Virus record (IMG/VR): IMGVR_UViG_3300032291_003678 | Coordinates: 1-62,224 of that record | Direction: 5' to 3' (one strand) | DNA length: 62,224 bases | Origin: a virus | Taxonomy: Duplodnaviria; Caudoviricetes | In this document: piece by piece, positions 1 through 62,224 of the stretch | Numbering within the stretch: position 1 is the stretch's first letter | Layout of the letters: every line of letters starts with the position of its first letter | The notes under the pieces: generated by a model | Told to the model about the DNA's origin: nothing | Seen by the model: the letters and a program-made list of their open reading frames with translations, nothing else | The model's database searches: none | Program-made: the position numbers and the translations under genes

Positions 1-31
1 AGAGCAGGCCCGAAACTATATTGGGGGAAAA

Positions 32-397
32 TTATTCCGCTTTGGCAGGACGACCTAACTTAATGGTTCCGTTTAAACGTTTCGCTTCCAATTCCATTTT
101 ACGTTTATAGGAAGCACTTTCCGGGTTTGGCTTACGTCCCAATTTAACTAATCCTTTAACTGATAGTCTCATTTGGCGTTTTGAACCCTCTACTACGGGA
201 CGACCTTTCTTAAGTTCACCCGCCGCACGTTTAGCTTCTAACTCCGCTTTACGAGTGGCATGTTTGCTTTCGGAATTCACGGGTCTTCCACGTTTAATTT
301 CGCCTGCTTCACGTTTTGCAGCCAACTCGGCCAATCTGATTTGTCTTACTGAATTTACGTTAACTGGTCTACCTAATGTTTTTACTGTGTTTGTCAT
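32..397 (-). CDS. Basic repeat protein with five AT-hook-like GRP/GRKP motifs, putative DNA-binding
   Basis: ~28-aa repeats: LGRPVN, RGRPVN, KGRPVV, LGRKPN, LGRPAK; very K/R-rich. Confidence 0.65.
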   Translation of the reverse strand: MTNTVKTLGRPVNVNSVRQIRLAELAAKREAGEIKRGRPVNSESKHATRKAELEAKRAAGELKKGRPVVEGSKRQMRLSVKGLVKLGRKPNPESASYKRKMELEAKRLNGTIKLGRPAKAE

Positions 398-440
398 AAC
401 CTTTTTATTTTTTTAATTTTACTTACTTTCTTATTACATG

Positions 441-453
441 TTAAATATACGAA
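441..453 (-). promoter_or_regulatory. Phage early promoter, representative of ~35 copies (minus-strand TTTG-N~20-TATATTTA, core TTCGTATATTTAA)
   Basis: Plus-strand TTAAATATACGAA or close variant at ~441, 678, 1277, 1516, 2106, 2372, 2702, 2981, 3443, 3685, 4427, 4777, 5099, 5691, 6392, 6819, 7203, 7715, 8544, 8749, 10231, 10801, 13268, 13917, 15546, 16016, 24157, 36394, 46160, 49034, 54215, 55902, 57773, 61223, 62067, nearly always just upstream of a minus-strand ORF. Resembles the Bacteroidota -33 TTTG / -7 TAnnTTTG consensus. Confidence 0.88.
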
Positions 454-460
454 ACTTATT

Positions 461-643
461 TTACGAAACCAAACTTACTTTGATATAATTTCGATCTAAT
501 ATTTTTTTACATTCAGAATAATCTGAAGGGTTAACTAGGAAAGTATTTCCGGTATTGTAAAATACGTTGGAAAGCTTGTTTGAATTGATTAACAATTGGT
601 TCGCTTTTTTTCTTAACCCTAATTCTACTGTAAATTTTTTCAT
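461..643 (-). CDS. hypothetical early protein
   Basis: ORF downstream of promoter at 678. Confidence 0.6.
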   Translation of the reverse strand: MKKFTVELGLRKKANQLLINSNKLSNVFYNTGNTFLVNPSDYSECKKILDRNYIKVSLVS

Positions 644-1016
644 ATTTTTTCTTTTTAATTATTAACTTTCTTACATGTTAAATATACGAAATTAACTTTA
701 AAAATCCAAATCTATTTTATAGAGCGTTAGTAATTAACGTTCTAAACAAGGGAATTGTATATACCTTTTTTTAAAGGAGGAAGTGGAGGAGCGGAGGGGG
801 AAGGGTACCGTACCATGACCTTCTCTCAACACATTCCACCTATACTCGTTTCCACATACCATCCTATTCCCCCGCGCCTATAGGAATATCTTTCCTAAAT
901 GCGTTCCCTCATAGGAAATTGTTTCCACATTACTTAAACTAATGAATTAGTTGAAGACGTCAATACCTTATTTATAAGGGATTGTTATACCATTAGGTAG
1001 GAACCACGTTCCCTTA

Positions 1017-1247
1017 TTATTTTTTAATAATCTCCACTATATCATGATCCTCAGGTAATCTATTTTTTCTCATTACAAACCCATCATGTGTTCTAGTTCC
1101 TCTACCTCCAAAATAAGGAGATATATTAGGGTATTTCACTTCATGATCCATATAATCTCCTTCAGGTAAAGCCTTAACATACGTTAGCATTAACCCATGT
1201 TTGGATATTAATTGATCCCCCGGTTTACAATCTCTCAAATCTACCAT
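1017..1247 (-). CDS. hypothetical phage protein
   Basis: ORF downstream of promoter at 1277. Confidence 0.7.
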   Translation of the reverse strand: MVDLRDCKPGDQLISKHGLMLTYVKALPEGDYMDHEVKYPNISPYFGGRGTRTHDGFVMRKNRLPEDHDIVEIIKK

Positions 1248-1551
1248 TTCATTTCTTATTTTATCATTATTACATATTAAATATACGAACTATTAGTTTA
1301 AATCCCTATTCATCCGCCCATTCATATATTTTTCCCTTAGCATACCACCCTAGTCCCTCACAACACGTGTAAGCCATATCCTCTAGATCTTCCACCGTCG
1401 AGTTTTCACCCATATATCCTTCACTGATCATATTATTCAATGCCTTGTTTAATATTTCTTGTTCGATTCCAAATCTACTTGCCATAATGCTTTTATTTTT
1501 ATTTCTTATTACATCGTTAATATACGAAATCTAATTTAGATATGTTATTCC

Positions 1552-1743
1552 TTATTTGTTATAAGTTTCGTTGTAGTATTGCTCTCCAATATTGCCCCAT
1601 TTAGTTTCTAATGGGTTAATATGATAAGCATCAATAATCTGTTGCTTTTCCATTTCTTTGGCTTGTTTGATTTCTTCATTTGTCAATACAGGAGCAAATC
1701 CTTCTTTATTTAAAATTGATACTAACCATTCTACTGCTGTCAT
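1552..1743 (-). CDS. hypothetical modular phage protein (TAVEWL...EKQQIIDAY type)
   Basis: ORF abutting 1745..1972. Confidence 0.7.
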   Translation of the reverse strand: MTAVEWLVSILNKEGFAPVLTNEEIKQAKEMEKQQIIDAYHINPLETKWGNIGEQYYNETYNK

Positions 1744-1744
1744 A

Positions 1745-1972
1745 TTATTTCTTTTTAACTTGTTCCATAAATTTATCTCTTGATTCTATACAGTCTAGCA
1801 TTCTAAATCTTGCATTAAAACCTTGTGTAAAAGCATTTTTAACTTCTTCTTCACTATAACTTCTTTCTTGTTGCCATTTAGCACCTGCGACAAAACTTTG
1901 CCTAGGGTCAGGATAAAAACCTTCTTGATTACACCATTTTTCAGCAGCTTCTTCAAGTGTGTATTGTTTCAT
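1745..1972 (-). CDS. hypothetical modular phage protein (TLEEAAE...GAKWQQE.SYSEE)
   Basis: Shares protein and DNA modules with 59907..61199. Confidence 0.75.
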   Translation of the reverse strand: MKQYTLEEAAEKWCNQEGFYPDPRQSFVAGAKWQQERSYSEEEVKNAFTQGFNARFRMLDCIESRDKFMEQVKKK

Positions 1973-2141
1973 AACTTATATAGAATTAGAAATTAAACAA
2001 TACATGAAGATTCCCCACACGATAATTAACCCTACCTTTGCAATGTTTGCTGCTGTTTGAACTGATTTTTCTGACATAACCTTTTATTTTTTATCTTATT
2101 ACATTCGAAATATACGAAATATAATTTAATTAGTTTGTTCC

Positions 2142-2348
2142 TTAGCTAAGGATTTTTACAATTTTATCTACGCTTTCAATTACTTTGAAACCACCATTGT
2201 TGTGAGTTGTTACCCCAATTCTAGTATGTTTTACTTCTGTAACTCTTCCATAATCCATTTTATCTGCTACTTCATAGAAATGCCCTATATGTTCTACATT
2301 AATGTAAATTGCAGTTTTGTCAACACTTGTTAATTTGATAATTTTCAT
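2142..2348 (-). CDS. hypothetical early protein
   Basis: Own promoter (2372) and AAAGGTT-ATG leader. Confidence 0.7.
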   Translation of the reverse strand: MKIIKLTSVDKTAIYINVEHIGHFYEVADKMDYGRVTEVKHTRIGVTTHNNGGFKVIESVDKIVKILS

Positions 2349-2400
2349 AACCTTTTTATTTTTAATTACACTTAAATATACGAATTACAGTTTAACTCTC

Positions 2401-2676
2401 CTATACCTTAGTTAATAAACTAGGATGTACAGTATAACTTCCTTTACCATTTACTTCTGAAACTTTAACATTTACACCATTTATTTTAGTAACAAAAAAC
2501 ATTCTATTATTACTAATCTTTTTATGATTAATAGAAACGTTATCCCCTACCCTTAATGATGATTTAATATCATGAACCATTTCTGATTTTCTAACGGATA
2601 GAGCACTTTTTATAAATTCTATATCACTTTGATCTGCATTCTTGATGAACTGTAATATTCCTTTTAAATCTGTCAT
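2401..2676 (-). CDS. hypothetical early protein, possible SH3/KOW-like C-terminus
   Basis: Own promoter (2702); LRVGDNV motif. Confidence 0.7.
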   Translation of the reverse strand: MTDLKGILQFIKNADQSDIEFIKSALSVRKSEMVHDIKSSLRVGDNVSINHKKISNNRMFFVTKINGVNVKVSEVNGKGSYTVHPSLLTKV

Positions 2677-2715
2677 AACCTTTATTTGTTTTAATTTATA
2701 CTTAAATATACGAAA

Positions 2716-2958
2716 TTAATCTATAAAATCAAATACCTCATTTAAACCATCTTCATCATCTTCAAAATCTTCTTTACATTCAAAGTTAAATAATTCATTA
2801 CACTCTTCAATATCAATAAGTATGCAATCATCATTACCAAGTATTTCCCCACCAAAATCAATTTCTTGTTGTGTTAAAGGTCTATTAAAAATAGTTCTAA
2901 CATTACCATATTGAGAATCGTAAACAAAACCATATACATTTTCTTTAAATACTAACAT
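2716..2958 (-). CDS. acidic hypothetical early protein
   Basis: Own promoter (2981). Confidence 0.7.
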   Translation of the reverse strand: MLVFKENVYGFVYDSQYGNVRTIFNRPLTQQEIDFGGEILGNDDCILIDIEECNELFNFECKEDFEDDEDGLNEVFDFID

Positions 2959-3133
2959 AACTTTTATTTTTTAATTACACGTAAATATACGAAATCTAAT
3001 TTAATTATTTAGTTCCCTAGCCTATTAATTATTTATAATTTTTTGATAAGCTTTACACATTTCCTCATTATCACCTAGATAAATGTTACCTAATTTTTTC
3101 ATCCACTCGTAAAATTTTTCTGCTTCTTTCATA

Positions 3134-3415
3134 TTATTTACCTTTATTTAATTCATCTAAAACAGCAACCTCAATAGTACCAATTCCCTTAAATATATTA
3201 TTATTCAAGTAAATAGCATGGTGATATTCATCTACTAAATCATGTAATTTACTCATAAATTCCTGTAAATCTTTCTTTTGAATATTTTTATATACTCTTT
3301 CTTTCAATTCACCTAATGCTTCACTTATTAGATCACCATCTTCGATAATCTCATTTTCAACTAATTGGTTTTCAATATTTCTAATTCCTTCTAACAATAA
3401 ATCTAAATTTTTCAT
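3134..3415 (-). CDS. hypothetical early protein
   Basis: Own promoter (3443). Confidence 0.7.
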   Translation of the reverse strand: MKNLDLLLEGIRNIENQLVENEIIEDGDLISEALGELKERVYKNIQKKDLQEFMSKLHDLVDEYHHAIYLNNNIFKGIGTIEVAVLDELNKGK

Positions 3416-3471
3416 AACTTTACGTTTTTATCTTATTACATGTTAAATATACGAATCTTATTTTAATAATA

Positions 3472-3675
3472 CTATTCCTCTACTTCTACTAAATCATTTG
3501 ATAAGATATAATCATATAACAAGTCCATTTTTCTCTCAAAAGGTACATTTAACACCCAATCATTTTCCAAATATTTTCTAATAAACACATCTGTCAATCC
3601 CGCTAGATTTACATAACTATAATTCACTCTAAAATACTCTCTAACTTGTTCTACCATAACTTTATCTTTTATCAT
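3472..3675 (-). CDS. hypothetical early protein
   Basis: Own promoter (3685). Confidence 0.65.
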   Translation of the reverse strand: MIKDKVMVEQVREYFRVNYSYVNLAGLTDVFIRKYLENDWVLNVPFERKMDLLYDYILSNDLVEVEE

Positions 3676-3730
3676 TATTACATGTTAAATATACGAAAAG
3701 AGGATATAAAATCCTCTTCCATTATTACTT

Positions 3731-3976
3731 TTAATAAAATAATCCGTTCCAAACCAACCAACTTGGTTTTTGAAAAATACCTAATTTAGGTTCGTTTTTT
3801 GAATACTCTCCAACAACTTCCATAGTATAACAAATGTTACCACATTCGCTTACATCAACTAATATGCTTCGATTGGTTGAACTATAATTATCACTGAATT
3901 CATTACCAATTTCTTCTTTTAACATTTGAACTTTGTTTAAACCATCAATTGAATCTTGAATACTTAAATTTATCAT
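3731..3976 (-). CDS. hypothetical protein
   Basis: ORF in tight operon. Confidence 0.65.
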   Translation of the reverse strand: MINLSIQDSIDGLNKVQMLKEEIGNEFSDNYSSTNRSILVDVSECGNICYTMEVVGEYSKNEPKLGIFQKPSWLVWNGLFY

Positions 3977-3988
3977 AATTTTGATTTT

Positions 3989-4198
3989 TTAAATTTTAGT
4001 TACATAAAAACACTTTGCAGTTTCCCTTCCATATTGATTTTTCAAACTACAAGTACCATAATTAGTTTTTAAGTCATTAAATTCAATATTATTATAACCT
4101 TTTTCAATTAAGTAATTTTCTAAATCTACTTCATTATTGGCTACTAATCTTAAATCCTCACCAAAATCTACTTCTAAATGAAATGCTAATAAATTCAT
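3989..4198 (-). CDS. hypothetical protein
   Basis: ORF in tight operon. Confidence 0.65.
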   Translation of the reverse strand: MNLLAFHLEVDFGEDLRLVANNEVDLENYLIEKGYNNIEFNDLKTNYGTCSLKNQYGRETAKCFYVTKI

Positions 4199-4205
4199 AA
4201 CTTTA

Positions 4206-4403
4206 TTATTTAAATTTTCTTACTACTAAATTACCAAGAATTCCTGAAATTGAACTTATTGATATAATTAACCAAAGTGGATATACTAACCCATAGTAGT
4301 GGCCTGTGTTAATATCCATTGTATAACAAGCTATGAAATGAGGTAATGTTAGTAAACAGTATATCCCTACTGACATTATTATTGATAATTGTAAACTTTT
4401 CAT
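4206..4403 (-). CDS. small membrane protein (2 TM)
   Basis: Two hydrophobic segments; promoter at 4427. Confidence 0.6.
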   Translation of the reverse strand: MKSLQLSIIMSVGIYCLLTLPHFIACYTMDINTGHYYGLVYPLWLIISISSISGILGNLVVRKFK

Positions 4404-4462
4404 ATTAATTATTTTAATTTTACAGTTTTAATATACGAACTATAGCTTAAATATCTTATTCC

Positions 4463-4741
4463 TTAACTCAATAGTTTAAATCTCATTAAACGACCTTCTC
4501 CAACAGCAACACTATTCATGTTACCTATACTTTGCCAAACAAATTTAATATTGAACGCTTGCATATGATCACCTAATTTAGTTCTCACTTGCTCATATAT
4601 TTCATTTGGGAAAATATGTTCAGATAAACCAAAACCATTTTCAGCATATCCAGCTATTTTATCTAATGCTTCAAGGTAGTATTTATTTATTTGCTGATTA
4701 ATTCTTTGATCTCTTACTTCTGTGTTTAATTTAATTTCCAT
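4463..4741 (-). CDS. hypothetical early protein
   Basis: Own promoter (4777). Confidence 0.7.
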   Translation of the reverse strand: MEIKLNTEVRDQRINQQINKYYLEALDKIAGYAENGFGLSEHIFPNEIYEQVRTKLGDHMQAFNIKFVWQSIGNMNSVAVGEGRLMRFKLLS

Positions 4742-4799
4742 AACTTTACATTTTTAATTATTAACTTTCTTACAGATTAAATATACGAAATATGTTTTA

Positions 4800-5075
4800 T
4801 TAATCATATTCCATATCTAAACTCATTAAAATGTAATGAGATACACTTGTATAATCACCTATAGATGCAGTAGTTCTCCAACACCCAACTTCATAAACCA
4901 AGTCCTCTAACGTTGTACACTCTTTTAATGCTAGAATATATTCATTATCCATAACATTTCGATCAATTTCACTTTGAATAAACTTTTCTATAATACTAAT
5001 ACATGAAGGGAAGGTATTTTGTCTTTCTTCCTCTAAATCACGTGCATTTTTTCTAAAATCTTCATTATATGACAT
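4800..5075 (-). CDS. hypothetical early protein
   Basis: Own promoter (5099). Confidence 0.7.
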   Translation of the reverse strand: MSYNEDFRKNARDLEEERQNTFPSCISIIEKFIQSEIDRNVMDNEYILALKECTTLEDLVYEVGCWRTTASIGDYTSVSHYILMSLDMEYD

Positions 5076-5118
5076 AATATTTGTTTTAATTATTATACTT
5101 AAATATACGAATTTTACT

Positions 5119-5415
5119 TTAAAAAATCTCTTCCTTTATACTAACTATTACTATTTCATTTGCAATAAATTCATCCAATTCCTGCTCTAATTGTTGAGCT
5201 TCATTATACAATTTTTCACCTCTGATTTTATGAGATATAATAGAAAAATCATTTCTACTCATATCAAAGAAAAATTCATTACCTTCATGTTCAATAGCGA
5301 AAGTAAAGTAACCACGACCTTCTTCATCATTAAAATCTTCAATTACATTGAAATTCTTTTGTACAGCATCAATTACATGTTTTGTAATAATGTTTTTTTG
5401 TTCTTTCTTTGTCAT
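5119..5415 (-). CDS. acidic hypothetical protein
   Basis: ORF in operon. Confidence 0.7.
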   Translation of the reverse strand: MTKKEQKNIITKHVIDAVQKNFNVIEDFNDEEGRGYFTFAIEHEGNEFFFDMSRNDFSIISHKIRGEKLYNEAQQLEQELDEFIANEIVIVSIKEEIF

Positions 5416-5442
5416 AATATTTTTTTTACTATTATTAAATAC

Positions 5443-5655
5443 TTAATCTATAATTGATTCAAATATAAAATCATAAGCCTCAGTTCCATTAAAACCCATT
5501 TCATCCAATATATTAATTAATTCATTAATATTTTTTGCTTCTGAAATGTATTCATCTTCATCTATTTCTAAAGAATCGTCACAATTACTTTCTAAATATG
5601 TTTTGTAATTATTAATTACATTTTCTTTTATTTCTTGGAATGTTAAACTACTCAT
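5443..5655 (-). CDS. acidic hypothetical early protein
   Basis: Own promoter (5691). Confidence 0.7.
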   Translation of the reverse strand: MSSLTFQEIKENVINNYKTYLESNCDDSLEIDEDEYISEAKNINELINILDEMGFNGTEAYDFIFESIID

Positions 5656-5809
5656 AACCTTTATTTATTTAATTAATATCTCTTGAACGTTTAAATATAC
5701 GAAATTTACTTTACTCATCCATTTCCTTAGTCACAAAAAGCCCCTTAAAAAGGAGCTTAATGTTTTGTAATAATTAAAAAAGAATAAGGGGTTATGAAGC
5801 ACTTATTTG

Positions 5810-5886
5810 CAACCAAGGTGGGATTCGAACCCACGTCTCTTCGGCCCTCTCGGACCGATTGCTTTCACCCCTTCCGCTTCTTGGTT
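5810..5886 (-). tRNA. tRNA-like RNA with non-canonical anticodon arm (undetermined/pseudo-tRNA)
   Basis: 77 nt; 7-bp acceptor AACCAAG/CTTGGTT; perfect T-arm GTGGG-TTCGAAT-CCCAC; anticodon arm TCGGTCC-GAGA-GGGCCGA; weak D-stem; no encoded CCA. Confidence 0.6.
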
Positions 5887-5983
5887 TAAGGTAATCTATA
5901 AGCCACTACCCTGGAGCTACGAATCGTATCATTACTATTCATTCTAGACTGAATGCAATAACATCTTATAGACTGATTTATTT

Positions 5984-6355
5984 TTATAATTCGTTATTAG
6001 CAATTGCTTCTAACACTACTTTGTTTTCTTCATCTTGTTCCTCATCAGTTTCTCCTAAATCCATAAAATTGTTTTCCAATGCATCTCTTAAATTATCTAC
6101 ATTAATAGGAGCTCCTACTACTTCAATTCTATTATCATAGTTTAATTCAAACTCAACTGAATCTACATCAATCAAATCTATTTCACAATTTTCTGCCCAA
6201 CTAATAACTTTATCAATTGCTCTTCCAATATCAAAAGTAGTAATAACTCTACCTTTATTTTCTTCAATACTATTAATTAAATTAATAACATCTTCTTTTG
6301 AGAAAATTGAACTAACTGAACTTTGAACTGACTGTAATACTAAATCTTTTTTCAT
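5984..6355 (-). CDS. acidic hypothetical early protein
   Basis: Own promoter (6392). Confidence 0.75.
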   Translation of the reverse strand: MKKDLVLQSVQSSVSSIFSKEDVINLINSIEENKGRVITTFDIGRAIDKVISWAENCEIDLIDVDSVEFELNYDNRIEVVGAPINVDNLRDALENNFMDLGETDEEQDEENKVVLEAIANNEL

Positions 6356-6431
6356 AACCTTTATTATTTTAATTATTAATTTTTCTTATACTTAAATATA
6401 CGAACTTTATTTTAAATCTCTTATTCCTTTT

Positions 6432-6656
6432 TTAAATTTTTTCTTCAATTATTAACTGAGTACTAACTTCACATTGCATTTCTCTAAATAATTCAGGTCC
6501 CTTTTTAGAACCTAATATTAAATAAAATACAGCATCTACATCTTCAGCATTAACAAATTCTAATTCCTTATAGAGAAAATCAAAATCCTCAGCTAATTTA
6601 ATTTCGTTTTTAGCATTTAACCAATTAACGATTGATTTTTTATTCATTGTTTTCAT
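6432..6656 (-). CDS. hypothetical protein
   Basis: AAAGGTT-ATG leader. Confidence 0.7.
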   Translation of the reverse strand: MKTMNKKSIVNWLNAKNEIKLAEDFDFLYKELEFVNAEDVDAVFYLILGSKKGPELFREMQCEVSTQLIIEEKI

Positions 6657-6859
6657 AACCTTTATGTTTTTAAGTTTTTAGCTAATGCTGATTTGAAATT
6701 CATTTCATGATTAAGTTTATCTTGAGCTAATATTTTCTCTTGATTTGCTTCCCACCATAATTGATATTCTTTTGAAGCAATACTTTTACCTTCCATAACT
6801 TTATCTTTTTAATTATACTTAAATATACGAACTTTATTTTAAATAAACTATTCCTTTAA

Positions 6860-7165
6860 TTAAAATAAATTATTTAAGTATTTTTGAATTTCCATTTTAG
6901 CAATATTTGAAATACTTTTAGAAAATGACCCTATATGCCATTCAATAACTTCATCCAAATCTAAGGAACGATAATGTTTCCAATCGTAAATTGTAAATAC
7001 ATCTCCTTCCTCAGTTTCCATATCCCAAACAAAATTCACTTTATCCTCACCCGTATTATTATCGTCAGGTTCCCCAAAAGCATTTGTTAATTGTTCAACT
7101 GTTGCTCGAATTGTAACTCCGTGAAATGAAGTTCCATCTACATTTTTGTACGTTTTTTTAGCCAT
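6860..7165 (-). CDS. hypothetical phage protein (FGEP...FTIYDWK type)
   Basis: Own promoter (7203). Confidence 0.75.
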   Translation of the reverse strand: MAKKTYKNVDGTSFHGVTIRATVEQLTNAFGEPDDNNTGEDKVNFVWDMETEEGDVFTIYDWKHYRSLDLDEVIEWHIGSFSKSISNIAKMEIQKYLNNLF

Positions 7166-7230
7166 AACCTTTATTTCTTTAAATTATTAATTTTTCTTAT
7201 ACTTAAATATACGAAATTAAATTTAATTAT

Positions 7231-7692
7231 CTAATTCCCTTGTAAATCTTCTATATCACCTTCATATTCAAATTCCTCTTCATTCTCTTCTCTTTCTTCA
7301 ATCATATATCTTACATCCTCTATTGGTTGAGACATTACTAATTGTTTTAGTATTTGATCTTCCATCCCTACTTTGTTAAGAATGTATTGCATTGTTTCTC
7401 CATCTACACTTTGACCATTATATGTCAGGTATTTTAGAGTTTCAATAACTCCTTTAACTTGTTGTTCAATGTAACTCGATTGACTCATTTGGTAAGTAAT
7501 AGGTTCCACATCTACAAAGTAAGATTTAAAATAACCTCTTTCATCCCAACTAATGATTAATGATTTACCATCCTCAGTAGTTAAATGAGTTTCACTCGCA
7601 TCAAATACTTCAACAACATCAGCATAATCCAATTCAAATTCAGTGTGTGTACGATTTGATGCTTCTACAATAAAATAATTTACGTCTTTCAT
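7231..7692 (-). CDS. acidic hypothetical early protein
   Basis: Own promoter (7715). Confidence 0.75.
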   Translation of the reverse strand: MKDVNYFIVEASNRTHTEFELDYADVVEVFDASETHLTTEDGKSLIISWDERGYFKSYFVDVEPITYQMSQSSYIEQQVKGVIETLKYLTYNGQSVDGETMQYILNKVGMEDQILKQLVMSQPIEDVRYMIEEREENEEEFEYEGDIEDLQGN

Positions 7693-7724
7693 AACTTTTA
7701 TTTTTTAATTATACTTAAATATAC

Positions 7725-7750
7725 GAAAAGGGGATGTAAAATCCCCTTCC
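7725..7750 (-). terminator. Intrinsic terminator fused to the next promoter
   Basis: AAGGGGAT-GTAAA-ATCCCCTT hairpin; minus-strand U-tract runs into TTCGTATATTTAAG. Similar hairpins at ~3697 and ~9375. Confidence 0.7.
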
Positions 7751-7751
7751 T

Positions 7752-8516
7752 TTATTTAACTATATTATTAACATATCCTAATACTTGACTTGTGATAGAA
7801 TTTATATTTACATTTTCTTCTTGAGATTTATGTCCATGCATAAACTCAAAAACTGCAGTTCCTTTTTTACCACTTTTACTTACATCAATTAATTTAATTG
7901 AAGAGATATGTGGGGTATAATTATGTTTCATTTGAATGTTAACTCCCTTATCAAATTTAATTCCTTCATTCATTAAATCAAATGTAATCTGACTTTTCTT
8001 AAAAGCTGAAATTTTTTCATCTAATTCTCTAATAGCTTTTCCTACTAAATTCATTTGAGTATAAACACTATCATATTCTTCTTTGAAAGGAAGTACAATA
8101 TTATTTACAGCATAAAGTATACTGAAAGAACTATCTTCTACAACTTCAGCTAACTTACCTAATAGCTGTAATCTTTTTAATTCCCAAATATCATCACCTT
8201 TAGTTGAAGTAGTATAGTAAGATAAATCAACTCCATTGAAAGATTGTTTCTTTTCATCAAAGTTCCAATTCTCTCTCAAGTAAATATTAAACAATTCTTT
8301 CTTGTAAGAGTAATCTGGATGAGCCATTCTAAAGTAAACAGACCCTCTTGTTACTTCAATTTCTACTTCTTTAGAAAAATCAGAAAAGAAAGGAAGCAAA
8401 ACATCTGACATTGCTTTTTGCTCTCTAACATAAATGTCTCCTCTTTTGTTTTCTAATACTTCTTTTTGAGATGTAAGGATTGCTTTTTGTTCTTCTAATA
8501 AACTAATTCTTGTCAT
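7752..8516 (-). CDS. hypothetical protein with coiled-coil segments
   Basis: 254 aa; own promoter (8544). Confidence 0.8.
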   Translation of the reverse strand: MTRISLLEEQKAILTSQKEVLENKRGDIYVREQKAMSDVLLPFFSDFSKEVEIEVTRGSVYFRMAHPDYSYKKELFNIYLRENWNFDEKKQSFNGVDLSYYTTSTKGDDIWELKRLQLLGKLAEVVEDSSFSILYAVNNIVLPFKEEYDSVYTQMNLVGKAIRELDEKISAFKKSQITFDLMNEGIKFDKGVNIQMKHNYTPHISSIKLIDVSKSGKKGTAVFEFMHGHKSQEENVNINSITSQVLGYVNNIVK

Positions 8517-8802
8517 AACCTTTATTTTTTTAAATTTCTATACTTAAATATACGAAAAAAATTTTAAATATCCTAATAAACATAAAAAGGACCCTTATTA
8601 GAGTCCTTTCTGTTGTATTTCTTTTTATTTTTAAATACTTTTGTTTTACTTGCAGCCCAAATTTCCTGCATTGAAAATTGAACTTTTTCTAACTTACGAT
8701 TATTCTTTTTATTTTCTTCCATTTTAAAATATCATTTTTTAATTATGGATAAATATACGAAGGCTCCTTAAAGGAGCCTAGTACTTTTGTATGTAAAGTA
8801 AT

Positions 8803-9339
8803 TTATATTTGATTTAAAATACTTTGTGCTTCTTCTTGAGACATATTAGTAGCATGATTATCACCATCAAGTACATAATTATTTTCTCCACTTGCTACAT
8901 CTTCTATATAGCTTTTTCTCACAGCAAGACTAAAACCATCTTCTTCTGCTGTTTCATCTTCAGGATCTAAAAATAAACACCAAGTACCTTCAGGACCTTC
9001 TTCGGTTCTTATTAGTTTTGTTTTACTCCAATCTGTAGTATAATCAACATTATCATCTTCGTCTTCTTTCAACATTTCACCTTCAGATATGTACTTTATT
9101 TCACCTTTAATATAATCACTAAAGTCATTTATTAATTCCTCTTTACTGATTCCCATATTAGAACCATTTCCATCCCAATCCAAATCATATCCTGCTACAT
9201 CTATAGTATCCTGAACATAATCATCAACTAACGAATTAATATATGCTTCTAATTCATCAGTTGTTTTTATTTTATTTACGTCTTCTTTTAGCATTTTTCC
9301 TTCAGCAAGAAATTTTTTTAAATTAAAATTATTTTCCAT
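8803..9339 (-). CDS. acidic protein with repeated EG(K/E)MLKED, possible internal head protein
   Basis: N-terminal FNLKKFLAE..MLKE; upstream ATATTTAT motif. Confidence 0.6.
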   Translation of the reverse strand: MENNFNLKKFLAEGKMLKEDVNKIKTTDELEAYINSLVDDYVQDTIDVAGYDLDWDGNGSNMGISKEELINDFSDYIKGEIKYISEGEMLKEDEDDNVDYTTDWSKTKLIRTEEGPEGTWCLFLDPEDETAEEDGFSLAVRKSYIEDVASGENNYVLDGDNHATNMSQEEAQSILNQI

Positions 9340-9401
9340 TTTTATATTTTTAAATTATAATGATAAATATATAAAAGGGGATAAAATTATCCCCTTCCTT
9401 T

Positions 9402-10202
9402 TTAAGCTGCAATAAATTCCTCAGCTAAAGCCCACAATTTAGTGTTCATATCAATGTCTTGAGTAAAATTCTTAACAGCTCTCGCTTTTCTTGTTTTACC
9501 TTTAGCATTCATGTAACCAAAACCACCACTTGTTAGTTTTTCTTGAACACGATTCAATACAACCCAAACATTATTACCAACATCTTCTTTACGTTCAGCC
9601 AATAACAAGCTATTAACTTCATCTGAAGATAATTGTTTTTCTTCACCAAAACGAGCTTCAACTGCTTTTAAAGCAAACTCATATTGTTGTTCAGGTGTCA
9701 TTTCAACTTGTGAAAACTTATTCAAGTTAGCAACTACAGTTGGTAATGTTTCAACTAATTGACTAATGTATACTCTCAAGTCAGCAAATGAATAACCCAT
9801 ATGTCTCATTTTAAAACCACCAAAATCTTGTGATTTAATAACCAAACCATTTTCACATACAAAACGAAACACACCCATTTCAAATTTAACAGCTGTAGAT
9901 CCATCATGTGAATTAATCAATAATAAAGTAGGATGCATATCAGCTTCACCATTTTCATCATTGATAACGATTTCAGGGTTGAAAAACTGAACTAAGTGTT
10001 TCTTAGTAGCAGCATTTTTAGTTCTACTTTTAACAGTTTTAACACTGTACGGGAACCAACCTAATGCTTCCATATCATCAACAATTGTATCTGTTGGAAT
10101 ATGAACATACTTGTCAGTTAATTTAGAACCAACTTTGTGGTTAAAAATTGAAGGAGCCAATGATTTTAATTCTTCTCTTGATAATACTTTTAATGTTTTC
10201 AT
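9402..10202 (-). CDS. DUF932/DUF945-family protein
   Basis: LLLINSHDGSTA...GVFRFVCENGLV motif; likely start MKTLKVLS downstream of promoter at 10231. Confidence 0.85.
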   Translation of the reverse strand: MKTLKVLSREELKSLAPSIFNHKVGSKLTDKYVHIPTDTIVDDMEALGWFPYSVKTVKSRTKNAATKKHLVQFFNPEIVINDENGEADMHPTLLLINSHDGSTAVKFEMGVFRFVCENGLVIKSQDFGGFKMRHMGYSFADLRVYISQLVETLPTVVANLNKFSQVEMTPEQQYEFALKAVEARFGEEKQLSSDEVNSLLLAERKEDVGNNVWVVLNRVQEKLTSGGFGYMNAKGKTRKARAVKNFTQDIDMNTKLWALAEEFIAA

Positions 10203-10396
10203 AACCTTTATTTTTTTAAAATTTCTATACTTAAATATACGAAAGAAAATTTGAGGAGCCAAATTATTTAGCTCCTTTCTCCTTGTAATAGTCTGATTTA
10301 GAGAATTTAGTTGTTGATTGTTCCTTAACAATTTTAGTTTGCCCTAAAGTAGGTAACCAAGCTATTAACTGTTCGTAATGTGATTTGCTGCTGTTT

Positions 10397-10603
10397 TTAC
10401 TCATTTTCTTTATTATTAGTTATTTCTTTTAATCCTCCGTGTTTTAACATCCCGTTTATTCTATTTTCTAATGTAAGCCAATCTTTAATCTGAATACAAT
10501 AAATTAATTGTTCAAATTGAAATTCAGCGCTTGTATTAAACATATCACCTGTCCAATAATCTTCATCTACTTTATATGTTTTACCTTTAAAATTGAATTG
10601 CAT
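10397..10603 (-). CDS. hypothetical protein
   Basis: Coupled to upstream ORF. Confidence 0.6.
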   Translation of the reverse strand: MQFNFKGKTYKVDEDYWTGDMFNTSAEFQFEQLIYCIQIKDWLTLENRINGMLKHGGLKEITNNKENE

Positions 10604-10785
10604 TAGTTTGTGTTTTGAGTACCTGTTTGTTCTAAATATTTGGCTTCAACCAATTCCTTTCTTAATTCTACAATCTTTTTTATATTACCTACACCTACAT
10701 TTTTAATAGCGTTTTGGATAGTTTTATAAATTGAACTATGTGTTTTACCATTGGTTAACACAACTTGATAATATTTTTCAGCCAT
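10603..10785 (-). CDS. hypothetical protein
   Basis: Likely start MAEKYY downstream of promoter at 10801. Confidence 0.6.
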   Translation of the reverse strand: MAEKYYQVVLTNGKTHSSIYKTIQNAIKNVGVGNIKKIVELRKELVEAKYLEQTGTQNTN

Positions 10786-10855
10786 TACTTTTTTATTTGA
10801 TTTAATATACGAAAAAAGGCTCACATAAGCAAGCCTTTAATCAAATATTTTATTA

Positions 10856-11713
10856 TTAGTTTCTATTTAAAAGTATTCCTGAAGTTGCTCCAAATACATT
10901 ATTATGCCCGTATTCAGATGTACCATTATTTGCTCTTATTCTAGCGGTTTCAGCTTTATATAGTTCAAGTAACTTAGGTTGTGATAGTATTTCTTTAGTT
11001 TTAGCATCATATTGTGCTGCTTCATAATTACCCTTAGCTAATGCTACTTTCTTTAATGCTGTTTGTTCAGCTTGTTTTGTTTGTGAGATAATAGTTGCTG
11101 TCTCTTGTAGTACTGCAATCTTTCTTTCAATAGCTGCTTTATATGAGGCTGGTAATGCCATTTTAAGAACTGCAATGTTGTTTAACGTGAAACCCTCTTT
11201 ATCTAAAGCGGCAGTTAATGTTCTAGTTACATTTGCTTCGTACATGTTTCTATGTTGTAATAAACTATCTGAAGCAAATGATACGGCATTATCTAGTAAT
11301 TCTTTCCTAACTATTGTTCTTACTCTTGAATTAACTAAGTCATCCATTCCTACTCTATACTTGATAAATAAGTCAGCTGCTCTTGCTCTTTGTAATTGTA
11401 AGTTAATTGACACATCTAACCCGAATGTGGCTCCATCTGCTGATGTTACATCAATATGTTCATCTGCTTGTGAATCCTCATCTCCTGTTGCTGACCATAC
11501 TTTATGTTGTACTGATGTTGGATACATAAATACATCTTGTGTTGGTGGGAAATAGAAAATAAACCCTGATGCCATTTCAATGTTAGGAACACCTTTATTG
11601 GTTCCGATTTGATCTACTACTAATGCTACTTCTGCCGAATCGGCAATTTTACATGATCCTGCTAATCCTAATCCTAATAAGATTACTGCTACTGCTACTA
11701 AAATTTTGTTCAT
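10856..11713 (-). CDS. SPFH/band 7/prohibitin domain membrane protein
   Basis: N-terminal TM, TSADGATFGLDVSI core, LPASYKAAIERK plus Ala/Gln/Glu-rich coiled coil. Confidence 0.85.
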   Translation of the reverse strand: MNKILVAVAVILLGLGLAGSCKIADSAEVALVVDQIGTNKGVPNIEMASGFIFYFPPTQDVFMYPTSVQHKVWSATGDEDSQADEHIDVTSADGATFGLDVSINLQLQRARAADLFIKYRVGMDDLVNSRVRTIVRKELLDNAVSFASDSLLQHRNMYEANVTRTLTAALDKEGFTLNNIAVLKMALPASYKAAIERKIAVLQETATIISQTKQAEQTALKKVALAKGNYEAAQYDAKTKEILSQPKLLELYKAETARIRANNGTSEYGHNNVFGATSGILLNRN

Positions 11714-11751
11714 AACTACTCTTGTTTAAATTTAATGGTTTTTAATTGTTT

Positions 11752-12123
11752 TTATTTTAATCCTAATTTCTCTCTCTTTGTTGTTGTGTATGATGAGGCA
11801 GAGATTTTTTCCTCAAACATTTGTTTAATTTTACTTGCTGACTTATACCAAATTGGTACTACACCTACATTAGCTATATAGTATGGGAATAAAAGACTGT
11901 ATTCTGTTTGACATATGTTAGGGGCATTTGATCTGAAAGATGCTTTGAGTGCAAACTTGTCGTTCCATTTTCTCTCTAAACCGTAATCTACTTTATGCTT
12001 TTCTAACATCTCCAAGATGTCTAAATCTTTGGCAGGAGTTTCGAATTCAAATAAATTAATAGATTCCACCACTATCCATACTACTAAACCTAAAATTAGC
12101 AATATAATTAAAAATACTATCAT
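11752..12123 (-). CDS. membrane-anchored hypothetical protein
   Basis: N-terminal TM. Confidence 0.7.
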   Translation of the reverse strand: MIVFLIILLILGLVVWIVVESINLFEFETPAKDLDILEMLEKHKVDYGLERKWNDKFALKASFRSNAPNICQTEYSLLFPYYIANVGVVPIWYKSASKIKQMFEEKISASSYTTTKREKLGLK

Positions 12124-12125
12124 AA

Positions 12126-12374
12126 CTACTCTTGTTTATTTTGTTTAACTTTTTTACTGTCTCTGTATTCTGATATTAGATCACAAGCATGCCATCCACA
12201 TTTTCCGGCAAATATAATTGACGATGTAGTTAATGCTAAGGATATTAACATTCCAAGTACTGTGTATATAGTATTTGGTTGATTCATTAATCGTAATCCT
12301 ATAGGAAGTATTAGTAGAGATGTAACCCATCCTATAAAAAATCCAAGTGTTTTTAAAATTGTTTTTGTTTTCAT
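12126..12374 (-). CDS. small membrane protein
   Basis: 2 TM segments. Confidence 0.65.
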   Translation of the reverse strand: MKTKTILKTLGFFIGWVTSLLILPIGLRLMNQPNTIYTVLGMLISLALTTSSIIFAGKCGWHACDLISEYRDSKKVKQNKQE

Positions 12375-12405
12375 AATTACTTTTTGATTTTACTTATACC
12401 TTAAA

Positions 12406-12600
12406 TTAGTTAATATAAAAGTTCAAGACTCCTATACAGATTACAAACTCTACAATACCTACAATAACAGCTAGTCCTTGTTGTGGACCTTTACTATTAT
12501 TTAATAAATCTCTAAACATCCAATTTATTAGATGTGTCATTACTGTATGAAATAGAAATACTATTATAACTATCCCTAATACTGGAACTGTTACTACCAT
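12406..12600 (-). CDS. small membrane protein
   Basis: 2 TM segments. Confidence 0.6.
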   Translation of the reverse strand: MVVTVPVLGIVIIVFLFHTVMTHLINWMFRDLLNNSKGPQQGLAVIVGIVEFVICIGVLNFYIN

Positions 12601-13046
12601 TACTTTTTGATTTTAAAATTACCTAATTTTGCTACAAGTTCTTCCATTGTGTATTCAGGAATTGTTTCTTCTTCTATTTCTTTGGCATATTTCCAAGCAG
12701 TAGTTTCTGTTTTATCTAAAACTTCTTTATCTGTTTCTGCATAATTCCAAGCAATAAACTTTCCACACTTTTCAACAAATACAAATCTTTTATACCAATC
12801 TACCTTATTATAACTAACCATCATCCATTTACCTTGATTTGCTATAAAAGGATTACTTACAAATAGTGTTGGTAATGTATGGTGAGAGTCTAATATACCA
12901 TCTAATGTGTATGATGAAGAAGAATCATCATTTCTTATTGCTATAATTGGATAATAACCACAATTCTTAACTGATGTTATTGTTACCTCACCATACCTTA
13001 CATCAAAGGCTTTATCGCCTACTTTTAAATCTTTTAATGTTTTCAT
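12600..13046 (-). CDS. hypothetical phage protein
   Basis: Likely start MKTLKDLKVGD. Confidence 0.7.
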   Translation of the reverse strand: MKTLKDLKVGDKAFDVRYGEVTITSVKNCGYYPIIAIRNDDSSSSYTLDGILDSHHTLPTLFVSNPFIANQGKWMMVSYNKVDWYKRFVFVEKCGKFIAWNYAETDKEVLDKTETTAWKYAKEIEEETIPEYTMEELVAKLGNFKIKK

Positions 13047-13047
13047 A

Positions 13048-13242
13048 TTATTTACTTGAATTTTTAAACAAAATACTAAATAGGAAATTAATCCCCAATG
13101 CTTGCCAGAATGTAATTGGATGAACTCCATCTACTGCCCCGATAAGGCTGTTGTTCCAAAGCCATTGTACAGGCCAAGCCAATAATACACATGCTACAAA
13201 TAGTAGTGCCATTGCACCTAAAAATACTCCTAATTTTTCCAT
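13048..13242 (-). CDS. small membrane protein (WLWN...ITFWQA type)
   Basis: Likely start MEKLGV downstream of promoter at 13268. Confidence 0.7.
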   Translation of the reverse strand: MEKLGVFLGAMALLFVACVLLAWPVQWLWNNSLIGAVDGVHPITFWQALGINFLFSILFKNSSK

Positions 13243-13300
13243 AACTTTTATTGTTTTATTATTATACTTAAATATACGAAAACCTACTTTAAAACCCAAA

Positions 13301-13567
13301 TTAATCGTTAGGTCTTCTTGCAGAAATCCAATTATGCTCTACTATTTTATTTTTAGGAAACAGCGATTTATTAGCACGTCTATTAGTAGCATAATGGTAT
13401 AATGGTCCATTATAGTCAACGTTGTTTATACGTCGTTTTCCGTTGAATGAACGAAATTCTCGCGATGTAACTCGATACCAACCATTTAAGTTTGGCATAA
13501 ACAATTCTAAATTAGCAGCAGTATTAAAATCATATTTGATTTTTTCTGTATTACCAGTTTTCTCCAT
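13301..13567 (-). CDS. hypothetical phage protein
   Basis: WYRVTSREFRSFNGKRRI motif. Confidence 0.7.
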   Translation of the reverse strand: MEKTGNTEKIKYDFNTAANLELFMPNLNGWYRVTSREFRSFNGKRRINNVDYNGPLYHYATNRRANKSLFPKNKIVEHNWISARRPND

Positions 13568-13672
13568 AACTTACATACGGTTTATTTGCTCTTGTATTAA
13601 ACCATCTCTCCATTGTTGAATGTATATTTCTTCTTCTGAGAGTAAGGATTGTAATTCCTCTTCTGTCATAAC

Positions 13673-13897
13673 TTATTTAATATTTTTTATACAAAGGTCT
13701 AAACATGCTTCTTTCATCTTATCTCTTGCAGGATAGTTGTACCTAGCATCTTCCTCATATGATCCTGCTAATTCAAAATCCTCTGCTGAGGTATATTTAG
13801 ATGCTCTATGTTCTATTCCTTCAGGGATAAACTTTAGCATTCCTTCATAATCATCTTCCTTAATGTAAGTAAGTAGTAATTTTAAATCTAATTCCAT
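13673..13897 (-). CDS. hypothetical protein
   Basis: Own promoter (13917). Confidence 0.65.
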   Translation of the reverse strand: MELDLKLLLTYIKEDDYEGMLKFIPEGIEHRASKYTSAEDFELAGSYEEDARYNYPARDKMKEACLDLCIKNIK

Positions 13898-13964
13898 AAC
13901 TTATTTTTTCTTATACTTAAATATACGAAAAAAGGCTTGAAAAATCCAAGCCTATCTATACTTT

Positions 13965-14216
13965 TTAACCTATGAATGCCTTTAACTGTTCTACACTCAT
14001 AACACCTGATTGTTTACGAATATCTCCATTCTCATCAATTACTACTGTGGTAGGTACATTTCTAATCCCATGTTCCAATATTCTTGGATCACCACTAGAG
14101 GCATCTATTGATTGAAATTGAACTCCTGAGGTTTGTGATGCTACTTGTTGAAATGCCGGTGTGTATGTTTGACATGGCATACAATTGTTGGTATAGTATT
14201 TAATTACTGTCTTCAT
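13965..14216 (-). CDS. thioredoxin-family protein
   Basis: CMPC active site; cis-Pro motif GIRNVPT. Confidence 0.9.
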   Translation of the reverse strand: MKTVIKYYTNNCMPCQTYTPAFQQVASQTSGVQFQSIDASSGDPRILEHGIRNVPTTVVIDENGDIRKQSGVMSVEQLKAFIG

Positions 14217-14662
14217 TTAATTTTTCTTTAAATATTCTGAAATTATTTTGATTATTAAATTTTTATTCATATCACATCCCAATGGAACAGATATTTCTTT
14301 GTTTTCATTGTTAGTGTGGGGTTGAATACTATTAACATTTTGATCAACCAACCCTACAATTATTTCTATATCTAATTCCGGGTATTTACCCTTCATATGG
14401 TTTATAAATTCATTTTCCATAATTATTCTTCTATTTCGGCGTCTTGTATTGTTTGTACTAATAAAAATTGTTCGTTGTGTTTTAAAACGTGATCACACCC
14501 TAAATGATCCCTCCATGCTCTAAGTACTTCCATGTTGATACTTTTATTTTTGTTTTCAAAATTATGAAAAGCCATAGTGCGTATAACAACATAGAGTTTA
14601 TCGTTGTATTTAAATAATTGTTTCATGGCGTATATATGGAGGGATATAAGTAGGGGTGGGTA

Positions 14663-14866
14663 TTAAATTACTTGTAAAATTTTAGTTTCTTTAACACTTT
14701 TAACTTGGAAATCAATGCTTCCACCTTCATTTTCATACATTTTAGTAACTTTTACTTCTGCATCTGTTACGCTTACTGCATCTACTAAATACTGTTCGGT
14801 AATTTTTGTTTGTTTACCTTTTTCATTGAAGTCTACAATAGACACGTTTGCTAAAAAATAACTCAT
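14663..14866 (-). CDS. DUF4494-family protein
   Basis: EQYLVDAVSVTDAEVKV...VKSVKETKI, a Bacteroidota-type motif. Confidence 0.75.
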   Translation of the reverse strand: MSYFLANVSIVDFNEKGKQTKITEQYLVDAVSVTDAEVKVTKMYENEGGSIDFQVKSVKETKILQVI

Positions 14867-14873
14867 TTTTAAT

Positions 14874-15182
14874 TTAATTTAAGGTTTCTAATAATTTTTT
14901 TACTTTAATACACATTTCATAATCTTCTACTTCCTCGAAGTATACTAATCCCATTTCTAAAGCAGGTTCCCATTCATCTTCATTAACTGTTAAAATAACT
15001 TCATCCATTTCTTCATCATCAGTTAAGGTAACAATAAATAGATCAACCATTGAGATTTTTTTACTTTTTTTCCAAAGATGATTTAGCATCTCATAAGTTT
15101 GAATATGAATAACCTCTGGGTGTGATTCAGTATATTCAATTAAAGCGTCTGTATCTTTTAATGTTAATTTTTTGGTTTTCAT
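14874..15182 (-). CDS. hypothetical protein with UVR-like C-terminus
   Basis: EDYEMCIKVKK motif. Confidence 0.65.
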   Translation of the reverse strand: MKTKKLTLKDTDALIEYTESHPEVIHIQTYEMLNHLWKKSKKISMVDLFIVTLTDDEEMDEVILTVNEDEWEPALEMGLVYFEEVEDYEMCIKVKKLLETLN

Positions 15183-15542
15183 TTATTTGGTTTTACGAGG
15201 TTTTCTTATTTTAGGTCGGTCTTCAGGATAGTGATTATAAAATATTTCACATAACTCCTTTTCTAAGGTTTCAATTGCTTCCTTATCTGCTTTAGTAATA
15301 CGAATTTTTCTTTCGTTTTTCTTAGGCTCATATTTGATTTTTAAAGCACTTAATTGTGCTTCTTTTTTATCAAATGTAGCCCATTCAGGAGATTTAATTT
15401 CAACTGATAATGGACCATTGGAGTGTTTGGTTTTATCCCAAATCCAAGTAAATGTTTCACCATTGTGATCCTTAAATTCTTGTGTGTATTGTAAAATAGG
15501 AGTATCGTTTTCTGCTATTCTACCTCGTCTTTCTACTTTCAT
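15183..15542 (-). CDS. hypothetical protein
   Basis: Promoter at 15546 immediately upstream. Confidence 0.65.
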   Translation of the reverse strand: MKVERRGRIAENDTPILQYTQEFKDHNGETFTWIWDKTKHSNGPLSVEIKSPEWATFDKKEAQLSALKIKYEPKKNERKIRITKADKEAIETLEKELCEIFYNHYPEDRPKIRKPRKTK

Positions 15543-15565
15543 AACCTTAATATACGAAAAAAATT

Positions 15566-15991
15566 TTACTTAGCCAAACTTTTTACTTCTTTTATATGCT
15601 TACATTCTCTGTCCTTAGCTCTCCATACTCCTGGACAATTACAAGTGTATTTGAATCCATTTCGTTTAGTAACATATTCTCCATCTCCACTTGATGATTT
15701 GAATTTCCAAGTATCAATTTCTTTTACTTGTTCTTGTTTTGATATTTTTTGTGTCCATTTTATATCACTCAATTCAGTATTTGGGTGACATGGTATCCAA
15801 CCGGGAACAATATATCTACCACTAAGTGTATTTACTATACTTGGTGGAATTAAAGATTCAATTTGGTATTTGTGTACTTGAACTATAGATGTTTTTACAT
15901 TGGGGTTATCTATAGTAATAGCAGTATTAGAATATACTGTATAATCTTCCATAAAACCACAATTCCAAGTATTTGAAACATTGTATAACAT
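15566..15991 (-). CDS. SWIM zinc-finger protein
   Basis: YTCNCPG...ECKHI (CxC...CxH). Confidence 0.8.
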   Translation of the reverse strand: MLYNVSNTWNCGFMEDYTVYSNTAITIDNPNVKTSIVQVHKYQIESLIPPSIVNTLSGRYIVPGWIPCHPNTELSDIKWTQKISKQEQVKEIDTWKFKSSSGDGEYVTKRNGFKYTCNCPGVWRAKDRECKHIKEVKSLAK

Positions 15992-16051
15992 AACCTTTCT
16001 TTTTTAAATTTATACTTAAATATACGAAAGAAATTTTAAATATCCAAATTT

Positions 16052-16732
16052 TTAGTCATTGTATGATATAAAATCATCATTTTTATCTTTATCATCGTTT
16101 TCGTCTAATAAATTCAATGATTTGAATTGCTCATACATTGCATCATCCATTTCCCATTTAACTTCTTGGATTTTAGGTATTTCATAAGTATCTTCTATAC
16201 CTTGTATTTGTTTAGGTGTAAATATGTCTCCAATAGTTAAATAATAACAATTGTAACATAAAAATTCTAAATTTTCTTGTTTCCAATCTCGTTTATTTCC
16301 ATTTTTAAAATTAACTAGTAATGGTACTCTATAATCAGATACACGTTGTTCCTTAAATCCACAACAAGTGCATTCTTCAGCTAATATAGCTTCTTGAATT
16401 AATCTACGTTTGAATTTATCTATACTAAAGGATTCGGTGTATAATTCTCCTGATAATATTTTTTGTAGGTCAGGATCTCTACCATGATGTTTTAAAAATT
16501 TAGGGATACCTTTACCCACTTGATTTTTATGAACATCAAATAGTGTTGGTGAGTTAAGATCGTTATCGTCTACTCTGAATGATTTGAAATATGGTTTAAT
16601 GTGTTGGTAGGAACAGTTTAAGTATCGAGCTGCTGCTCTAATACTTTTAGTAACCTTCATTGCACGTAACAAATCTTCTTTTGAGTATATTTTTGGTTTG
16701 GGACCCTTACGAAAATCATTTGGATGAGCCAT
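16052..16732 (-). CDS. HTH plus degenerate HNH-like zinc-binding protein
   Basis: SIRAAARYLNCSY HTH; CxxCG...NGNKRDWKQENLEFLCYNC. Confidence 0.65.
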   Translation of the reverse strand: MAHPNDFRKGPKPKIYSKEDLLRAMKVTKSIRAAARYLNCSYQHIKPYFKSFRVDDNDLNSPTLFDVHKNQVGKGIPKFLKHHGRDPDLQKILSGELYTESFSIDKFKRRLIQEAILAEECTCCGFKEQRVSDYRVPLLVNFKNGNKRDWKQENLEFLCYNCYYLTIGDIFTPKQIQGIEDTYEIPKIQEVKWEMDDAMYEQFKSLNLLDENDDKDKNDDFISYND

Positions 16733-16737
16733 ATAAC

Positions 16738-17166
16738 TTATTTTTCATTTAGAAAATCGGGTATTATTTGAGATAAATAATTATAAAGATCTTCAGCGGT
16801 TTTTAGAAATACTTCTACTTCAGTTCCATCTTCTTTAGTTTCAATCAAGTAATTTATTGTACCATCTAAATTGGTACGTTCATATAGATAGAATGTAATT
16901 AATTCATATACATTCGTCCCCCAAGTTAATAACATTAATTTATCTATAACTCCATAGAATGGCTCTTCATATTCGAATAAATCTAATCCAAATTCACTTT
17001 GTAATCGAGCAGACTTATTAAGTGCTTTTTCATATTGCTCTATAAGTGATATAAATAGAATTTTCTTTTTGAATGCCTTATTTCGTCTTTGTTTTTTAAT
17101 TAAAACTGGAGAATTAAGCAGTTGTTCAAAGGCTTCGTGAAGGCTATTTTGTAGGTTGAGATCCAT
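16738..17166 (-). CDS. hypothetical protein
   Basis: 142-aa ORF in operon. Confidence 0.7.
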   Translation of the reverse strand: MDLNLQNSLHEAFEQLLNSPVLIKKQRRNKAFKKKILFISLIEQYEKALNKSARLQSEFGLDLFEYEEPFYGVIDKLMLLTWGTNVYELITFYLYERTNLDGTINYLIETKEDGTEVEVFLKTAEDLYNYLSQIIPDFLNEK

Positions 17167-17512
17167 TTTTTTCTAATTCTTTATATAAACTATCAATTTG
17201 GGAACATTTACGATAATCCTCTATTCTAATAAAGTATTCTAATGAAGCTTTTAGTGTAGGTAAGTAATTATCTTTAGTTATTACTATGTTAGCCTCTAGT
17301 TGCGGAATAGCACATACCGTAAATTCTTTTTTGTTGTCTTTAATAGCATGTTTCATCCCGTCTACAACGTTTTCAAATATAGAATGTTGTACTTTAGGAG
17401 CAAAAAGGGTATCTAAAATACCCCTTGTACTATACTCCTTTAATAATATGTTAGGCAGGTGTCTCTTCATTATCGGAACTTTTTGGTTGGGCTTCTCCTT
17501 CCATACTTCCAC
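17144..17512 (-). CDS. hypothetical protein with UVR-like C-terminus (start uncertain)
   Basis: YFIRIEDYRKCSQI; resembles the C-terminus of 14874..15182. Confidence 0.6.
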   Translation of the reverse strand: MEVWKEKPNQKVPIMKRHLPNILLKEYSTRGILDTLFAPKVQHSIFENVVDGMKHAIKDNKKEFTVCAIPQLEANIVITKDNYLPTLKASLEYFIRIEDYRKCSQIDSLYKELEKNGSQPTK

Positions 17513-17876
17513 CTAATACTTTATCTTTGATAAAAGTAAATACTGAATCTAGTGGGATTTGGAAGTTAGCAGCCATTTTGTCAGGTGCGTCTGTATCTCT
17601 ATCAAATTCTAAACCATAGTCAACGAATTTTTTAGATACTGCTGTTGATATTGAACTTTGTAGTGTATCAACTTCTTCAGGTGTTAAGTTAGTTAATACT
17701 TCTCCGTTTTCGTTTACAGGGAAAAATTTAACTTTAATACCTTTTTTGGTTGGGTTTTTATTTACATCTACTACTACTTTAAAGCTTTCACCACCAATAG
17801 TAGCGTTATAGTTTAATTCACCTTCTTCTTTAAGAAGTTCTTCGTTTAAGAAGAAATCACGTAATTTGAATTCCAT
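17451..17876 (-). CDS. hypothetical protein, possible internal head protein
   Basis: N-terminal FKLRDFFLNEELLKE; upstream ATATTTAT. Confidence 0.6.
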   Translation of the reverse strand: MEFKLRDFFLNEELLKEEGELNYNATIGGESFKVVVDVNKNPTKKGIKVKFFPVNENGEVLTNLTPEEVDTLQSSISTAVSKKFVDYGLEFDRDTDAPDKMAANFQIPLDSVFTFIKDKVLGGSMEGEAQPKSSDNEETPA

Positions 17877-17908
17877 ATTGTTAATTTTGGTATAAATATT
17901 AAAGGATA

Positions 17909-18766
17909 TTAAAAAATTTCATATTCAATTTCAATATCTGATAGACCCCAATTATCTTCATTTTTACTTTGAGTAAAATTTTCAACCCATTCCCAAGCAT
18001 CATTATAATGTTGTTTTGATGGAGAAGAACCATCATTTCCCATTCCTGTATGAGATAAATGATATACAGGCAAATTAAAATTAGCCTTTATATTAAATCC
18101 ATTTAATACTGCCTTTTTCTGTACATTCGTATCATTAAAGCAAGCATATATCATTTGTTCCTCAAATCCCTTTATACTATGCCATATATCTTTATGAGCA
18201 AATTGAAAATCACCACAACAATTAATTAAACTATATTCGTCATTTGGTGTCACTTTAGCAGGATAATATATAGGTTGAACTTCAATATCTATTTTATCTC
18301 TAAAACTTCTCCAATTATCAAATCCAACTTTTTCCAATTCAGAATATTCAATATCTCTTCTAGCTACTGAGTAAAATGTATTTTTGTCTATGTTAGATAT
18401 AAAATCATGGAGATATTCTTTTTTAGGTGCAATTATATCCATTGTGGAGCATACTATCCAGTCAGCAGTGCATCTTCTAAGCATTAGGTTTTGAGAGATA
18501 ACTCCATTAAAGGGGCTTACATTAGGGTTAAAATTAGATAAAATTTTTGCTATATGTTCTTCAATAATAAAATGTCTAATTTTACCAGTTTTGGGTATTT
18601 GGTCTTCTAATTCCCATAACAGAGGTTTTTTACCTATTGGGGTATTCCAATCACAAAACCAAACTTCATCAAACGTTTCTATCATAGAGGTTAAACATGT
18701 TACAATTCTTTCATTTTCTTTATAACCATCATTTCTACACCCTAATAATATCGCTGTTTTTTCCAT
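17909..18766 (-). CDS. putative GT-A fold glycosyltransferase
   Basis: RNDGY, DWNT, GDFQ, IKGFEE, HLSH motifs. Confidence 0.65.
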   Translation of the reverse strand: MEKTAILLGCRNDGYKENERIVTCLTSMIETFDEVWFCDWNTPIGKKPLLWELEDQIPKTGKIRHFIIEEHIAKILSNFNPNVSPFNGVISQNLMLRRCTADWIVCSTMDIIAPKKEYLHDFISNIDKNTFYSVARRDIEYSELEKVGFDNWRSFRDKIDIEVQPIYYPAKVTPNDEYSLINCCGDFQFAHKDIWHSIKGFEEQMIYACFNDTNVQKKAVLNGFNIKANFNLPVYHLSHTGMGNDGSSPSKQHYNDAWEWVENFTQSKNEDNWGLSDIEIEYEIF

Positions 18767-18770
18767 AAAT

Positions 18771-19742
18771 TTACTTTTTATAATAATTTAACCAATACTC
18801 AATCATTTCATCTAGCATAGTTTCAAAAGTATAAGTAGGTTCCCATCCAGTTAATTGTTTTAATTTAGTAGAATCTCCTTTTAAATCATTTAATTCTTCA
18901 GGTCTAAGATATTTTTCATCTTGTACAACATATAACTTCCAATCTAAATTTAATGATGAAAAAACATATTCACATAATTCTTTTACTGAATGAGATATAC
19001 CTGTAGCACATACATAATCATCTGAATGGGTTTGTTGAAGTATTTCCCACATAGCTTTAACATAATCTTTGGCATGTCCCCAGTCTCTTGTAGCTTCTAA
19101 ATTACCTAATTTAAGGTTATCAGATAATCCTAATTTGATTTTAACAGCTTCTTTTACTACTTTATTAGTCACGAAATTAGTTCCTCTACGAGGGGATTCA
19201 TGATTGAATAAAATACCATTAGAAATAAACATTCCATAAGAATTTCTATAATTACGACAAATATTATAACTAAAAACTTTAGCACACCCATAAGGGGATA
19301 CAGGATTAAGTTGGGTTGTTTCTCTTTGAAATCCATCTTCATCTATAGTGTTCCCAAACATTTCTGATGATGAGGCTTGATAGATTTTGATATTGGGTTT
19401 AATTAATCTAACAGCCTCTAGTAAATTTAAAGTACCTATTCCAGTTGCTTGGGAGGTATAAACAGGTTGATCAAATGATATAGCAACGTGAGATTGTGCT
19501 CCTAAATTATAAATCTCATCAGGCATATATTTAGTAATAATTCTTACTAAAGAAGCCATATCTGTTAAATCAGCATATTCTAATTTAATTTTAGTAAAAA
19601 CACTATCTAACCTAAAAGTTTGATTTTCAGCTACTGAATTTCGTTTTAAGGTTCCTATTACTTCATATCCTTTTTCTATTAAAAGTTCAGCTAAATAAGA
19701 CCCATCTTGTCCATTAATACCCGTTATTATGGCTTTTTTCAT
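18771..19742 (-). CDS. gmd: GDP-mannose 4,6-dehydratase
   Basis: ITGINGQDGSYLAE, YNLGAQSHV, SPYGCAK, NHESPRRG, RDWGHAKDYV. Confidence 0.97.
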   Translation of the reverse strand: MKKAIITGINGQDGSYLAELLIEKGYEVIGTLKRNSVAENQTFRLDSVFTKIKLEYADLTDMASLVRIITKYMPDEIYNLGAQSHVAISFDQPVYTSQATGIGTLNLLEAVRLIKPNIKIYQASSSEMFGNTIDEDGFQRETTQLNPVSPYGCAKVFSYNICRNYRNSYGMFISNGILFNHESPRRGTNFVTNKVVKEAVKIKLGLSDNLKLGNLEATRDWGHAKDYVKAMWEILQQTHSDDYVCATGISHSVKELCEYVFSSLNLDWKLYVVQDEKYLRPEELNDLKGDSTKLKQLTGWEPTYTFETMLDEMIEYWLNYYKK

Positions 19743-20893
19743 ACATTTTTATTTATAATATTTGTAATTTTTAATATATCAGATTCAGTTAAATCTTGAT
19801 GATTAGGTAAATAAAATCCAAATTTATCTATTATATCAGAATTTGGAAGATTTACTCTTTTATAATTTTCATACCATACTGGTTTATTCCCTAAATTTCC
19901 TGCTATCAAAGGTCTAACTTCAATGTTAGCTTCAATTAAATCCTTTATAATTTGATCTTTATTTTTACTTACAACAGGTATTGCAAAATTAGAAATAAAA
20001 TTATCTAAGTTTGTTTCTAGGTTTAATTCATTATTAGTTAAATTTTTTAAATAGAACTTAAAATTTAAGTTTCGTTTTTGAGAATAGTTATCTAATTTGT
20101 CTATAGCTCTTAAACCAATAAATGCTTGTAAATCTGTAGATCTTAAATTCATCCCTGGTAGATAGAAATTGTATAATGAACTAAAGCTATCAGTATTATA
20201 TTTAGTGTTGTAAATGTTTTGATCTTCAAGAGATAAATCTCTAGACCAGCCATGACTTCTCATCATTAACAAAGAGTTATATAGAGATTTATCATTTGTA
20301 TTAACAAAACCCCCTTCAATAGTACTTAAATGATGTCCGAAATACATTGAAAAGAATGATGCTAAACCAAATGTACCCAAATATTTTTCTTTATGTTTAG
20401 AACCCATACTCTCACATACATCTTCTAAAAGTAAAACATTGTATTTATTACATAATTTTAAAATATGTTCCATATCAGGAACTAATCCTAATACAGATAC
20501 CAATATAAGAGTACTTGGTGATTCAGTTTTGAATATTTCTTCTAAATGTTCTAAATCACAAGATAAGTCATTTAAATTGCAATCACATAAAATTGGTTCT
20601 AAACCTAATAACATTGGTGAAGATAAATCTGTAGCCCAACTTAATGATGGAACAACTACTTTATTATTTTTTAAACGATTTGTAAACTTTAAAGCAGCTA
20701 ATGTTAATAAAATTGAAGAAGAACCTGAATTGACAAATACCGAGTATTTAGTTCCTATTTTATTAGCCCATTTCTTTTCTAATTGAACTGTTAATTCACC
20801 TTTAGTAAGTTTAGGTATTTCATCTTGAGATAACCACTCAATTAAGTGATTGATATCATTTTTATCTATAGTATCGCTAACTAATTTAATCAT
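19739..20893 (-). CDS. colD: PLP-dependent GDP-4-keto-6-deoxymannose 3-dehydratase (ColD-like, DegT/DnrJ family)
   Basis: VNSGSS, EDVCESMG; GHHLSTIEGG has His at the Schiff-base Lys position. Confidence 0.8.
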   Translation of the reverse strand: MIKLVSDTIDKNDINHLIEWLSQDEIPKLTKGELTVQLEKKWANKIGTKYSVFVNSGSSSILLTLAALKFTNRLKNNKVVVPSLSWATDLSSPMLLGLEPILCDCNLNDLSCDLEHLEEIFKTESPSTLILVSVLGLVPDMEHILKLCNKYNVLLLEDVCESMGSKHKEKYLGTFGLASFFSMYFGHHLSTIEGGFVNTNDKSLYNSLLMMRSHGWSRDLSLEDQNIYNTKYNTDSFSSLYNFYLPGMNLRSTDLQAFIGLRAIDKLDNYSQKRNLNFKFYLKNLTNNELNLETNLDNFISNFAIPVVSKNKDQIIKDLIEANIEVRPLIAGNLGNKPVWYENYKRVNLPNSDIIDKFGFYLPNHQDLTESDILKITNIINKNV

Positions 20894-20896
20894 AAT

Positions 20897-21460
20897 TTAT
20901 TCTTTTATATAAAACCAACTACCATCTCCAAAAACACCTTTTGGTTCCTTATCTAAAAAAAATTCTTTTAATGCTTTTTGAATTGGGGGAAAAGGATAAT
21001 CATGTCCCGCAATTACACCTCCAACTTTAACTTTTTTAGACCAATTTTCTAAATCTTCTTTAACTGATGAGTATTGATGATTACCATCTATATAAACAAA
21101 ATCAATACTTTCTGGTTGTAAATAATCAGCGTATTGAGAAGAAGGCATTTTATTTTTTCTTATATTAGGATATTTAGCTAAAACTGTATCGAATATTTTT
21201 TCTGCTTGTTTTAACTCTGCTTCTTGTTTATCAAGATCCCAAGTATAATCATCTTCAGTGTATTTAGACCATGGGTCTACACAATTTAAAGTACTATTTG
21301 GGAAAATACTTGCTATTATTTCACCACTTTCACCACAATAAGATCCAATTTCTACAAGTTGAGCATTATTGTCTCCTATGTAAGATTTAGCAGAATAGCA
21401 TAAATTAAGAAGACCTTGTCTTTGGGTTGAATCTTCTCTCATTTTATGAGTTGTTACCAT
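20897..21460 (-). CDS. class I SAM-dependent methyltransferase (Methyltransf_24-like)
   Basis: VEIGSYCGES, DFVYIDGNHQY, GGVIAGHDY. Confidence 0.9.
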   Translation of the reverse strand: MVTTHKMREDSTQRQGLLNLCYSAKSYIGDNNAQLVEIGSYCGESGEIIASIFPNSTLNCVDPWSKYTEDDYTWDLDKQEAELKQAEKIFDTVLAKYPNIRKNKMPSSQYADYLQPESIDFVYIDGNHQYSSVKEDLENWSKKVKVGGVIAGHDYPFPPIQKALKEFFLDKEPKGVFGDGSWFYIKE

Positions 21461-21483
21461 TTTTTTATTTTTAAGTTATTAAT

Positions 21484-22512
21484 TTAATAAAAATTCATTT
21501 TATACCAAGTTAAAAATTCAGATACACCATCTTTAAGTAATTTAGTTTCAACATACCCAAATTCACTTTTATATCTTTCTAAAGAATTCCAAACAACTTT
21601 TGGAGCAGTTGCTGAAACTATACTACTTGATTTTCCTTTTTGTATTGATTTATTAGTAGCTTCTCCTACAATGCTAGCTAATTCGAATATACTACACTCT
21701 TCTTCACCGGCCAAATTATAAGTGTTATAAGTTCCATATAAAGCAATATTTAACAACATAGTTGTAAAATCTGTAATATACAAATACCTTCTAGAAGCAC
21801 TTCCATCATCAAATAATTGTATTGTCTCTGAGTCACTTAATGATTTTTGGACTATTTCACTTAATACTCTAGAATCATCTTGTAATACCCCAGGACCATA
21901 ACACAAGGAAACTCTTGCTGATATTGCATTAAATCCATTTTCTCTTAGTTTATTAACTATCATTTCTCCACTAACTTTTCCTAAAATATAAAAGTTACGT
22001 TTATTAGACATATCAATATTAATTGGATCTGTTTCACAATGGGCATCTTGTTTAGTAGAAGCTGAATATACTTCTGAGCTACTTAGATATACACAAGTTG
22101 CTTTTGGGTTAATTTCAAAGATATCATTAAATATATTACTAACTCCTATTGTATTTAATCTTAGAGTACTTATAGATTGAGCTAGGAATTTAGATGGTTG
22201 TGCATATCCAGCACAATAAAAACAAAAATCAATTTTACTTAAATTTAATTTATCATCTTTAGATAAATCAGTATCTATATAAGTAATATTAGGAGAGTTT
22301 AGTAAGTGATTGATTCTACTAGGATTTTTTGATAAACTAGTTAATATTATTTTGATATTATAATCATATTCATCATTTAAATATGAGAAAAAATCAGCTA
22401 AAAATCCTCCAATTAATCCATTAGCTCCTGTTATTAAAACACTTGTATCTTTTAATTTTAATGTGTCTACTTGTTTTAATATTCTACTGTATTCATTTTT
22501 TGAGAAATCCAT
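21484..22512 (-). CDS. NAD-dependent sugar-nucleotide epimerase/dehydratase (extended SDR)
   Basis: TGANGLIG, SSSEVY, YxxxK (YILGK), YGPG. Confidence 0.9.
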   Translation of the reverse strand: MDFSKNEYSRILKQVDTLKLKDTSVLITGANGLIGGFLADFFSYLNDEYDYNIKIILTSLSKNPSRINHLLNSPNITYIDTDLSKDDKLNLSKIDFCFYCAGYAQPSKFLAQSISTLRLNTIGVSNIFNDIFEINPKATCVYLSSSEVYSASTKQDAHCETDPINIDMSNKRNFYILGKVSGEMIVNKLRENGFNAISARVSLCYGPGVLQDDSRVLSEIVQKSLSDSETIQLFDDGSASRRYLYITDFTTMLLNIALYGTYNTYNLAGEEECSIFELASIVGEATNKSIQKGKSSSIVSATAPKVVWNSLERYKSEFGYVETKLLKDGVSEFLTWYKMNFY

Positions 22513-23384
22513 TATACAAGTTTATTAATTTTAATTTTAATTGATTCAACATCTAATCCTAATATTTCATCTATTTGATGTTTTTTACCATAATTTAGGA
22601 TAAATTCTCTTGGAACTCCAATATTACTTAATTTATAAGTCATACCTTCTAAAGACTCATTAATAAAATAATTTGTAGATCCTTTATAAAAGGGTTCACA
22701 AACTATAATATTATTTATAAAATGTTTTTTTAGAGTTTCACTATCAAAAGGAATTATAGTTGAATAATATAATAAAGTAACATCTAAATTTTTTACAGCC
22801 TCATATACGGGTTTTAACATATTACCATAACATACTACTAATGCTTTAGATCCTTCTTGGATTACATTGGCTTTGCCAAATTCAACTTTAAAATCTAAAT
22901 CATGTTCATACTCACTAAGTCTAAAATAAGTAGGAGCATTATTATTATAAGTTTGATTAAATAAACTATCAAATTCATATGAATTACCTGGTGAGATAAT
23001 CTGCATGTTAGGGATAACAGATAATGTTGCTACGTCACTTGGGCAATGGTGAGTACATCCTAACCCAGCATAATCATATGAGTTACCAATGCTAATAAAA
23101 TTACCATTTACATTTTGGTAACCAAAATCATCTTTTAATTGTTCTAATGCTCTTTCAACAATAAATGGAGCAATAGTATGAACAACGGGTATCATATTAG
23201 CTTTACTCATTCCTGATGCTAAACTAATTGTTGCTTGTTCTAGAATTCCTATATTATAGGTTCGGTCTGGGTAGTTTTTAAAGCATTTGTTAAATCCAAA
23301 TACTCCAATATCCCCTAAAAGAAGACATAAATTATCATCTTTAGACATTATATTTGAAATAGTTGTTACAAATTGTTTTCTCAT
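22512..23384 (-). CDS. transketolase-like, C-terminal (pyrimidine-binding) subunit
   Basis: NIGILEQA, RALEQLK, GCTHH, PTYFRL. Confidence 0.9.
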   Translation of the reverse strand: MRKQFVTTISNIMSKDDNLCLLLGDIGVFGFNKCFKNYPDRTYNIGILEQATISLASGMSKANMIPVVHTIAPFIVERALEQLKDDFGYQNVNGNFISIGNSYDYAGLGCTHHCPSDVATLSVIPNMQIISPGNSYEFDSLFNQTYNNNAPTYFRLSEYEHDLDFKVEFGKANVIQEGSKALVVCYGNMLKPVYEAVKNLDVTLLYYSTIIPFDSETLKKHFINNIIVCEPFYKGSTNYFINESLEGMTYKLSNIGVPREFILNYGKKHQIDEILGLDVESIKIKINKLV

Positions 23385-24130
23385 AGTTTTTCTATTATAT
23401 TTTTATATTCTTCTTCATTAGGAAATTTATGATGCCATTCAGGATTATTTTCTATCATCTCTATCCCTTTTCCTTTTATTGTGTTAGCTATAATACATGT
23501 TGGTTTATCACTTTTATTATTTAAGGCTGAGAGTATTTCGTTTTGGTTGTGTCCATCTATTACTTTAACATCCCATCCAAATGCTTTAAATTTAGCATGT
23601 AAATCTCCTAATCCAACAGCTCTATCAGTTGAATGATTAAAATCAATAATACAAAATAAATTATTTAAATTATGATGATTAGCTAATAAAGCTGATTCCC
23701 ATATTGTACCTTCATTTGCTTCCCCATCACCTACTATAACATAAATTTTATTTTTGTATTTTTTTATCTTATAAGCTAGTGCTAAACCAACACCTATAGG
23801 AAAACCATGTCCCAAAGATCCAGTTGAGGATTCAACATTATCAATTTTATCAGTTGGATGACCTCCTAATTTACTATTTAAATCACAGAAGGTATTAATA
23901 TCTTCTTTAAGTAAACCAAAATGATCTAATATAACATACAACCCTAATGATGCATGTCCTTTACTTAAAATAAAACGATCTCTATCTATTTTATTTTTTT
24001 TAATACTATCTACATCTAATACTTTATCATACAAGACATACATTATATCCAATATAGATAATGAACTAGGTATATGACCTTCTTTTTTTAAAGAAGCTAT
24101 ATCTACTATTTTTTTTATTAAAATATTCAT
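23381..24130 (-). CDS. transketolase-like, N-terminal (TPP-binding) subunit
   Basis: GHIPSSLS, FILSKGH, TGSLGHG, GDGEANEGTIWE, TIKGKG. Confidence 0.92.
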   Translation of the reverse strand: MNILIKKIVDIASLKKEGHIPSSLSILDIMYVLYDKVLDVDSIKKNKIDRDRFILSKGHASLGLYVILDHFGLLKEDINTFCDLNSKLGGHPTDKIDNVESSTGSLGHGFPIGVGLALAYKIKKYKNKIYVIVGDGEANEGTIWESALLANHHNLNNLFCIIDFNHSTDRAVGLGDLHAKFKAFGWDVKVIDGHNQNEILSALNNKSDKPTCIIANTIKGKGIEMIENNPEWHHKFPNEEEYKNIIEKL

Positions 24131-24190
24131 AATAATTTTTTATTTATTTATTTTTATTTAAAATACGAAAAATATTTGTGGTATCCAAAT

Positions 24191-24673
24191 TTATTTATCT
24201 CTTTTTTGTAAAAGAGGATTAGAAATAGGCCAATATATTCCAATTTTAGGATCATCCCACTTTAAGGTAAATTGTACATCAGTATCTGCGTATTCCCCCT
24301 CATAAGCCCATTTATAGTGTAACATCGCTTTATCACTTAATACTAAAAAACCAATACCAAAATTTGGTGGGGTTAATACTTGTTTTCTTGTTCTATCATC
24401 TAATATAACCCAATCCCATTTCAAATAATTTTCGGATTCTGGTCTATTATCAACCACTACGAAATACATTTCTCCATGAAGACATGAAGTTAATTTCCAG
24501 GATTTATGGTCACCATGCATTCCTCTTAAAACGTGTTTTCTTGAGGTTGAAATTTTATCATGTTTAAAATCTAATTTAGGTTCAAAATTATCTTTGTTCC
24601 ATAATGTTAATAAATCACCTCTAAAATCAGTGAAAATATCAGGTTGGTAAATTTTTACTTCGGGAAATATCAT
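24191..24673 (-). CDS. rmlC: dTDP-4-dehydrorhamnose 3,5-epimerase family (cupin)
   Basis: DFRG, VLRGMH, VVVDNRPES, WDDPKIGIYWP. Confidence 0.85.
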   Translation of the reverse strand: MIFPEVKIYQPDIFTDFRGDLLTLWNKDNFEPKLDFKHDKISTSRKHVLRGMHGDHKSWKLTSCLHGEMYFVVVDNRPESENYLKWDWVILDDRTRKQVLTPPNFGIGFLVLSDKAMLHYKWAYEGEYADTDVQFTLKWDDPKIGIYWPISNPLLQKRDK

Positions 24674-25524
24674 ATATTATTTAAGTTACAAAATTCTAAA
24701 AAGAAATGTTCTAGTTTGTCTTTAAATGAAGGTTCTTGAGTAGATATATTATAATTATAATCTATATAGGATTTCATATTTTCATAGGTTTCTGTAGTTA
24801 GATTATTTATTATATAAACTAATTCGTCAATATTATTAAATCTTATTATACCTCTTTCATCATACCCAAAATCTGATATGTTTGGGCAACCCCAATATAT
24901 TGGTATAGTTTTAGTATTAAAGGCATCACTAATTTTTTCAGTAAACCAGTTATGTTGTTTAGTATTTTCAACACATACATGAAACATGGATTCGTTAAAG
25001 CAGATTTTTTTAGAATGCCAAAATTCATTTGGTCTTCCTATTCCTCCTTTTTCAAAATCATCTTGATTAAAATCATCTAAAGTATAAAACCACTTTTTAG
25101 GGATACTTATTTTATCTTTTATCTGGTATATTTCTTGTCTGAGTTTATGTCCTTCTATTAATGATTTAGCTCCACTTAAGAAACTAACTTCAAAAGTTTT
25201 ATTTATCTTTTCAAAGGATTCAATATAAGATTTATCTAAATAATTACAACTATGATAAAATAAAATAGAATTAGGACAATTATCTAAAATTTCTTTCCCC
25301 CAAGCTAAAATTCCAGTAAATAAATTACAATTATTTTTTACCCAAGAATGCATCCCAAATAATTCATTAGGTTCTTGAAGAAAAATAAAATTGTAAGGGT
25401 TAATTGCCAATTGTTCAGCATTTTGGGGGACATAATCATAAAAGAAAGTTATGGGTTTATCTAACTTTTTAAGATTATCATAAATACTATCATTTTCAGA
25501 TATAAAATTAGAAAATATTTTCAT
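24670..25524 (-). CDS. GT10 (alpha-1,3-fucosyltransferase-like) glycosyltransferase
   Basis: FHVCVENT..NWFTEKISDAF...IPIYWG. Confidence 0.75.
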   Translation of the reverse strand: MKIFSNFISENDSIYDNLKKLDKPITFFYDYVPQNAEQLAINPYNFIFLQEPNELFGMHSWVKNNCNLFTGILAWGKEILDNCPNSILFYHSCNYLDKSYIESFEKINKTFEVSFLSGAKSLIEGHKLRQEIYQIKDKISIPKKWFYTLDDFNQDDFEKGGIGRPNEFWHSKKICFNESMFHVCVENTKQHNWFTEKISDAFNTKTIPIYWGCPNISDFGYDERGIIRFNNIDELVYIINNLTTETYENMKSYIDYNYNISTQEPSFKDKLEHFFLEFCNLNNI

Positions 25525-26413
25525 TTTTTAATCTATTTAATTCATTAACCATTCCTTGTTCAGATTCTAGTCTAAATTCTTCTTTTGTTTTTACACCTAA
25601 ATTACTATTAATTAAATCTTTGTATAATGATAATTTAAATTTATTGTTTTCTGAGACTATTAAGTTATCGACAATAAATTGTTTTATGTTAGGATTTTTT
25701 TGTTTGTACATATCTAAAGCATACATTATGAAGGTATCATCAATTCCATAGTGGCCTAAACTTTCTGGTAGGTTTATATATTTTTTGAATATGCCAGAAG
25801 ATATTAAATTGCACCATCCTGAACCAAATTTAGTATATTGTTGGTTTTCAATTAATGATTTATCTTCATTATGTGTATATAGAGTATAGGGATCAAAACT
25901 TAAATAACTTTGATGATTTGGAGTTTCACTTAAATATTCTTTATTTACTATTACATCCCAAGATTTATCCCACATTTTAGACAATTGTGGGGTTATTACA
26001 CAATATTCATGATTTGTTCGCTCAAAAGCATTAACTAATGTATAAAGGGTATCATCCGGAAATATCATATCACTATCAAACCATATAAAAGCATCTACAT
26101 CATTTTTATAATTTTTTATAAAATGTCTTTTATAAGATAAGGCTCCTAATATTTGATTATCAAAATTGACTATTTCATTAACTAAAACTGAGTTTATTTT
26201 AAGTGTATTGTTTAATGCCTTAAATTTAGTTATAAAATATTCTGAATTAAGTGTGCTATTCCCCCAATCATAAAAATAATTAGATAGATTTAAACAAGGA
26301 TTAAATATTATATCAAAATCAACGTAATTTAAATTACGTCTTAGTTGATGAATAAAAGTTTGGTAATCATCTATTTCATATGGAGTTATATGAATACTAA
26401 TGTGATACTTCAT
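25508..26413 (-). CDS. putative GT-A glycosyltransferase
   Basis: FIWFDSD DxD motif; HYGIDDTF. Confidence 0.6.
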   Translation of the reverse strand: MKYHISIHITPYEIDDYQTFIHQLRRNLNYVDFDIIFNPCLNLSNYFYDWGNSTLNSEYFITKFKALNNTLKINSVLVNEIVNFDNQILGALSYKRHFIKNYKNDVDAFIWFDSDMIFPDDTLYTLVNAFERTNHEYCVITPQLSKMWDKSWDVIVNKEYLSETPNHQSYLSFDPYTLYTHNEDKSLIENQQYTKFGSGWCNLISSGIFKKYINLPESLGHYGIDDTFIMYALDMYKQKNPNIKQFIVDNLIVSENNKFKLSLYKDLINSNLGVKTKEEFRLESEQGMVNELNRLKNENIF

Positions 26414-27161
26414 CTTCTATAAATTTTTCTGGGTTGTTATTTATGTATTCTATAACTTTATTGGTATATTCAAATAATTGGGGAGAATTATGGTGATCCC
26501 AATTGATGTGAGTTCTACTTTCTAGATAGGTTTCATCTGCTTCTCTTTCAGTATTATAACCATCAGGACGCTTGAATAATAATGTTATATCTAACCATTT
26601 CTCCATTTCTAATCCCATTTGCCTAATAGGTCTAGTTATATGTACCCACCAATCATCTAACATAGGGTGTTCTTGTAATGATCCTATAAATTTGAATATG
26701 TCATTAGGAATAGAGGGATGAGCATTATAACCATCACCAAACCCCCACATAGGAGATCTTACACCATCTTTAACTTTTTCAATATTAACCCCTAATATAA
26801 AACTTTTATTTTTATATTTTTTAAATTGCTGTTCCCAAGAATCTGTTAATATTTCTATATCATCATTCATTCCAAATAAAAATTCGGCTTCTGAGGCTTT
26901 TGCTAAACTATTATAATGTTCATGAAGGGAACCATATCCATTTTTTCTATCAGATATAACTACTTTAATATCTATTTTTGAGGTAGGAGTATACCCTTCA
27001 ACAAACTTAATAGTCTCTTCATCATCAGTGTCTATTTTAATTAAAAGTTCTACTAATGATTTTTCTTTGGTTCTTTGATTAAAACTATCTAAGCATTCTT
27101 GTAAAAGATTAACTCTTTTTCTTGTAGGAATCATTACCCCTACTAATTTTTTATATTCCAT
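26397..27161 (-). CDS. GT2-like glycosyltransferase
   Basis: VMIPTRKR, IDTDD, MNDD. Confidence 0.7.
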   Translation of the reverse strand: MEYKKLVGVMIPTRKRVNLLQECLDSFNQRTKEKSLVELLIKIDTDDEETIKFVEGYTPTSKIDIKVVISDRKNGYGSLHEHYNSLAKASEAEFLFGMNDDIEILTDSWEQQFKKYKNKSFILGVNIEKVKDGVRSPMWGFGDGYNAHPSIPNDIFKFIGSLQEHPMLDDWWVHITRPIRQMGLEMEKWLDITLLFKRPDGYNTEREADETYLESRTHINWDHHNSPQLFEYTNKVIEYINNNPEKFIEDEVSH

Positions 27162-27163
27162 GA

Positions 27164-27796
27164 TTATATCTGTTTTAATTCAATTTTAGTATAACGCTCA
27201 TTTTGTTGTTCTTGTCGAGTAATAGTTTTATTATGAATTATACTCCACTCTTCAGCTAATGGTAAATCAGCAAATGATTTGTATCCTGTTACCATCCCAT
27301 GTATTTGATGCCCTGTCCATTTAATATTAGGATTATTTTTATAAATACGTTTTTGAGTATCAGGCCAGTTAACCAATCCTTTTTCATTTACATTCCATCC
27401 CCATCTTTGAATATGCTCCGGGGTTAAACCAGGGACTAGATTTTTGCGAGGAGTAGTTACTAAATCTACTGGGTTATCTATTAGTATTGTTTTTAGGTTT
27501 TCAAGTAAAAATTCTTCAGGTATCTCATCAGCATCTATTTGGAATATATAATCTCCAGTGCATTTACTATTCATAAAGTTTTTATTTTCAAGAAAATTTT
27601 GTTGAAAATTAAATGGATAAGATGAAATTTTGTCTTTATAATTTTCCATTACAGACATTACTTCAAGAGTAACTCTATTTTGATCATAGACTACTACAAT
27701 TTCATCGTTATCATCTATTCTTGCTGTTAAATATGTAATGAGATTTTCTAATTCTTCATGTTCATTACAAACAGTTAAACCGTAACTTATTTTCAT
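27164..27796 (-). CDS. GT2 glycosyltransferase
   Basis: TVCNE, GDYIFQIDADE. Confidence 0.85.
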   Translation of the reverse strand: MKISYGLTVCNEHEELENLITYLTARIDDNDEIVVVYDQNRVTLEVMSVMENYKDKISSYPFNFQQNFLENKNFMNSKCTGDYIFQIDADEIPEEFLLENLKTILIDNPVDLVTTPRKNLVPGLTPEHIQRWGWNVNEKGLVNWPDTQKRIYKNNPNIKWTGHQIHGMVTGYKSFADLPLAEEWSIIHNKTITRQEQQNERYTKIELKQI

Positions 27797-27800
27797 ATTT

Positions 27801-28259
27801 TTAATTTGTTTTAAAGAATTCTATATAATCTAAGGCTTCAATAAAATCATTTTGAGGGTGATTTTTTAAAGACTTAATATCAGTTTTGTGAGTATAATAA
27901 TCTTCTGTTCCAGGTATTTTAAATTTACCTTTTTCTTCTTCGTTTACTTCGATTGCTTTTACACCTGCCCATTGCCAATCATATTTGCTTTTACCATTTG
28001 CAAATACCGTTCCTTTATCCTGGATATTGATGGTTATTGGGTACCATACACGTTTTTCTGAATCTGTATTTTTGAGATCTTTGTATAGTTCGGGTAGGGC
28101 TTCTTCATAAATTTCAAAGTCAAATTCACTTTCTTTCATTAAATCATTTGTTTGAAAACCACATCCAAAACAGAAATAACTGTTTTTTACTTCGTTTACA
28201 GGAGTGACATAACAAGCATCACTCCCGCAACGTGGGCATATAGATAATTTATCTTTCAT
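27801..28259 (-). CDS. zinc-ribbon protein
   Basis: CPRCG...CFGCG. Confidence 0.75.
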   Translation of the reverse strand: MKDKLSICPRCGSDACYVTPVNEVKNSYFCFGCGFQTNDLMKESEFDFEIYEEALPELYKDLKNTDSEKRVWYPITINIQDKGTVFANGKSKYDWQWAGVKAIEVNEEEKGKFKIPGTEDYYTHKTDIKSLKNHPQNDFIEALDYIEFFKTN

Positions 28260-28276
28260 TTTATTTTATTTTTATA

Positions 28277-29608
28277 TTAAAATCCTTCTCCTGTTATGTC
28301 AGCTCCTGATTTTTTTAATTTAGGTAATTCAATTTTCTTAAGCTGTGGTAGTTTTAATTGAACCTGCTTAGGAAATTCAGGTACATTAGCAGTTAATACT
28401 GTATCTAGCTTTTCTTGCATCTTTTCAAATGAGAAATTAGTTTTACAATAGTGAGCTAAACGTTTTCCGTTATCTTGATATTTTTTATAATTTTCAAAAT
28501 AATCCCTTAATAAACCACCAGCAAATCCATAATCAACTGTAAACCATTGAGATCCTTCAATTAACATATCAGGTACTTGGGCTGATGGGTGAATGTTAGT
28601 TAAAGTTCCTGGGATTAGTGAGGTAAATTCAGGATTTAAGAAATCTAAATGACCACTCCAATTTGAGGCTATTACTGGTTTTTTAGTTTGAGTAAATTCA
28701 AGTAATGGTCTACCAAATCCTTCCCCTTTAGTAAAACTAACCATTGCTTTTATTTTAGAATGATTATACAGTTGGTTCATTTCATCATCTGAAATTTCAC
28801 CGTGGAATAGATAAATGTTAGGTAAATTTTTAGTAGGCATGGATTGTCTTATAATATCTATTCTTTTCAAGATATTATCTCTATCTATGATACTAGTAGG
28901 ACCTGACATAGTTTTTAATATAAGTGCGGGCTTTTTAGATTTATTTTTAAATGCTTCTAAAAACATTCTAACTAATCCTCCTACATCTTTTCTGTCTTGA
29001 CCCCATTCTCCTTGAAGCCAATGACCAGCAAATAGAAAAGCAAAATCTTCTTTTACATTATCTAGAGCATTTTTAATCTCAGAATCTTTAGGTAAAGATG
29101 ATTGAAAGTACTTAGTAATATCTACTCCTTCAAATAATACTTCTACAGGTGCTGTTAATTCCACTGTACCAACAACTTGTCTAGTCTTTTCATCTTGTTT
29201 TTGAAATTTACTTTCTTGGAATACTTTTTTAGCGTGCTCTGAAGATACTAAATTTAGATTCATTCGATTTAAACCTTCAATCCATTGTGGAGCACAGATT
29301 GTGGTTTCAATACCTGCAGTAATCCCAATATTATATTTTCCAATTGCTTGAAATTCATTAGGTACTGTAATTTGAGCCCAAATATCAGGTTGTTGAGTCA
29401 TTTGACCTTGCATAATATGAGGTTGTAAGAATCCCCATTCTTCTTGATGATCTTCTATAAAACTATGAGGTGTATTTCCCCAACGTTGTGGTATTATTTT
29501 AACATCGTACTTATCTAGATTAATTAATGCTTTAACTAAATCTCTACTACGAGAACCGTATCCACTGTAAGTGTCAATTGGACAACTTATTACAAATGTA
29601 TTTTTCAT
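28277..29608 (-). CDS. GT4 (GT-B) glycosyltransferase
   Basis: SGYG, RKD, GEGFGRPLLE. Confidence 0.85.
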   Translation of the reverse strand: MKNTFVISCPIDTYSGYGSRSRDLVKALINLDKYDVKIIPQRWGNTPHSFIEDHQEEWGFLQPHIMQGQMTQQPDIWAQITVPNEFQAIGKYNIGITAGIETTICAPQWIEGLNRMNLNLVSSEHAKKVFQESKFQKQDEKTRQVVGTVELTAPVEVLFEGVDITKYFQSSLPKDSEIKNALDNVKEDFAFLFAGHWLQGEWGQDRKDVGGLVRMFLEAFKNKSKKPALILKTMSGPTSIIDRDNILKRIDIIRQSMPTKNLPNIYLFHGEISDDEMNQLYNHSKIKAMVSFTKGEGFGRPLLEFTQTKKPVIASNWSGHLDFLNPEFTSLIPGTLTNIHPSAQVPDMLIEGSQWFTVDYGFAGGLLRDYFENYKKYQDNGKRLAHYCKTNFSFEKMQEKLDTVLTANVPEFPKQVQLKLPQLKKIELPKLKKSGADITGEGF

Positions 29609-29617
29609 ATAATCTTA

Positions 29618-31042
29618 TTAATACGTTAATTTATGAACTAATTCTAGGGGCTCCAAATCTTCTACCATAAAGAATTCAAATGGTTTCTTAGGTGTAAATT
29701 TTTCTAATGTTAAATCAATATCTTTAATTACATTATTGCACATCATGCGAGAAGACATTCCTGATTCATCTGATGTTACCCATTCTCTAGCTGCTTTACC
29801 ATTCTCATCTCTTTCTTCAGGAGATAATTCATAAGCTTGTTGAATAGCATTAGCTAAATCTCTAAAGTCTAATCTATCATCCCAAATATAAGGAGTTGTA
29901 GGTGAACCCACTAATGACATATTATTTGGAAATACTGGTATAGCCCATTTACCATGTTTTTTATAAGTACCGAAGTGGTTTGAAGGGAATTCAGGTGTAA
30001 AATCAATCCATTTACCATTTTTATCTTCGAATCTCATTTGATCTTGCATACCACCTGTTACATTAGCAATAATCATTCTACCTGCCATCATAGCCTCAGT
30101 TAATGCTAATCCCCATCCTTCATTTGAAGAAGGTAATACCGTTACATCAGAGATATTATATAAATCGTTTAATTCATTAGTACCAAGTCTTTGATCTGAA
30201 AAGAATATATTTGATTTTGGGCCAAATAATAATGTTTTTACAGCATCTAAATCTGTACCATTTCCATCTACAACTTGAGTGTGTAATACTAAAGCAATTT
30301 TATCTGCTTTTTCTTTAGGTAATGAATCTAAAAACATTTTATGGGCAGCCATTAAATCACTAACACATTTTCTTCTAATATTTCTTGAGTTAAAAAATAC
30401 TACAAAATCAAATTCTTTATCACCAAACAATTTTTTCTTAGTATTTTGTAATTGAGATTTATCTTCTATAGGGAAGAATTGTTTTTCATTAATTCCATGA
30501 GGTACATAAGAGATAAGTTTACCATCTGCTCTTTTACCTAAAACCATTTCATTGATGTTTTTAGTTTGTTTTGAGATAGCTAATAATGTATCACATGATT
30601 CATAAAAGGCTCTATTGTAAAGTGGAGCTGGTAAGTCATCCCAAATATTTAAATAAATCATTGGAATTTGTTTTCTTACTTCATTTTCAATAGCAAATAA
30701 CCAATCATAGTATCTTGGATCTGTAAAAAACATTAAACCATCAGGTTTTTCATTTTTCAACATATATCTGATTAAATCAGCATTACCGTATCCATTATTT
30801 GGGTAAATAACTACATCTGTATCTGTAAGTTGGGTTTCAGTGTTAGTGGCTTGAGATAAATCTAATCTTTGACCATGTTCTGGGTGGTTAATAGCTGCTC
30901 CTATTATTACCCAATTGTAGTGGTGGGCAGTCCCTAAAACTATTTCTCGGGCCATTGTAGCAATACCCGAATGCATTCTAATGTCATCGCAAATGAATAA
31001 TATTTTTTTCCTTTGCTCTTTAGGTAGATAACCTTCTTTCAT
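29618..31042 (-). CDS. GT4 (GT-B) glycosyltransferase
   Basis: VPHGI, RNIRRK, NEGWGLALTEAM. Confidence 0.87.
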   Translation of the reverse strand: MKEGYLPKEQRKKILFICDDIRMHSGIATMAREIVLGTAHHYNWVIIGAAINHPEHGQRLDLSQATNTETQLTDTDVVIYPNNGYGNADLIRYMLKNEKPDGLMFFTDPRYYDWLFAIENEVRKQIPMIYLNIWDDLPAPLYNRAFYESCDTLLAISKQTKNINEMVLGKRADGKLISYVPHGINEKQFFPIEDKSQLQNTKKKLFGDKEFDFVVFFNSRNIRRKCVSDLMAAHKMFLDSLPKEKADKIALVLHTQVVDGNGTDLDAVKTLLFGPKSNIFFSDQRLGTNELNDLYNISDVTVLPSSNEGWGLALTEAMMAGRMIIANVTGGMQDQMRFEDKNGKWIDFTPEFPSNHFGTYKKHGKWAIPVFPNNMSLVGSPTTPYIWDDRLDFRDLANAIQQAYELSPEERDENGKAAREWVTSDESGMSSRMMCNNVIKDIDLTLEKFTPKKPFEFFMVEDLEPLELVHKLTY

Positions 31043-31053
31043 AAACTAATTTA

Positions 31054-31242
31054 TTATTTTTCTAATTCTAAGTTCATATGGTTGTGAACTAATTTTTGGA
31101 ACTCAGGGTCCGTTAAATACAGATGCATACATCTATCTGCTAATTTTTGTAGAGAAAACTTAGTTTTAATTGTCTCTATCTTAAATGCTTCAAAGATATC
31201 TTTGTCTACCTTTACACTTGTTAATTGTTGATTTGTACTCAT
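31054..31242 (-). CDS. small putative ribbon-helix-helix DNA-binding protein
   Basis: LTSVKVD strand followed by two helices. Confidence 0.55.
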   Translation of the reverse strand: MSTNQQLTSVKVDKDIFEAFKIETIKTKFSLQKLADRCMHLYLTDPEFQKLVHNHMNLELEK

Positions 31243-31288
31243 GTTTTTAATTATTATTAATTAATGTTATATATAAATATACCAATAT

Positions 31289-32260
31289 CTAATAAAATGC
31301 AAAGGATTTTTTAATTTCCTCATTTTTATCACACAAATCGGGATTGTTAGAATAAGGGCAAAAATGACAATTATGTTTGCTTGGGTTCTTTTCTAGTGGG
31401 ATCGGATTATAAGATCCTTCATCTGTAAATACTTGAGTTAAAAAACTCTCTAATAATTGTGTTGACTTATTTATTTTTACTTTACCAGCAGCAGGTTTAA
31501 ATTCTTGGATTCGTTTTTGTGGAAAATCTCCACCTTCATATACTTTTCTCCTAGTAATAAAATATTCAACCTCAATATTATCAATTGGAAAATTATACTG
31601 TTCGGCAAAGAATTTTTTATAAAGAATTAATTGAGACATTTTAATGTCATCTTTCTTTTCCTTATCTCCCCAACCTCGAGTTGAAGTTTTAATATCAAGA
31701 ATTTTTATAGTATTGGTTGGTTCGTGGTAGAACACTACATCTATAAACCCATTAAATAAAACATTATTTAGTTTTTTGATTGGGTTTAAAACAATAGGTA
31801 CTTCACATCCTACCAAATACCATCCACGTTTTGAGAAATAAGTTCCTTTTTTCTTTTTAATATAATCTAAAATTTGAAGACCATCATCACAAAATTCGGC
31901 TAATTCTGCAGGGTTTGAAAAGTGAATATTTTTATTTTTAATGTAAAAATTCTTGTACTCTTCTCTCAATGCAGTTTTAAATTCAGTTTCAATATCTAAT
32001 CTATCAGCCGCTGCTCCACTTTCCTCGTAAAATACCGTTAGATAATGTTGAAGAGCGCGATGTAAAGCCGTACCAAATACCGCATGTATACTAGGTTCAA
32101 AAACCTTATGCCCGTCTCTATACTTTAAACCCCAATGATGAGGGCATGTAGCAAATATACTTAATTGAGAATAAGATACGGATTTATGATAAGCATAGTT
32201 TATCTCTGGTACAGTTACCTTTTGTAGGTCTTTTAAGGCTTTAGGGAGTTTTTTAGCCAA
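31289..32260 (-). CDS. PD-(D/E)XK Cas4/RecB-like exonuclease
   Basis: SYSQL..CP, FGTALH, GFID..ILDIKT, QLILY, C-terminal CHFCPY...C. Confidence 0.88.
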   Translation of the reverse strand: MAKKLPKALKDLQKVTVPEINYAYHKSVSYSQLSIFATCPHHWGLKYRDGHKVFEPSIHAVFGTALHRALQHYLTVFYEESGAAADRLDIETEFKTALREEYKNFYIKNKNIHFSNPAELAEFCDDGLQILDYIKKKKGTYFSKRGWYLVGCEVPIVLNPIKKLNNVLFNGFIDVVFYHEPTNTIKILDIKTSTRGWGDKEKKDDIKMSQLILYKKFFAEQYNFPIDNIEVEYFITRRKVYEGGDFPQKRIQEFKPAAGKVKINKSTQLLESFLTQVFTDEGSYNPIPLEKNPSKHNCHFCPYSNNPDLCDKNEEIKKSFAFY

Positions 32261-32537
32261 GGTTTTTTCTGTTTTGGATTTCTCTATCTAAATAAAATAA
32301 AGCTTTTTCTAAATCCTGGATAATATTGTCTTTTTTACCTGCTCTGGAAATGTATTTAAGTGTGTTACCTAAATTAAAACCTACTTTCCATGCTTCGATT
32401 ACTTTAATAGCCTCGTATGGGTTATCTTTACCTCCATAATGTTGAGGGTGGATTACTTGGTCGTTATCATCTTCATCCATTGTAACTATTACTTCTCTTT
32501 GATTCATTTCTTCAAATTTTTTTCTTGAGTCACTCAT
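32253..32537 (-). CDS. DUF3310 protein (T7 gp1.7-like, putative nucleotide kinase)
   Basis: HPQHY, GNTLKYISRAGKK..QDLEKA.FYL. Confidence 0.88.
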   Translation of the reverse strand: MSDSRKKFEEMNQREVIVTMDEDDNDQVIHPQHYGGKDNPYEAIKVIEAWKVGFNLGNTLKYISRAGKKDNIIQDLEKALFYLDREIQNRKNLG

Positions 32538-32953
32538 TTTAATAACTTTTTAATTTCTTTTTCTTCTTTACCTAACTGTTGCAAAATTGCAATTACATCT
32601 TGTTGAGTTAGTATGTTACAGTAATCTAAAACCTCTCTAGTACTTATTTGAAAGTACTCAGATAGTAAACTTAGTACTTCTTTTACGTACTGTTGTTTTG
32701 TAGGCTTTACATACTTGTTGAAGAATTTTTGTTTGGGTAAAGTTTTACAATAAAACTCATATAATCTTTGTTTTGGTAATTGATGTTCTTGAATCTCAGC
32801 TACTAATTCAATGTAATTGGGATTCATTGAGATAATTTTATTAATCATGAAATTGTTAAAGATTTCATGCTCCTCGTTCGAAAACGAGGACCATGGCTCT
32901 TTGTCATAAGACATTTGCTTTACCCAATCAAAAATGGTTTTAATTTTGGTCAT
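32534..32953 (-). CDS. clamp loader small subunit (T4 gp62-like)
   Basis: FMINKIISM...LPKQKFFNKYVK; next to RFC-like ATPase. Confidence 0.65.
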   Translation of the reverse strand: MTKIKTIFDWVKQMSYDKEPWSSFSNEEHEIFNNFMINKIISMNPNYIELVAEIQEHQLPKQRLYEFYCKTLPKQKFFNKYVKPTKQQYVKEVLSLLSEYFQISTREVLDYCNILTQQDVIAILQQLGKEEKEIKKLLK

Positions 32954-33182
32954 CTTCTAAAATGAATTTAAATTCATCAGGTAAACCATCTTTTAAAACT
33001 TCACCTGTTTCTGGGTCATAGAATACTTGGATAGGTAATACATTATCTTCGTTAGTACCTGTAATGAATTTAGATACTTTTCTTAGTAAGTATCCTTGGT
33101 GCCAAATTTTACCACCAGCGGCAGTTAAAATTGGAGTTGTTTTGCTTAAATCTAAGCTCATTTGTGGTTGTTGATCTTCCAT
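32940..33182 (-). CDS. hypothetical protein
   Basis: ORF in replication operon. Confidence 0.7.
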   Translation of the reverse strand: MEDQQPQMSLDLSKTTPILTAAGGKIWHQGYLLRKVSKFITGTNEDNVLPIQVFYDPETGEVLKDGLPDEFKFILEDDQN

Positions 33183-33188
33183 CTTTGT

Positions 33189-34100
33189 TTATTTGGTTGT
33201 TAATAATTTTGAAACACAGGCACAAAATGTAATTTCTTTATCAGGTGCCATAATTGATTTGTATTGGTAATCTGCTATTACAAGAGTAGCAATTGATGAA
33301 TCTGTAAATTCATCTGCTCTTTCAAATAATACTCTATATAACTCATTATAATCTCTAATATTAGAATCCATTACTAACTGTCTTATAGTAGTAAAATTCT
33401 TAACATTTTTGGTTTTAAGTAATTCTATTACTTGATCTGATGTTTGTTTAAAATTAGTAATAGTTCTACTTTCTACTAATTCACCATTTTTAAGAGAAGA
33501 TTGTAGTAAGTTTAAGGTTTTTCTAATATCGGGATAAGTTTGTTTAACAATTCTTACTATATCAGCTTTAGTATAAGTAATACTTTCTAAATCTAGAATT
33601 TCAACACACTTGAAGGCTACATCCTGCATTGATGGAGGAGTTAATTCAAATATTACTGTTCTAGATTGAATAGGATCAATTATACGTTCAATGTAATTGC
33701 AAGTAAAAACAAAACGAGTATTTAAACTGTATGTTTCAATTATATTACGAAGTGCTGCTTGAGCGTTTATTGTTAAGAAATCTGCTTCATCCATTATAAC
33801 CACTTTTTGTGGTTTAAAACTAGCTGCTGAAGCAAATGATTTTACCTTATCTCTAATAGTATCAATACCATTTTCATCAGAACAATTAATGTATAATGAA
33901 TCACAATCAATATTATTGATGATTAGTTTGGCTGCAGTAGTTTTACCTGTTCCTGCTCCTCCTGTTAATAGTAGGTGAGGAATATCATTAGAATCAATCC
34001 ATTGTTGCAAAGATGATTTAAAATCATCATTTCCAATGTACCCTTCTAAGGTATCAGGTCTATACTTTTCGGTAAATAAGGTGTGTTTTTTATTGAACAT
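33189..34100 (-). CDS. clamp loader AAA+ subunit (RFC / T4 gp44-like)
   Basis: EKYRP, GGAGTGKTT, DEAD, AQAALR, PIQSR. Confidence 0.95.
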   Translation of the reverse strand: MFNKKHTLFTEKYRPDTLEGYIGNDDFKSSLQQWIDSNDIPHLLLTGGAGTGKTTAAKLIINNIDCDSLYINCSDENGIDTIRDKVKSFASAASFKPQKVVIMDEADFLTINAQAALRNIIETYSLNTRFVFTCNYIERIIDPIQSRTVIFELTPPSMQDVAFKCVEILDLESITYTKADIVRIVKQTYPDIRKTLNLLQSSLKNGELVESRTITNFKQTSDQVIELLKTKNVKNFTTIRQLVMDSNIRDYNELYRVLFERADEFTDSSIATLVIADYQYKSIMAPDKEITFCACVSKLLTTK

Positions 34101-34116
34101 AACTTTTATAATATAT

Positions 34117-34138
34117 GGAGCCTCTTTCGAGGCTCCAA
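34117..34138 (-). terminator. hairpin after groEL, putative terminator or processing site
   Basis: TGGAGCCTC-TTTC-GAGGCTCCA perfect stem; U-tract weak. Confidence 0.5.
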
Positions 34139-34143
34139 ATTTA

Positions 34144-35784
34144 TTACATCATTCCTTGCATAGGATTGACTTCTTCTTTTTTGTCTTCTTTTTTCTCGTA
34201 AATTACAGATTCTGTTGTTAGGATTGTACCTGCAACTGAAGCTGCGTTTTCTAAAGCAATACGAGTTACTTTTTTAGGATCAATAATACCTGCTCCTTTA
34301 AAGTCCATTGTTGATAAGTCTTTATAGTTAAGACCAGCCCAATTACTTCCTTTTTCTGAGTCAGTTAATTTAGAACCTAAGTATTGAACTTCAGTCAAAT
34401 CATGTCCGGCGTTAGTTAAGATTCTTTGGAATGGAGCAGCTGCTGCTCTATAAACAATTTTCTTACCATTTACAAAATCATTTGAACCTTCAAAAGTAAT
34501 ACCTTTACGAGCATATAGTAAAGCAGTTCCACCACCAATTACAATACCTTCTTCTAAAGCAGCTTTTGTAGCAAATAAAGCATCTTCTACTCTATCTTTT
34601 TTCTCTTTGATCTCTAATTCACTATTACCACCTACGTTAATAATAGCTACACCACCAATCATTTTACCTAAACGCTCTTGTAATTTTTCTTTTTCAAATG
34701 GTGAACCTGCGTCATCAATTTGCTTTTTAATTTCTTGAGCTCTAGTTTCGATTGCTTCTTCTGATCCCTTACCATCAACAATGGTTGTTTTATCTTTACC
34801 GATTGTAGCAGTACGAGAATTACCTAGACATTGTTTTAATGTATTAACATCAATTTTATCAAGTTTATGACCTTTATCTTTAGAAAGAACTTGACCACCT
34901 GTAATAGTAGCTAAATCTTCTAAAGCCATTGTTCTACGATCTCCAAATTCAGGTGCTTTAACTGCTACTACATTTACAATACCTCTCATTTTATTAACGA
35001 TAGACACGGCTAATGCTTCACCATCCACATCTTCTGCTACTACTAATAGTGCTCGTTTTTCAGTGTTGGCTAATGTTAAAGCTGGAATTAATTCTTGGTG
35101 GTTAGTAATTCTACCATTATAAATTAAAATGTAAGGGTTATCTAACACAGCTGTCATTGTATTGTTATCTGTTACAAAATAAGGTGATTTATAACCTCTA
35201 TCAAATTGCATACCTTCAACAATCTCAAGTGAAGTTTCACCTGATTTTGATTCCTCGATAGCTACAATCCCATCTCTACCTACTTTTTCTAAAGCAGTAG
35301 CAATTAAATTTCCGATTTCTTCATCGTTGTTACCTGAGATAGTAGCGACTTCTTTGATTTGTTGATTATCAGAAATTTCTTCTGTTAGGTTATTAAGAGC
35401 GGATTTAAGTTCTTCTACAGCTGCATCAATCCCCTTTTTAATTTCAATTGGGTTTTGACCTGCACTTACGTGTTTTAATCCTTCTTCTAGGATTGCATAA
35501 GACAATAAAGTAGAAGTAGTAGTACCATCACCCACTTCATTAGCGGATTTAATTGATACTTTTTTAACTAATTCAGCACCAATTGATTCGATTGGATCTT
35601 CTAATTCTTTAAATTCTTTAGCTACAGATACACCGTCTTTGGTTACTGTTAATTGACCATAATCTCCTTTGATTAATACTGTTCTACCTGCTGGTCCTAA
35701 GGTAGAAGATACACTATCATTAAGTTTTTTAACTCCTGATAGTAATTTTGTTTTTAATTCTGTTCCGAATGCTGTTTCTGTCAT
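34144..35784 (-). CDS. groEL: chaperonin GroEL
   Basis: [46 protein letters not shown]. Confidence 0.98.
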
Positions 35785-35786
35785 GA

Positions 35787-36080
35787 TTAGTCTTCTATAA
35801 CTGATAAAATATCATTTTGGTTAGCGATTAAGTAATCTTCTCCCTCTAATTTAACTTTGTGAACTCCCATTGGTGGTAATACAACTTTCATTCCTGCTTT
35901 TAAATCCATAGGAGCAAATTCCCCTTTACTGTAATTATAAACTTGGGATACTGCTAATATTTCTCCCATAATTGGTTTTTCATTTCCCATATCAGGAATG
36001 ATAATGTTACCCACCATCATTTCTGATTCTTCCATGGGCTTTAGAATAACATTGCCGTTTCTCGGCTTTAATTTACTCAT
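35787..36080 (-). CDS. groES: co-chaperonin GroES
   Basis: LKP.NGNVIL, GNIIIPD..EKP..GEILAV. Confidence 0.93.
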   Translation of the reverse strand: MSKLKPRNGNVILKPMEESEMMVGNIIIPDMGNEKPIMGEILAVSQVYNYSKGEFAPMDLKAGMKVVLPPMGVHKVKLEGEDYLIANQNDILSVIED

Positions 36081-36373
36081 AATGTAATTGAATTGGTTAA
36101 ATTGTTAAAATTAATTTCTACTGCTTTAGCATATTCCTTAATAGTATATTTAGAGGTATCTAAAGCTTGTTGTTTTGAAATAGAAAACAATGCTGAGGAG
36201 AGTTTAGTAAAATAACCATAAGGTTTTTCTGATTGAGTTGTTGGGTCAATTAGAACCACATTGTAACAACCTTCATCAATAATAATCTTATAGTCTCCTA
36301 AAGCAGGATCCTCAATCATTGATCTTTTCTTAATTGTGCCTTTTTGTCGGCCTTTAAAATTTACATTTGCCAT
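36077..36373 (-). CDS. hypothetical protein
   Basis: Downstream of promoter variant at 36394. Confidence 0.7.
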   Translation of the reverse strand: MANVNFKGRQKGTIKKRSMIEDPALGDYKIIIDEGCYNVVLIDPTTQSEKPYGYFTKLSSALFSISKQQALDTSKYTIKEYAKAVEINFNNLTNSITL

Positions 36374-36454
36374 AACTTTTTTTATTTGTTTCGTATAATA
36401 TACGAAAAAATTTTTGGGTATCCAAACAAAACTTAACCTAAGGGCGTAAGGTTA

Positions 36455-36862
36455 TTATTTTATTTTTATGGTTTTGGGTTTTGCTTTTTCAGCAATAGGG
36501 ATAGAAATTTCTAGCAAACCATTTTCTAGTTTTGCTAACGCTAAAGATAAGTCATATTTAGCTGAAATTTTATAACCTAAACTAAAGGATTTTTTAGATA
36601 ATCCTCTATGAATTGTTCCAGGGTGAAGTTCTTTTTCTTCTTCTGGTTTGTCATAACTGATTTTTAGAATATCATCTTCGATATCTACTGTAACATCGTC
36701 TTTAGTAAGACCAGTACATGCTACTTCAAAGTGAAGTCCTGCATCGTCGTAAAAGATATTTAAGGGGTGAGGTTGTTTTGTGGTTGCTGCTGAACCGTAT
36801 CCACTTGTTGGGTAAAAGAAATTGTGGAATAGAATGTCAAATTCATTAAAGTTTGTACTCAT
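36455..36862 (-). CDS. small heat-shock protein (Hsp20/IbpA-like)
   Basis: PLNI, EVACTG, HRGLSKKSF, AKLENGLLEISIP. Confidence 0.93.
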   Translation of the reverse strand: MSTNFNEFDILFHNFFYPTSGYGSAATTKQPHPLNIFYDDAGLHFEVACTGLTKDDVTVDIEDDILKISYDKPEEEKELHPGTIHRGLSKKSFSLGYKISAKYDLSLALAKLENGLLEISIPIAEKAKPKTIKIK

Positions 36863-36934
36863 ATTGATTTACGTTTTGTGAGTGCTTTTGCTACTCGTTA
36901 TTAATTGCCCTTAGGTCATTTGTCATAAATATTA

Positions 36935-37657
36935 CTACTCATGTAAAGCCACAAGAAAATATTCAGACTTTACTCCTGCTTCTTCTAGATTAATTTTTAA
37001 TAATCCATCTTTATAAAGATATGCTTTACCAACTGAATCTTTATTTACAGATACTATTTCTCTGAAGTTATTAGCACTAAATGCTACTGATTTTATGTGA
37101 TTAGTAATATTGCCGGGTTCAGAAAAATTTACTTTATTTGAATAAGATGATTTTTCTCCAATTATAAAACCAACAACATCCTCTTTTTGAAAATCTTTAG
37201 TTATTCCAATCTCAAAACGAGGTGGTTTATCTAAGGCATTGTGTGCTTTAATATATTTTTGAGTAAAATCAAAATTAATATCAAATTCTAAATCATGTGG
37301 TGGTAGGTTTGGAGCTACACCTGGATCCTGAATTAATCCTAAATCACTTAAATTGTAAGATAAATCAAATTGGTTATCACTAATATGAAGTTTTAAAAAG
37401 TGATTACCTTGTTTTTCTAATTTCAGTTCAATGTAATCGTTTGTAATATTAAGTAATTTAAGCAATTGACCAGTATTAAAAATACCAATCTCACAGTCTT
37501 CTAATGTTATAGGCGCAGTAATTTCTCCAATACAATCCTTATTGTCGACTGCAAATTTAATGTGAGCTTCGTTGTTTTTAACCTTAAATTTAACTTGAGA
37601 TGTTAGTCCGTTTAAGTAAAAACTTTCAATTATTTGTGCTAATATTTTTTTATCCAT
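36935..37657 (-). CDS. sliding clamp (T4 gp45/PCNA-like)
   Basis: IGIFNTGQLLKLL, C-terminal YFLVA; 240 aa, adjacent to PolB. Confidence 0.75.
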   Translation of the reverse strand: MDKKILAQIIESFYLNGLTSQVKFKVKNNEAHIKFAVDNKDCIGEITAPITLEDCEIGIFNTGQLLKLLNITNDYIELKLEKQGNHFLKLHISDNQFDLSYNLSDLGLIQDPGVAPNLPPHDLEFDINFDFTQKYIKAHNALDKPPRFEIGITKDFQKEDVVGFIIGEKSSYSNKVNFSEPGNITNHIKSVAFSANNFREIVSVNKDSVGKAYLYKDGLLKINLEEAGVKSEYFLVALHE

Positions 37658-37658
37658 T

Positions 37659-38594
37659 TTATGAGAATGTAAAGAATTTATGTATTAATGGGTTTGCAGG
37701 TGGTAATGACCATTCTAAGTCATCATAAAAACCTTGTAATTTATTTTGTAATATAGTTTCAAAACTTTTACCTCTATCAATATATTCATTGATAAAATCT
37801 TTCATTTTTTGGGGTAAATCAAATTCTAAGAAAGCTATAGCTTCCATTTGATAAGGATTATCTTTTAAATAAACCCATTTGATTTTATCGCCTTGAACTA
37901 TTTGACTATGGTCTTTATCTAATTGCCAAAACCTTAATAAGTCATTATAGCAAGTAGCAGCTTTAACATTAGCACCTGCACCTTTTTTAAGTGTAGATAA
38001 TATTTTACCTGGTTTTGGAGTAGCCTCAACATAGTCATTTAATACTTTAACTGATGTTGGATTACCTATTAGAGTAAAATCAACATCAGGTGAAGTTGCT
38101 TCAGTTCTAAAATCATGAATTTTTTTATCTACAATACTTTGTGGAGTGCCTTTAATAATTAATTCAAGTATTTCTTGATAAAACTTACCAAAGTATTTTG
38201 GGAAATTAGCTTTTTTAAATTCTAATCCTTTAATATCAAGTTCTTCTTTTGATATACCCTCTTTTTTAGTAATCCATTGAGCATAACGTCTTGTAGCTCT
38301 AAAATAGGCAGAACGAATAACACACTCGGTTTTCATTTCTAATCGGTGTGTACTAATATTAAAGGCTTCTCTAGCGAGTGTGTTATAATGTTCTGTTATA
38401 ATGTCTTGATATTTGAGAGCTACTTTCTCTAATAAATCATCTTTTTCCTGGTCAGGTTTTTCATCAAAATCAGGATATAAATGTTTTAATAAAGGTTCAG
38501 CATTAAAGTAATTAGAGTCTGTATCCACATAGGCACAAAAATTAAAATCACCTTCATCACAAATCCACCATGGAGTATCTTCTAAATGCCTCAT
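37659..38594 (-). CDS. family B DNA polymerase, C-terminal subunit (motif C, thumb)
   Basis: YVDTDS, RRYA, IKGLE; likely start MRHLED; C-terminal clamp-binding-like IHKFF. Confidence 0.9.
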   Translation of the reverse strand: MRHLEDTPWWICDEGDFNFCAYVDTDSNYFNAEPLLKHLYPDFDEKPDQEKDDLLEKVALKYQDIITEHYNTLAREAFNISTHRLEMKTECVIRSAYFRATRRYAQWITKKEGISKEELDIKGLEFKKANFPKYFGKFYQEILELIIKGTPQSIVDKKIHDFRTEATSPDVDFTLIGNPTSVKVLNDYVEATPKPGKILSTLKKGAGANVKAATCYNDLLRFWQLDKDHSQIVQGDKIKWVYLKDNPYQMEAIAFLEFDLPQKMKDFINEYIDRGKSFETILQNKLQGFYDDLEWSLPPANPLIHKFFTFS

Positions 38595-38595
38595 A

Positions 38596-38859
38596 TTAAA
38601 ATGTTCTTTCTCCAGGTACTGGTGGTAAATTAACTGGTCTGTTACCTTTGGAGTCAATATCTGTTCTTTCTTTAATTGTTATTTCAAAAGAATTTCCATT
38701 AACTTTACATCTTCCTCCTTGTTGTAGCATTTTTTTAAAGAATTTTTCTTGCGATTCATTCCACTCTTGAGATAGAGCAATTACTTCAGCTTTATCGGCT
38801 TTCTCTCCATTTAAGGTAATACTTACTCCATTTCTAATTGATTGTCCTTTTAATGCCAT
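38596..38859 (-). CDS. small ORF inserted between the two PolB halves
   Basis: 87 aa; TAATG overlap with the PolB-N stop; its stop lies 1 nt before the PolB-C start. Confidence 0.75.
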   Translation of the reverse strand: MALKGQSIRNGVSITLNGEKADKAEVIALSQEWNESQEKFFKKMLQQGGRCKVNGNSFEITIKERTDIDSKGNRPVNLPPVPGERTF

Positions 38860-40589
38860 TATATCTCTAATTTAATTTCACCCCTAATTACTTTGTTCAT
38901 ATGTCTGTTTGCACAAAGTGCTGATTCTTGAATAATACGTTGACCACTTAATGTAATGGCTTCTGATAGAATTACATTTCCATATCTAAATGAAGGTAAT
39001 GCTGTAGCACCATAAAGTGAGTTAAGTAAGATTTTCATTGTGTATTGTAATAAATGATATTTTTCACCACCTATTGTATCACCTGCTTTATAAGCGGCTT
39101 TCATTTTATTTTTATATAAAACCCTTTCATCAAACCATTTATTCAAAATAGTAGATAATACTGACTCTTTATCTGTACGGAATATAACACCATTTGCTGA
39201 GATAGCCAAATTATATTGTTGAAGTAGTTTAGCTATTTTAGAAGAAGTCCAATCAATTTTATTGAATTTATCTTTATTAGTAAACCATTCAGTAGTGCGA
39301 GGTTTATCTTCAGTATCATTTATTAAGTCATTTAGGCCTAAGTGATTATTTCTATCATTAAAGTCTACAATTCTACCTACTAATGTTTCCTTACCAATGT
39401 TTAAGGACATAATAATTGAAGGGTATAGTGAAGTTAAATCCTCATCAAACATATAACGGTATAAACCTGCTTTAGGACAAAATAAATAACCACCTGCGTA
39501 ATTAGCCTTTTTAATAGGATTTCTATCACGTGAAGGTGGTACTATATCTTCTGATAGTAAAAACGCTGAAATAGCACCATCATGAATTTTAGATGATTGG
39601 TAAACATCATCATAATGGATTTTACCTTTGTGAGCTAGATTTTTAGTTAAACTGATGTAGTTAAATTTATGGTCTAAAGCTTTTAAAATTTCAACGTCTC
39701 TAAAGTTATATTCAATAAATTTATCCTTATCAGTTTCAAACAATCTGTCCAAACTACCTTCATATTCGATTTTAGATAATTTACAATACTTTTCCCCTAA
39801 TGCATCTAATTTATAAGAGGGTTCATCCGCAAATGAATATTTTTTATGTAAACGAATATAATCTAAAGAATACATCCCTTCAATTCTTATAGGTTGATCT
39901 TCATTATAAATTGTAATTCCAATATCGTTAGTAAATTTTTGTTCTTTAATTTTACCTATTGGAGATAAAACACTAGCTCTACGTTCACCTAATTGATTTA
40001 AAATTCTATAATAAAGATAAGGTATATCGAAATAATCACTATTATAACCAATTAAAATGTCAGGACTAACTTTAGTTAAATAATTTAACCATTTATTTAA
40101 TAGTTCTCTTTCGTTTGGTACAGGTATAATTTGTTTATTACCTATAGTGGTTTTTTCAATTTTATTCTCTTTGTCTAAAATTAGAATATACCATTTATCT
40201 TCTTGTTTATGCCACCAAGCAATTGATGTAACAGGTTTAGGTGCTTTTCTAATGTATTCAGGTGTAAGTGCACCACCCATTTCAATCTCGATATCGAAAA
40301 ATACTTCTTGGTGGGTAGTTGAAGGTTCATCATTTATGCCATATTTATCAATCAAAAACTTTTGATGAATAGGCATATCATGATAATGAATAAATGGATT
40401 ACTTCCTTCCCAGTATGTAGTTTTCTTTAGAGGTTCTCCGTTTAGACCAAAATGTGTAGCCTGGTTTTGGCTACACACTTCATAGGCATAATTTTGAAAT
40501 TCATATTGTTCTACTCCATCATCGGTCCATAAGGTAACATTGTATCTATTTTTACCTAATGATGTAGTTGTTATATTTTTATAACTCAT
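38859..40589 (-). CDS. family B DNA polymerase, N-terminal subunit (3'-5' exonuclease, motifs A and B)
   Basis: FFDIEI, GYNSDYFD, YNFRDV, DLTSLYPS, KILLNSLYG. Confidence 0.93.
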   Translation of the reverse strand: MSYKNITTTSLGKNRYNVTLWTDDGVEQYEFQNYAYEVCSQNQATHFGLNGEPLKKTTYWEGSNPFIHYHDMPIHQKFLIDKYGINDEPSTTHQEVFFDIEIEMGGALTPEYIRKAPKPVTSIAWWHKQEDKWYILILDKENKIEKTTIGNKQIIPVPNERELLNKWLNYLTKVSPDILIGYNSDYFDIPYLYYRILNQLGERRASVLSPIGKIKEQKFTNDIGITIYNEDQPIRIEGMYSLDYIRLHKKYSFADEPSYKLDALGEKYCKLSKIEYEGSLDRLFETDKDKFIEYNFRDVEILKALDHKFNYISLTKNLAHKGKIHYDDVYQSSKIHDGAISAFLLSEDIVPPSRDRNPIKKANYAGGYLFCPKAGLYRYMFDEDLTSLYPSIIMSLNIGKETLVGRIVDFNDRNNHLGLNDLINDTEDKPRTTEWFTNKDKFNKIDWTSSKIAKLLQQYNLAISANGVIFRTDKESVLSTILNKWFDERVLYKNKMKAAYKAGDTIGGEKYHLLQYTMKILLNSLYGATALPSFRYGNVILSEAITLSGQRIIQESALCANRHMNKVIRGEIKLEI

Positions 40590-40608
40590 TTATAACCTTT
40601 ATTTAATA

Positions 40609-40869
40609 TTATTTTTTGGTTTTTGGGTAGTACTTTCTTTTTTTCTTTGGTTTAGGAGCTACTTCATCTGCTATAACTTCTATTTCTTCGGTTATTTCTG
40701 GTCTTAAATCTTTGTTATATAATTCCTCTACAAGTTTGATATTTTCCAATTCCTCAGGTGTGTATGTTGGGGTTTCTGTTGGTTGGTTTTTGTCTTGGTA
40801 GTTAAACATAAGGTATGCAGCTATTGTTAGTAACGCTAATACGCCTGCAGTTATTAGTAAGTTTGTCAT
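40609..40869 (-). CDS. membrane-anchored hypothetical protein
   Basis: N-terminal TM, basic tail. Confidence 0.65.
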   Translation of the reverse strand: MTNLLITAGVLALLTIAAYLMFNYQDKNQPTETPTYTPEELENIKLVEELYNKDLRPEITEEIEVIADEVAPKPKKKRKYYPKTKK

Positions 40870-40886
40870 ATTTTTTAAGTTTTAAA

Positions 40887-41411
40887 TTAGTTTCCGGTTA
40901 GTTGTTTTAAATAAGATTTTTGAATTTCTTTATCTGTAAAGAATTGTTTTAAGTTAGGACGAAAATAATTTACATTTTTCATTACTTTTCTATCTCTTGT
41001 TCTGTAAACGATAAAATAGTCTCCAACTTTTTCGTAATGACATTCTTCACCTTGTTCACTCGATCTTTGAATGACAGTTGCTTTAGCGTCTTCTTCAGTT
41101 TTGCAAGCTTTAGATAAATTTGAAGCTTGTACCTCTTGATATGCTGGCCATATCTTATCCTTAAGGCCATGTAACATAGTACCGTTCCCAGTGGCAACAT
41201 AAGTAATATCGCACAGAGCATCCAGAACCTCAACGATGTCTCCTGCTTCGCAAGCTTCTCTATATTCTTCAAGTTCCTCAAGGATGAAATTGTATACAAA
41301 TTCCCATTCTTTTCGTTCGGGGATGTTTGCTTCATAATTGTTGGGTTTGCCCATTACGGCGTTAAATTCTTCTACCTCATCTACAAAAGGTACTTTTGGG
41401 TTTGTAATCAT
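40887..41411 (-). CDS. MazG-like / PRA-PH all-alpha NTP pyrophosphohydrolase
   Basis: EELEEY...EVLDALCDITYV...EVQASNLSK. Confidence 0.85.
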   Translation of the reverse strand: MITNPKVPFVDEVEEFNAVMGKPNNYEANIPERKEWEFVYNFILEELEEYREACEAGDIVEVLDALCDITYVATGNGTMLHGLKDKIWPAYQEVQASNLSKACKTEEDAKATVIQRSSEQGEECHYEKVGDYFIVYRTRDRKVMKNVNYFRPNLKQFFTDKEIQKSYLKQLTGN

Positions 41412-41421
41412 AACTTTGGTT

Positions 41422-41811
41422 TTAATTAATTTTTTTAACTGCACCTATTATTAGGTAATAAGGCCAATCCGAATATAATAAATGATTTTCTACCATCAAA
41501 ATTTTTTCGCCTATTTTGTAGTCAATTTTTTGTCCTGCTTTAGAGGCATGGATTTCATGTAATACCTCATAAATACCTTCTTCTGCAGGTGTAGCTGTAG
41601 AGCGATTGTAGACTGGAGGGGAGTTAGGCTCTACATTATAAGGCATAAATTCATTAGCCCATTGATGCCTATCTCCACAGCCACAATCTTCAATTCCTAA
41701 AGCCTCAGTTACAACTTCTACAGCTTTTGCTATACCAGTTGCATGAGTGATTTTAGCAATTGTATCACCTAACCCTCTTGAAGGGGCATTTGGATCGAAA
41801 TCTTCTATCAT
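41422..41811 (-). CDS. hypothetical phage protein (GLGDTIAKIT...DCGC)
   Basis: Likely start MIEDFD overlapping the PRTase stop. Confidence 0.7.
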   Translation of the reverse strand: MIEDFDPNAPSRGLGDTIAKITHATGIAKAVEVVTEALGIEDCGCGDRHQWANEFMPYNVEPNSPPVYNRSTATPAEEGIYEVLHEIHASKAGQKIDYKIGEKILMVENHLLYSDWPYYLIIGAVKKIN

Positions 41812-42206
41812 TTTCTTAAATAGTCTTGTATGGGTTCTGAATCTTTTTTCTCCCAAGGGTAAATAATCCATTCATCACCTTTGTGAATTTGAGCATAAAT
41901 ATTTGGTGTATAACAAGAAGTATGAGGTTTATAATGTAATACTGCTGTATAAACACCGACAGTATTCTTTAATGTTAAACCTGTATCACAAATGTCATCT
42001 ATTACTAGAGTATTAGGTAACATCACGTCAGACCACGGTAAACCTAATTTATGTGACACCATCACGGCAGGAATTAACCCGCCGCGTTTTAGTCCAAATA
42101 CTGAATCGATGTTAGGTTGTTCGGTAATAATTTTTTCACATAACATATTAATTAAATCCGAAACATCATCCCAACTTAAATAAATTTTATTATCTATTTT
42201 TAACAT
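41808..42206 (-). CDS. type I phosphoribosyltransferase (purine/Gpt-like)
   Basis: RGGLIPA, LVIDDICDTGLT PRPP loop, WIIYPWE. Confidence 0.9.
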   Translation of the reverse strand: MLKIDNKIYLSWDDVSDLINMLCEKIITEQPNIDSVFGLKRGGLIPAVMVSHKLGLPWSDVMLPNTLVIDDICDTGLTLKNTVGVYTAVLHYKPHTSCYTPNIYAQIHKGDEWIIYPWEKKDSEPIQDYLRK

Positions 42207-42901
42207 TATACTGGGTGTGTTCCGTTATTAATTTTAATTGAATCGAAGAATTCTTTACGTGCTTGATTATTATTTTCCATGAATACACCTGATGCTTTAG
42301 TGGTAACCATTGAAGCACCTTGATGTTTAACACCTCTACAAGATACACAGTTGTGAGTACCAACAATAGAAACGATTATACCTCTATTATTTTCACAAAT
42401 TTTATCTACTGCTTGGTGAACAGCTGAGGTTAATTGTTCTTGAATAGCACCTCTACGTCCGAAATGTTCTACAATTCTATTTAATTTAGATAAACCAATT
42501 ACTCTACCACCTTCACCTACTACATAACCAATATGAACTACTCCTCCAATTGTTTGGTGATGATGTGAACACATTGAAGTTAATGGAATATTTCTTTCGA
42601 TTACAATTCCATCGTAACCATCTGAAGGGAATGAAGTAATTTCAGACATTGGAGTGTATCTACCCTTCCATAGATCATTAACGTAGGCTTTAGCTACACG
42701 TCTTGGCGTATCAGCACTGTTTGGATCATTTCTCCAGTCGCAACCTAATGCATCTAAAAATTGACCATAGGCCTCTGCTGCATCATCAATCATAGATGAT
42801 TTTTCTTTTTCAGTAAGTGGGAAACCAGGTGCGACACCGTTTGCATAACCTACAGGAACGATTTCTAAATCGTTATGAATCTTTTTTCTGTTTTCTGTCA
42901 T
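42206..42901 (-). CDS. folE: GTP cyclohydrolase I
   Basis: DTPRRVAK, SMCSHH, GLSKLNR, QEQLT, HNCVSCRG. Confidence 0.96.
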   Translation of the reverse strand: MTENRKKIHNDLEIVPVGYANGVAPGFPLTEKEKSSMIDDAAEAYGQFLDALGCDWRNDPNSADTPRRVAKAYVNDLWKGRYTPMSEITSFPSDGYDGIVIERNIPLTSMCSHHHQTIGGVVHIGYVVGEGGRVIGLSKLNRIVEHFGRRGAIQEQLTSAVHQAVDKICENNRGIIVSIVGTHNCVSCRGVKHQGASMVTTKASGVFMENNNQARKEFFDSIKINNGTHPV

Positions 42902-43078
42902 AAGAATAAGTTGTTTTTTTATCTTTACTTGTAAATTTATATCCGTCTAATGTAATGAAGTCTAAGTCAAGATCCAAATCTTCTACATAATATTGTACTT
43001 TAAAACTGCCAATTCTTTCATTGCAGTATAACCACCATAAAGTGTTAAGTATTTCAAGTGGGTTAGGTTGTGTTTCCA

Positions 43079-43858
43079 TTATACTTCTCTTTGGTCTTCA
43101 AATGCAATGATGTGTGGTCTCCAAGTTAATCTATAACCGTTATCTCGAACCCAATCAAACATTTTAGGATATGATTTGAATAAAGCCTCTCTCGAATCTC
43201 CTGCGGGCATGAACCAAACTTTGTCTTGAGGAATATCTAGTACTTTAATACAACCCATGATCTCTTCCAATGCGCCTTGATCTTCACCATCCCATACTGG
43301 CTTTAAATGGTAATCTGAATGATATGCAATTGATTTAGACATTGCATCATAATTTAATCTCAACTTGTTATGTTGCTTAACCATTTTCTCATCAACTGTA
43401 TCCCCTTGTGGTGTTTTAACTCCCACTCTAGGTACTGAATTGGAAAACTTGGGAGAGATACTGAGAAGGTTAATTGGATAATCAGTCTCAAGAAAATGAG
43501 AGCCCTCTGTTTCAATTGTAATGAAAATATTTCTTTCATGTGCAAAATGTGTTAGTTCATTTACTAATGCTGGATGCATTGTAGGTGATCCTCCGGTAAG
43601 CATCATCTCTGTGATGTGAGGATTTCTGTCGTATGCTTCAATTATATTCTGGAATGAATATTTTCCTTTTTCTGGATTAATTGATGTGTATGGACTATCG
43701 CACCAACCTCCTTCACCGAACCAGCAGCGGTGGGTACAGCCACTTGTTCGAATTACAATTGTAGGATATCCTGCTCTACTCCCCTCACTTTGGACTGCGG
43801 AATAAACTTCTACAATCGGTAATACTTTATTATAATCTTCTATTCTCTTTAATCCCAT
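43079..43858 (-). CDS. queE: 7-carboxy-7-deazaguanine synthase (radical SAM)
   Basis: QSEG, IRTSGCTHRC...WCDS, TGGSP, IETEGS, SISPK. Confidence 0.9.
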   Translation of the reverse strand: MGLKRIEDYNKVLPIVEVYSAVQSEGSRAGYPTIVIRTSGCTHRCWFGEGGWCDSPYTSINPEKGKYSFQNIIEAYDRNPHITEMMLTGGSPTMHPALVNELTHFAHERNIFITIETEGSHFLETDYPINLLSISPKFSNSVPRVGVKTPQGDTVDEKMVKQHNKLRLNYDAMSKSIAYHSDYHLKPVWDGEDQGALEEIMGCIKVLDIPQDKVWFMPAGDSREALFKSYPKMFDWVRDNGYRLTWRPHIIAFEDQREV

Positions 43859-43859
43859 C

Positions 43860-44054
43860 TTAGTATAGTTTAAATTCTTTATATTTTTCGTAGAATGCTC
43901 TTCTACCTTCCTCCTGTAATTCTTCTACATACTCCCATACATCATCGGCATATCCCTCTTTTCCGTATAAGTCATCTCCGTACTTTAGAGTTTCAAAGTC
44001 CCATCTTTTATCAAAGGCTTTTGTTGCTAGATAAATTATTTCACTCTGTATCAT
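43860..44054 (-). CDS. hypothetical protein
   Basis: ORF in operon. Confidence 0.6.
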   Translation of the reverse strand: MIQSEIIYLATKAFDKRWDFETLKYGDDLYGKEGYADDVWEYVEELQEEGRRAFYEKYKEFKLY

Positions 44055-44367
44055 CTTCTTCTGTTTCTTGCCTATCAGATCTTCCTTGCTCTCTTATCAT
44101 CCTAACCTTATATGTATCGAGATAGTACGATAGTATTCCTACTATTTCAAAATCGGTAAGTCCTTTTGTGTTGAATCTAGTTTCTGTTCGTTCTTCAGTT
44201 TCTGTAATAGTAACTGTAAGTGTTTTTGTTTCTGCCATGTTATTGTCTATATACTGTTTTGTTTTGCCTTCTAATTTATCTGCTAGAGATATTTTTCCTG
44301 TATTATCATCTAGGAAACCGTTTTCCTGTAAAAACTTATTATCTATATATTGCTGAATTTTTATCAT
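44041..44367 (-). CDS. hypothetical protein (start uncertain)
   Basis: ORF in operon. Confidence 0.55.
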   Translation of the reverse strand: MIKIQQYIDNKFLQENGFLDDNTGKISLADKLEGKTKQYIDNNMAETKTLTVTITETEERTETRFNTKGLTDFEIVGILSYYLDTYKVRMIREQGRSDRQETEEDDTE

Positions 44368-44797
44368 GTTCTTTAAATTCTACACTCACTACTCTTACTC
44401 TGTTATCTGTTTCTATTTCAATAAATTCAGATACTTTTTCGTAAATGTATTTTGCAAACTGCTCTGCTCCTGTAGCGGGTACTACTCTTAGTTGAACTAT
44501 CCCTTCATTGTGCATTACTAATGCTTTAGGTAAGAATGGATCATCATTTGCAATGATGTAAGTATGATCAAACATATGATCCATCCACTCTTTTGGATTC
44601 ATACCATCAATCTTATTCTTAGCTCTTTTCATTCCTCCGAAGTCCCATACCCAGTTTCTTTCATCTAGGTCTCCTTCAAATACAATTTTGAAAGAAATAC
44701 CATAACCGTGAAGAAATCTGCAGTGAGTACCTTCTGCTCTCCATTGACGAAATACTGTGGAGTATCCATCAAATACTTTTGTTGATTGAAATTTCAT
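44339..44797 (-). CDS. queD: 6-carboxy-5,6,7,8-tetrahydropterin synthase
   Basis: HCRFLHGY, WVWDFG, FDHT, AEQFA. Confidence 0.9.
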   Translation of the reverse strand: MKFQSTKVFDGYSTVFRQWRAEGTHCRFLHGYGISFKIVFEGDLDERNWVWDFGGMKRAKNKIDGMNPKEWMDHMFDHTYIIANDDPFLPKALVMHNEGIVQLRVVPATGAEQFAKYIYEKVSEFIEIETDNRVRVVSVEFKEHDKNSAIYR

Positions 44798-44799
44798 AT

Positions 44800-45279
44800 T
44801 TACCATTTATTTATTTTAATTTTAAATTGCTTTGGTGCTACTTGTTGTCCTCCAAAATATGGAAACAATAAATATCTAGGTCCCCACCATCTTGATGTTC
44901 TTGGAATAATTACTTTTTTATCTAAAGCTATAACGGTGTAACTATTCTGTGAGATATCTATATAGCAAATATACGGCTTATTTTGTTCGATTGCTCCTAA
45001 ATCCTCTACAAAATGCTTTCCATCTCTATAGAAATAAACACAGCCTATTGACTTTTTTAATTTACTATCGTATCTCCATCCAATTCTAACTGAATGCTTT
45101 TGATGATGCCATGAATCTGAAATTCCAAATATCTTATTTGTATCTCCTTGATCTGCTTTATTGTCTAAAGTATATGCAGGATCTGATAAGAATTCAAAAC
45201 TAAATGCTAAACTTGTTTTAAAAGTAAACTTAGGTACCCAAGTACTTCTGTGACTTCCTTTGTTAATTGTGTATATCAT
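44800..45279 (-). CDS. hypothetical beta-rich protein
   Basis: NKIFG, SVRIGWR, PYFGG. Confidence 0.7.
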   Translation of the reverse strand: MIYTINKGSHRSTWVPKFTFKTSLAFSFEFLSDPAYTLDNKADQGDTNKIFGISDSWHHQKHSVRIGWRYDSKLKKSIGCVYFYRDGKHFVEDLGAIEQNKPYICYIDISQNSYTVIALDKKVIIPRTSRWWGPRYLLFPYFGGQQVAPKQFKIKINKW

Positions 45280-45447
45280 TAGTCTTTATTAAAAAATGTT
45301 CGTTTAATTGCATACCAAGATCTGGTTATGAATTCCCAAGCTAGATATGCAGTTGGAATTAGTAGTACCCAGTTTGGAAGTCCTACATTATAAATTATAG
45401 GCAATACTACAATTGCTGCTATGATTGGATAGAATTGTTTTATCATA

Positions 45448-45987
45448 TTAATTGTTTTTCTTTAAGATTATACTTGTTATATTTTTTCCATTATGTGCCC
45501 ACTTTACTATGGATTTTCTAGAGTATCCTGGTATGCTGTTTGTTTTGGTTAGGTTGTTGTAGTATGGAAAGTATCCACTTTCATCATAACTTGATAGTAG
45601 GATGTTATTAGGAGCTTTAGCTTTTGCTACTGTTAGTATAATTTTATACATTGTTGAGTAAATCTTAATTAGATTAGCTCTACCTCCTTTAGGTAAATTA
45701 CTAGCAAAATCAGTACCACCTCCGTGTTCAGTAAATCCTAAATCACATACTGTTCCCTCAAGTCGAATCTGATCTTTATCTCCAGGTAGTACTATATCGG
45801 AAGGATAGTCTGTCACGGTGTAGTCGTAGATTATATCACCAACTGTAAAATTACCTTTATTTATCCCACCATTTATTTTAGCTGCATTTTTAACGTTGAG
45901 TTGTATTTCTTTTAAAATACTCAGGCTTTCGCTAAGTAGTTGTTCCTGCTCAGATAACTCAATAATATCTTTTAGTTTTATTTTCAT
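45448..45987 (-). CDS. hypothetical protein, possible internal head protein
   Basis: N-terminal KIKLKDII..LSE..LLSE..ILKE. Confidence 0.6.
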   Translation of the reverse strand: MKIKLKDIIELSEQEQLLSESLSILKEIQLNVKNAAKINGGINKGNFTVGDIIYDYTVTDYPSDIVLPGDKDQIRLEGTVCDLGFTEHGGGTDFASNLPKGGRANLIKIYSTMYKIILTVAKAKAPNNILLSSYDESGYFPYYNNLTKTNSIPGYSRKSIVKWAHNGKNITSIILKKNN

Positions 45988-46193
45988 ATTAAAATATTAA
46001 ATTGTACATTGCTTTAAAAATGTTATAAGCAATAACTGCCATAACTGACCAAGTAATAATTGCTGCCCAATTCCATTTTAAAGGATTGAATGAAGGTTTA
46101 GGTTGTTTGTCTTGTATTCCCATAACTTGTTTCATGTGATCGTTTATTTCTCTCATTATATTAATATACGCACTTTATTTTATGATTCCAAAT

Positions 46194-46532
46194 TTATTTC
46201 CAAAATAATTGAATTGTCATTATACAAACTGCTAATCCTAAACAAATTAAAGTTTTTATAGTAAATGGTTCTTGGAACCATGAATGTGCCATATAGCTAA
46301 ATACTATTGCTCCTATAGAGAATCCTAGTAATCTTGATGGCCAAAGCTGTCCTTCAAAATGATGTACTAAGTGTTTAACAGAACCCATATAAAGTAGTGA
46401 GATTGGAAAACCCATCATTGCCACTAGGTATGGATGGTCTTTAAACCATTGCCATCTGAATTGTCCTTGTAGTTGTACAAAAGTAAATATTTGAGCAAGT
46501 AGCCCTAAACTAAAACCTATTAGTAAATTCAT
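46194..46532 (-). CDS. 4-TM membrane protein (SMR/EamA-like)
   Basis: Four hydrophobic helices; FQEPFT.K motif. Confidence 0.6.
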   Translation of the reverse strand: MNLLIGFSLGLLAQIFTFVQLQGQFRWQWFKDHPYLVAMMGFPISLLYMGSVKHLVHHFEGQLWPSRLLGFSIGAIVFSYMAHSWFQEPFTIKTLICLGLAVCIMTIQLFWK

Positions 46533-46533
46533 A

Positions 46534-47634
46534 TTAATTTGATAATGGTGCTTTAATTGCTGGATGTGATTGATAATCTATCAGTTTTAACAAACTATGG
46601 TCTAATTCATCAAATGGGACCTTAAACCCATCTATTCTTCTCATATCATCACATATCATTAGTTTTGGTAATGTAAAAGGTTCTCTTCCAATCTGCTCTT
46701 TAGCTTGTTCAATATGATTTGAGTATAAGTGAACATCACCTAAGTTACCAATCAACTCTTCAGGAACCATATTAACTTCTTTTGCTAGCATCTCTAGTAA
46801 TAATCCATAAGAAGCAATGTTAAATGGTAAACCTAAGAATGTATCTACTGAACGTTGATTCCACATTAAAGAGATTGCTCTGGTTGGTATGTTAGCTTCA
46901 TTAAGAATCTTTTCATATTTTTCTTTATCTTCTATCATAGTTGGCCAAATGTAATCTCCATCTAACATAGCATATTTTTTATCACCTAAAAAATTATTTC
47001 TTTCTCTTAAACTCAACTCTCTTGTATAAACTTGAAATCCATAATGACAAGGTGGAAGAACCATTTGGTCTAATTCTCCAACATTCCAAGCATTAACCAT
47101 TAATCGTCTTGAGTCTGGATTTGTTTTAAGGTCGTTGATTAGGTTTTGGATTTGGTCTATTTTATAGGTTGACATTCTCATTTCTGAATAATCAATACCT
47201 CTCCAATTTCTCCATTGCTTACCATAAATTGGACCTAAATCACCCCACTTCTTTGCAAATTCATCATCTGTTTTGATACGTTCGATGAATTCTTCTTTAG
47301 TTTTTGGTAAACCGATTGCAGGTAATAAATGTAGATTATTAGCAACTATTTGTTTTCTGTAATTTTCCCAACAATCACCATCCCAAATATGACAATTATT
47401 ATCAACCAAAAACTTAATGTTGGTATCACCTCGTAAGAACCAAAGAAGTTCTGTTACAATTGTTTTAAATGGCATCTTCTTTGTAGTAAGTAAAGGAAAA
47501 CCATCCTTCATATTGTGACGTATTTGTCTTCCGAATACTGAGATTGTTCCTGTACCTGTTCTGTCTTGTTTTGTTACTCCGTTGTCAAGAATGTCTTGAA
47601 GTAAGTCTGTGTATTGTTTATCTAATGAATTCAT
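46534..47634 (-). CDS. thyA: thymidylate synthase
   Basis: DRTGTGT, ELLWFLRG, GPIYGKQWR, LPPCH, QRSVDTFLGLPFN, HLYSNH. Confidence 0.97.
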   Translation of the reverse strand: MNSLDKQYTDLLQDILDNGVTKQDRTGTGTISVFGRQIRHNMKDGFPLLTTKKMPFKTIVTELLWFLRGDTNIKFLVDNNCHIWDGDCWENYRKQIVANNLHLLPAIGLPKTKEEFIERIKTDDEFAKKWGDLGPIYGKQWRNWRGIDYSEMRMSTYKIDQIQNLINDLKTNPDSRRLMVNAWNVGELDQMVLPPCHYGFQVYTRELSLRERNNFLGDKKYAMLDGDYIWPTMIEDKEKYEKILNEANIPTRAISLMWNQRSVDTFLGLPFNIASYGLLLEMLAKEVNMVPEELIGNLGDVHLYSNHIEQAKEQIGREPFTLPKLMICDDMRRIDGFKVPFDELDHSLLKLIDYQSHPAIKAPLSN

Positions 47635-47643
47635 TCCTTTAAC

Positions 47644-47880
47644 TTATCCTTTGAGTAATTGTTTACTTTTTATTTCTTCTTTTACTTGCCATAACATACT
47701 TTCAAACTTATTCTCTATATGAGAAGTCTGATAATAAGGCATCCCTTCCTCTTTTAATTTTTCAATGTATAGATTTACTAATCTTCTAGCATTAATACGG
47801 TGTCTTAATGTCTCACAGGAATTGATTACTTTTTCAATCCAGATTTCAATATCTACTGGTGTGTTACTTTCTGCTGCCAT
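47644..47880 (-). CDS. hypothetical protein
   Basis: ORF in operon. Confidence 0.65.
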   Translation of the reverse strand: MAAESNTPVDIEIWIEKVINSCETLRHRINARRLVNLYIEKLKEEGMPYYQTSHIENKFESMLWQVKEEIKSKQLLKG

Positions 47881-48101
47881 TATAGTCTACTAAATTTTAG
47901 ATATTGTGCTGCTTTTACTGCTTGCATGAATTTTTTATATGCTGAGGATTGTGATGGTCTTCTTCCTGAGGGAGTCAGTAACTCAGTCTTAGACTGATAT
48001 TGATCTAGTGGTTCTCCCCAGTAAATAAAATACCCTTGATCCTCTTCAATCAATCTTACTTCATTATCATTTACTGTCGCTGATGCTATAAATTGTTTCA
48101 T
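47880..48101 (-). CDS. hypothetical protein
   Basis: ORF in operon. Confidence 0.65.
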   Translation of the reverse strand: MKQFIASATVNDNEVRLIEEDQGYFIYWGEPLDQYQSKTELLTPSGRRPSQSSAYKKFMQAVKAAQYLKFSRL

Positions 48102-48102
48102 T

Positions 48103-48450
48103 CTATAAATTATTTAGTACTGTATCCAACATATTTGTTTCGTTCTTGAATAGCTTTTCCTCTAATGCTTGTCGATTGTCTTCAATATGAGTATGAATAG
48201 TGTCTACAATCATATCATATGCTTTTGGATGAATTGACTTTGCAAATGAGAATTTTGTGTTTGTTAATTGAACACCGCTGTCTTTTAGTAAAACGTAGTA
48301 ATGTTTTTGCTCATTGATAAGAAAATACTTATTTGTGAGTGGTGTCATTCTCAAAGATGTCTTTGGATGCTCTAACAACTTAGTGATAATATCAATAAAT
48401 TGTTGCTCTTGTGAGGTTGGTGTGTACTTGAAAAACCTTTTGAATATCAT
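48103..48450 (-). CDS. hypothetical protein
   Basis: ORF in operon. Confidence 0.7.
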   Translation of the reverse strand: MIFKRFFKYTPTSQEQQFIDIITKLLEHPKTSLRMTPLTNKYFLINEQKHYYVLLKDSGVQLTNTKFSFAKSIHPKAYDMIVDTIHTHIEDNRQALEEKLFKNETNMLDTVLNNL

Positions 48451-48464
48451 AACTTTAAATTAGA

Positions 48465-48698
48465 TTAATTTTTATCAGGTTTAGTAAATAAATGTACTAC
48501 TATTCCTGCAAATAGTATTGGTAATATTGTTATAGAAAAAATATGTCCCATACTACATTCCCACCAATCATTAAATCGTGTGTGATGTATGCACCCAAAT
48601 AAGGAGTGCCCAACAGTGTATATAAACCATCCAAACATTGCTGAGATGTAGATTAGTATTATATACTTAATAAATTCTAAACTTGCTTTTTTATCCAT
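48465..48698 (-). CDS. small membrane protein
   Basis: 2 TM segments. Confidence 0.6.
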   Translation of the reverse strand: MDKKASLEFIKYIILIYISAMFGWFIYTVGHSLFGCIHHTRFNDWWECSMGHIFSITILPILFAGIVVHLFTKPDKN

Positions 48699-48709
48699 AA
48701 CTTTTATTT

Positions 48710-49006
48710 TTAGTCTTTAAATATTGCTATTAGTAAAAGGGCAAACATTGTTATTACTAAGAAAATAGTAACTGTTCCTAAAACTCCACTATCATTACTA
48801 ACTTTCTTTACTACAGTATTATCTTTTGTAGATAAGATGTAAACAGTATTATCTTTTTCAACTACCTTATAAGTGATTGAATCGATACTTGCTAGTTGTT
48901 GTAATTCAACTGTTGTTTCTTGTTTTGGATTTTCTACCTTGATAGGTTTGTTGTTGCAGGAGATCATTGTTGCTCCTAATACTAACATACTAACTAATTT
49001 TTTCAT
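48710..49006 (-). CDS. putative lipoprotein with C-terminal TM
   Basis: MKK..hydrophobic..MISC lipobox; promoter at 49034. Confidence 0.65.
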   Translation of the reverse strand: MKKLVSMLVLGATMISCNNKPIKVENPKQETTVELQQLASIDSITYKVVEKDNTVYILSTKDNTVVKKVSNDSGVLGTVTIFLVITMFALLLIAIFKD

Positions 49007-49069
49007 AACTTTTATTTTTTAAATTTCTTATACTTAAATATACGAAAAGCATTTTAATAAAGCAAACTT

Positions 49070-49873
49070 TTAGATAGGTAATTTTACTTTACTTAATAAA
49101 TTATTTGAAACATGTGTATAAATCTCAGTAGTTTTTGAACTTGAATGACCTGCTATTTTCTGAATTATTCTCAGATCTGTTCCTGATTCTAATAAGTTAG
49201 TAAACGAGGAATGTCTTAGTGTATGTATAGAGGAACTAGAATCTATATATTTTTTATATATTTTCTGGCAACTGCCAGTGGAGTATTGTGTTGAATTTTG
49301 GCCATTGAATAGAAACTCTTTTGGTATATATTGTTTGTAATAATTACGTAACAGTATTAGCACATTCTCAGATAAAGGCACTATTCTATCTTTTCTACCT
49401 TTTGCGTTTCTAATATGGATTAACATCCTCTTTGAGTCAATATCTTCAATTTTTAGATTTACAACCTCAGATACCCTTAATCCTACTGAGTAAGTTAGTG
49501 TTAGGATTGTTTTATGTTTTAAATTATCAATCTTAGATAGTTGACTCTTTATAAAATCTCCATCAATAACTCTTGGGAGTTTCTTTTCAGATTTGGGTCT
49601 CTTAAATGAGACTTTACCGTATTTTTTCCCCAGCACTTCTTTGTATAAGAATCTAATAGAGTTTATGACTTGATTCTGCTGGGAGATGGATGTAAAATTG
49701 TAGCTATCTAGATACTTTTGAAAATCGGAAGAATTACAATGTATTATCTGTTTATCACCTAAACTTTCTAAAAATGGTACTATATGTGATAGGTAGTTAT
49801 TTTTTGTTCTAGGAGAGTAGTTTAGGTATATAAACTTTTCTTCGCAAATCTTTATAATTTTTTGATTTTTCAT
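49070..49873 (-). CDS. IntI-like tyrosine recombinase, short form without the integron-specific insertion
   Basis: N-terminal YSPRTKNNY and SQQNQVINSIRFLYKEVL, RPK..KKLPRV; catalytic GLRVSE, KGRKDR, HTLRHS, AGHSS, TEIYTHV all intact. Confidence 0.92.
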   Translation of the reverse strand: MKNQKIIKICEEKFIYLNYSPRTKNNYLSHIVPFLESLGDKQIIHCNSSDFQKYLDSYNFTSISQQNQVINSIRFLYKEVLGKKYGKVSFKRPKSEKKLPRVIDGDFIKSQLSKIDNLKHKTILTLTYSVGLRVSEVVNLKIEDIDSKRMLIHIRNAKGRKDRIVPLSENVLILLRNYYKQYIPKEFLFNGQNSTQYSTGSCQKIYKKYIDSSSSIHTLRHSSFTNLLESGTDLRIIQKIAGHSSSKTTEIYTHVSNNLLSKVKLPI

Positions 49874-49932
49874 GTTATAGATACTTAATAATTAACAGTC
49901 TATAAAAAGTTACATATATATTATAGTTATAA
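49874..49932 (+). other. candidate attI-like primary recombination site, crossover G|TTATAAA at 49926
   Basis: First GTT core upstream of the integrase start, not preceded by a hairpin arm; short IR TTATAGA...TCTATAA in the spacer. Confidence 0.5.
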
Positions 49933-49947
49933 AACATTAAAACGATT

Positions 49948-50080
49948 TTATAACATCAAATATAAGAAATTTGGGGGCGGAGGAAACAATCGGTATTTTA
50001 AAGACTCCCACAAGCCGATTTCTTTAATTTAGTGGCACGTTGGCGAACCCCAAACTTCTCATATTTGCGTTACGTTATAC
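49948..50080 (+). repeat. attC-like site 1 (133 bp)
   Basis: TTATAAC-AT-CAAATATAAGAAATTTGGGG...CCCCAAACTTCTCATATTTG-CGTTAC-GTTATAC. Confidence 0.85.
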
Positions 50081-50085
50081 AACAT

Positions 50086-50388
50086 TTACTTGAACCAATA
50101 ATAAATTTCCTTTCTTTTATTATTTTCTATTATATAAATGGTAATTTTTCTATCTACAATTTCCAATGAATTAAATTTAAAGTTATTATTTACTACATAA
50201 CCAGTATCTTTATCAATTATAATTAATGATAATTTATTATTTAAATCACCTTCATAATGTGTATCTTTAACAAATAAAATATATTCTGATGGTTGAAATT
50301 CATTTTCATCATCAGTATAATTTTCCATATCTAATATGGTTTTATTAAATAATAAATCGGTTATTTCGTAACTATCTTTTGTTTTCAT
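50086..50388 (-). CDS. cassette 2 ORF, hypothetical
   Basis: Likely start MKTKDS; cassette bounded by GTTATACAAC / GTTGTATAAC. Confidence 0.75.
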   Translation of the reverse strand: MKTKDSYEITDLLFNKTILDMENYTDDENEFQPSEYILFVKDTHYEGDLNNKLSLIIIDKDTGYVVNNNFKFNSLEIVDRKITIYIIENNKRKEIYYWFK

Positions 50389-50400
50389 AAATAAAACGTT

Positions 50401-50492
50401 GTATAACAAGGTATATGTGAAATACCTATAAAATTTATATTAAAATTTAAAGTTCTCTGGTAAGGTACTTCACATATACCCAACCGTTATCG
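50401..50492 (+). repeat. attC-like site 2 (92 bp)
   Basis: GTATAAC-AA-GGTATATGTGAAATACC...GGTACTTCACATATACC-CAACC-GTTATCG. Confidence 0.88.
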
Positions 50493-50741
50493 GTAATTCT
50501 TTTTGGATTTACTATTCGGACATTTTTTATTATGACACAACATTTCACCAAATATTCCAAGAAATCCGTTTCTTGATACTGTTGAGCCGCAATTGGTACA
50601 AAAATGTCCTACGCCTTCTCGTAATACTCTACTTAGTGGGGGTTTTGGTATAGAACTACCGATAACATCAGATATATTCAATTGTTTTTCGTATTCTTGA
50701 ACTATCTGCTTTGCTTTTAAGTAATCTTCTTTTTCTATCAT
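50487..50741 (-). CDS. cassette 3 ORF, zinc-ribbon protein starting inside attC3
   Basis: CTNCG...CHNKKC; stop codon is the TTA of the GTTA core. Confidence 0.75.
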   Translation of the reverse strand: MIEKEDYLKAKQIVQEYEKQLNISDVIGSSIPKPPLSRVLREGVGHFCTNCGSTVSRNGFLGIFGEMLCHNKKCPNSKSKKNYR

Positions 50742-50791
50742 TTGTATTTTAATTTATGTTAAACAACTGAATATATCTGTAACCGTTATAA
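50660..50791 (+). repeat. attC-like site 3 (132 bp)
   Basis: CGATAAC-AT-CAGATATATTCAATTGTTT...AAACAACTGAATATATCTG-TAACC-GTTATAA. Confidence 0.88.
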
Positions 50792-50792
50792 G

Positions 50793-51020
50793 CTATGTTA
50801 GCTCAACTGCATCTAAAAGCATAATTATTTTAAATACCTTAAATCCATCATCTCGCCAAGTACCTTTAAACCTTTCTTTTATCATTCTTACTTCGCTTTC
50901 AGAATACTGTTCGGCAAATTCTACCTCTCCAATATCTGTAAAGTAGTCTAGTTTTTTTCCATCAAACTCATTTCTATTCACGTATTCTCCAAATCTATTT
51001 TTAATTACATATCTTTCCAT
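50793..51020 (-). CDS. cassette 4 ORF, hypothetical
   Basis: Likely start MERYVI; bounded by GTTATAAGCT / AGCTTATAAC. Confidence 0.72.
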   Translation of the reverse strand: MERYVIKNRFGEYVNRNEFDGKKLDYFTDIGEVEFAEQYSESEVRMIKERFKGTWRDDGFKVFKIIMLLDAVELT

Positions 51021-51031
51021 AAAAACACAGC

Positions 51032-51167
51032 TTATAACAACTGCTATATTCAATAGCGGTCATTAGGTTTAATTTAATTATTGTTTTGTACTTGTTATTT
51101 TCGGTCATCAACCGAAGCATTGTTTTGTGTTTTTCCGCTACTGAAATATAGCAGTGAACCGTTATAA
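51032..51167 (+). repeat. attC-like site 4 (136 bp)
   Basis: TTATAAC-A-ACTGCTATATTCAATAGCGG...CCGCTACTGAAATATAGCAGT-GAACC-GTTATAA. Confidence 0.88.
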
Positions 51168-51173
51168 GCCATT

Positions 51174-51350
51174 TTAAGACACCGCACCGATTATAGATTC
51201 AATTCGTTTAATAATGTCCAACGTATTATTATATGTGTGGGCTTTTACTGTATGATTGTAATCAGATAAGTTACCTCTATTCATTGCCTCTGAACGTTCT
51301 TCATTTTCTTTTTTTAGTTTTCTAACTAAATCTTTTAATTCGTTTATCAT
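51174..51350 (-). CDS. cassette 5 ORF, 58 aa (MINELKDLVRKLKKENEERS...), below ORF-track cutoff
   Basis: Translated by hand; fills the cassette bounded by GTTATAAGCC / GGCTTATAAC. Confidence 0.7.
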   Translation of the reverse strand: MINELKDLVRKLKKENEERSEAMNRGNLSDYNHTVKAHTYNNTLDIIKRIESIIGAVS

Positions 51351-51379
51351 TTTAAGTAAGATTTTTGAATAAAAACGGC

Positions 51380-51511
51380 TTATAACAGCATATTGCCAAA
51401 AGTGGCAGTTGTGTGGTTATATGAACATTTTTGCTTCGATTATACATTTGTTTTAAATTCAAGTTTAGTGCTTCGTATTCGCCTCCTTCGGCAATCTGCA
51501 AACCGTTATCA
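51380..51511 (+). repeat. attC-like site 5 (132 bp)
   Basis: TTATAAC-A-GCATATTGCCAAAAGTGGC...GCCTCCTTCGGCAATCTGC-AAACC-GTTATCA. Confidence 0.85.
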
Positions 51512-51517
51512 CCAATA

Positions 51518-51742
51518 CTACCTTAGTGCTTCTAATTCAGATTTTACTTCACTCCAAACTGTTATAGCAGATGGTGTTTCATCATCATAAGTATCCCAAT
51601 ATATGCGTGTTGGATTTTCTTCCAAAATCTTATCCACAATTAGTAATGCTACTTCAATACATTCTTCATAATGTAATGGTGCTTTGAAACTTATTTCTTT
51701 CAATAATGTTTCAGCTTTAAGTTTTACTTCTTCTTTTGTCAT
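51518..51742 (-). CDS. cassette 6 ORF, hypothetical phage protein
   Basis: ALLIVDKIL...WSEVKSEL. Confidence 0.75.
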   Translation of the reverse strand: MTKEEVKLKAETLLKEISFKAPLHYEECIEVALLIVDKILEENPTRIYWDTYDDETPSAITVWSEVKSELEALR

Positions 51743-51776
51743 TTTAATTAAATTTATCGTTAATAATCCGTACTGG

Positions 51777-51871
51777 TGCTAACAGCGTATATATAAGATA
51801 CGCCTACAAGCATTTGTTTATAATTTAATATTTTCGTTAAGGCGTACCTCTCATATACGCAACCGTTAGCA
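51777..51871 (+). repeat. attC-like site 6 (95 bp)
   Basis: TGCTAAC-A-GCGTATATATAAGATACGCCT...AGGCGTACCTCTCATATACGC-AACC-GTTAGCA. Confidence 0.87.
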
Positions 51872-51877
51872 ACAAGG

Positions 51878-52153
51878 CTAAGAAAGCTCCGTGCGAAGTT
51901 TCTCAAAGTATTTAATTGCTTTCTCGATACTCTCTTTGTCTCGTTTGATATTAAAGAAAATATTGGTTTCTGAACCGCTTGCAGTTCGAATAGTTCGCTG
52001 TGTATTTGGTTCGATATATTGAAACATTACGTTTATAAAATCGCTTGTAATGTCTTCTTTTTCACCAATCCACATTCCTTTTTCTTGGTTCTGTTTACCT
52101 AAGTAAATCTTTTCTGTTAGTGGCGAATAGCCAATTCCTTTTTTGATACTCAT
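51878..52153 (-). CDS. cassette 7 ORF, hypothetical phage protein
   Basis: GYSPLTEKIYLG...W.GEKEDIT; bounded by GTTAGCAAC / GTTGCTAAC. Confidence 0.78.
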   Translation of the reverse strand: MSIKKGIGYSPLTEKIYLGKQNQEKGMWIGEKEDITSDFINVMFQYIEPNTQRTIRTASGSETNIFFNIKRDKESIEKAIKYFEKLRTELS

Positions 52154-52198
52154 TTTATTTTAGTTATTAAGTTAAAAATCAATTTAATAAAGCCCAGT

Positions 52199-52290
52199 TG
52201 CTAACACCGTGTATAAGCAATGGCACACAAGCGGTGTAGGTAATTTGAAAGTGTGTATAAGTGCCACTGCTCATACACGAAACGTTAGCG
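52199..52290 (+). repeat. attC-like site 7 (92 bp)
   Basis: TGCTAAC-AC-CGTGTATAAGCAATGGCAC...GTGCCACTGCTCATACACG-AAAC-GTTAGCG. Confidence 0.88.
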
Positions 52291-52296
52291 GTCAGG

Positions 52297-52641
52297 CTAA
52301 GAACACACAACCTTATCAAGAACCTTTGTAAAATGAGTTCTTAAATCTTCAAGGTGCTTTTCGGTCGCTGACAACTTACCCTGCAACAAGTTTTCGTTTT
52401 CGTTCTTAATCCCAACACGACTATTATAGTCGCCAACAGCCTTTAGAAAATCATTAGCAAAATGCCTATTCATTTCTAATAACGGTATTAAAGGTTCTGC
52501 CGCTGCGTTCATTGGGTCAAGAGTTTGCTCAATTAGTAATCCGTCTTTTTGACCGATAATAGCAATCCTATTGCCTTGCTGTGTTTTTAGATACATTCTA
52601 ACAGTCATTGACTGATAATCTTCTTGAAATATAAATTCCAT
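52297..52641 (-). CDS. cassette 8 ORF, hypothetical
   Basis: GKLSATEKHLEDLR; bounded by GTTAGCGGT / ACCGCTAAC. Confidence 0.78.
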   Translation of the reverse strand: MEFIFQEDYQSMTVRMYLKTQQGNRIAIIGQKDGLLIEQTLDPMNAAAEPLIPLLEMNRHFANDFLKAVGDYNSRVGIKNENENLLQGKLSATEKHLEDLRTHFTKVLDKVVCS

Positions 52642-52688
52642 TTTGTTGTTATTAAACTTTGGACTTCTAAAAGCGGAGAAGCCCGAAC

Positions 52689-52818
52689 CGCTAACACTTG
52701 CTTTGCAAAATGGCGGGTGAAGTGCTAATTTGAACCCTTGTGCCTTGAATAAACTTTAGTGCTTAACGAACATTTGTGCCTTGAAAACCGCCACTTCGCA
52801 AAGCAGATGCCGTTATAG
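52689..52818 (+). repeat. attC-like site 8 (130 bp)
   Basis: CGCTAAC-ACT-TGCTTTGCAAAATGGCGG...CCGCCACTTCGCAAAGCA-GATGCC-GTTATAG. Confidence 0.88.
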
Positions 52819-52831
52819 GTAATAAAATTTA

Positions 52832-52999
52832 CTACCCTTTGTTTTTAAATTGTTTTATATATCTATCACCAACTTCGTTCCAAAGTCGTCTTGCTTGTTC
52901 GTAATCACCGACACTTATTTCTGCTTCAAATATCACTTCAAAGTGTTCTTCTGTACACTCCTTTGCAACTTCTTTTTTTATTTCATCTATTGTTTTCAT
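52832..52999 (-). CDS. cassette 9 ORF, 55 aa (MKTIDEIKKEVAKEC...), below ORF-track cutoff
   Basis: Translated by hand; bounded by GTTATAGGTA / TACCTATAAC. Confidence 0.7.
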   Translation of the reverse strand: MKTIDEIKKEVAKECTEEHFEVIFEAEISVGDYEQARRLWNEVGDRYIKQFKNKG

Positions 53000-53019
53000 A
53001 ATTCGTAAATTTTACATAC

Positions 53020-53116
53020 CTATAACAAAGTGTATAAGTAATGTGGCTTAATTAATTTTGTTCTTTGATTAAATGTGTGAGTAAAGCCACACTACTCATA
53101 CACTCAACCGTTATAA
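53020..53116 (+). repeat. attC-like site 9 (97 bp)
   Basis: CTATAAC-AA-AGTGTATAAGTAATGTGGCTT...AAGCCACACTACTCATACACT-CAACC-GTTATAA. Confidence 0.88.
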
Positions 53117-53120
53117 GAAA

Positions 53121-53402
53121 TTATTTTTCCAATTTTTTATAATTCTTTGCATATAAGTATATCCCTAACCATATCCAAATTCCTGTTAATATACCAGTTA
53201 GTCTAACAAAAATTGGAAACTCAAAAGAAAAAATTAATGAGATATGTGTGATTATTACACCTAAGTGTAATCCTAATAAAAATAATGGTATTATAATGAA
53301 CCACAGTACAAATTTTTCTTTTGTTAAATAACTACTTATAACAACAGATATACCCAATTCGGGTCTCCGTATTTCATTTAAGTTTTCTACGTTTTTATTC
53401 AT
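53121..53402 (-). CDS. cassette 10 ORF, 2-TM membrane protein starting inside attC10
   Basis: Two hydrophobic helices; N-terminus encoded by the attC loop and arm. Confidence 0.7.
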   Translation of the reverse strand: MNKNVENLNEIRRPELGISVVISSYLTKEKFVLWFIIIPLFLLGLHLGVIITHISLIFSFEFPIFVRLTGILTGIWIWLGIYLYAKNYKKLEK

Positions 53403-53465
53403 TTTATCTTTTATTTAAGTTATTACTATTTAATCCCGAACTTGGTATATCTGCAACCGTTATGT
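53336..53465 (+). repeat. attC-like site 10 (130 bp)
   Basis: TTATAAC-AA-CAGATATACCCAATTCGGG...CCCGAACTTGGTATATCTG-CAACC-GTTATGT. Confidence 0.88.
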
Positions 53466-53496
53466 GAGATTGTTACGATTCGTTTTCAAAAGAAAT

Positions 53497-53667
53497 TTAG
53501 TCAATAAGAATTATTTCACTCACTTTGACGAAAAGAAATACTTTATCGTTTTGGTCGCTAAATATTTGAAAATCGGCACACCCTTTTATTATATTCTGCT
53601 TAAGAATTTCAGCCGTTTCTTGTAATATTTCTTTTTTTGTTCCGTTTTTAAAATGAATTGTCATCAT
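53497..53667 (-). CDS. cassette 11 ORF, 56 aa (MMTIHFKNGTKKEI...), below ORF-track cutoff
   Basis: Translated by hand; bounded by GTTATGTGAG / CTCACATAAC. Confidence 0.7.
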   Translation of the reverse strand: MMTIHFKNGTKKEILQETAEILKQNIIKGCADFQIFSDQNDKVFLFVKVSEIILID

Positions 53668-53696
53668 AATGTTTTGTTTTAAAAACCCACAACCTC

Positions 53697-53829
53697 ACAT
53701 AACAAGTGTTTGGCAAAAAAGCGGGTTTGGTTATTAATTTAATGTTTGTTTTTTATTTGTATGTTTTAGGCTTAATCGAAGTTTTAGGCTTGTTTTTCCG
53801 CTTCTTCGCCAAGCACCGTAACGTTAGCG
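53697..53829 (+). repeat. attC-like site 11 (133 bp)
   Basis: ACATAAC-AA-GTGTTTGGCAAAAAAGCGG...CCGCTTCTTCGCCAAGCAC-CGTAAC-GTTAGCG. Confidence 0.86.
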
Positions 53830-53830
53830 G

Positions 53831-54043
53831 TCATTTTTTAGAAACGATGTCGTTACCCCATTCATCCTCTTTTAAATCGCCTGTATATTCTGTAACTTGA
53901 TAACTAACTTTCATTTTTACAATAAACCCAGCTTTACAACATTCAGAAGCTATTAATTTTGAGCCACCAACAGAATAAGTTTCTAAATTTCTATAAACAA
54001 CATTTGGTATTTTTAATTCCTTTTTACAATTTGGACATTCCAT
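53831..54043 (-). CDS. cassette 12 ORF, zinc-finger-like
   Basis: CPNC...ECC. Confidence 0.75.
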   Translation of the reverse strand: MECPNCKKELKIPNVVYRNLETYSVGGSKLIASECCKAGFIVKMKVSYQVTEYTGDLKEDEWGNDIVSKK

Positions 54044-54055
54044 AATTAAAACGAG

Positions 54056-54189
54056 TTATAACAGCAATTACACGCTATTGCTAGATTAGGTTTAATTCAA
54101 TGTTCAGTTATAGTCTTTCAATTCCTTGTTAAACTGAAAGATTGTTTTGTCCTTTTACTCAACAGACGTGTAGTTGCGTAACGTTAGCA
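54056..54189 (+). repeat. attC-like site 12 (134 bp)
   Basis: TTATAAC-A-GCAATTACACGCTATTG...CAACAGACGTGTAGTTGC-GTAAC-GTTAGCA. Confidence 0.83.
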
Positions 54190-54213
54190 CCAATACTACT
54201 TAGTTTTCTAATA

Positions 54214-54252
54214 CTTAAATATACGAAGAAAAGCTTACCTAAGCAAGCTTTT
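54214..54252 (-). promoter_or_regulatory. phage promoter with fused upstream terminator, firing into the cassette array
   Basis: CTTAAATATACGAA followed by hairpin AAAAGCTTACCTAAGCAAGCTTTT; no ORF between it and attC12. Confidence 0.8.
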
Positions 54253-54258
54253 TCTTAT

Positions 54259-54678
54259 TTATTTTACAATAATTTTATATCCTGTATCAATACTTTCAAA
54301 TCGTTCTACAATCATTTGTTCAAACTCCTCACCATACCTACCCATATTATCTCCACAACAAATGTAAGGACCACCAGAAGGATCTACCATATTAATATTA
54401 TCTTTATTTGATGTAACTAAATTTAGGTATTTTACATGAGGGTATTCTCTTTTATCCTCATCGTACTCGTGTACAGCTTTTTTAAAATGATCTAAAGACA
54501 TTCTTTCTCCATTGTAAAAGTTTTCTATATGATCTTTACAATATTTGTCGTATGCTTTAAGATAATCATTAGGATAACCAATTCTACAGAAATTAAAATT
54601 CCCTTCCCATAAAATATTTTTATCACTATCTAGTGTGAAAGTGAATTGATCACCGTATCTGTTTTTGTATGTGTTCAT
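54259..54678 (-). CDS. hypothetical phage protein (KNRYGD...VDPSGGPYI)
   Basis: 139-aa ORF. Confidence 0.75.
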   Translation of the reverse strand: MNTYKNRYGDQFTFTLDSDKNILWEGNFNFCRIGYPNDYLKAYDKYCKDHIENFYNGERMSLDHFKKAVHEYDEDKREYPHVKYLNLVTSNKDNINMVDPSGGPYICCGDNMGRYGEEFEQMIVERFESIDTGYKIIVK

Positions 54679-54797
54679 TTCTTTTCTTTTATAATTTCTA
54701 TTAATTATTTGATATCCCTAATATAGCACCTATTAATAACACTCCTGCTGCCATACCATAGAAAAAAGCAACAGTTAAATCATATCTATCATAGTTA

Positions 54798-55193
54798 TTA
54801 CTTTCCATTATTTCTGTTTTTTACAATTTCTATTAGTTTCTTAAGACATTCAAGTTCCGCTTCTTCGTAGGTTTTAAAATTACTACCATAAGATTTACCA
54901 AAATTGTCATTTTCAGTTTGTATAAAACCTCCCCAGAAAATACCTAAATCTTTTTGCTTTTTTAAAGGTAAAGAAAATTCAATATTTGAATACTTTTCTC
55001 TAAACCATCTAAATGCTTGTTGGTATAGTGGTGCATCACACTCAATAGTAAAATTATCTGCTTCAATATCTGTATCTAAATGTAAGTATGGTTCTCCACC
55101 ATCCCATTGTCTATATGTTGCAATACAAGGTTCATCAAATCCTAATTCTTTTAAAGCTAATGCTTCTGCGTAAGGTATAAATTCTTTTTCCAT
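54798..55193 (-). CDS. hypothetical phage protein (ALKELGFDEPC...APLYQQAFRWFREK...TYEEAE)
   Basis: 131-aa ORF. Confidence 0.75.
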   Translation of the reverse strand: MEKEFIPYAEALALKELGFDEPCIATYRQWDGGEPYLHLDTDIEADNFTIECDAPLYQQAFRWFREKYSNIEFSLPLKKQKDLGIFWGGFIQTENDNFGKSYGSNFKTYEEAELECLKKLIEIVKNRNNGK

Positions 55194-55879
55194 TATATAT
55201 CTATTTCAATTATATTTCCGTTACTACTTAGTGTACCAAATTTTCCATCTGTTACAACTGATCCATTACTAAACCAAGTATCACATGTACTTAGTTTTTG
55301 CATTCCAGCATTGACTATATCCTTACAGTTGTGAATGTGACCAAATAAGTGATATTGTGGTTTTACTTGTAATACTTTGTTTAAAAGTGATTTATCACCA
55401 CAACATTCCAAATAATTGTCTCTATCGTATGATTTATCTAAAATACCTTTTGGTGGACCGTGTGTTACTAAAATGTCAACATAAGATGGTATTGCCTGAG
55501 GCCAGTACCTGTCTAACTTAACTCTGTCTTTCATGAAAGCCCAGTTACCAAAGTTTGGTGTGTATGGGTTTCCATAAATGAATAGTCCTTGTATTTCAAC
55601 TAAATCATCTTCTAAGTAGTGAATATTATAGTCTTCAAAATCTTTTTTAGTAACTAATTTTTTTTCAATAGAGGTATCGTGGTTACCTGCAACGTATATT
55701 TTATGCTTGATGGGTAAACTTTTATACCAATGAATAAAATTTCTTACTTCTGGTTCGTTGTTGTAAGGATCTCTTGGGTTACTACAGTCACCTGAGTGTA
55801 TAACCATATCGATATCTTTAGGAATCGTTAATTGATCGTGATACGTGTGGGTATCCGAAATGTGCCAAATTTTTTTCAT
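55193..55879 (-). CDS. calcineurin-like metallophosphoesterase
   Basis: SDTH, HSGD, AGNHD, THGPP, FGHIH. Confidence 0.92.
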   Translation of the reverse strand: MKKIWHISDTHTYHDQLTIPKDIDMVIHSGDCSNPRDPYNNEPEVRNFIHWYKSLPIKHKIYVAGNHDTSIEKKLVTKKDFEDYNIHYLEDDLVEIQGLFIYGNPYTPNFGNWAFMKDRVKLDRYWPQAIPSYVDILVTHGPPKGILDKSYDRDNYLECCGDKSLLNKVLQVKPQYHLFGHIHNCKDIVNAGMQKLSTCDTWFSNGSVVTDGKFGTLSSNGNIIEIDI

Positions 55880-55945
55880 AACTTTTATTTTTTATTTATA
55901 CTTAAATATACGAAAAAAGACTTACCGAAGCAAGCCTTTTGTCAT

Positions 55946-56944
55946 TTATTTTATTCCTAATGCCTTTTTTACTAAATCTCTCATATAAGTACTCTTATTG
56001 AAATTGCTTGTTGACATGCATGTTATCTCCCAAAAATCCTTTATTGATAATGCTTTTACGTTTTGCATAACATATTCGTGTGCTTCTTCAACTGTTGAGA
56101 AGTATTTTCTTTCTGAATATTGTCCAGCTCCTGAATGTGCTTTCATTGTGTGTATGCTAAAGTCCGTATCTACGAAGTAGTACATGTCTCCTTCTTTAAT
56201 ATTAACCCCATCCTCTGTTGTAAAAAGAACTTTATTTTTTTCAATATAATCTAAAGCTGCTTCTTCTGTTAGGAAGTATGCATTTAGGTTTGAGTGAAAT
56301 TTCATTCCTGGTACTGATATAAAAGAATCGTAATATGAATTATCTTTCCTCACCCACCATACTTGGTCTCCTGCAAAAATATCTTTTCCATCGTGTGTTA
56401 TGAACAGTGGTTGTTTTATTTGTTTAATAGCATGAGTGATATGAGAACTACCTGAATTGTAATTAAGCCATATTCCTTCTTTCATTGAGGAACATTTTGT
56501 AACCAAAGTCATACTATCTATAGTTTTTATAGAACCATATTCATATACTTTTGCTCTATCACCTACTGTAAATACTTCTCCATCTGATAGACGTTTTACT
56601 GAATGTATTTTGTATAGTGGATTTTTTAGAATTGCCTCTGTAGAGTATGGTCCTGTTACAGGATATCCATTTACATTTCTACTCCATCCTTCTCTAAATT
56701 TTGTCCAAAGATCTGTTACACCTGAATCCTGTTTGAATGATATAATTTCAAATTCATGGTCAACTACTTCTTGCCAGAATTCTGGGTTGTTTTCTACTTC
56801 ATTATTGTCTAATTTTCTACAATCTGTGTAATTTCCAGAACATGGAGAATATCCATAATTTCTGTCTCCAGTACCTACTTCCATTCCAGGTTCCCAATCT
56901 CTTGCTAAACTTGGGTATTTTTGTATTAGTTTGTATTTTTTCAT
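55946..56944 (-). CDS. hypothetical modular protein with tandem C-terminal repeat
   Basis: LFITHDGKDIFAGD..YFLTEEAA and LFTTEDGVNIKEGD..YFSTVEEA. Confidence 0.75.
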   Translation of the reverse strand: MKKYKLIQKYPSLARDWEPGMEVGTGDRNYGYSPCSGNYTDCRKLDNNEVENNPEFWQEVVDHEFEIISFKQDSGVTDLWTKFREGWSRNVNGYPVTGPYSTEAILKNPLYKIHSVKRLSDGEVFTVGDRAKVYEYGSIKTIDSMTLVTKCSSMKEGIWLNYNSGSSHITHAIKQIKQPLFITHDGKDIFAGDQVWWVRKDNSYYDSFISVPGMKFHSNLNAYFLTEEAALDYIEKNKVLFTTEDGVNIKEGDMYYFVDTDFSIHTMKAHSGAGQYSERKYFSTVEEAHEYVMQNVKALSIKDFWEITCMSTSNFNKSTYMRDLVKKALGIK

Positions 56945-57189
56945 AATCTCTTTCTTGAGTTTTTTAAATAAATTGCTTGTTGCCTGATTCCAAATTCTCT
57001 TGTAAGAACATTTGAAGGTGCTTCATCCTCCATAAAGAATGACAATCCAATAATCATTTCACTGGCATCGAACTTTCTTTCTCTACCTTGAATCATTCCA
57101 TCTTTATCAGTAAATTTAGTAATTAGATCTGCCAGTTGTGCCTGAGTTTCGCATTGATTAACTGCTTGCCATTTTTGTAATTCTGTCAT
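56941..57189 (-). CDS. hypothetical protein
   Basis: LTREFGIRQQA. Confidence 0.7.
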   Translation of the reverse strand: MTELQKWQAVNQCETQAQLADLITKFTDKDGMIQGRERKFDASEMIIGLSFFMEDEAPSNVLTREFGIRQQAIYLKNSRKRL

Positions 57190-57201
57190 AACTTTTATTT
57201 T

Positions 57202-57741
57202 TTATTTCCAATCAATTTTAGGACAATACTTGTTGTATTTTGCTTTAATGAATTCAGCAGTCATATTAACCTTAGCTTTCTTAGTTACCCACTTCTTTTG
57301 GTTTTGATCAAAATAAGAGTCATCTTTTGTTATATACTCTCTTAAACAACCAACTCCATGTATAGTACCAACAATAATTGCAGCTGCCCAAATCATACAA
57401 CCCATAAATTGACAGAACTCCCAAAAAGTTTTTGGTTCAATATGAACAAACAATCCAATAATTGAAGTAATTGCGCAAGCAGCAAGCCATATTGCTATAT
57501 AAACACCTGCACTAATACCTAATCTAGCTCCTACACTTCTATCTCCATTCTCATATTGTTTATCCAATAGATCGTAGATAACTACTGGAATTGAAAATAC
57601 TGTGTAAGGAATGATTGTTAAATACATCAATACTACTTTCCAGAAGTATGGGCATAAGTTGTTTGGTAATCCTTGGTTTTCACTAACACCATAAAACCAT
57701 TTGTACAATTTGACTGTTGTTGAATTTTGATCTAATGTCAT
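57202..57741 (-). CDS. membrane protein (3 TM)
   Basis: LCPYFW, hydrophobic helices; promoter at 57773. Confidence 0.75.
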   Translation of the reverse strand: MTLDQNSTTVKLYKWFYGVSENQGLPNNLCPYFWKVVLMYLTIIPYTVFSIPVVIYDLLDKQYENGDRSVGARLGISAGVYIAIWLAACAITSIIGLFVHIEPKTFWEFCQFMGCMIWAAAIIVGTIHGVGCLREYITKDDSYFDQNQKKWVTKKAKVNMTAEFIKAKYNKYCPKIDWK

Positions 57742-57787
57742 AACTTTTATTTGTTTTTTAAATTAATAATACTTAAATATACGAAAT

Positions 57788-58147
57788 TTATTTTGATAAA
57801 ACAAATAATTCATACAAAGAATTTTCAGTTTTAAACTTAATATAATCCTCTCTCTGCTCTACAATCTCAGTTACTGTAGTTGTTTGCCAAGTAAAGAATG
57901 CGTTAAATGGGGACATAATTAAACTTCTCCCAACTGCTATTTCTTTATGTTGTGATTTGAATTTACCATCTTCATTAAACTCTAACCACATTATATTTGG
58001 AGATTGTTTTGTTAGACCATCTCTTTCTCTTACTAGTTTGTACTGCATATATTCTGTTCCGAATATTTCTTCAAATGATTTGTTTAATTCTAAGTTACCA
58101 TCCTCGTTTTGAGTTAGTAGTACTTTTGGTTGTGCTCCTCCTATCAT
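57788..58147 (-). CDS. hypothetical phage protein
   Basis: WQTTTVTEI...FKTENSLYEL. Confidence 0.75.
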   Translation of the reverse strand: MIGGAQPKVLLTQNEDGNLELNKSFEEIFGTEYMQYKLVRERDGLTKQSPNIMWLEFNEDGKFKSQHKEIAVGRSLIMSPFNAFFTWQTTTVTEIVEQREDYIKFKTENSLYELFVLSK

Positions 58148-58150
58148 AAT

Positions 58151-58561
58151 TTATACTGTATGTTCAATTCTTACTCTTACACAATTCTGAGGTAATCGGT
58201 GAATGTGTCTGTAGTTGTTAATGTATCCCATCATGTTTGCACTACCAACTGCATTTGCAGAATGTATTACAACATCAACAACAGGAGCTCCATCCAACCA
58301 TTGATTAACCAACCATTTTGTGCAATCCATTCCAGTCTTTTCCGTAATGTTATCATAGTTCAATTCATAATTGTGATACACGTTTGAATGCCATTCAGCC
58401 ATTGCTGATGGACCTAAATCGTGATCTAATGATATTATCTCAATGTTTTCTAATCCATAGTAAGTAACTTGATCTACAAATTGCTCATAGTTTCTAACTA
58501 CTTTCCATTCTGGATCAATTGGTGTTCTTACGTCGTCTAAATATATTTTAACTTTACTCAT
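58151..58561 (-). CDS. cyclic-phosphate-processing receiver-like domain protein
   Basis: IYLDDVR, ISLDHDLG, TGMDC..WL, HSANAVG. Confidence 0.75.
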   Translation of the reverse strand: MSKVKIYLDDVRTPIDPEWKVVRNYEQFVDQVTYYGLENIEIISLDHDLGPSAMAEWHSNVYHNYELNYDNITEKTGMDCTKWLVNQWLDGAPVVDVVIHSANAVGSANMMGYINNYRHIHRLPQNCVRVRIEHTV

Positions 58562-58728
58562 CTTTTTCTTGTTTTTCTAATTCATCTAACCCATCTACTA
58601 CTGTTACGTCCCAGTCTTTAAAATCTTCGTCAGGTTTGTTATTAATTTTATTCACATACCAAATCCCAGCTACCTCTATACCTACGAGTATTATTATTAA
58701 TATTATTGTTATAATTATTTCCATATGT

Positions 58729-59346
58729 TTAATCCCACCAGCGATTTATATTCTCATTTACTATTTTGAATAGTAGATCTTGAGCACGTTTTTGGTTGAT
58801 ATGGCAAATGTTCATAGCAATGATTCTTTTCATATCAGATTCATCTCTTCCATCTAAAGTAAATGGACCTGCTCCTTTTAACACTTTTCGATATATTAGT
58901 TTATACTTTTTAAACAACTCATCATACTTTTCCCATACCTCTTGTGAGTTGTATAGGGAAGATCCTGGCCTGTCTTTGCAAGGTGTAAACCATACTCTGT
59001 CTTTATGGTAATCCATGTATTCAGTAGCATATGTTTCATCTTGAACTAATTGGATTAATTTAACACATAGTCTCATTCTTTTGGCATCAAGTTGTGCTCT
59101 GGTATGTCTGTCTTTAGTACCAATCTCGTTTGCTTGTGCTTTGAGTTTATGTTTTAGTACTTCAAAGATAAAGTGGTCATCCCAGTGTCTGTCCTTCCAT
59201 ATAACTGGAAACCAGTAAATGATGTTTTGAATACCCCATTTAATTTCTTTGTGTAGGTATCTACCATCATGTTCCCACCACATCAATATCCTTTTGAATA
59301 TGTTTGGTCTTGGTCTGTTTTTTAAGTCTTCGAAAAAATCTTCCAT
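58729..59346 (-). CDS. hypothetical phage protein (IWKDRHWD...WWD)
   Basis: 205-aa ORF. Confidence 0.75.
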   Translation of the reverse strand: MEDFFEDLKNRPRPNIFKRILMWWEHDGRYLHKEIKWGIQNIIYWFPVIWKDRHWDDHFIFEVLKHKLKAQANEIGTKDRHTRAQLDAKRMRLCVKLIQLVQDETYATEYMDYHKDRVWFTPCKDRPGSSLYNSQEVWEKYDELFKKYKLIYRKVLKGAGPFTLDGRDESDMKRIIAMNICHINQKRAQDLLFKIVNENINRWWD

Positions 59347-59642
59347 TATTTCTGCAATTTAAGTTTTCTTGGATTAACTTCAAATAAATTTCCTTCTGAA
59401 TCTAAATATCCAGCATAGAACGAACTATCTATTTTTATGATAACATCATACCCTAATACCATGTTAATACCATTTCTAGAAGTATGTGTTGTATCTACTA
59501 CTTTATATTCTCCTTTTTGGAGTACCGGTTGTTGTCTGCAGCTTACTACTATTAACATTAGTATTAGCATTGCTACAAATGTAATTGTAAATATTTTAAT
59601 TTGTTTCATATTATTTCTTTTTAAATTTGTTTCCATTTCCAA
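59346..59642 (-). CDS. putative lipoprotein
   Basis: Hydrophobic stretch then VVSC. Confidence 0.6.
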   Translation of the reverse strand: MEMETNLKRNNMKQIKIFTITFVAMLILMLIVVSCRQQPVLQKGEYKVVDTTHTSRNGINMVLGYDVIIKIDSSFYAGYLDSEGNLFEVNPRKLKLQK

Positions 59643-59926
59643 TCATCACTTGATTCTGACTTAACTTGACAAGAGAAGATTTGATATCCTGCTCTCCAGT
59701 ATGTTAAGTGAATAACCCCATCAGGACTTTCAGCTAATAGCTCGATATTGCTTGGTGGTGTTTCTTCAAATACTGTTTTCCATCTGTTTTTTTCTTGTGC
59801 AAGTTCAAAACCTCTTATAAAAGAATTTTTACAAGATAATTTAAAACGCTCTTTTGTAGCTGCAAACTTTTCTAGTTCAATTAAGGCATTTGCTTTAGCA
59901 GCTTTATCAATTTCTTCTTGTTTCAT
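59621..59926 (-). CDS. hypothetical protein (DUF551-like C-terminus)
   Basis: WKTVFEETPP...W. Confidence 0.6.
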   Translation of the reverse strand: MKQEEIDKAAKANALIELEKFAATKERFKLSCKNSFIRGFELAQEKNRWKTVFEETPPSNIELLAESPDGVIHLTYWRAGYQIFSCQVKSESSDDWKWKQI

Positions 59927-61199
59927 AAACTATCTTTTTAAATTGTTCAATAAACTTTATAATATCTCTTCTTTTATAACCTGGCTTAGTTGGATGTTCA
60001 ACAAGAGATTCAAGGATGTTTATAACATCTTCCTCACTATAACTTTTTTCTTGTTGCCCTTTAATTTCTTTAACAAGTGTGTCTAACATATCAGAAGAAA
60101 ATTTTCTAGCGTCGAACTCCTGTTGCCATTTAGCTCCTTGTATAAAACAATATCTCCTTGATTTATCTTTTTCTTCTGTTCTAAACTGTTTAGCTTCAAC
60201 AAATCTTTCAGCAGCTTCTTCAAGTGTTTCTTGTTTAGGTTCTCTATTGAATAACTGGTCATCCATATCTTTTTCTGCAAAATACATAAATTCAAGACAT
60301 TTATAAACACTCATTCCACTTTTACAACAATCTGAAATGTATTGTTTATACTTTTCAAAATCTTCATCAGTGTACTTGTAATCATCTTCTGTACGTCTGT
60401 CTTTTATTCTTTGTAGGTATTGTTCAAGTGTTTCTTGTTTATGTTTGTCAATTAACTCTTTCACACCTTTCTTTTTTTCTTCATTGAATATGTCTTCTAA
60501 AGTAATTTCTTGTTCAGGTCCACAATCACAAGTTATTGTATGACCACAATAGCATTTGATAAGTTTAGGTTCTATCTTATCAAGCATTTGAGCCACTAAA
60601 GAAGTTTTATATCCTAACACTACATCTTTAGGTTCTTCTTGTGGTAATACTACATTTCCTTTACACCAACCATAGTCATACAATCCTAACTCTTCATCTG
60701 ATTTCATCATATCGATGAGGTGTTGCTTTTGTTGTTCTTTTGGAATGATGATTTTGTAATCTCTCAAATCACTTTTACCTTCCCAATTTAAAGAACCATC
60801 TCCACTAATAGCGTTTACTTCAGCAATAGAAGTATTTATTCCGTGAAACCTCTCAACTTCAACCTCCTCACAACTTGGATTCTTAACAAACCATTCTAAA
60901 AACTCATCATCAATAGCTTGTACACCATCTGCAATTAAGTCTTGGTCTGTTGTTAAGATGATTTTTTTACAACTTGGTGCTTTATCTGCTAATTCAAACA
61001 TTGCTCCATTAGAAACAACATTATTATCTCTGTTTAACCAATAACTATCCCATTCAATTTCTTCATCAGAAGTGATGTAGATGTTTTGATACTTCGTAGA
61101 AGGAACATTCAAATGGCTTTCAGTAGTTAAAAATAAATTATTTTTATAACAATATAACCTACTTGGTTTGTCTGTTGGTAATACATGAATGTTTTTCAT
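59907..61199 (-). CDS. mosaic modular phage protein
   Basis: Repeated EPK/KQETLEE blocks; modules shared with 1745..1972. Confidence 0.8.
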   Translation of the reverse strand: MKNIHVLPTDKPSRLYCYKNNLFLTTESHLNVPSTKYQNIYITSDEEIEWDSYWLNRDNNVVSNGAMFELADKAPSCKKIILTTDQDLIADGVQAIDDEFLEWFVKNPSCEEVEVERFHGINTSIAEVNAISGDGSLNWEGKSDLRDYKIIIPKEQQKQHLIDMMKSDEELGLYDYGWCKGNVVLPQEEPKDVVLGYKTSLVAQMLDKIEPKLIKCYCGHTITCDCGPEQEITLEDIFNEEKKKGVKELIDKHKQETLEQYLQRIKDRRTEDDYKYTDEDFEKYKQYISDCCKSGMSVYKCLEFMYFAEKDMDDQLFNREPKQETLEEAAERFVEAKQFRTEEKDKSRRYCFIQGAKWQQEFDARKFSSDMLDTLVKEIKGQQEKSYSEEDVINILESLVEHPTKPGYKRRDIIKFIEQFKKIVYETRRN

Positions 61200-61546
61200 A
61201 ACCTTTGTTTTTAAATTTATACTTAAATATACGAAATTTATTTTAATTTACCAACTTTTCTATGCGATAAGTTTTAAGATTAAAAAATATATCACCCCCT
61301 ATACACTCGTACTGTTGATCGTTTATAGTCATGATTTTACCATGATTTTTGTGTGAACGAATGGATTTTAGTGTTGGTGAAAGATCTTCACAGTATGTTC
61401 TTTTACCTCTCATAATCTACTTATTACTCCAATAATTAAAAATATTCCTAACCAAAGAATTGCACTTACAAATACCAAAGGGAATGTATCTACATTGTTA
61501 GCATCATATTTAAAAAATAGTATTTTAAATAGTATTTTAAGTCTAC

Positions 61547-61777
61547 TCATAGTCCTAGATATTTCTTAATACTTTCGTTACAGTAGTCTATATAGTGTAA
61601 TAACTCCTCTTGTACTACTTCTGAGGATCTTTCGGTTAAGTATTTACGAGCAGCTCTCTGTCTTTGTACAAAAAGTGAATGGGCTGGAGAGGTTATCGGT
61701 ACTGGTACTTCTAGTTGAGCTATAGTATTTATTTTTCTGTGTAGATCGATTTGATGTGAAAGATTTGATTCGCTCAT
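61547..61777 (-). CDS. hypothetical protein
   Basis: ORF in operon. Confidence 0.65.
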   Translation of the reverse strand: MSESNLSHQIDLHRKINTIAQLEVPVPITSPAHSLFVQRQRAARKYLTERSSEVVQEELLHYIDYCNESIKKYLGL

Positions 61778-61778
61778 C

Positions 61779-62039
61779 TTATTTAATATTTGATTCTGGG
61801 TAGGAGTTTAGGATTGAATTTGTATCTATAGAATAGCCATAGTCAGTTATTTGTACTTTTTCACTAGCTGCTTTTAAAGCTTCTGCTACATGCATTTTTG
61901 CAAATTCAATCATTGCTCTTTTTATATTTTCTTGAGCAAATACGTAAGCATCTCTGTGAATTATTAAATTAAAACTACCTATTTTAGGTTCTTTAAAAAC
62001 GTTATTTTTTACTAAAACTTCTTCTGCTGTTGGTATCAT
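61779..62039 (-). CDS. hypothetical phage protein (AMIEFAKMHV..ALKAASEK)
   Basis: Promoter at 62067. Confidence 0.75.
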   Translation of the reverse strand: MIPTAEEVLVKNNVFKEPKIGSFNLIIHRDAYVFAQENIKRAMIEFAKMHVAEALKAASEKVQITDYGYSIDTNSILNSYPESNIK

Positions 62040-62224
62040 AACTTTTATTTTATTTGTTTCTAATACCTAAATATACGAAAAAAAGCTTGCCTAAGCAAGC
62101 CTTTTATTAATTATTTTTAAAATATTTTACTTAATAGTGACCATTTGCATTATGGCTGGGTCTAGATATTTTGGGATAAGTTCTCTATAAACTCTACCTC
62201 TCTTATCACTTGTTGGATCAATTA

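Follow-up and report, generated by a model that had tools for sequence, protein, structure and literature searches.

The window, meaning the whole 62,224-nt stretch of viral DNA analysed here, is a fragment of a viral genome estimated to be 41% complete. The host element is a large freshwater Flavobacterium-type phage, with synteny to Flavobacterium myophages of the immuto group that involves GroEL, DNA polymerase, and thymidylate synthase; the 28-kb immuto region around the matching genes showed no annotated recombinase and no sites matching our model R1. On its minus strand (49873 to 49070), the window encodes, as an earlier note on this DNA had proposed, an intact tyrosine recombinase; it is 267 aa long and Xer/IntI-like. 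Next to the gene lies an attI-like site, followed by 12 hairpin sites of the attC-like form TAAC-arm-loop-arm-AACC-GTTA (Table 1). These delimit twelve cassettes, each running from the TTA of one GTTA up to the G of the next and holding a compact antisense ORF (none in the first) and then a hairpin site. The 12 palindromes claimed earlier were all found, each TAAC start no more than 3 nt from its previous listing, and no such site was present elsewhere in the 62-kb contig. One ORF for every site interval had also been claimed; 11 ORFs lie between the 12 sites, but the count of twelve cassettes is right, because the attI-like GTTA opens the ORF-less cassette 1. A phage-wide intergenic motif, which may act as a promoter, occurs 27 times in the window (0.69 expected) in one orientation throughout, and two copies bracket the array and the recombinase gene as one unit.

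Table 1 Features of the cassette array and its borders, in window positions. Loci named L are other arrays or phage loci used for comparison.
Feature	Positions	Strand	Description
Intergenic motif copy	49032..49046	-	just beyond the 3' end of the recombinase gene
attI-like simple site	49912..49929	+	AT-alternating tract and GTTA (49926-49929); cassette 1 starts here
Cassette 1	49927-50074		ORF-less; opened by the attI-like GTTA (49926), closed by site 1
Site 1	49951..50077	+	127 nt, attC-like hairpin; R1 91.8 bits; closes cassette 1
Cassette 2 ORF	50086..50388	-	100 aa from ATG, no family
Site 2	50404..50489	+	86 nt, short class; sequence family in at least 7 other phage arrays
Cassette 3 ORF	50487..50741	-	84 aa, Cys-rich motifs; first ~33 codons within site 3
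Site 3	50663..50788	+	126 nt; 90.6% identical to L007
Cassette 4 ORF	50793..51020	-	75 aa, no family
Site 4	51035..51164	+	130 nt
Cassette 5 ORF	51174..51350	-	58 aa, no family over cut-off
Site 5	51383..51508	+	126 nt; 71% identity over 128 nt to a site of bacterial array L116
Cassette 6 ORF	51518..51742	-	74 aa, no family
Site 6	51780..51868	+	89 nt, short class; matches sites of L004, L005, and L027 at 92-93% identity
Cassette 7 ORF	51878..52153	-	91 aa, DUF7446 / phrog_1578
Site 7	52202..52287	+	86 nt, short class
Cassette 8 ORF	52297..52641	-	114 aa, phrog_30489
Site 8	52692..52815	+	124 nt
Cassette 9 ORF	52832..52999	-	55 aa
Site 9	53023..53113	+	91 nt, short class
Cassette 10 ORF	53121..53402	-	93 aa, hydrophobic; first ~20 codons within site 10
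Site 10	53339..53462	+	124 nt; R1 111 bits
Cassette 11 ORF	53497..53667	-	56 aa (outside the family-library scan)
Site 11	53700..53826	+	127 nt
Cassette 12 ORF	53831..54043	-	70 aa, CxxC motifs
Site 12	54059..54186	+	128 nt; distal array end
Intergenic motif copy	54213..54227	-	promoter-like on the minus strand; just upstream of the array in the gene sense

The recombinase matched PF00589 (E = 5e-34) and, at its N-terminus, the SAM-like domain PF13495 (E = 2.2e-10). The "IntI-type N-terminus" described earlier thus corresponds to a real SAM-like domain that is not specific to IntI, since Xer proteins share it. Scores against the NCBIfam integron integrase models fell under their cut-offs, both for NF040815 (171 bits, cut-off 220) and for TIGR02249 (154.7 bits in two stretches, cut-off 265). 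The stretches carrying the catalytic motifs aligned position by position with those of XerA and VchIntIA. The alignment to VchIntIA contained a gap (34 aa versus 82 aa), and profile positions 179-254, the IntI-specific region, were skipped. As Cury 2016 and Smyshlyaev 2021 describe, canonical integrases need this region for attC recognition. By the accepted criterion, the sequence of the phage recombinase does not qualify it as an IntI, since it is without the insert that canonical integron integrases carry, and the phage platform lacks one of the features that define canonical integrons.

A gapless scan for TAAC/arm/arm/GTTA over all 62,224 bases recovered 8 of the 12 sites with zero matches outside them, and the same scan returned 0-2 matches in each of 20 Markov simulations. 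Arm pairing reached 81.2% of cells, compared with 58.1 ± 2.1% in 500 shuffles (none as high), and dropped to 31-41% with slid partners. Within the window array, 18 of 20 arm pairs had changed on both sides, indicating that structure rather than sequence is conserved there. The claim that the arms are not repeats of one another holds inside this array; across other phages, each site type is a conserved sequence family. Shared site sequences neighbour unrelated ORFs in different phages, for which simple joint travel of ORF and site is not a sufficient explanation. Of 279 phage sites, 264 had an A opposite C at position 15 after TAAC, as did 39 of 41 bacterial ones; this conserved A·C/G·T mismatch is the hallmark of the sites. 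Arm alignments were gap-free in 207 of the 279; about a quarter contain an indel, leaving room for bulged bases.

Searching IMG/VR for relatives of the recombinase gave 224, from which 80 loci were retained. The recombinases of these loci are 63-88% identical to that of the window; among the 120 protein clusters listed, identity was at least 82% and length always 266-268 aa. Model R1 gave 321 matches (E ≤ 0.01) in the 80 loci. All 300 matches listed lay on the strand opposite the recombinase gene, and 297 of them were upstream of it, which is also the arrangement in the window. Of the non-duplicate loci, 57 had 1 kb or more of upstream sequence, and 48 of these carried at least two upstream sites in this geometry. 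Loci devoid of R1 matches still showed cassette chains of 2-6 steps in five of eight cases when the flank rule described below was applied, whereas 57 of 58 loci had no step at all in a shuffled-flank control.

The flank rule concerns the six bases after the GTTA of one site and the six before the TAAC of the next. For the 11 neighbouring pairs of the window, complementary matches numbered 6, 6, 6, 6, 5, 5, 5, 6, 5, 6, and 2, while the two flanks of the same site gave 4, 1, 2, 5, 3, 5, 2, 3, 4, 2, 1, and 2 for sites 1-12. The earlier statement that a cassette's start usually complements its own end better than the other end of its palindrome was thereby borne out by computation, except in the last pair (sites 11 and 12; 2/6). 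Separately, the right flank of site 12 and the left flank of site 6 are exactly complementary in sequence. Across the viral loci, 138 of 189 neighbouring pairs matched at five or more of six positions (88 perfectly), against 14/249 for own-site flanks, 7/151 when one site was skipped, and 261/5000 for random pairs; the 51 exceptions were mostly more than 800 nt apart, where a site has probably been overlooked. Pairing extends further: position 7 after GTTA was A in 145 of 145 pairs, opposite C in 112, and positions 8-11 matched fully in 78 of the 145.

The attI-like site conforms to a consensus, TATATATnATA-GTTA, found in 71 of 72 loci; it lies upstream of the recombinase start codon (ATG) at a distance of 32-73 nt (~50 nt). 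Information content is ~2 bits throughout the AT tract and GTTA and drops to ~0-0.4 bits directly past GTTA. One might take the enzyme for a lysogeny integrase or an Xer-type multimer resolvase, this site for its attP or dif-like target, and the array for an unrelated hypervariable region. XerA, XerC, and XerD models are indeed among the best family scores, source records name the homologues "site-specific recombinase XerD", and distant relatives (32-39% identity) in Cellulophaga and Polaribacter phages are annotated as integrases. Each locus, however, has a different sequence adjoining the attI-like site, and in 48 of 53 loci the flank of this site pairs with the one to the left of the first detected hairpin (5/6 in the window); both are expected of a cassette insertion point and not of an attP or resolution site. 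Together with the arrays beside the recombinase gene in 48/57 loci, this makes the proposal extremely unlikely, although the enzyme may have a side function as a resolvase.

Cassettes differed between relatives. Their median size in phages was 372 bp, and the ORF ran antisense to the site in 171 of 175. Among 216 inter-site modules, five pairs were shared between different, divergent arrays; in all five, homology began at the GTTA of site k-1 or no more than ~80 nt before it, and in four it continued across the ORF and reached the GTTA of site k, the fifth ending 16 nt short. L027 and L067 have one cassette in common at 100% identity over 315 bp, compared with 71.6% (nt) and 60.7% (aa) identity between their recombinase genes. 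The 11 cassette ORFs of the window did not recur in the 80 related loci except for site-encoded parts, so mobility of the window's own cassettes is putative. The sole match of the cassette 3 ORF was its site-encoded part, in L007. Homologues of the cassette 7 ORF (L165, L166) had no R1 sites within 1.5 kb, and the homologue of the cassette 8 ORF in L167 (75% identical) was an ordinary gene with no TAAC/GTTA flanks. Ten of the 11 ORFs were scanned against family libraries, giving one Pfam family at or over cut-off (DUF7446) and three PHROGs matches.

Homologous sites also occur in Bacteroidota chromosomes, where they adjoin recombinases that are likewise without the insert. Identity to bacterial sites amounts to 71-82% for some of the phage sites, and Qi et al. 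(2023; PMC9892861) report bacterial integron fragments in phages, so the element has precedent. The block could on these grounds be a piece of a host chromosomal array, passively carried or misassembled, and not an active system adapted to the phage. We regard this as very unlikely. The phage recombinases form a group of their own, the best bacterial matches having 41-51% identity (one partial match, 67%). Phage sites lie upstream and on the opposite strand of the recombinase gene, whereas those of Bacteroidota lie downstream on the same strand; ORFs antisense to the site make up 171/175 in phages and 5/32 in bacterial arrays, and phage cassettes are much smaller. The unit is, moreover, bracketed by copies of the phage's own intergenic motif. 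Unitigs of the probable source run had equal depth over backbone and array (17.3, 16.8, and 18.5), a comparison that is not independent evidence and, like any based on assembled contigs, cannot reveal circles or rare variants.

The same bacterial arrays bear on a reading of the hairpins as sense-strand RNA elements beside an unrelated recombinase, for instance elements that terminate transcription, stabilise mRNA, or are processed by RNase between small early genes. The hairpins sit between co-directional ORFs whose ATG lies ~14-16 nt from the site, a promoter-like motif precedes the array, and mismatches are G·U-compatible mostly on the transcribed minus strand (655 bottom-strand versus 178 top-strand wobbles), as would also be expected of an RNA hairpin. 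In bacterial arrays, however, 27 of 32 ORFs lie on the other strand while the wobble polarity relative to GTTA is unchanged, so the asymmetry follows recombination polarity and not transcription. RNA elements would also leave unexplained the flank complementarity across the ORF, the attI-like junction ending at GTTA, the GTTA-bordered cassettes common to divergent arrays, and the fact that the sites, in both geometries, almost always accompany a single recombinase family; a search of Rfam found no family matching the sites. An RNA role is thus highly improbable as the main explanation, and a secondary one is possible.

We consider the locus, with a probability of about 80%, to be an integron-like cassette platform that resides in the phage and belongs to a non-canonical class. 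Its recombinase would be catalytically active, cleaving at or within GTTA. Strand exchange between two hairpin sites would excise a cassette as a circle, which could be inserted through recombination of its site with the attI-like site or with another hairpin site. The substrate would be the folded bottom strand (minus strand of the window), forming on the circle a first stem from GTTA and ~11 flanking positions and a second from the arms; G·T wobbles, each at a set distance from the crossover, would mark this strand, the top strand having A·C mismatches there. The ORFs, which as cargo may have functions such as the anti-defence role suggested earlier, point toward the recombinase gene and would be transcribed from the promoter-like motif beyond site 12, each site serving as leader of the ORF behind it. 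The analysis supports the earlier proposal that the phage encodes a gene-capture platform of integron-like type, its cassettes being inserted at G|TT, and the architecture recurs in dozens of independent viral contigs from other uncultured phages. In its build the phage platform resembles a bacterial integron, but its enzyme is simpler and its genes are reversed.

The earlier note had read the recombinase and its cassettes as an integron-like gene-capture system carried by a phage. The system proved real, with signals far beyond chance, but it departs from a classical integron in two defining traits, namely the IntI-specific region of the integrase and sense-oriented cassettes read from a proximal promoter.

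All 12 palindromes described in that note were found in place (see table). The sites measure 86-130 nt, begin with an invariant TAACA and end with an invariant CGTTA, and have a short left spacer and a longer, mostly AACC-like right spacer; a simple pattern scan of the contig found such sites confined to the array. Structure was conserved over sequence, as had been claimed: the arms pair in 81% of cells compared to 58% in shuffled sequences and 31-41% when partners were slid out of register, and 18 of 20 arm pairs had changed on both sides. These are the traits of canonical attC sites, that is, imperfect palindromes of variable length with AAC/GTT boxes and a structure better preserved than the sequence.

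One arm position is always non-standard, with a left A opposite a right C in all 12 window sites. At position 15, 264 of 279 phage sites and 39 of 41 bacterial sites have an A.C pair on the top strand (G.T on the bottom strand), and mismatches giving G.T on the bottom strand outnumbered the reverse by 655 to 178 in 261 phage sites. Arm alignments were gap-free in 207 of 279 sites, and no conserved bulge was observed, in contrast to the extrahelical bottom-strand bases by which canonical attC sites set the choice of strand. In the outer stem, position 7 is A in all 145 pairs and faces C in 112 of them; the next four bases all match in 78. Because the polarity of this wobble asymmetry relative to GTTA is kept in bacterial arrays despite their opposite transcription, it marks a DNA strand and not an RNA. 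A known RNA family was rejected as the identity of the hairpins: an Rfam scan of positions 48500-55000 at E ≤ 1 returned two chance microRNA matches, far under their gathering scores, with no credible match and none to an attC family. The loops of the long sites 8 and 11 contain short internal direct repeats, and similar loop motifs are present in a bacterial site of locus L156; these repeats could be putative binding sites for accessory factors.

Coordinates of features in the window
Feature	Coordinates	Strand	Remark
Recombinase gene	49873->49070	-	267 aa
attI-like site	49912-49929		AT tract followed by GTTA
First cassette	49927-50074		No ORF
Hairpin sites 1-12	49951-54186		First site start to last site end
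Loop of site 8	about 52730-52790		Short internal direct repeats
Loop of site 11	about 53760-53800		Short internal direct repeats
Conserved module (~35 nt)	51509-51545		
Conserved module (~35 nt)	54187-54212		Past the last site
15-base motif (examples)	2370, 5097, 13266, 49032, 54213, 55900, 61221		All in one orientation
Family-A DNA polymerase, first ORF	37659-38657	-	
Family-A DNA polymerase, second ORF	38859-40589	-	
Thymidylate synthase	46534-47634	-	366 aa

The complementarity claimed between the two ends of a single cassette was likewise upheld across loci. Among 189 neighbour pairs, the hexamer that follows one site's GTTA and the hexamer ahead of the next site's TAAC are complementary in 138 (perfectly so in 88), compared to 14 of 249 for the two flanks of a single site and 261 of 5000 for random pairs. 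Along the 11 neighbour pairs of the window, the matches (of six) were 6, 6, 6, 6, 5, 5, 5, 6, 5, 6, and 2. Complementarity across an ORF is useful only where the two ends meet, as they would in a circle.

When the 216 inter-site modules were compared, five were common to different arrays, and their homology begins at, or up to ~80 nt before, the GTTA of the left-hand site. In four of them it spans the ORF and the whole right-hand site and ends 1-2 nt past the GTTA of that site, in agreement with the G|TT borders proposed earlier; in the fifth, shared by loci L076 and L017, it ends 16 nt short, within the right arm. The left-hand site was never taken whole in place of the right-hand one. The viral loci L027 and L067 share 315 bp at 100% identity between unrelated neighbours, and their recombinase genes are 71.6% identical. 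From the borders of the five shared modules, the mobile unit is TTA-flank-ORF-flank-TAAC-hairpin-G with crossover at the right-hand GTTA, the cleaved bond being located to within a few bases around that GTTA. This corresponds to a canonical cassette, a mobile ORF plus site with a G|TT crossover and a start that complements the inner box. ORF starts inside sites 3 and 10 had been considered as proof of the crossover place and were set aside, the borders of the shared cassettes being better evidence.

When the window's cassette ORFs were compared by tblastn with the 80 related loci, the only homology lay in the 31-33 residues encoded within sites 3 and 10. In the assembled contigs of four sequencing runs, pieces span single sites or cassettes, and the joints are short-sided or lie between look-alike sites; one run contains the stretch and is its probable source, and the others hold 5-12% of its words.

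An attI-like site adjoins the recombinase gene, where canonical integrons have the primary site at which cassettes enter. The sequence TATATATnATA-GTTA lies 32-73 nt upstream of the recombinase start, most often 52 nt (71 of 72 loci aligned on the start). Information content stays near 2 bits through GTTA and is near zero directly past it, where sequences are unrelated between loci; in 48 of 53 loci, the hexamer following this GTTA is complementary to the left flank of the first hairpin detected. At the sequence level, the junction has the pattern expected of an attI followed by differing first cassettes. The window's first cassette has no ORF, and similar minimal cassettes open the arrays of viral loci L050, L027, and L006. 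In many cassettes, GTTA and its six flank bases are directly followed by a conserved module of ~35 nt, located at the ORF's 3' end; it occurs in the window and, after the attI-like GTTA, in loci L009, L010, L017, L043, and L046. One window copy lies past the last site, as if it were a leftover cassette start.

IMG/VR holds 224 relatives of the recombinase, of which 80 loci were kept, with proteins 63-88% identical to that of the window and many on contigs of 100-360 kb. R1, a covariance model derived from the 12 window sites along lines suggested by the earlier note, returned 321 matches in these 80 loci. Among the 300 matches listed, 297 were upstream of the recombinase and all 300 were on the opposite strand, as in the window; the three that were not upstream belong to one locus. 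Of the 57 non-duplicate loci whose upstream sequence was long enough, 48 have at least two sites, and one locus has 15. These counts come from the larger search, since a smaller batch loses matches, such as three sites of L008. Eight loci had no R1 match, and five of them still gave cassette chains via 48-nt minimal sites, a third site class (~48 nt) that lies upstream of the recombinase in L022, L023, L032, L033, and L055 and is missed by R1; low-scoring 60-nt R1 matches are probably the same minimal class. Chain walking took no step in 57 of 58 loci once the flanks were shuffled; the procedure counts too low, as two adjacent GTTA in site 1 halt it after a single step in the window, and was used for the loci lacking R1 matches and for this control only. 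For 17 of 74 non-duplicate loci, the contig extends less than 1 kb upstream of the gene, which fits, without proving, assembly breaks in a variable, repeat-bearing region.

Metagenomes abound in close homologues of the recombinase, which carry no label there but 'XerD'. Among isolated phages (50,697 genome records), no recombinase at least 60% identical to that of the window was found. Locus L082, on a contig from a bin labelled Gammaproteobacteria, encodes a recombinase 50% identical to the window protein and has a site (at positions 247-377 of the locus) upstream of it on the opposite strand, which is the phage geometry; this site is 92% identical to one of viral locus L017, and the L082 contig may belong to a phage and have been misbinned with bacteria.

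The recombinase is a simple two-domain protein, with an N-terminal SAM-like domain and a catalytic tyrosine-recombinase domain, and the stretches holding the catalytic motifs align with their residues conserved. Its best single profile, and the top NCBIfam match, is the XerA-type NF040815 (171.3 bits, cut-off 220), followed by the integron integrase profile TIGR02249 (154.7 bits, cut-off 265), whose match is split into two stretches. The XerC and XerD profiles TIGR02224 and TIGR02225 scored 138.4 and 136.6 bits, respectively, against cut-offs of 335 and 330, so that the protein falls under the cut-offs of XerA, XerC, and XerD alike. Alignment with Pyrococcus XerA, whose structure is solved, runs in one piece; alignment with the Vibrio integrase VchIntIA (2a3v) breaks into two, with 34 query residues facing 82 IntI residues in the gap. 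Positions 179-254 of the integron profile are skipped as well, and from these two observations the IntI-defining region near patch III (intI_Cterm) is absent from the phage enzyme, as judged by TIGR02249 and the VchIntIA alignment. This region has been reported to be essential for integron function (Cury 2016; Smyshlyaev 2021), and the window recombinase differs from the integrase by which canonical integrons are recognized (Cury et al. 2016).

Among bacterial proteins, the top matches, most of them from Bacteroidota, reach 41-51% identity with the recombinase. Among five bacterial relatives scanned, three pass NF040815 ('site-specific tyrosine recombinase/integron integrase'; 222.1, 240.6, and 226.7 bits) and two remain under its cut-off (217.5 and 183.8); none passes the IntI model, with which four align in two stretches. 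Bacterial R1 sites lie downstream of the recombinase gene and on its strand, seven of them in Flavobacterium saccharophilum. In these arrays, 27 of 32 cassettes have ORFs sense to the site, ORFs reach ~500 aa, and 25 of 32 pairs show flanks matching at five or more of six bases. Full-length identity between certain phage and bacterial sites is 71-82%, and the phage sites share ancestry with the chromosomal arrays of Bacteroidota. The chromosomal arrays beside NF040815-type genes (L156, L086, L116, L120, L161, L139, and others, from Bacteroidota and a few other chromosomes) have the same site family and an insert-less recombinase; in contrast to the phage array, which is opposite on each count, they are placed downstream on the same strand with sense and larger ORFs.

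Sites of the same family, ~80-85 nt long, also occur downstream of a related recombinase in L139, a Desulfitobacterium (Firmicutes) chromosome (10417-16335 of that locus), so the bacterial version reaches beyond Bacteroidota. In the accessible text of the IntegronFinder 2.0 preprint, Bacteroidetes appear with In0 elements and one Salinibacter integron only. In the openly searchable literature, we found no description of arrays with insert-less integrases in Bacteroidota. Integron censuses may miss such arrays, since an insert-less recombinase is scored as no integrase by the IntI criterion.

In 171 of 175 phage cassettes, and likewise in all 11 ORF-bearing cassettes of the window, the longest ORF runs antisense to site polarity; the median phage cassette measures 372 bp. 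It follows from this orientation that, read in the sense of the gene, the site precedes the ORF, with the ATG ~14-16 nt after it, and the crossover falls just past the stop codon. Canonical integrons differ in having ORFs sense to attC that are expressed from a promoter, Pc, at the intI/attI end. A 15-base motif occurs 27 times in the window (two mismatches or fewer) against 0.69 expected, in one orientation throughout and ~20-26 nt before start codons of minus-strand genes. The motif probably serves as a promoter or leader element of the phage itself. Copies at 54213 and 49032 bracket the array and recombinase, and we infer that the former is a promoter feeding the array from its far end.

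The 184 cassette ORFs (median 89 aa) fall into 156 clusters, of which 141 are singletons. Pfam analysis of 148 of them identified nine families with one member each, including an MT-A70 methyltransferase, ADP-ribosyltransferase domains, an exoribonuclease, and YopX. Of 10 of the 11 window ORFs scanned (all except 53497-53667), one gave a Pfam match at or above the cut-off, DUF7446, and three matched PHROGs of unknown function, one of them weakly. A counter-defence role for this cargo, which the earlier note had proposed, is a guess. Homologues of two window cassette ORFs (51-75% amino acid identity) are ordinary genes in the viral contigs L165, L166, and L167, where no R1 sites were found within 1.5 kb; the L167 homologue, which overlaps the gene upstream of it, lacks TAAC/GTTA flanks. 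These cases hint at how cassettes are recruited, and they bear on cassette origin, not on the system itself.

The window record is viral and linear, with an estimated completeness of 41%, and its larger genes include GroEL, a family-A DNA polymerase, a thymidylate synthase, and sugar-modifying enzymes. All genes in the array part lie on the minus strand. The flanks of the array are ~81% identical in nucleotide sequence to Flavobacterium myophages of the immuto group, and when a 14-kb region was compared with isolated phages, immuto and elemo matched in the flanking genes only. Around the matching genes of immuto, a 28-kb region has no annotated recombinase and no hairpin sites. The family-A DNA polymerase of the window is divided into two ORFs ~200 nt apart, compared to a single gene in immuto; an intron, an intein-free split, or a frameshift are possible causes. 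The thymidylate synthase spans only positions 29-307 of a 335-position profile with its 366 aa and for this reason appears to carry an internal insertion.

Set beside known systems, the phage array resembles classical integrons (IntI/attI/attC; classes 1-5 and sedentary chromosomal). Both have a tyrosine recombinase, a simple primary site, and a cassette array; both have an imperfect palindrome (AAC...GTT) at the cassette end and a cassette start complementing the inner end of the same cassette; and in both, structure is conserved more than sequence within an array and the cargo is mostly ORFans. In the class 1 integron, site polarity reads away from the 5' end of the recombinase, as it does here. 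The phage enzyme, however, scores below IntI cut-offs and is without the IntI-specific region, its sites have conserved A.C/G.T positions in place of a conserved bulged-base pair, its antisense ORFs require transcription to enter from the far end, and its small cassettes are carried by a large phage. On sequence grounds, the element would work like an integron, with predicted recombination and putative single-stranded substrates.

Xer systems (XerA/XerC/XerD) and the pdif modules of Acinetobacter plasmids, small gene modules bounded by recombination sites (PMC7399989), are alike in their simple two-domain recombinase and site-bounded modules. The phage sites, by contrast, are covarying hairpins of 48-130 nt with flank complementarity spanning the module, and the repeats found in the window included no dif-like 28-bp duplex site. 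PeSL modules in the hyperplastic regions of T4-type phages consist of ORFans between stem-loops and regulatory signals, thought to be shuffled as modules by homologous recombination without a dedicated recombinase. They resemble the array as small ORFan genes bracketed by stem-loops in a variable phage region; in contrast to them, the array is linked to a tyrosine recombinase and has an attI-like site and borders that lie exactly at GTTA.

Integron parts in phages have a precedent. According to the accessible text of Qi et al. 2023 (PMC9892861), IntegronFinder and HattCI detected canonical elements in 21 of 10,705 phage genomes, namely three complete integrons plus one In0, all in genomes of temperate phages (one P1-type, one an inactive prophage), and 17 integrase-less clusters of at least two predicted attC each, which were the only kind found in virulent phages. 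Five of six phage attC sites tested recombined with IntI1, and cassette movement by phages was proposed. Their small clusters of attC-type sites in temperate and virulent phages, including a Polaribacter phage, parallel ours; that text, however, contains no phage-specific integrase lineage, attI, or long arrays. In MW202573, an uncultured myovirus of that study, no R1 sites were found, and its 59-feature table has no annotated recombinase. The openly searchable literature yielded no phage integrase lineage with arrays.

Taken together, we give roughly even odds (about 0.5) to the following reading. A separate and old class of integron, with an insert-less integrase and attC sites carrying fixed G.T wobbles, has gone unnoticed in the chromosomes of Bacteroidota and was the source of a phage-autonomous lineage; within this lineage, co-infecting large freshwater phages would actively exchange minute, self-led ORFan cassettes, which would be candidates for genes of counter-defence or host takeover.

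Integrons count as devices of bacteria, and to our knowledge phages have been known to hold stray integron parts but not to own the machinery. The recombinase lineage occurs in at least 224 viral contigs and is tied to long cassette arrays; together with its common metagenome homologues, this suggests that these phages may run a gene-capture system of their own. Several questions can now be tested: how folded sites are recognized and a strand chosen without an IntI-specific domain, for which the fixed G.T positions are mutational targets; where cassettes originate, given that two window ORFs occur elsewhere as ordinary phage genes; and what the very diverse cargo does. If this reading is true, the array would be a gene-capture device belonging to a virus and not to a cell.

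Follow-up and report, generated by a model that had tools for sequence, protein, structure and literature searches.

An integron-like cassette array in a phage genome with open reading frames directed towards the integrase

Overall organization of the locus

A large, freshwater-type phage carries 12 exchangeable mini-gene cassettes next to a small recombinase of its own, in the fashion of a bacterial integron. The locus raises the question of which way such an array is read, at which end its cassettes dock and from which promoter its genes would be expressed. The window analyzed here is the whole 62,224-nucleotide stretch of the phage record, and it was compared with 80 related IMG/VR loci, which were retrieved via the integrase. 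The cassette array (49926-54182) is bounded by attC-like hairpins and lies upstream of, and co-oriented with, the gene for a 267-aa recombinase (Table 1). A preliminary description had assigned 11 minus-strand ORFs to this array, all antisense to canonical cassette polarity. The array of minus-strand cassettes was confirmed, as all 11 ORFs (spanning 50086-54043) and the integrase gene lie on the minus strand; the number of cassettes, however, had to be corrected from 11 to 12, because the integrase-proximal segment forms a cassette without an ORF, the other 11 each having a single ORF. An ORF-less layout like that of cassette 12 was also present in two related loci (L049 and L026), and a related contig (X5) begins at 49927 and matches the window to 50087, beyond which it is unlike the window.

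We consider it probable that positions 49070-54256 form one unit in which the phage captures genes in the manner of an integron, with the anatomy, the inversion and the read-through that had been proposed. Since the gene direction is opposite to that of a textbook integron, new genes would dock at the operon end that is distant from the sole recognizable promoter. A literature search found no description of such a phage integron with inverted cassettes.

Table 1. Features of the array and its flanks in the window.
Feature	Position	Strand	Remarks
Next promoter-motif copy	49031-49046	-	24 nt past the integrase stop; start of the next unit (ORF 48710-49006)
Tyrosine recombinase, 267 aa, Xer/IntI-like, without IntI-specific insertion	49070-49873	-	last gene of the unit
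attI-like docking site	49874-49925	-	between junction 49926|49925 (minus strand TATAAC|TATAAT) and integrase ATG
Cassette 12, attI-proximal, ORF-less	49926-50073	-	hairpin site 12 and leader remnant ATCGTTTTAATG
Cassette 11	50074-50485	-	hairpin site 11, then ORF 50086-50409 (likely ATG 50388)
Cassette 10	50486-50784	-	hairpin site 10 (repeat I4), then ORF 50487-50741
Cassette 9	50785-51160	-	hairpin site 9, then ORF 50793-51053
Cassette 8	51161-51504	-	hairpin site 8, then ORF 51174-51350
Cassette 7	51505-51864	-	hairpin site 7 (repeat I8), then ORF 51518-51742
Cassette 6	51865-52283	-	hairpin site 6 (repeat I9), then ORF 51878-52153 (DUF7446)
Cassette 5	52284-52811	-	hairpin site 5 (repeat I10), then ORF 52297-52641
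Cassette 4	52812-53109	-	hairpin site 4 (repeat I3), then ORF 52832-52999
Cassette 3	53110-53458	-	hairpin site 3 (repeat I7), then ORF 53121-53402, ATG in hairpin loop
Cassette 2	53459-53822	-	hairpin site 2, then ORF 53497-53667; X7 contig covers 53459-53700
Cassette 1, attI-distal	53823-54182	-	hairpin site 1, then ORF 53831-54043
Remnant of truncated cassette 3' end	54183-54211	-	terminates in CTAAC box, joined to promoter
Phage promoter motif and preceding terminator-like hairpin	54212-54256	-	motif 54227->54212; hairpin ~54256->54229; no own ORF

Structure of the hairpin sites and the recombinase

The 12 sites are imperfect palindromes with the ends that had been claimed, starting with yTAAC-A and finishing with AACC-GTTAy on the plus strand. 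Folding of the minus strand was better in 11 of the 12 sites with DNA parameters (total of -193.7 vs. -168.3 kcal/mol); as DNA, the individual hairpins ranged from -11 to -23.5 kcal/mol, and none contained a U-tract. On the gene strand, each site consists of 5'-yTAAC-G, a 3-nt bulge, a stem of 17-22 bp, a loop, the returning stem and T-GTTAy-3'. The AAC and GTT are invariant or almost so, the RYYY flanking consensus is kept loosely as yTAAC, and the site lengths are concentrated at 80-89 and 110-129 nt. Classical attC sites are defined as imperfect palindromes of 57-141 bp with AAC and GTT cores and single-strand folding, and the phage sites agree with this definition. There were 16 occurrences of TAACG on the minus strand of the 4.3-kb array, compared with 32 in the remaining 58 kb. 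In shuffled windows, 6-17 weak hairpins (at least 13 of 16 pairs) were counted per 62 kb over the two strands together, compared with 10 sites of 15-16 of 16 pairs in the array.

Extrahelical bases in L'' opposite the cleaved AAC were not found in the sites; the stems are bulge-free, and the asymmetry resides in a bulge of 3-4 nt located 3' of AACG on the same arm. The spacer asymmetry was constant across the clade, being (4,1) in 121 cases and (5,1) in 86. Compensatory changes were observed in 15 of 22 pairs among 63 sites, and 97.2% of the cells were paired, compared with 76.0% in shuffles (0 of 500 reached 97.2%) and 34-56% when slid; these percentages are inflated by the pairing-based scanner, built for this analysis, that located the sites. 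These observations indicate selection for the hairpin structure.

The recombinase matched the Pfam families Phage_integrase (5e-34) and SAM_4. Among the NCBIfam models, XerA_Arch gave 171 bits and the integron integrase model TIGR02249 gave 154.7 bits, both under the respective cut-offs (265 bits for TIGR02249, whose match was split into two stretches). The tyrosine-recombinase catalytic core is present, with LRVSE, HTLRHS, GHSS and IYTH motifs that align with the XerC-like 4a8e and with IntI4. In the alignment with IntI4 (2a3v), residues 39-173 corresponded to 46-175 and residues 208-263 to 258-313; between these blocks, the recombinase has 34 residues compared with 82 in IntI4. The TIGR02249 score and this alignment both indicated that the IntI-specific additional domain around patch III is absent from the recombinase.

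Cassette boundaries and the docking site

Comparison of related arrays yielded 64 pairs of like cassette interiors, of which the 7 lying in different arrays were informative. The two members of each of these 7 pairs had the ORF-upstream site in common (identity of 0.76-1.00) but not the downstream one (0.26-0.61). Cassette homology begins at the ATAACG of the upstream site and stops at the TAACG of the next site, with the break at yTAAC|G, and the cassettes move as whole units, with the cut at the AAC of a single box. These comparisons show that the hairpin moves with the ORF on its 5' side and that the crossover is the AAC box adjoining the stop codon of the ORF.

We found a conserved attI, yTAAC|TATwwTATATA, 50-60 nt before the integrase ATG. 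The form aTAAC|TAttaTATATa was common to 62 distinct related loci, and the cassette side differed throughout. Homology between the window and these loci ends near 49930, where a related contig covering 49019-49929 (X2) also ends. In particular, one related locus (L045) equals another (L047) plus exactly one 797-nt cassette at the attI junction; their integrases are 100% identical and their downstream backbones 97.6% identical. This difference is unpolarized, and insertion and excision both fit it. Additionally, a 956-nt cassette that is internal in one locus (L015) lies directly at attI in two others (L031 and L032). The one-cassette differences and the relocated cassettes occurred at the attI end; as in classical integrons, an attI adjoining the 5' end of the integrase gene is the preferred docking point. 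Because of the hairpin-5' pairs, the yTAAC|G breaks, the conserved attI and the L045/L047 difference, we place the start of the array at 49926 and regard its ORFs as antisense to canonical cassette polarity; both claims of the preliminary description now rest on the comparison of related arrays, rather than on the motif alone.

In the mechanism that we propose, the short tyrosine recombinase would join folded attC-like hairpins to a double-stranded attI directly before its own gene. Each cassette is cut at the AAC box abutting the stop of its ORF, and therefore the hairpin stands before its own ORF in the array; the reading direction of the ORFs is towards attI and the integrase, opposite to that in classical integrons. 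Cassettes are gained or lost at attI (49926), where the transcription unit has its downstream end. The gene-sense strand would be the strand that is recombined, consistent with the better folding of the crossover-AAC strand: among the hairpins upstream of integrases, 204 fold on the sense strand only, 64 on both strands and 7 on the antisense strand only.

Gene orientation in related phages and bacteria

All 11 ORFs of the window point towards attI rather than away from it, and in 180 of the 192 distinct units of the clade the longer ORF is likewise on the integrase strand. The inverted orientation is a rule of the whole phage clade and not an accident of one array. In contrast, bacterial relatives with the same hairpin architecture show the canonical orientation. 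Of 14 bacterial loci examined, 9 yielded units, and 20 of the 22 units had ORFs antisense to the strand that folds; on the Flavobacterium saccharophilum chromosome (L155), a duplicated cassette (99% over 1115 nt) has its hairpin after the ORF.

Promoter and expression of the array

The phage promoter motif TACTTAAATATACGAA had 38 matches at no more than 3 mismatches, compared with 3.4 expected, and all 33 copies of the motif core lie on the gene (minus) strand. As had been claimed, one copy (54212-54227) points into the array without a gene of its own: the first ORF starts 184 nt away (54043), and this copy is the only one lacking an ATG-led gene within ~60 nt, as judged by eye. The terminator said to be fused to it was recovered, on its upstream side, as an RNA hairpin of -12.8 kcal/mol (z of -3.5), which a consensus terminator scan did not list, as it has too few G-C pairs. 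The statement that no copy occurs inside the array or directly before the integrase also held, the next copy after 54212-54227 being that at 49031-49046, and the arrays of five related phage types using this motif are likewise free of it. Neither strand of the array contained a strict host-type -33/-7 consensus, the plus strand held no phage motif, and a promoter-motif scan of the array found no Pc-like promoter reading out of attI. Fold checks found no terminator before the integrase and no hairpin between the integrase stop and the following motif copy (-1.3 kcal/mol).

Because the array holds neither phage motif nor strict host consensus and no terminator precedes the integrase, its layout fits transcription from 54227. 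The terminator-promoter segment is the only recognizable promoter from which the 11 ORFs and the integrase could be expressed, and read-through would transcribe the attI-distal cassettes first and the integrase last, giving an inverted promoter-distance gradient. Related phages have ordinary genes in the interval separating the array from its nearest promoter, and direct fusion of promoter and array is therefore local and not a family rule; the fusion via a truncated cassette may be a deletion accident rather than design.

Two observations count in the other direction. Twelve stable hairpins lie in the path of a polymerase reading through from 54227. In cassette 12, a relaxed match to a host-type promoter, TTG-N19-TATATTTG (49989->49957), is aimed at the integrase and could drive it alone, independently of the far promoter; such matches occur at about chance frequency.

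Each cassette might instead carry its own promoter in the 5' hairpin or leader, so that expression would be independent of the far promoter and show no gradient. A promoter could be carried along in the hairpin and leader, since these move with the ORF on its 5' side, and cassettes pass between phages with different promoter motifs. Moreover, the strict Bacteroidetes-type consensus was found in the first 180 nt of 4.9% of 305 clade cassettes, compared with 0.7% in antisense and 0.4% in shuffles, and some cassettes may therefore bring a promoter. However, the consensus is missing from 95% of these cassettes, neither it nor the phage core motif occurs in any of the 12 window cassettes, the leaders (GTTA to ATG) are only ~15-60 nt long, and the conserved parts of the hairpin are the stem and boxes rather than a -7-like element. 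We therefore regard cassette-borne promoters as unlikely, though they are the strongest competitor to expression from 54227.

A somewhat less likely explanation is that the hairpins act mainly in sense RNA, by processing, stabilizing or gating translation per cistron, with recombination secondary or past. The far better folding of the transcribed strand would agree with this, as would the G.U/G.T wobbles that are almost invariant at two positions (61 and 60 of 63 sites) and the start codons of cassettes 3 and 10, which fall within the loop of the respective hairpin; cassette 10 also has its stop TAA within the TAAC box. In contrast, near-identical phages differ by exact cassettes at the AAC box, which shows ongoing DNA recombination, and the same hairpins in the bacterial relatives fold on the non-coding strand, so the strand bias tracks recombination geometry and not transcription. 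A role in RNA and one in recombination are not mutually exclusive.

Array growth and cassette mobility

The preliminary description had offered, as an alternative, docking at the promoter end (54183-54213). The array would then grow beside the promoter, with the integrase merely at the far end. This would be the classical arrangement, with the newest cassette best expressed; a TAAC box is present at 54183-54186, and the backbone contig of the X2 relative matches to 54192 and then diverges from the window. However, the stretch between promoter and box resembles the end of cassette 7 (GTAGTATTGGTG-TAACG is identical) and is a ~30-nt remnant of a truncated cassette rather than a conserved docking site. 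The junction conserved in 62 loci adjoins the integrase, the one-cassette differences and relocated cassettes are on that side, and related phages have ordinary genes directly adjoining the array on its promoter side. Docking at 54183 is thus very improbable, and attI at 49926 is retained as the docking site.

Least credible of all is a row of small phage genes split by terminator-like or REP-like palindromes without cassette mobility: small phage ORFs are commonly separated by hairpins, and Rfam held no family matching those described here, but this explanation is refuted by identical cassettes in different neighborhoods with breaks at one 5-nt core, by a conserved recombinase and attI beside the arrays in 80 of 80 integrase-retrieved loci (at least one hairpin site in 66), and by the 275 hairpin sites in 489 kb upstream compared with 45 in 667 kb downstream.

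Comparison with known systems

The pdif sites are 28-bp double-stranded XerC-XerD sites that flank modules in alternating orientation. The phage array resembles Xer-dependent pdif modules and XerCD/dif elements in its Xer-like recombinase family and in having small modules between recombinase sites. In contrast, the phage sites are hairpins of 50-140 nt that all share one direct orientation, and the dedicated recombinase is accompanied by an attI.

Classical integrons, such as those of class 1 and the Vibrio cholerae chromosome, comprise IntI, attI, Pc and attC cassettes, as described in PMC5027507. As far as that account goes, the phage locus is similar in several respects: the integrase has attI at its 5' end and is transcribed away from the recombination polarity of the array; one-ORF cassettes lie between imperfect palindromes with conserved AAC and GTT and a crossover in the AAC box; the sites of ~50-140 nt are homogeneous within the clade, as in sedentary chromosomal integrons; and cassettes are gained or lost at attI. 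The differences are that the phage recombinase lacks the IntI-specific insertion, that the sites have an unpaired 3-nt bulge beside the cleaved AAC instead of L'' extrahelical bases, that no Pc-like promoter was found out of attI and that the host is a phage. Furthermore, the phage ORFs are on the crossover-AAC strand and consequently face attI and the integrase.

Qi et al. (2023) used an IntegronFinder-based search to describe integron components in phage genomes (PMC9892861), and attC-type sites and cassettes in phages are common to their set and ours. That report describes Vibrio chromosomal integron fragments, a P1 phage with a class 1 mosaic, and clusters of attC sites lacking an integrase, with IntI1 used for testing; Flavobacter-, Bacteroid- and Cellulophaga are absent as words from its main text.

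Inverted-integrase integrons are described in Treponema and other Spirochaetes (PMC4889954; bioRxiv 10.1101/2022.02.06.479319). As in the phage, the integrase and cassette ORFs are co-oriented there, departing from the divergent classical layout (PMC4889954). As those sources portray it, however, the integrase is flipped in the Treponema type and the order of ORF then attC is canonical, whereas in the phage it is the ORFs that are flipped, the integrase keeping its classical place with respect to attI. In the Treponema type the integrase runs along the attC polarity with the array downstream; the window and viral arrays lie upstream, with the polarity running away. The bacterial relatives that we found (L155, L118 and others) have a Treponema-like layout.

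Gene polarity of the cassettes

Each of the 12 palindromes in the array started with yTAAC-A and ended with AACC-GTTAy on the plus strand, as the preliminary description had given them. Because TAAC...GTTA is identical when read on either strand, and because the R boxes around each ORF were complementary over 8-10 nt, which is symmetric and compatible with either reading and was dropped as a polarity test, the polarity was not readable from the motifs, and related sequences were compared. The recombinase had 224 relatives in IMG/VR, from which 80 loci (63-88% identity) were retained, and hairpins were located with a scanner specifying AAC...GTT and 16-nt arms and allowing G.T pairs. In most loci with upstream sequence, the hairpin arrays preceded the recombinase gene and shared its strand; the deduplicated upstream sequence (489 kb) contained 204 sites passing on the sense strand only, 64 on both strands and 7 on the antisense strand only, and the corresponding numbers for the downstream sequence (667 kb, deduplicated) were 24, 3 and 18. 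These per-strand counts were used instead of a count of G.T versus A.C pairs in the stems (547 versus 19), which was set aside since the scanner accepts G.T. The unpaired spacers were constantly asymmetric, with 4-5 nt behind AAC and 1-2 nt ahead of GTT.

Features of the window discussed in the text
Feature	Position	Strand	Details
Sugar-nucleotide modification gene block	18771-31042		side observation
GroEL-type chaperonin	34144-35784		Cpn60_TCP1, 6e-62
Array region	49070-54256	-	recombinase, 11 small ORFs (50086-54043) and 12 long imperfect palindromes
Recombinase	49070-49873	-	tyrosine recombinase, 267 aa
ORF-less cassette	49926-50073	-	at attI
Hairpin arms, cassette 10	50669-50687/50761-50779		ATG in loop at 50741
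Hairpin arms, cassette 3	53345-53363/53435-53453		ATG in loop at 53402

Cassette interiors were alike in 64 pairs, 56 of which sit in arrays identical on both flanks; one further pair, L031_4/L032_4 (0.88 and 1.00), comes from arrays with a common integrase-proximal part. All seven informative pairs, which lie in different arrays, shared the site upstream of the ORF (0.76-1.00 identity) and not the downstream site (0.26-0.61). Homology between arrays started at the ATAACG of the upstream site and stopped at the TAACG of the following site, so that a cassette in the gene sense reads hairpin, leader, ORF...TAAC and is cut in the AAC box adjoining the stop codon of the ORF. Classical integrons have their crossover AAC on the bottom strand and their ORFs on the top strand, where Pc at attI can express them (PMC5027507), whereas here the ORFs and the crossover AAC are on one strand. 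The proposed antisense direction of the ORFs relative to canonical cassette polarity was thus borne out by the hairpin travelling 5' of the ORF. This inversion is clade-wide in the viral loci, where 180 of 192 distinct units had the longer ORF on the strand of the recombinase.

Cassette turnover at the attI junction

Comparison of the 170 nt ahead of the recombinase ATG across related loci revealed the consensus aTAAC/TAttaTATATa (slash, junction), located 50-60 nt before the ATG (62 distinct sequences). The cassette side of this TAAC was variable throughout the loci and was usually an ORF 3' end. The corresponding junction in the window is 49926/49925, and its conservation, together with the turnover observed there, agrees with the array start near 49926 that had been proposed.

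When related loci were compared for the array end that changes, single-cassette differences were found at the attI junction. The recombinase genes of L045 and L047 were 100% identical and their downstream backbones 97.6% identical, and the two loci were set apart by precisely one cassette of 797 nt, which lies between ...GAGCATAAC and TATCATATATC. Similarly, a 956-nt cassette (99.9% identical) was internal in L015 and directly at attI in L031 and L032, and a block of four cassettes farther out was shared at 100%. To judge from these sequences, cassette turnover in the phage clade is exact and recent. A search of public runs listed no RNA run containing this phage. The contigs of four public sequencing runs (X2, X5, X6 and X7, the last labelled RNA-Seq and probably DNA) provide presence and junctions but neither strand nor 5' ends; an X2 contig spanning 49019-49929 ended at the attI junction, and an X5 contig began at 49927 and agreed with the ORF-less cassette as far as 50087, beyond which it departed from the window sequence. 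The alternative that cassettes dock at the promoter end of the array, at 54183, was not supported, as the 29-nt stretch from the promoter to the first TAAC box is left over from the 3' end of a cassette and resembles the end of cassette 7.

From the GTTA box of the ORF-less cassette at attI to the following TAAC, just the leader-like ATCGTTTTAATG is kept, and ORF-less cassettes also lie just upstream of attI in L049 and L026. The same 12-mer, ATCGTTTTAATG, forms the loop of 46-nt mini-sites elsewhere (e.g., L015:56-101 and L061:8003-8048). Additionally, a cassette-end motif, ..ATCGAAGCAC..TGTAGCAyTG..yATAAC, recurs just before the crossover box in many unrelated cassettes, including window positions 51505-51540 and 54183-54215 and the attI-proximal ends of L042, L010, L039, L045, L047, L068, L079 and L001.

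Structure of the hairpins

The consensus fold of 63 sites of the ~85-nt class (alignment A2), calculated with RNAalifold, combined a box helix of 5 bp (TAACG/TGTTA) and a stem of 17 bp with a bulge of 3-4 nt on the 5' arm. Compensatory changes were present in 15 of the 22 pairs. Paired cells amounted to 97.2%, compared with 76.0% in shuffles (0 of 500 reached the observed value) and 34-56% with partners slid; pairing-based selection of the sites inflates the 97.2% figure and leaves the compensatory changes unaffected. Both results mark the hairpins as selected structures.

Two G.T wobbles, in columns 23/107 and 41/93 of A2 and exemplified by window site 4 (53024-53112), were near-invariant (61/63 and 60/63 sites), although the pairs beside them covaried freely. 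Both wobbles turn into A.C mismatches on the complementary strand, which could plausibly form the basis for strand choice. The minus strand of the window folded better at 11 of the 12 sites, with totals of -193.7 versus -168.3 kcal/mol (DNA parameters).

The hairpin loops of cassettes 3 and 10 contain the ATG, and the ORF continues across the 3' arm and GTTA box, so part of the recombination site is coding sequence. A search of positions 48500-55500 against Rfam, which includes no attC model, returned only two sub-threshold miRNA-family matches, both on hairpins.

The recombinase and its bacterial relatives

The recombinase matched Pfam Phage_integrase (5e-34). Its NCBIfam scores were 171 bits for XerA, 155 for integron integrase, 138 for XerC and 137 for XerD, and every curated cut-off was missed. 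Alignment to the IntI4 structure (2a3v) gave a match split in two, with 34 residues in the phage protein against 82 in IntI4. This gap is the IntI-specific insertion, which is absent from the phage recombinase; the archaeal-integron preprint (bioRxiv 10.1101/2022.02.06.479319) describes the insertion as a defining feature that is necessary for recombination.

The bacterial set comprised 80 loci, with one genome per species. The nearest bacterial recombinases were 41-51% identical to the phage enzyme, the exception being a partial sequence (67%) on a 2-kb contig. At least two hairpins of the phage-type architecture were found in 14 of the 80 loci; these arrays were downstream of the recombinase and folded on the opposite strand, and 20 of 22 units had their ORFs on the strand of the recombinase. 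In the Flavobacterium saccharophilum locus (L155), two cassette copies were 99% identical over 1115 nt, starting at AAC/GTTAGTGG before the ORF and ending at AACGTTA past the hairpin that follows it, so that ORF and attC come in the canonical order. One site type is therefore used with opposite gene polarity in the bacteria and the phage clade.

Seven loci from Bacteroidota chromosomes and MAGs (L155:6001-12435, L118, L119, L085, L142, L154 and L115) encode short, insertion-less recombinases 41-47% identical to the phage enzyme, with arrays of the phage hairpin type downstream and genes in the canonical ORF-then-attC order. They appear to be a class of bacterial integron-like elements whose layout is of the inverted-integrase kind, and IntI-based finders would not call them complete integrons.

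Promoter and transcription layout

The promoter motif, which resembles the Bacteroidetes -33/-7 type, had 38 matches (up to 3 mismatches) versus 3.4 expected, and all 33 core copies were on the gene strand. Copies were concentrated where small ORFs lie, at 1-16 kb and 49-62 kb; inspection by eye showed that they often have TTTGG ~20 nt ahead of them and, 20-45 nt downstream, a conserved aaaGTTATG start. A hairpin (-12.8 kcal/mol, z -3.5) stands before the copy at 54227, like those before the 55914 and 62079 copies, and the 54227 copy is the only one lacking its own gene, in line with the gene-less promoter and fused terminator of the preliminary description. The absence of the motif from the array also held; scans of both strands found neither the phage core motif nor the strict host consensus inside it, and one relaxed host-type match, directed at the recombinase, was present in the ORF-less cassette (49989 to 49957). 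The next promoter copy is 24 nt past the recombinase stop, with no hairpin between.

Five related phage types using the same motif likewise had no copy inside their arrays, and several ordinary genes separated the nearest upstream copy from the first cassette. As a general rule, the array and recombinase thus seem to make up the final part of a transcription unit of the phage. Direct fusion of promoter and array is a local feature of this phage that probably followed a deletion. Transcription would run from 54227 with a distance-dependent gradient, and the recombinase would be the last cistron. A minority of cassettes may instead be self-driven, as the strict host-type promoter consensus occurred in the sense direction in 4.9% of 305 clade cassettes, compared with 0.7% antisense and 0.4% in shuffles. 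A sigma-70 consensus scan (25 sites versus 28 expected) was uninformative for a Bacteroidota-type host.

Behind each of the 33 copies of the promoter-like TTCGTATATTTAAGTA (window 1-16100 and 49000-62100), except that at 54227, lies a small ORF with the leader aaaGTTATG, and about one-third of the copies have a fused upstream terminator hairpin, giving a moron-like modular early region. Contigs from X2, X5 and X6 contained joints between promoter copies (49048/55869, with 25 nt on the shorter side, 49025/57771 and 48453/55898). The joints suggest either that relatives lack entire modules bounded by promoters (the integron among them) or that assembly ran through the repeat, and were set aside as evidence since the latter is possible.

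Relation to described integrons

Cassette entry next to Pc in the sense orientation is given as the integron rule (PMC5027507). The phage clade departs from both features taken to define integrons, namely the IntI-specific domain and sense entry at Pc, despite its cassette turnover, and standard integron finders keyed to IntI would miss it. Searches of the main text of published papers found no description of an inverted phage integron-like system. A study of integrons in phages (PMC9892861) deals with canonical IntI/attC components and does not mention Flavobacter- or Bacteroid- in its main text; for Bacteroidetes, the IntegronFinder 2.0 text lists nothing beyond In0 elements and a single complete integron (Salinibacter).

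A bolder and rather improbable reading is that of a distinct phage-adapted integron class, in which the hairpin has been shifted to the 5' side of every gene and would also act as RNA, and the recombinase would be made only after transcription of the whole array. The sense-RNA hairpin, in which G.U wobbles are conserved and the loop in some cassettes carries the start codon, would gate or protect each cistron. If this were true, cassette shuffling would be coupled to array expression, and, given the canonical orientation of the bacterial relatives, integron-type capture would be possible without the IntI insertion and in either gene polarity. The same hairpin architecture with opposite polarity in phages and Bacteroidota chromosomes offers a natural experiment on strand and orientation choice.

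Gene content of the array and the phage

No match to families of known function was found in Pfam and PHROGs for 10 of the 11 array ORFs, ORF 50793-51053 being screened in its TTG-started frame only. PHROGs matched 2 of 10 array ORFs, both to families of unknown function; Pfam identified DUF7446 in one array ORF and gave no match for ORFs 53497-53667 and 53831-54043. The array shows that large phages keep a private, fast-exchanging store of small early genes, and these are likely candidates for roles in host take-over or counter-defence.

The nearest GenBank phage DNA was that of Flavobacterium phages (74.6% over 9% of the query, in a single metallophosphoesterase gene), and the best integrase match among GenBank phages was Cellulophaga phage Ingeline (38.8%); neither provided a comparator array. 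The window, an IMG/VR virus record of 62,224 bases, is classed as linear, with an estimated completeness of 41% (CheckV), is AT-rich (GC 24-37% across its length) and holds nearly all of its genes on the minus strand. It encodes a family-B DNA polymerase, a clamp-loader-like ATPase, a GroEL-type chaperonin, sugar-modification enzymes and a thymidylate synthase.

Follow-up and report, generated by a model that had tools for sequence, protein, structure and literature searches.

Does the array of 12 small cassettes that adjoins a short recombinase gene in the large genome of a freshwater phage, in an integron-like layout, amount to a gene-cassette system, and what would tell its enzyme which strand of the hairpin sites to use? 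The locus lies in the 62,224-base stretch of viral DNA analysed here (the window). Taken as a whole, we consider it likely that the array is a phage-borne integron-like gene-cassette system with wobble-marked hairpins, although there is no experimental evidence for recombination or for a single-stranded substrate. A search of the literature yielded no published account of such a system other than phage attC clusters without an integrase (Qi 2023), and a phage integron-like version with a different enzyme and differently marked hairpins is apparently undescribed in print.

The 12 hairpin sites (four short, eight long) are distributed across positions 49944-54193 on the plus strand. A covariance model built from them recovered the same 12 sites (E 3.7e-20 to 1.3e-11) and, in a scan of the 62,224-base window, no further match except site 9 on the reverse strand (E 0.1). 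As the model was trained on these same 12 sites, the absence of matches elsewhere is the sole informative outcome. TAAC/GTTA boxes were present in all 12 sites, with a near-palindromic core AAC(C)GTT. In a MAFFT alignment, TAACA together with one T and one A in the left arm was invariant on the left side, and one C in the right arm together with CGTTA on the right side. The invariant A is located 15 nt past the C of the left AAC, opposite the invariant C. An earlier note, made from the sequence alone, had claimed an A opposite C in all 12 hairpins; this held by the invariant columns, and the facing was confirmed by hand in sites 1, 2, 4, 5, 6 and 7. The frequent second A/C pair that it had reported was seen by hand check in sites 1 and 7, five positions further out. 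Its asymmetric spacer (1-3 nt left versus 4-6 nt right) also held in the alignment, the right spacer reading NAACC or NAAAC; the unpaired nucleotides number two on one side versus five to six on the other. The two length classes held as well, with four sites of 100-105 nt and eight of 138-144 nt as delimited here (site 3, 50656-50795, is a full long site). Single-base bulges, claimed only for sites 4 and 12, were confined to these two among the arms checked by hand (sites 1, 2, 4, 5, 6, 7 and 12); sites 5 and 6 contain mismatches, not bulges.

The recombinase gene (267 aa; IntI-like without the I2 insertion; Pfam Phage_integrase and Phage_int_SAM_4) is located on the minus strand at 49070-49873. 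Its start codon adjoins an attI-like site on the plus strand (49874-49926), a conserved stretch whose last letters are TATATATTATA-G; position 49926 is the crossover G. The cassettes follow on the plus strand, with their ORFs on the minus strand. Cassette 1 (49927-50074) has no ORF and consists of the linker CATTAAAACGA and then site 1 (49944-50084, long class); its box-linker-box start recurs in the related loci L051, L007 and L028. Cassette 2 (50075-50486) carries ORF 50086-50388, for which protein-family searches gave no family match, and site 2 (50397-50496, short class). In cassette 3 (50487-50785) ORF 50487-50741 starts within the long site 3. Cassette 4 (50786-51161) contains ORF 50793-51053 and site 4 (51028-51171, long class, one bulge), cassette 5 (51162-51505) ORF 51174-51350 and site 5 (51376-51515, long class), and cassette 6 (51506-51865) ORF 51518-51742 and site 6 (51773-51875, short class). 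The ORF of cassette 7 (51866-52284), at 51878-52153, encodes a DUF7446 protein (Pfam PF24233, E 2.8e-16) and is accompanied by site 7 (52195-52294, short class); that of cassette 8 (52285-52812), at 52297-52641, matches phrog_30489 (function unknown) and is accompanied by site 8 (52685-52822, long class). Cassette 9 (52813-53110) contains ORF 52832-52999 and site 9 (53016-53120, short class). The ORF of cassette 10 (53111-53459), at 53121-53402, starts within site 10 (53332-53469, long class) and encodes a predicted membrane protein. Cassette 11 (53460-53823) contains ORF 53497-53667 and site 11 (53693-53833, long class), and cassette 12 (53824-54183) ORF 53831-54043 and site 12 (54052-54193, long class, one bulge), which shares ~82-85% identity with sites of lillamy-group Flavobacterium phages. 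The distal end of the array (54184-54211, plus strand) begins TTAGCACCAATACTAC..., the start of a cassette type that, read by eye, also occurs beside attI in L018 and L044 and at cassette 6. It is followed by one copy of the phage-wide intergenic motif TACTTAAATATACGAA (54212-54227), a promoter-like box on the minus strand; a second copy lies after the recombinase gene (49031-49046), and the window holds 38 matches versus 3.4 expected. It is possible that the copy at 54212-54227 drives array and recombinase as one leftward unit, its role as a promoter being inferred.

The recombinase is related to integron integrases but is compact and without the I2 insertion. Compared with VchIntIA (PDB 2A3V), it has 34 residues in place of 82; positions 179-254 of the TIGR02249 profile find no counterpart in it, and 41-42 residues of three canonical IntI proteins from Bacteroidota genomes are missing. 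The absent insertion amounts to about 41-48 residues, and the earlier claim of an integrase without the I2 segment held in the alignments with all three references and in the structure model. The prediction that standard intI models would probably miss the protein held for the NCBI models, both of which scored below their cut-offs (154.7 versus 265 for TIGR02249; 98.2 versus 435). The best NCBIfam match was XerA_Arch, also below cut-off (171 versus 220), and by sequence scores the recombinase is about equally near archaeal XerA and IntI. The catalytic residues R133, K158, H217, R220, H243 and Y252 were invariant in 35 relatives. An AF2 model (pLDDT 84.9) had 2A3V as its top PDB match, and in the tree the recombinase clustered with IntI and was separated from the XerC/D proteins encoded in the same genomes (SH-aLRT 100). 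The outgroup of this tree consisted of only six Xer proteins, and its inner order was unresolved.

Related loci shared this layout. The site model gave 306 matches over 82 loci, and the counts of strand and side rest on 300 of them. Of these, 279 fell within 80 recombinase loci; every one was on the other strand from the recombinase gene, and only four (three in L067, one in L029) were not on its 5' side. In the phage loci the ORFs were antisense in 124 of 134 cassettes, so that phage cassette genes run back to front relative to classical integrons. Some phages held such sites without a recombinase. At 39 bacterial sites, 28 ORFs were sense, four were antisense and seven were absent, and the fixed A.C was present in 37 of the 39, with an overall wobble bias of 74 to 12 toward the bottom strand. 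We conclude that the A.C mark tracks the polarity of the site, not the direction of transcription.

Upstream of related recombinase genes, all 70 distinct regions contained the motif TATATAT(n)ATA, followed directly by GTTA. The information content was 0.80 bits per nt before the G versus 0.28 after GTTA, with divergence straight after GTTA, and two contigs of run X2 parted from the window exactly at 49926. Within the array, the match of run X2 contigs began at 52811, a run X7 contig ended at 53115 and a run X1 contig diverged past 53462. Homology blocks between related loci had 54 ends 3-5 nt past the right-box G and 11 starts at -5 to 0 of the right box; left boxes had only seven block ends, and starts there were diffuse. 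Whole cassettes common to L059/L065 and L013/L068 broke exactly at GTTA on both sides, and the blocks shared by L017/L056 and L063/L074 began exactly at GTTA. The outer five nucleotides of the left box were complementary to the preceding right box at 5/5 positions in 86 of 135 cases (mean 4.12), compared with means of 2.12 for the site's own right box and 1.95 for random pairs. These data show the modularity of the cassettes, the attI site and a crossover in the conserved right-box core, G↓TTA on the plus strand or TAA↓C on the minus strand. The conserved AACCGTTA core sets the limit of resolution, and no finer placement was possible. A tyrosine recombinase cuts the strand on which the box lies 5' of the spacer, which at the right box is the minus strand. 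Cassettes of related viral contigs break at the right-box G↓TTA, and therefore the minus strand is the strand cut. The attI site, the right-box crossover point and the inversion of cassette genes relative to classical integrons are features beyond those in the earlier note.

Of 134 distinct related phage sites, 132 had A.C at the fixed pair, equivalent to G.T on the minus strand. Over all arm positions of these sites we counted 204 A.C and 16 C.A mismatches versus 24 G.T or T.G, and 36 others; mismatches that become G.T on the minus strand thus outnumbered the opposite kind 220 to 24. Fitting the alignments to a model built on sites of the window itself creates a preference for A.C at the fixed position; with that position excluded, the bias was 88 to 24. 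Compensatory changes were found in 14 of 15 arm pairs, 87% of cells were paired, and none of 500 shuffles reached the observed pairing values. Folding also showed a strand bias. With DNA parameters the minus strand, favoured in the earlier note too, was more stable in 11 of the 12 sites of the window (mean 2.09 kcal/mol; site 2, at +0.1, was the exception), and the bottom strand in 125 of the 134 related sites (nine exceptions); the advantage is modest, about 2-3 kcal/mol. With RNA parameters the coding strand was more stable in 112 of 134.

Wobble-type sites co-occur with insertion-less enzymes. In 238 kb flanking 12 canonical IntI genes from the same phylum, the site model gave one weak match, compared with 47 matches in 753 kb alongside the bacterial insertion-less relatives. 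Canonical IntI was present in 113 of 401 sampled genomes of the phylum, and two sites beside it bore bulges 6 bp apart. The overall interpretation in the earlier note, that of a distinct recombination family, is supported, and each of its testable parts held. The different strand-selection code and hairpin single-stranded DNA substrate that it proposed remain inferred; 71 related mini-sites of ~50 nt form cassette borders without a formally paired wobble, and their conserved 11-nt loop is unpaired in the minimum-energy fold.

In the mechanism we propose, the recombinase would join circular one-gene cassettes into the attI by its own start codon and would swap cassettes between hairpin sites. 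The minus strand, which in this window is the coding strand, would be cut and would most likely react folded and single-stranded. On this strand each site runs, from 5' to 3', through the box TAAC, an unpaired GGTTN(N) of 5-6 nt and an arm with the fixed G; after the loop come the return arm with the fixed T facing that G, only two unpaired nucleotides and the box GTTA. In classical attC sites, strand and orientation are marked by extrahelical bases read by the I2 helix. Here the fixed G.T wobble, often with a second, and the one-sided spacer may signal both to the enzyme. The distal phage promoter motif is the putative source of array expression. Both the wobble and spacer as a strand-selection code and single-stranded DNA as the substrate are inferences.

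Could the plus strand react instead, its A.C mismatches and 5-6-nt spacer acting as extrahelical bases opposite the left-box AAC? In that strand the extra bases are in the 3' arm, facing the 5' TAAC, which is the location of classical extrahelical bases (Nivina 2016), and it is the non-coding strand, as is the classical bottom strand. However, the shared-cassette and attI junctions map to the right box and not to the left one; by the general polarity of tyrosine recombinases, a cut at the right box falls on the minus strand. In 125 of 134 sites the plus strand also folds less stably than its complement, and we regard this reading as unlikely. Equally hard to sustain is conventional double-stranded recombination at a short core around AACCGTTA, with arms that serve accessory-protein binding or transcription. 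In its favour, AAC(C)GTT is by itself almost palindromic, and the enzyme, similar in size to Xer proteins, is without the segment associated with the reading of hairpins. Yet the arms vary freely while pairing is kept (double changes in 14 of 15 pairs), a 220 to 24 excess of strand-biased mismatches would be meaningless in duplex DNA, and the left box changes in step with the right box before it, a requirement for a circular cassette that folds.

Selection on RNA might also generate wobbles, if the hairpins were processing, stability or termination signals in sense transcripts and only the boxes were recombination sites. The better-folding strand is the coding strand in phages, it is steadier in 112 of 134 sites with RNA parameters too, and two ORFs begin inside hairpins. 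Against this, bacterial genes lie mostly on the other strand (28/4/7) and the wobble is still on the bottom strand (37/39; 74 to 12), and mere tolerance of G.U does not explain a non-Watson-Crick pair at one position in 132 of 134 sites; we consider the explanation very unlikely. As little speaks for ordinary attC sites that depend on a canonical host IntI, with the phage recombinase as a lysogeny or dimer-resolution enzyme that happens to be their neighbour. Canonical IntI is common in the phylum (113/401 sampled genomes), the class 1 integrase IntI1 recombined a single predicted attC of Polaribacter phage P12002L (Qi 2023), and some phages carry sites but no recombinase. In all 70 distinct loci, however, a conserved attI joins the array to the recombinase start, in fixed orientation; such sites are essentially missing beside the 12 canonical IntI genes, and they have none of the paired bulges observed next to canonical IntI.

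The phage-borne cassette system that we favour resembles several known systems in part. Xer recombinases (XerC/D and archaeal XerA), which act at dif sites, have equal size and domain make-up; the XerA model was the top NCBIfam match (171 bits), and the PDB sequence matches 4A8E and 5HXY were comparable to 2A3V. In contrast, the phage enzyme scored under the 220 cut-off of the XerA model, same-genome XerC/D fell on a separate branch, and a hairpin array with cassette logic takes the place of a single dif-like site. In Treponema type integrons, the integrase has the same orientation as the cassettes. The bacterial relatives are similar, with the recombinase first and same-strand sites with mostly sense ORFs downstream, but they lack I2 and have wobble-marked sites; the phage version differs further in that its array is on the 5' side and its cassettes are inverted.

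CALINs, which are attC clusters without an integrase, have been described in virulent phages (Qi et al. 2023, PMC9892861). There too, attC-type sites bound small genes in lytic phages, including a phage of a flavobacterial host. The P12002L CALIN holds two methyltransferases (Qi et al. 2023, PMC9892861), and our site model gave one weak match in P12002L between two methyltransferase genes (E 0.0033), possibly the published site, although the identity is unconfirmed. Unlike the array described here, no cognate phage recombinase or attI, and no wobble rule or inverted cassette orientation, was reported for these phages in the sections of that paper bearing on these points.

The closest parallels are with classical integrons (class 1 and the Vibrio cholerae chromosomal integron with VchIntIA, PDB 2A3V). 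In both, the recombinase gene adjoins attI, an array of one-gene cassettes each ends in an imperfect hairpin with AAC/GTT boxes, crossover occurs at G↓TT in the integrase-distal box, each cassette takes its half-boxes along when it moves and one strand is favoured in folding; VchIntIA is also the best structural match of the phage recombinase. In contrast to classical integrons, the phage system lacks the I2 insertion, and its sites have a fixed G.T wobble and a spacer of 5-6 versus 2 nt instead of paired extrahelical bases. Its extra bases lie on the arm bearing the cut AAC, unlike in the classical geometry (Nivina 2016), its cassette genes are antisense to the top strand of the site, so that the favoured strand is the coding strand, and the host of the array is a virus.

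The IMG/VR virus record, which the window covers in full, is 62,224 bases long, was estimated to be 41% complete and carries its genes on the minus strand. A tyrosine recombinase of 267 aa (49070-49873, minus strand; Pfam Phage_integrase and Phage_int_SAM_4) is flanked on its right by 12 hairpin sites that share a single orientation (49944-54193), and a long ORF at 46534-47634 (minus strand) was judged by eye to be thymidylate synthase-like. Four sites measure ~100 nt and eight ~140 nt. The attI crossover G is at 49926, and the twelve cassettes that follow end at 50074, 50486, 50785, 51161, 51505, 51865, 52284, 52812, 53110, 53459, 53823 and 54183. Site 3, at 50656-50795, is a complete member of the long class and overlaps the start of an ORF. 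An initial regular-expression and pairing scan, in which A.C was the sole mismatch allowed, recovered 7 of the 12 sites, including the true site 3. Half-site nhmmer models paired 10 of the 12 and served only as anchors. An Rfam search returned nothing beyond chance-level microRNA matches.

Read on the plus strand, each site opens with a left box, in which TAAC comes after five variable outer letters, and closes with a right box, in which GTTA precedes five variable outer letters. Between the boxes lie an unpaired spacer of 1-3 nt, the first arm, the loop, the second arm, which is complementary to the first, and an unpaired spacer of 4-6 nt (NAACC or NAAAC). Alignment of the 12 window sites showed that TAACA and CGTTA are invariant, as are an A in the left arm, 15 nt past AAC, and the right-arm C opposite to it; by hand check, sites 1 and 7 carry a second A/C pair five positions outward. 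On the minus strand the cut arm of the stem carries a fixed G that faces T, often with a second such pair, and the spacer is lopsided, with 5-6 unpaired nt on the arm bearing the cut AAC versus 2 on the other. Bulges were present in two of seven hand-checked window sites (4 and 12). Among 134 distinct related sites the fixed position was A.C in 132, and the arm-pair mismatches comprised 204 A.C and 16 C.A versus 24 G.T/T.G and 36 others. With invariant TAAC and GTTA boxes and compensatory changes in 14 of 15 arm pairs, the sites qualify as imperfect hairpins of the attC type. They do not meet the further attC criterion of two or three extrahelical bases plus a 5-6-nt spacer on each arm.

The wobble mark is subject to a caveat: 71 mini-sites of ~50 nt in related loci, built round a conserved 11-nt loop, border cassettes without a formally paired wobble. 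The idea that this loop continues the stem and holds an A.C pair was not supported by minimum-energy folds. The loop motif, CATTAAAACGA, was found at 97 places in the viral loci L003-L082, on the site strand every time (97/97). In 11 places it joins a right box straight to the next left box, which creates ORF-less cassettes such as cassette 1 of the window; this linked start covers 49927-49953 there and is also seen in loci L051, L007 and L028. The loops of the long site class contain approximately four loose copies of a ~17-nt unit (TTGTGCTT..A..AAC-like; e.g. site 8, 52715-52790, and site 5, 51425-51490), which is semi-conserved across related loci. In the site alignment A2, the outermost box-flank columns 1 and 189 have the consensus far-left C and far-right A, a pair that would extend the outermost part of the box stem by one more wobble on the bottom strand.

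The minus strand formed the more stable fold in 11 of the 12 window sites (mean 2.09 kcal/mol, DNA parameters), and the bottom strand did so in 125 of the 134 related sites. The earlier note had described 12 sites with an A/C mark, an asymmetric spacer and better folding of the minus strand, and this description was confirmed by the alignment and by these 11 folds. Tyrosine recombinases cut the strand that bears their box 5' of the central spacer. In classical attC sites the cut falls at 5'-AAC-3' in R' of the bottom strand (Nivina 2016), which agrees with this polarity. Together with a junction at the right box, the cutting polarity of the family identifies the minus strand as the cut strand. 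As A.C and C.A mismatches are wobbles on the bottom strand, the mismatch bias points independently to the same strand, and the compensatory changes argue for recognition of a folded single strand rather than a duplex. Support for recombination of the folded bottom strand is nevertheless only indirect, being inferred from the strand-biased wobbles and the position of the junction.

Relatives of the recombinase were found on at least 224 viral contigs. We fetched the best 80 (63-88% identity), which together with two Flavobacterium phage records gave 82 loci. The site model detected 306 sites over these loci, at least 279 of them in the 80 recombinase loci. None of these 279 shared a strand with the recombinase, and only four were not on its 5' side, which is the layout of the window. 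The two Flavobacterium phages, both cultured, 2A (L001) and lillamy9-1 (L002), had at least 6 and 11 site-model hits, respectively, and no recombinase was annotated in the fetched stretches.

Cassette behaviour was evident from box complementarity, ends of homology, shared cassettes and a conserved attI. The five outer nt of a left box were complementary to those of the preceding right box at all five positions in 86 of 135 cases (mean 4.12); the mean was 2.12 for a left box and its own right box and 1.95 for random pairs. Within the window such complementarity links sites 1/2, 2/3, 3/4, 4/5, 6/7, 7/8, 8/9, 9/10 and 10/11. Homology blocks between loci (stretches of at least 88% identity common to two loci) had 54 ends 3-5 nt past the right-box G and 11 starts just before a right box; left boxes had seven block ends, and starts there were merely diffuse. 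Cassettes common to loci L059 and L065 and to L013 and L068, in differing neighbourhoods, extend from one right-box G/TTA to the next (slashes mark the break), and blocks shared by L017 and L056 and by L063 and L074 start exactly at this position. The hairpin arms move with the gene preceding them on the plus strand. We conclude from the box complementarity and the right-box boundaries of shared cassettes that these are circularisable units, in which the outer half of R' moves with the next cassette.

The 30-55 nt from the recombinase start to TATATAT(n)ATA/GTTA were conserved in 70 of 70 distinct loci (0.80 bits per nt), and past the GTTA the sequences were unrelated (0.28 bits per nt). A conserved motif that ends at G/TTA, with unrelated sequence after it, is what is expected of an attI beside the integrase gene. 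Contigs from four public sequencing runs had alternative junctions at right boxes, and contigs from three runs parted from the window at 49926, 50485, 52811, 53115 and 53462, all right-box positions. These junctions are weak support only, because contigs cannot show excision or circles and one of the runs (X1) may be the source sample; window stretches without cover from these runs carry no meaning. All 11 ORF-bearing cassettes of the window have their gene antisense to the top strand, so the array does not consist of promoterless top-strand genes read from Pc. Two cassette ORFs (50487-50741 and 53121-53402, minus strand) start inside their own hairpins, sites 3 and 10, which encode the start codon and first codons of these genes.

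When the recombinase was aligned with VchIntIA (2A3V), residues 39-173 and 208-263 matched chain positions 46-175 and 258-313, so that 34 residues stand in place of 82. The profile TIGR02249 matched only at 3-178 and 255-313, leaving 179-254 unmatched. Three canonical Bacteroidota IntI have 41-42 residues that are missing from this recombinase and from its phage and bacterial relatives. The AlphaFold2 model (mean pLDDT 84.9) has a short loop at the position of the insertion and no helix between residues 183 and 198. Taken together, these four lines of evidence show that the I2 helix region, the segment that marks IntI, is absent. This segment is held to be essential for integron function. The best PDB match of the model was still 2A3V (E 7.9e-15), followed by archaeal XerA, and the tyrosine-recombinase catalytic residues R-K-H-R-H-Y (R133, K158, H217, R220, H243 and Y252) were invariant in 35 aligned relatives. 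Scores against integron integrase models fell short (TIGR02249, 154.7 versus a cut-off of 265; NF011946, 98.2 versus 435), as did every score against the NCBIfam XerA, IntI, XerC and XerD models. Current annotation labels the enzyme XerD.

In a quick maximum-likelihood tree, the phage proteins grouped with the bacterial insertion-less proteins and with 13 canonical IntI, apart from six XerC/D-like proteins taken from the same genomes (SH-aLRT 100), with the phage recombinases as one clade (support 97-99). IntI was weakly nested among the bacterial insertion-less proteins, and a single group of all insertion-less proteins was not rejected by an AU test (p 0.90). The order of events, with IntI either sister to or nested in the insertion-less group, is thus undecided. 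A collection of isolated phages (50,697 records) contained no close recombinase, the best being 38.8% identical. Polaribacter phages Freya_1 to Freya_10 are ten isolates of one phage (43,978-48,920 nt) whose integrase gene, 34% identical to the window recombinase, shifts in position from 50 to 4147, which suggests that the content upstream of the gene varies. The site model gave one weak site in Freya_10, and no clear boxes were seen by eye in the Freya intergenic gaps; Cellulophaga phage Ingeline_1 had no site of note.

Canonical IntI exceeded the model cut-off in 113 of 401 sampled Bacteroidota genomes. Around 12 canonical IntI genes (238 kb) the site model produced a single weak hit (E 0.033). 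A strict search for canonical attC beside the same 12 genes found one site in each of two loci, too few for statistics, and both hairpins showed the classical pattern of single-base bulges separated by 6 bp. These results suggest that wobble-marked, lopsided sites pair with insertion-less enzymes and bulged sites with I2-bearing ones. The claims of the earlier note that the integrase has no I2 segment and that the site type is matched to an insertion-less enzyme both held, and its reading of a distinct family with an alternative strand code is supported as far as sequence comparison reaches. We consider it likely that the minus strand recombines in folded form and that the wobble and the spacer serve as the code, but this mechanism is inferred from sequence comparison and no recombination data support it. 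In some genomes a canonical IntI coexists with an insertion-less relative (by eye, ~40 entries occurred in both ~115-long lists); one of them, G005, had a 439-bit hit and a second hit that was split (contigs C141 and C97).

The strand-biased wobbles could instead reflect tolerance of G.U pairs in mRNA. This was a serious rival, because in 124 of 134 phage cassettes the ORF runs antisense to the site's top strand, so that the favoured strand is the coding one. Of 39 sites in bacterial relatives, however, 28 had a sense gene on their 5' side, 4 an antisense gene and 7 none, and the fixed A.C was kept in 37 of the 39. The wobble bias of the bacterial sites (74 to 12) favoured the same strand despite the mostly sense genes. 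The mark thus tracks the polarity of the site and not the transcript. The bacterial sites decide against an RNA effect as its source, and we regard the mRNA explanation as highly improbable.

These bacterial insertion-less relatives, 38-51% identical to the window recombinase, occurred in 116 of the 401 sampled Bacteroidota genomes, and a small number of further phyla had them too. In 46 of 47 hits the site shares the strand of the recombinase and lies downstream of it. Bacterial proteins at loci L157 (7776-8000), L117 and L140 appear to have a conserved N-terminal extension of ~75 aa that is absent from the phage proteins, which presupposes use of an upstream start codon. The recombinases of L083 and L085, contigs binned into bacterial MAGs, group with the phage clade, and L083 has the phage layout, with a site upstream on the opposite strand. 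Both are probably phage contigs binned with bacteria.

Against an expectation of 3.4, the 16-nt intergenic motif TACTTAAATATACGAA had 38 matches with up to three mismatches, almost every one of them on the plus strand. Copies lie at 2699, 5096, 6389, 6816, 7200, 7712, 8541, 10228, 13265, 13914, 16013, 55899, 57770 and 61220, among others, and two frame the locus, one just past the recombinase (49031-49046) and one immediately beyond the distal end of the array (54212-54227). On the minus strand the motif has a promoter-like appearance, and it is probably a promoter or terminator box belonging to the phage; this function is inferred. The array and the recombinase may form one leftward unit, and new cassettes would then enter at its 3' end. 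Ten of the 11 cassette ORFs were scanned for function: one is a DUF7446 protein with matches to two functionally uncharacterised PHROGs, a second ORF matches a further such PHROG, and the remainder had no match.

A bolder reading is possible. Insertion-less enzymes and wobble hairpins may represent a second, perhaps older, integron lineage in Bacteroidota chromosomes and large phages, from which the classical IntI branch departed by gaining the I2 helix along with extrahelical bases; the phages would run a coding-strand version that stores early accessory genes back to front. If so, viruses would own a private cassette market that is invisible to current integron finders. Integron biology relies on one type of enzyme and one way of distinguishing the hairpin strands, to which this locus adds a second, natural solution. 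The system is abundant, judging by the numbers of viral contigs and Bacteroidota genomes that carry it. It shows that large phages possess dedicated machinery for exchanging small genes, is relevant to how integrons arose, and makes the choice of strand and orientation directly testable by simple swaps between the two systems.

In the literature searched we found no account of this family of recombinases or of its attI, nor of the wobble rule or the inverted cassettes. Among complete Bacteroidetes genomes, Salinibacter was the only one for which IntegronFinder 2.0 reported complete integrons, and the insertion has been described as 'not fully conserved' in an integron-like subgroup (Smyshlyaev 2021). 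Integrase-less attC clusters have been described in virulent phages, including Polaribacter phage P12002L (Qi 2023, PMC9892861), in which our site model had one weak hit between two methyltransferase genes; its match to the published sites is unconfirmed. A CALIN is a cluster of attC sites without a nearby integrase, whereas here a recombinase and attI adjoin the array. Xer/dif dimer resolution uses a single dif-type core, whereas this gene is tied to a cassette array and scores below the Xer cut-offs. In classical attC sites both arms have 5-6 unpaired nt, and the arm opposite the cut AAC carries two or three extrahelical bases (Nivina 2016); the sites described here have 5-6 unpaired nt on one arm and 2 on the other, and a fixed G.T pair in place of the extrahelical bases.
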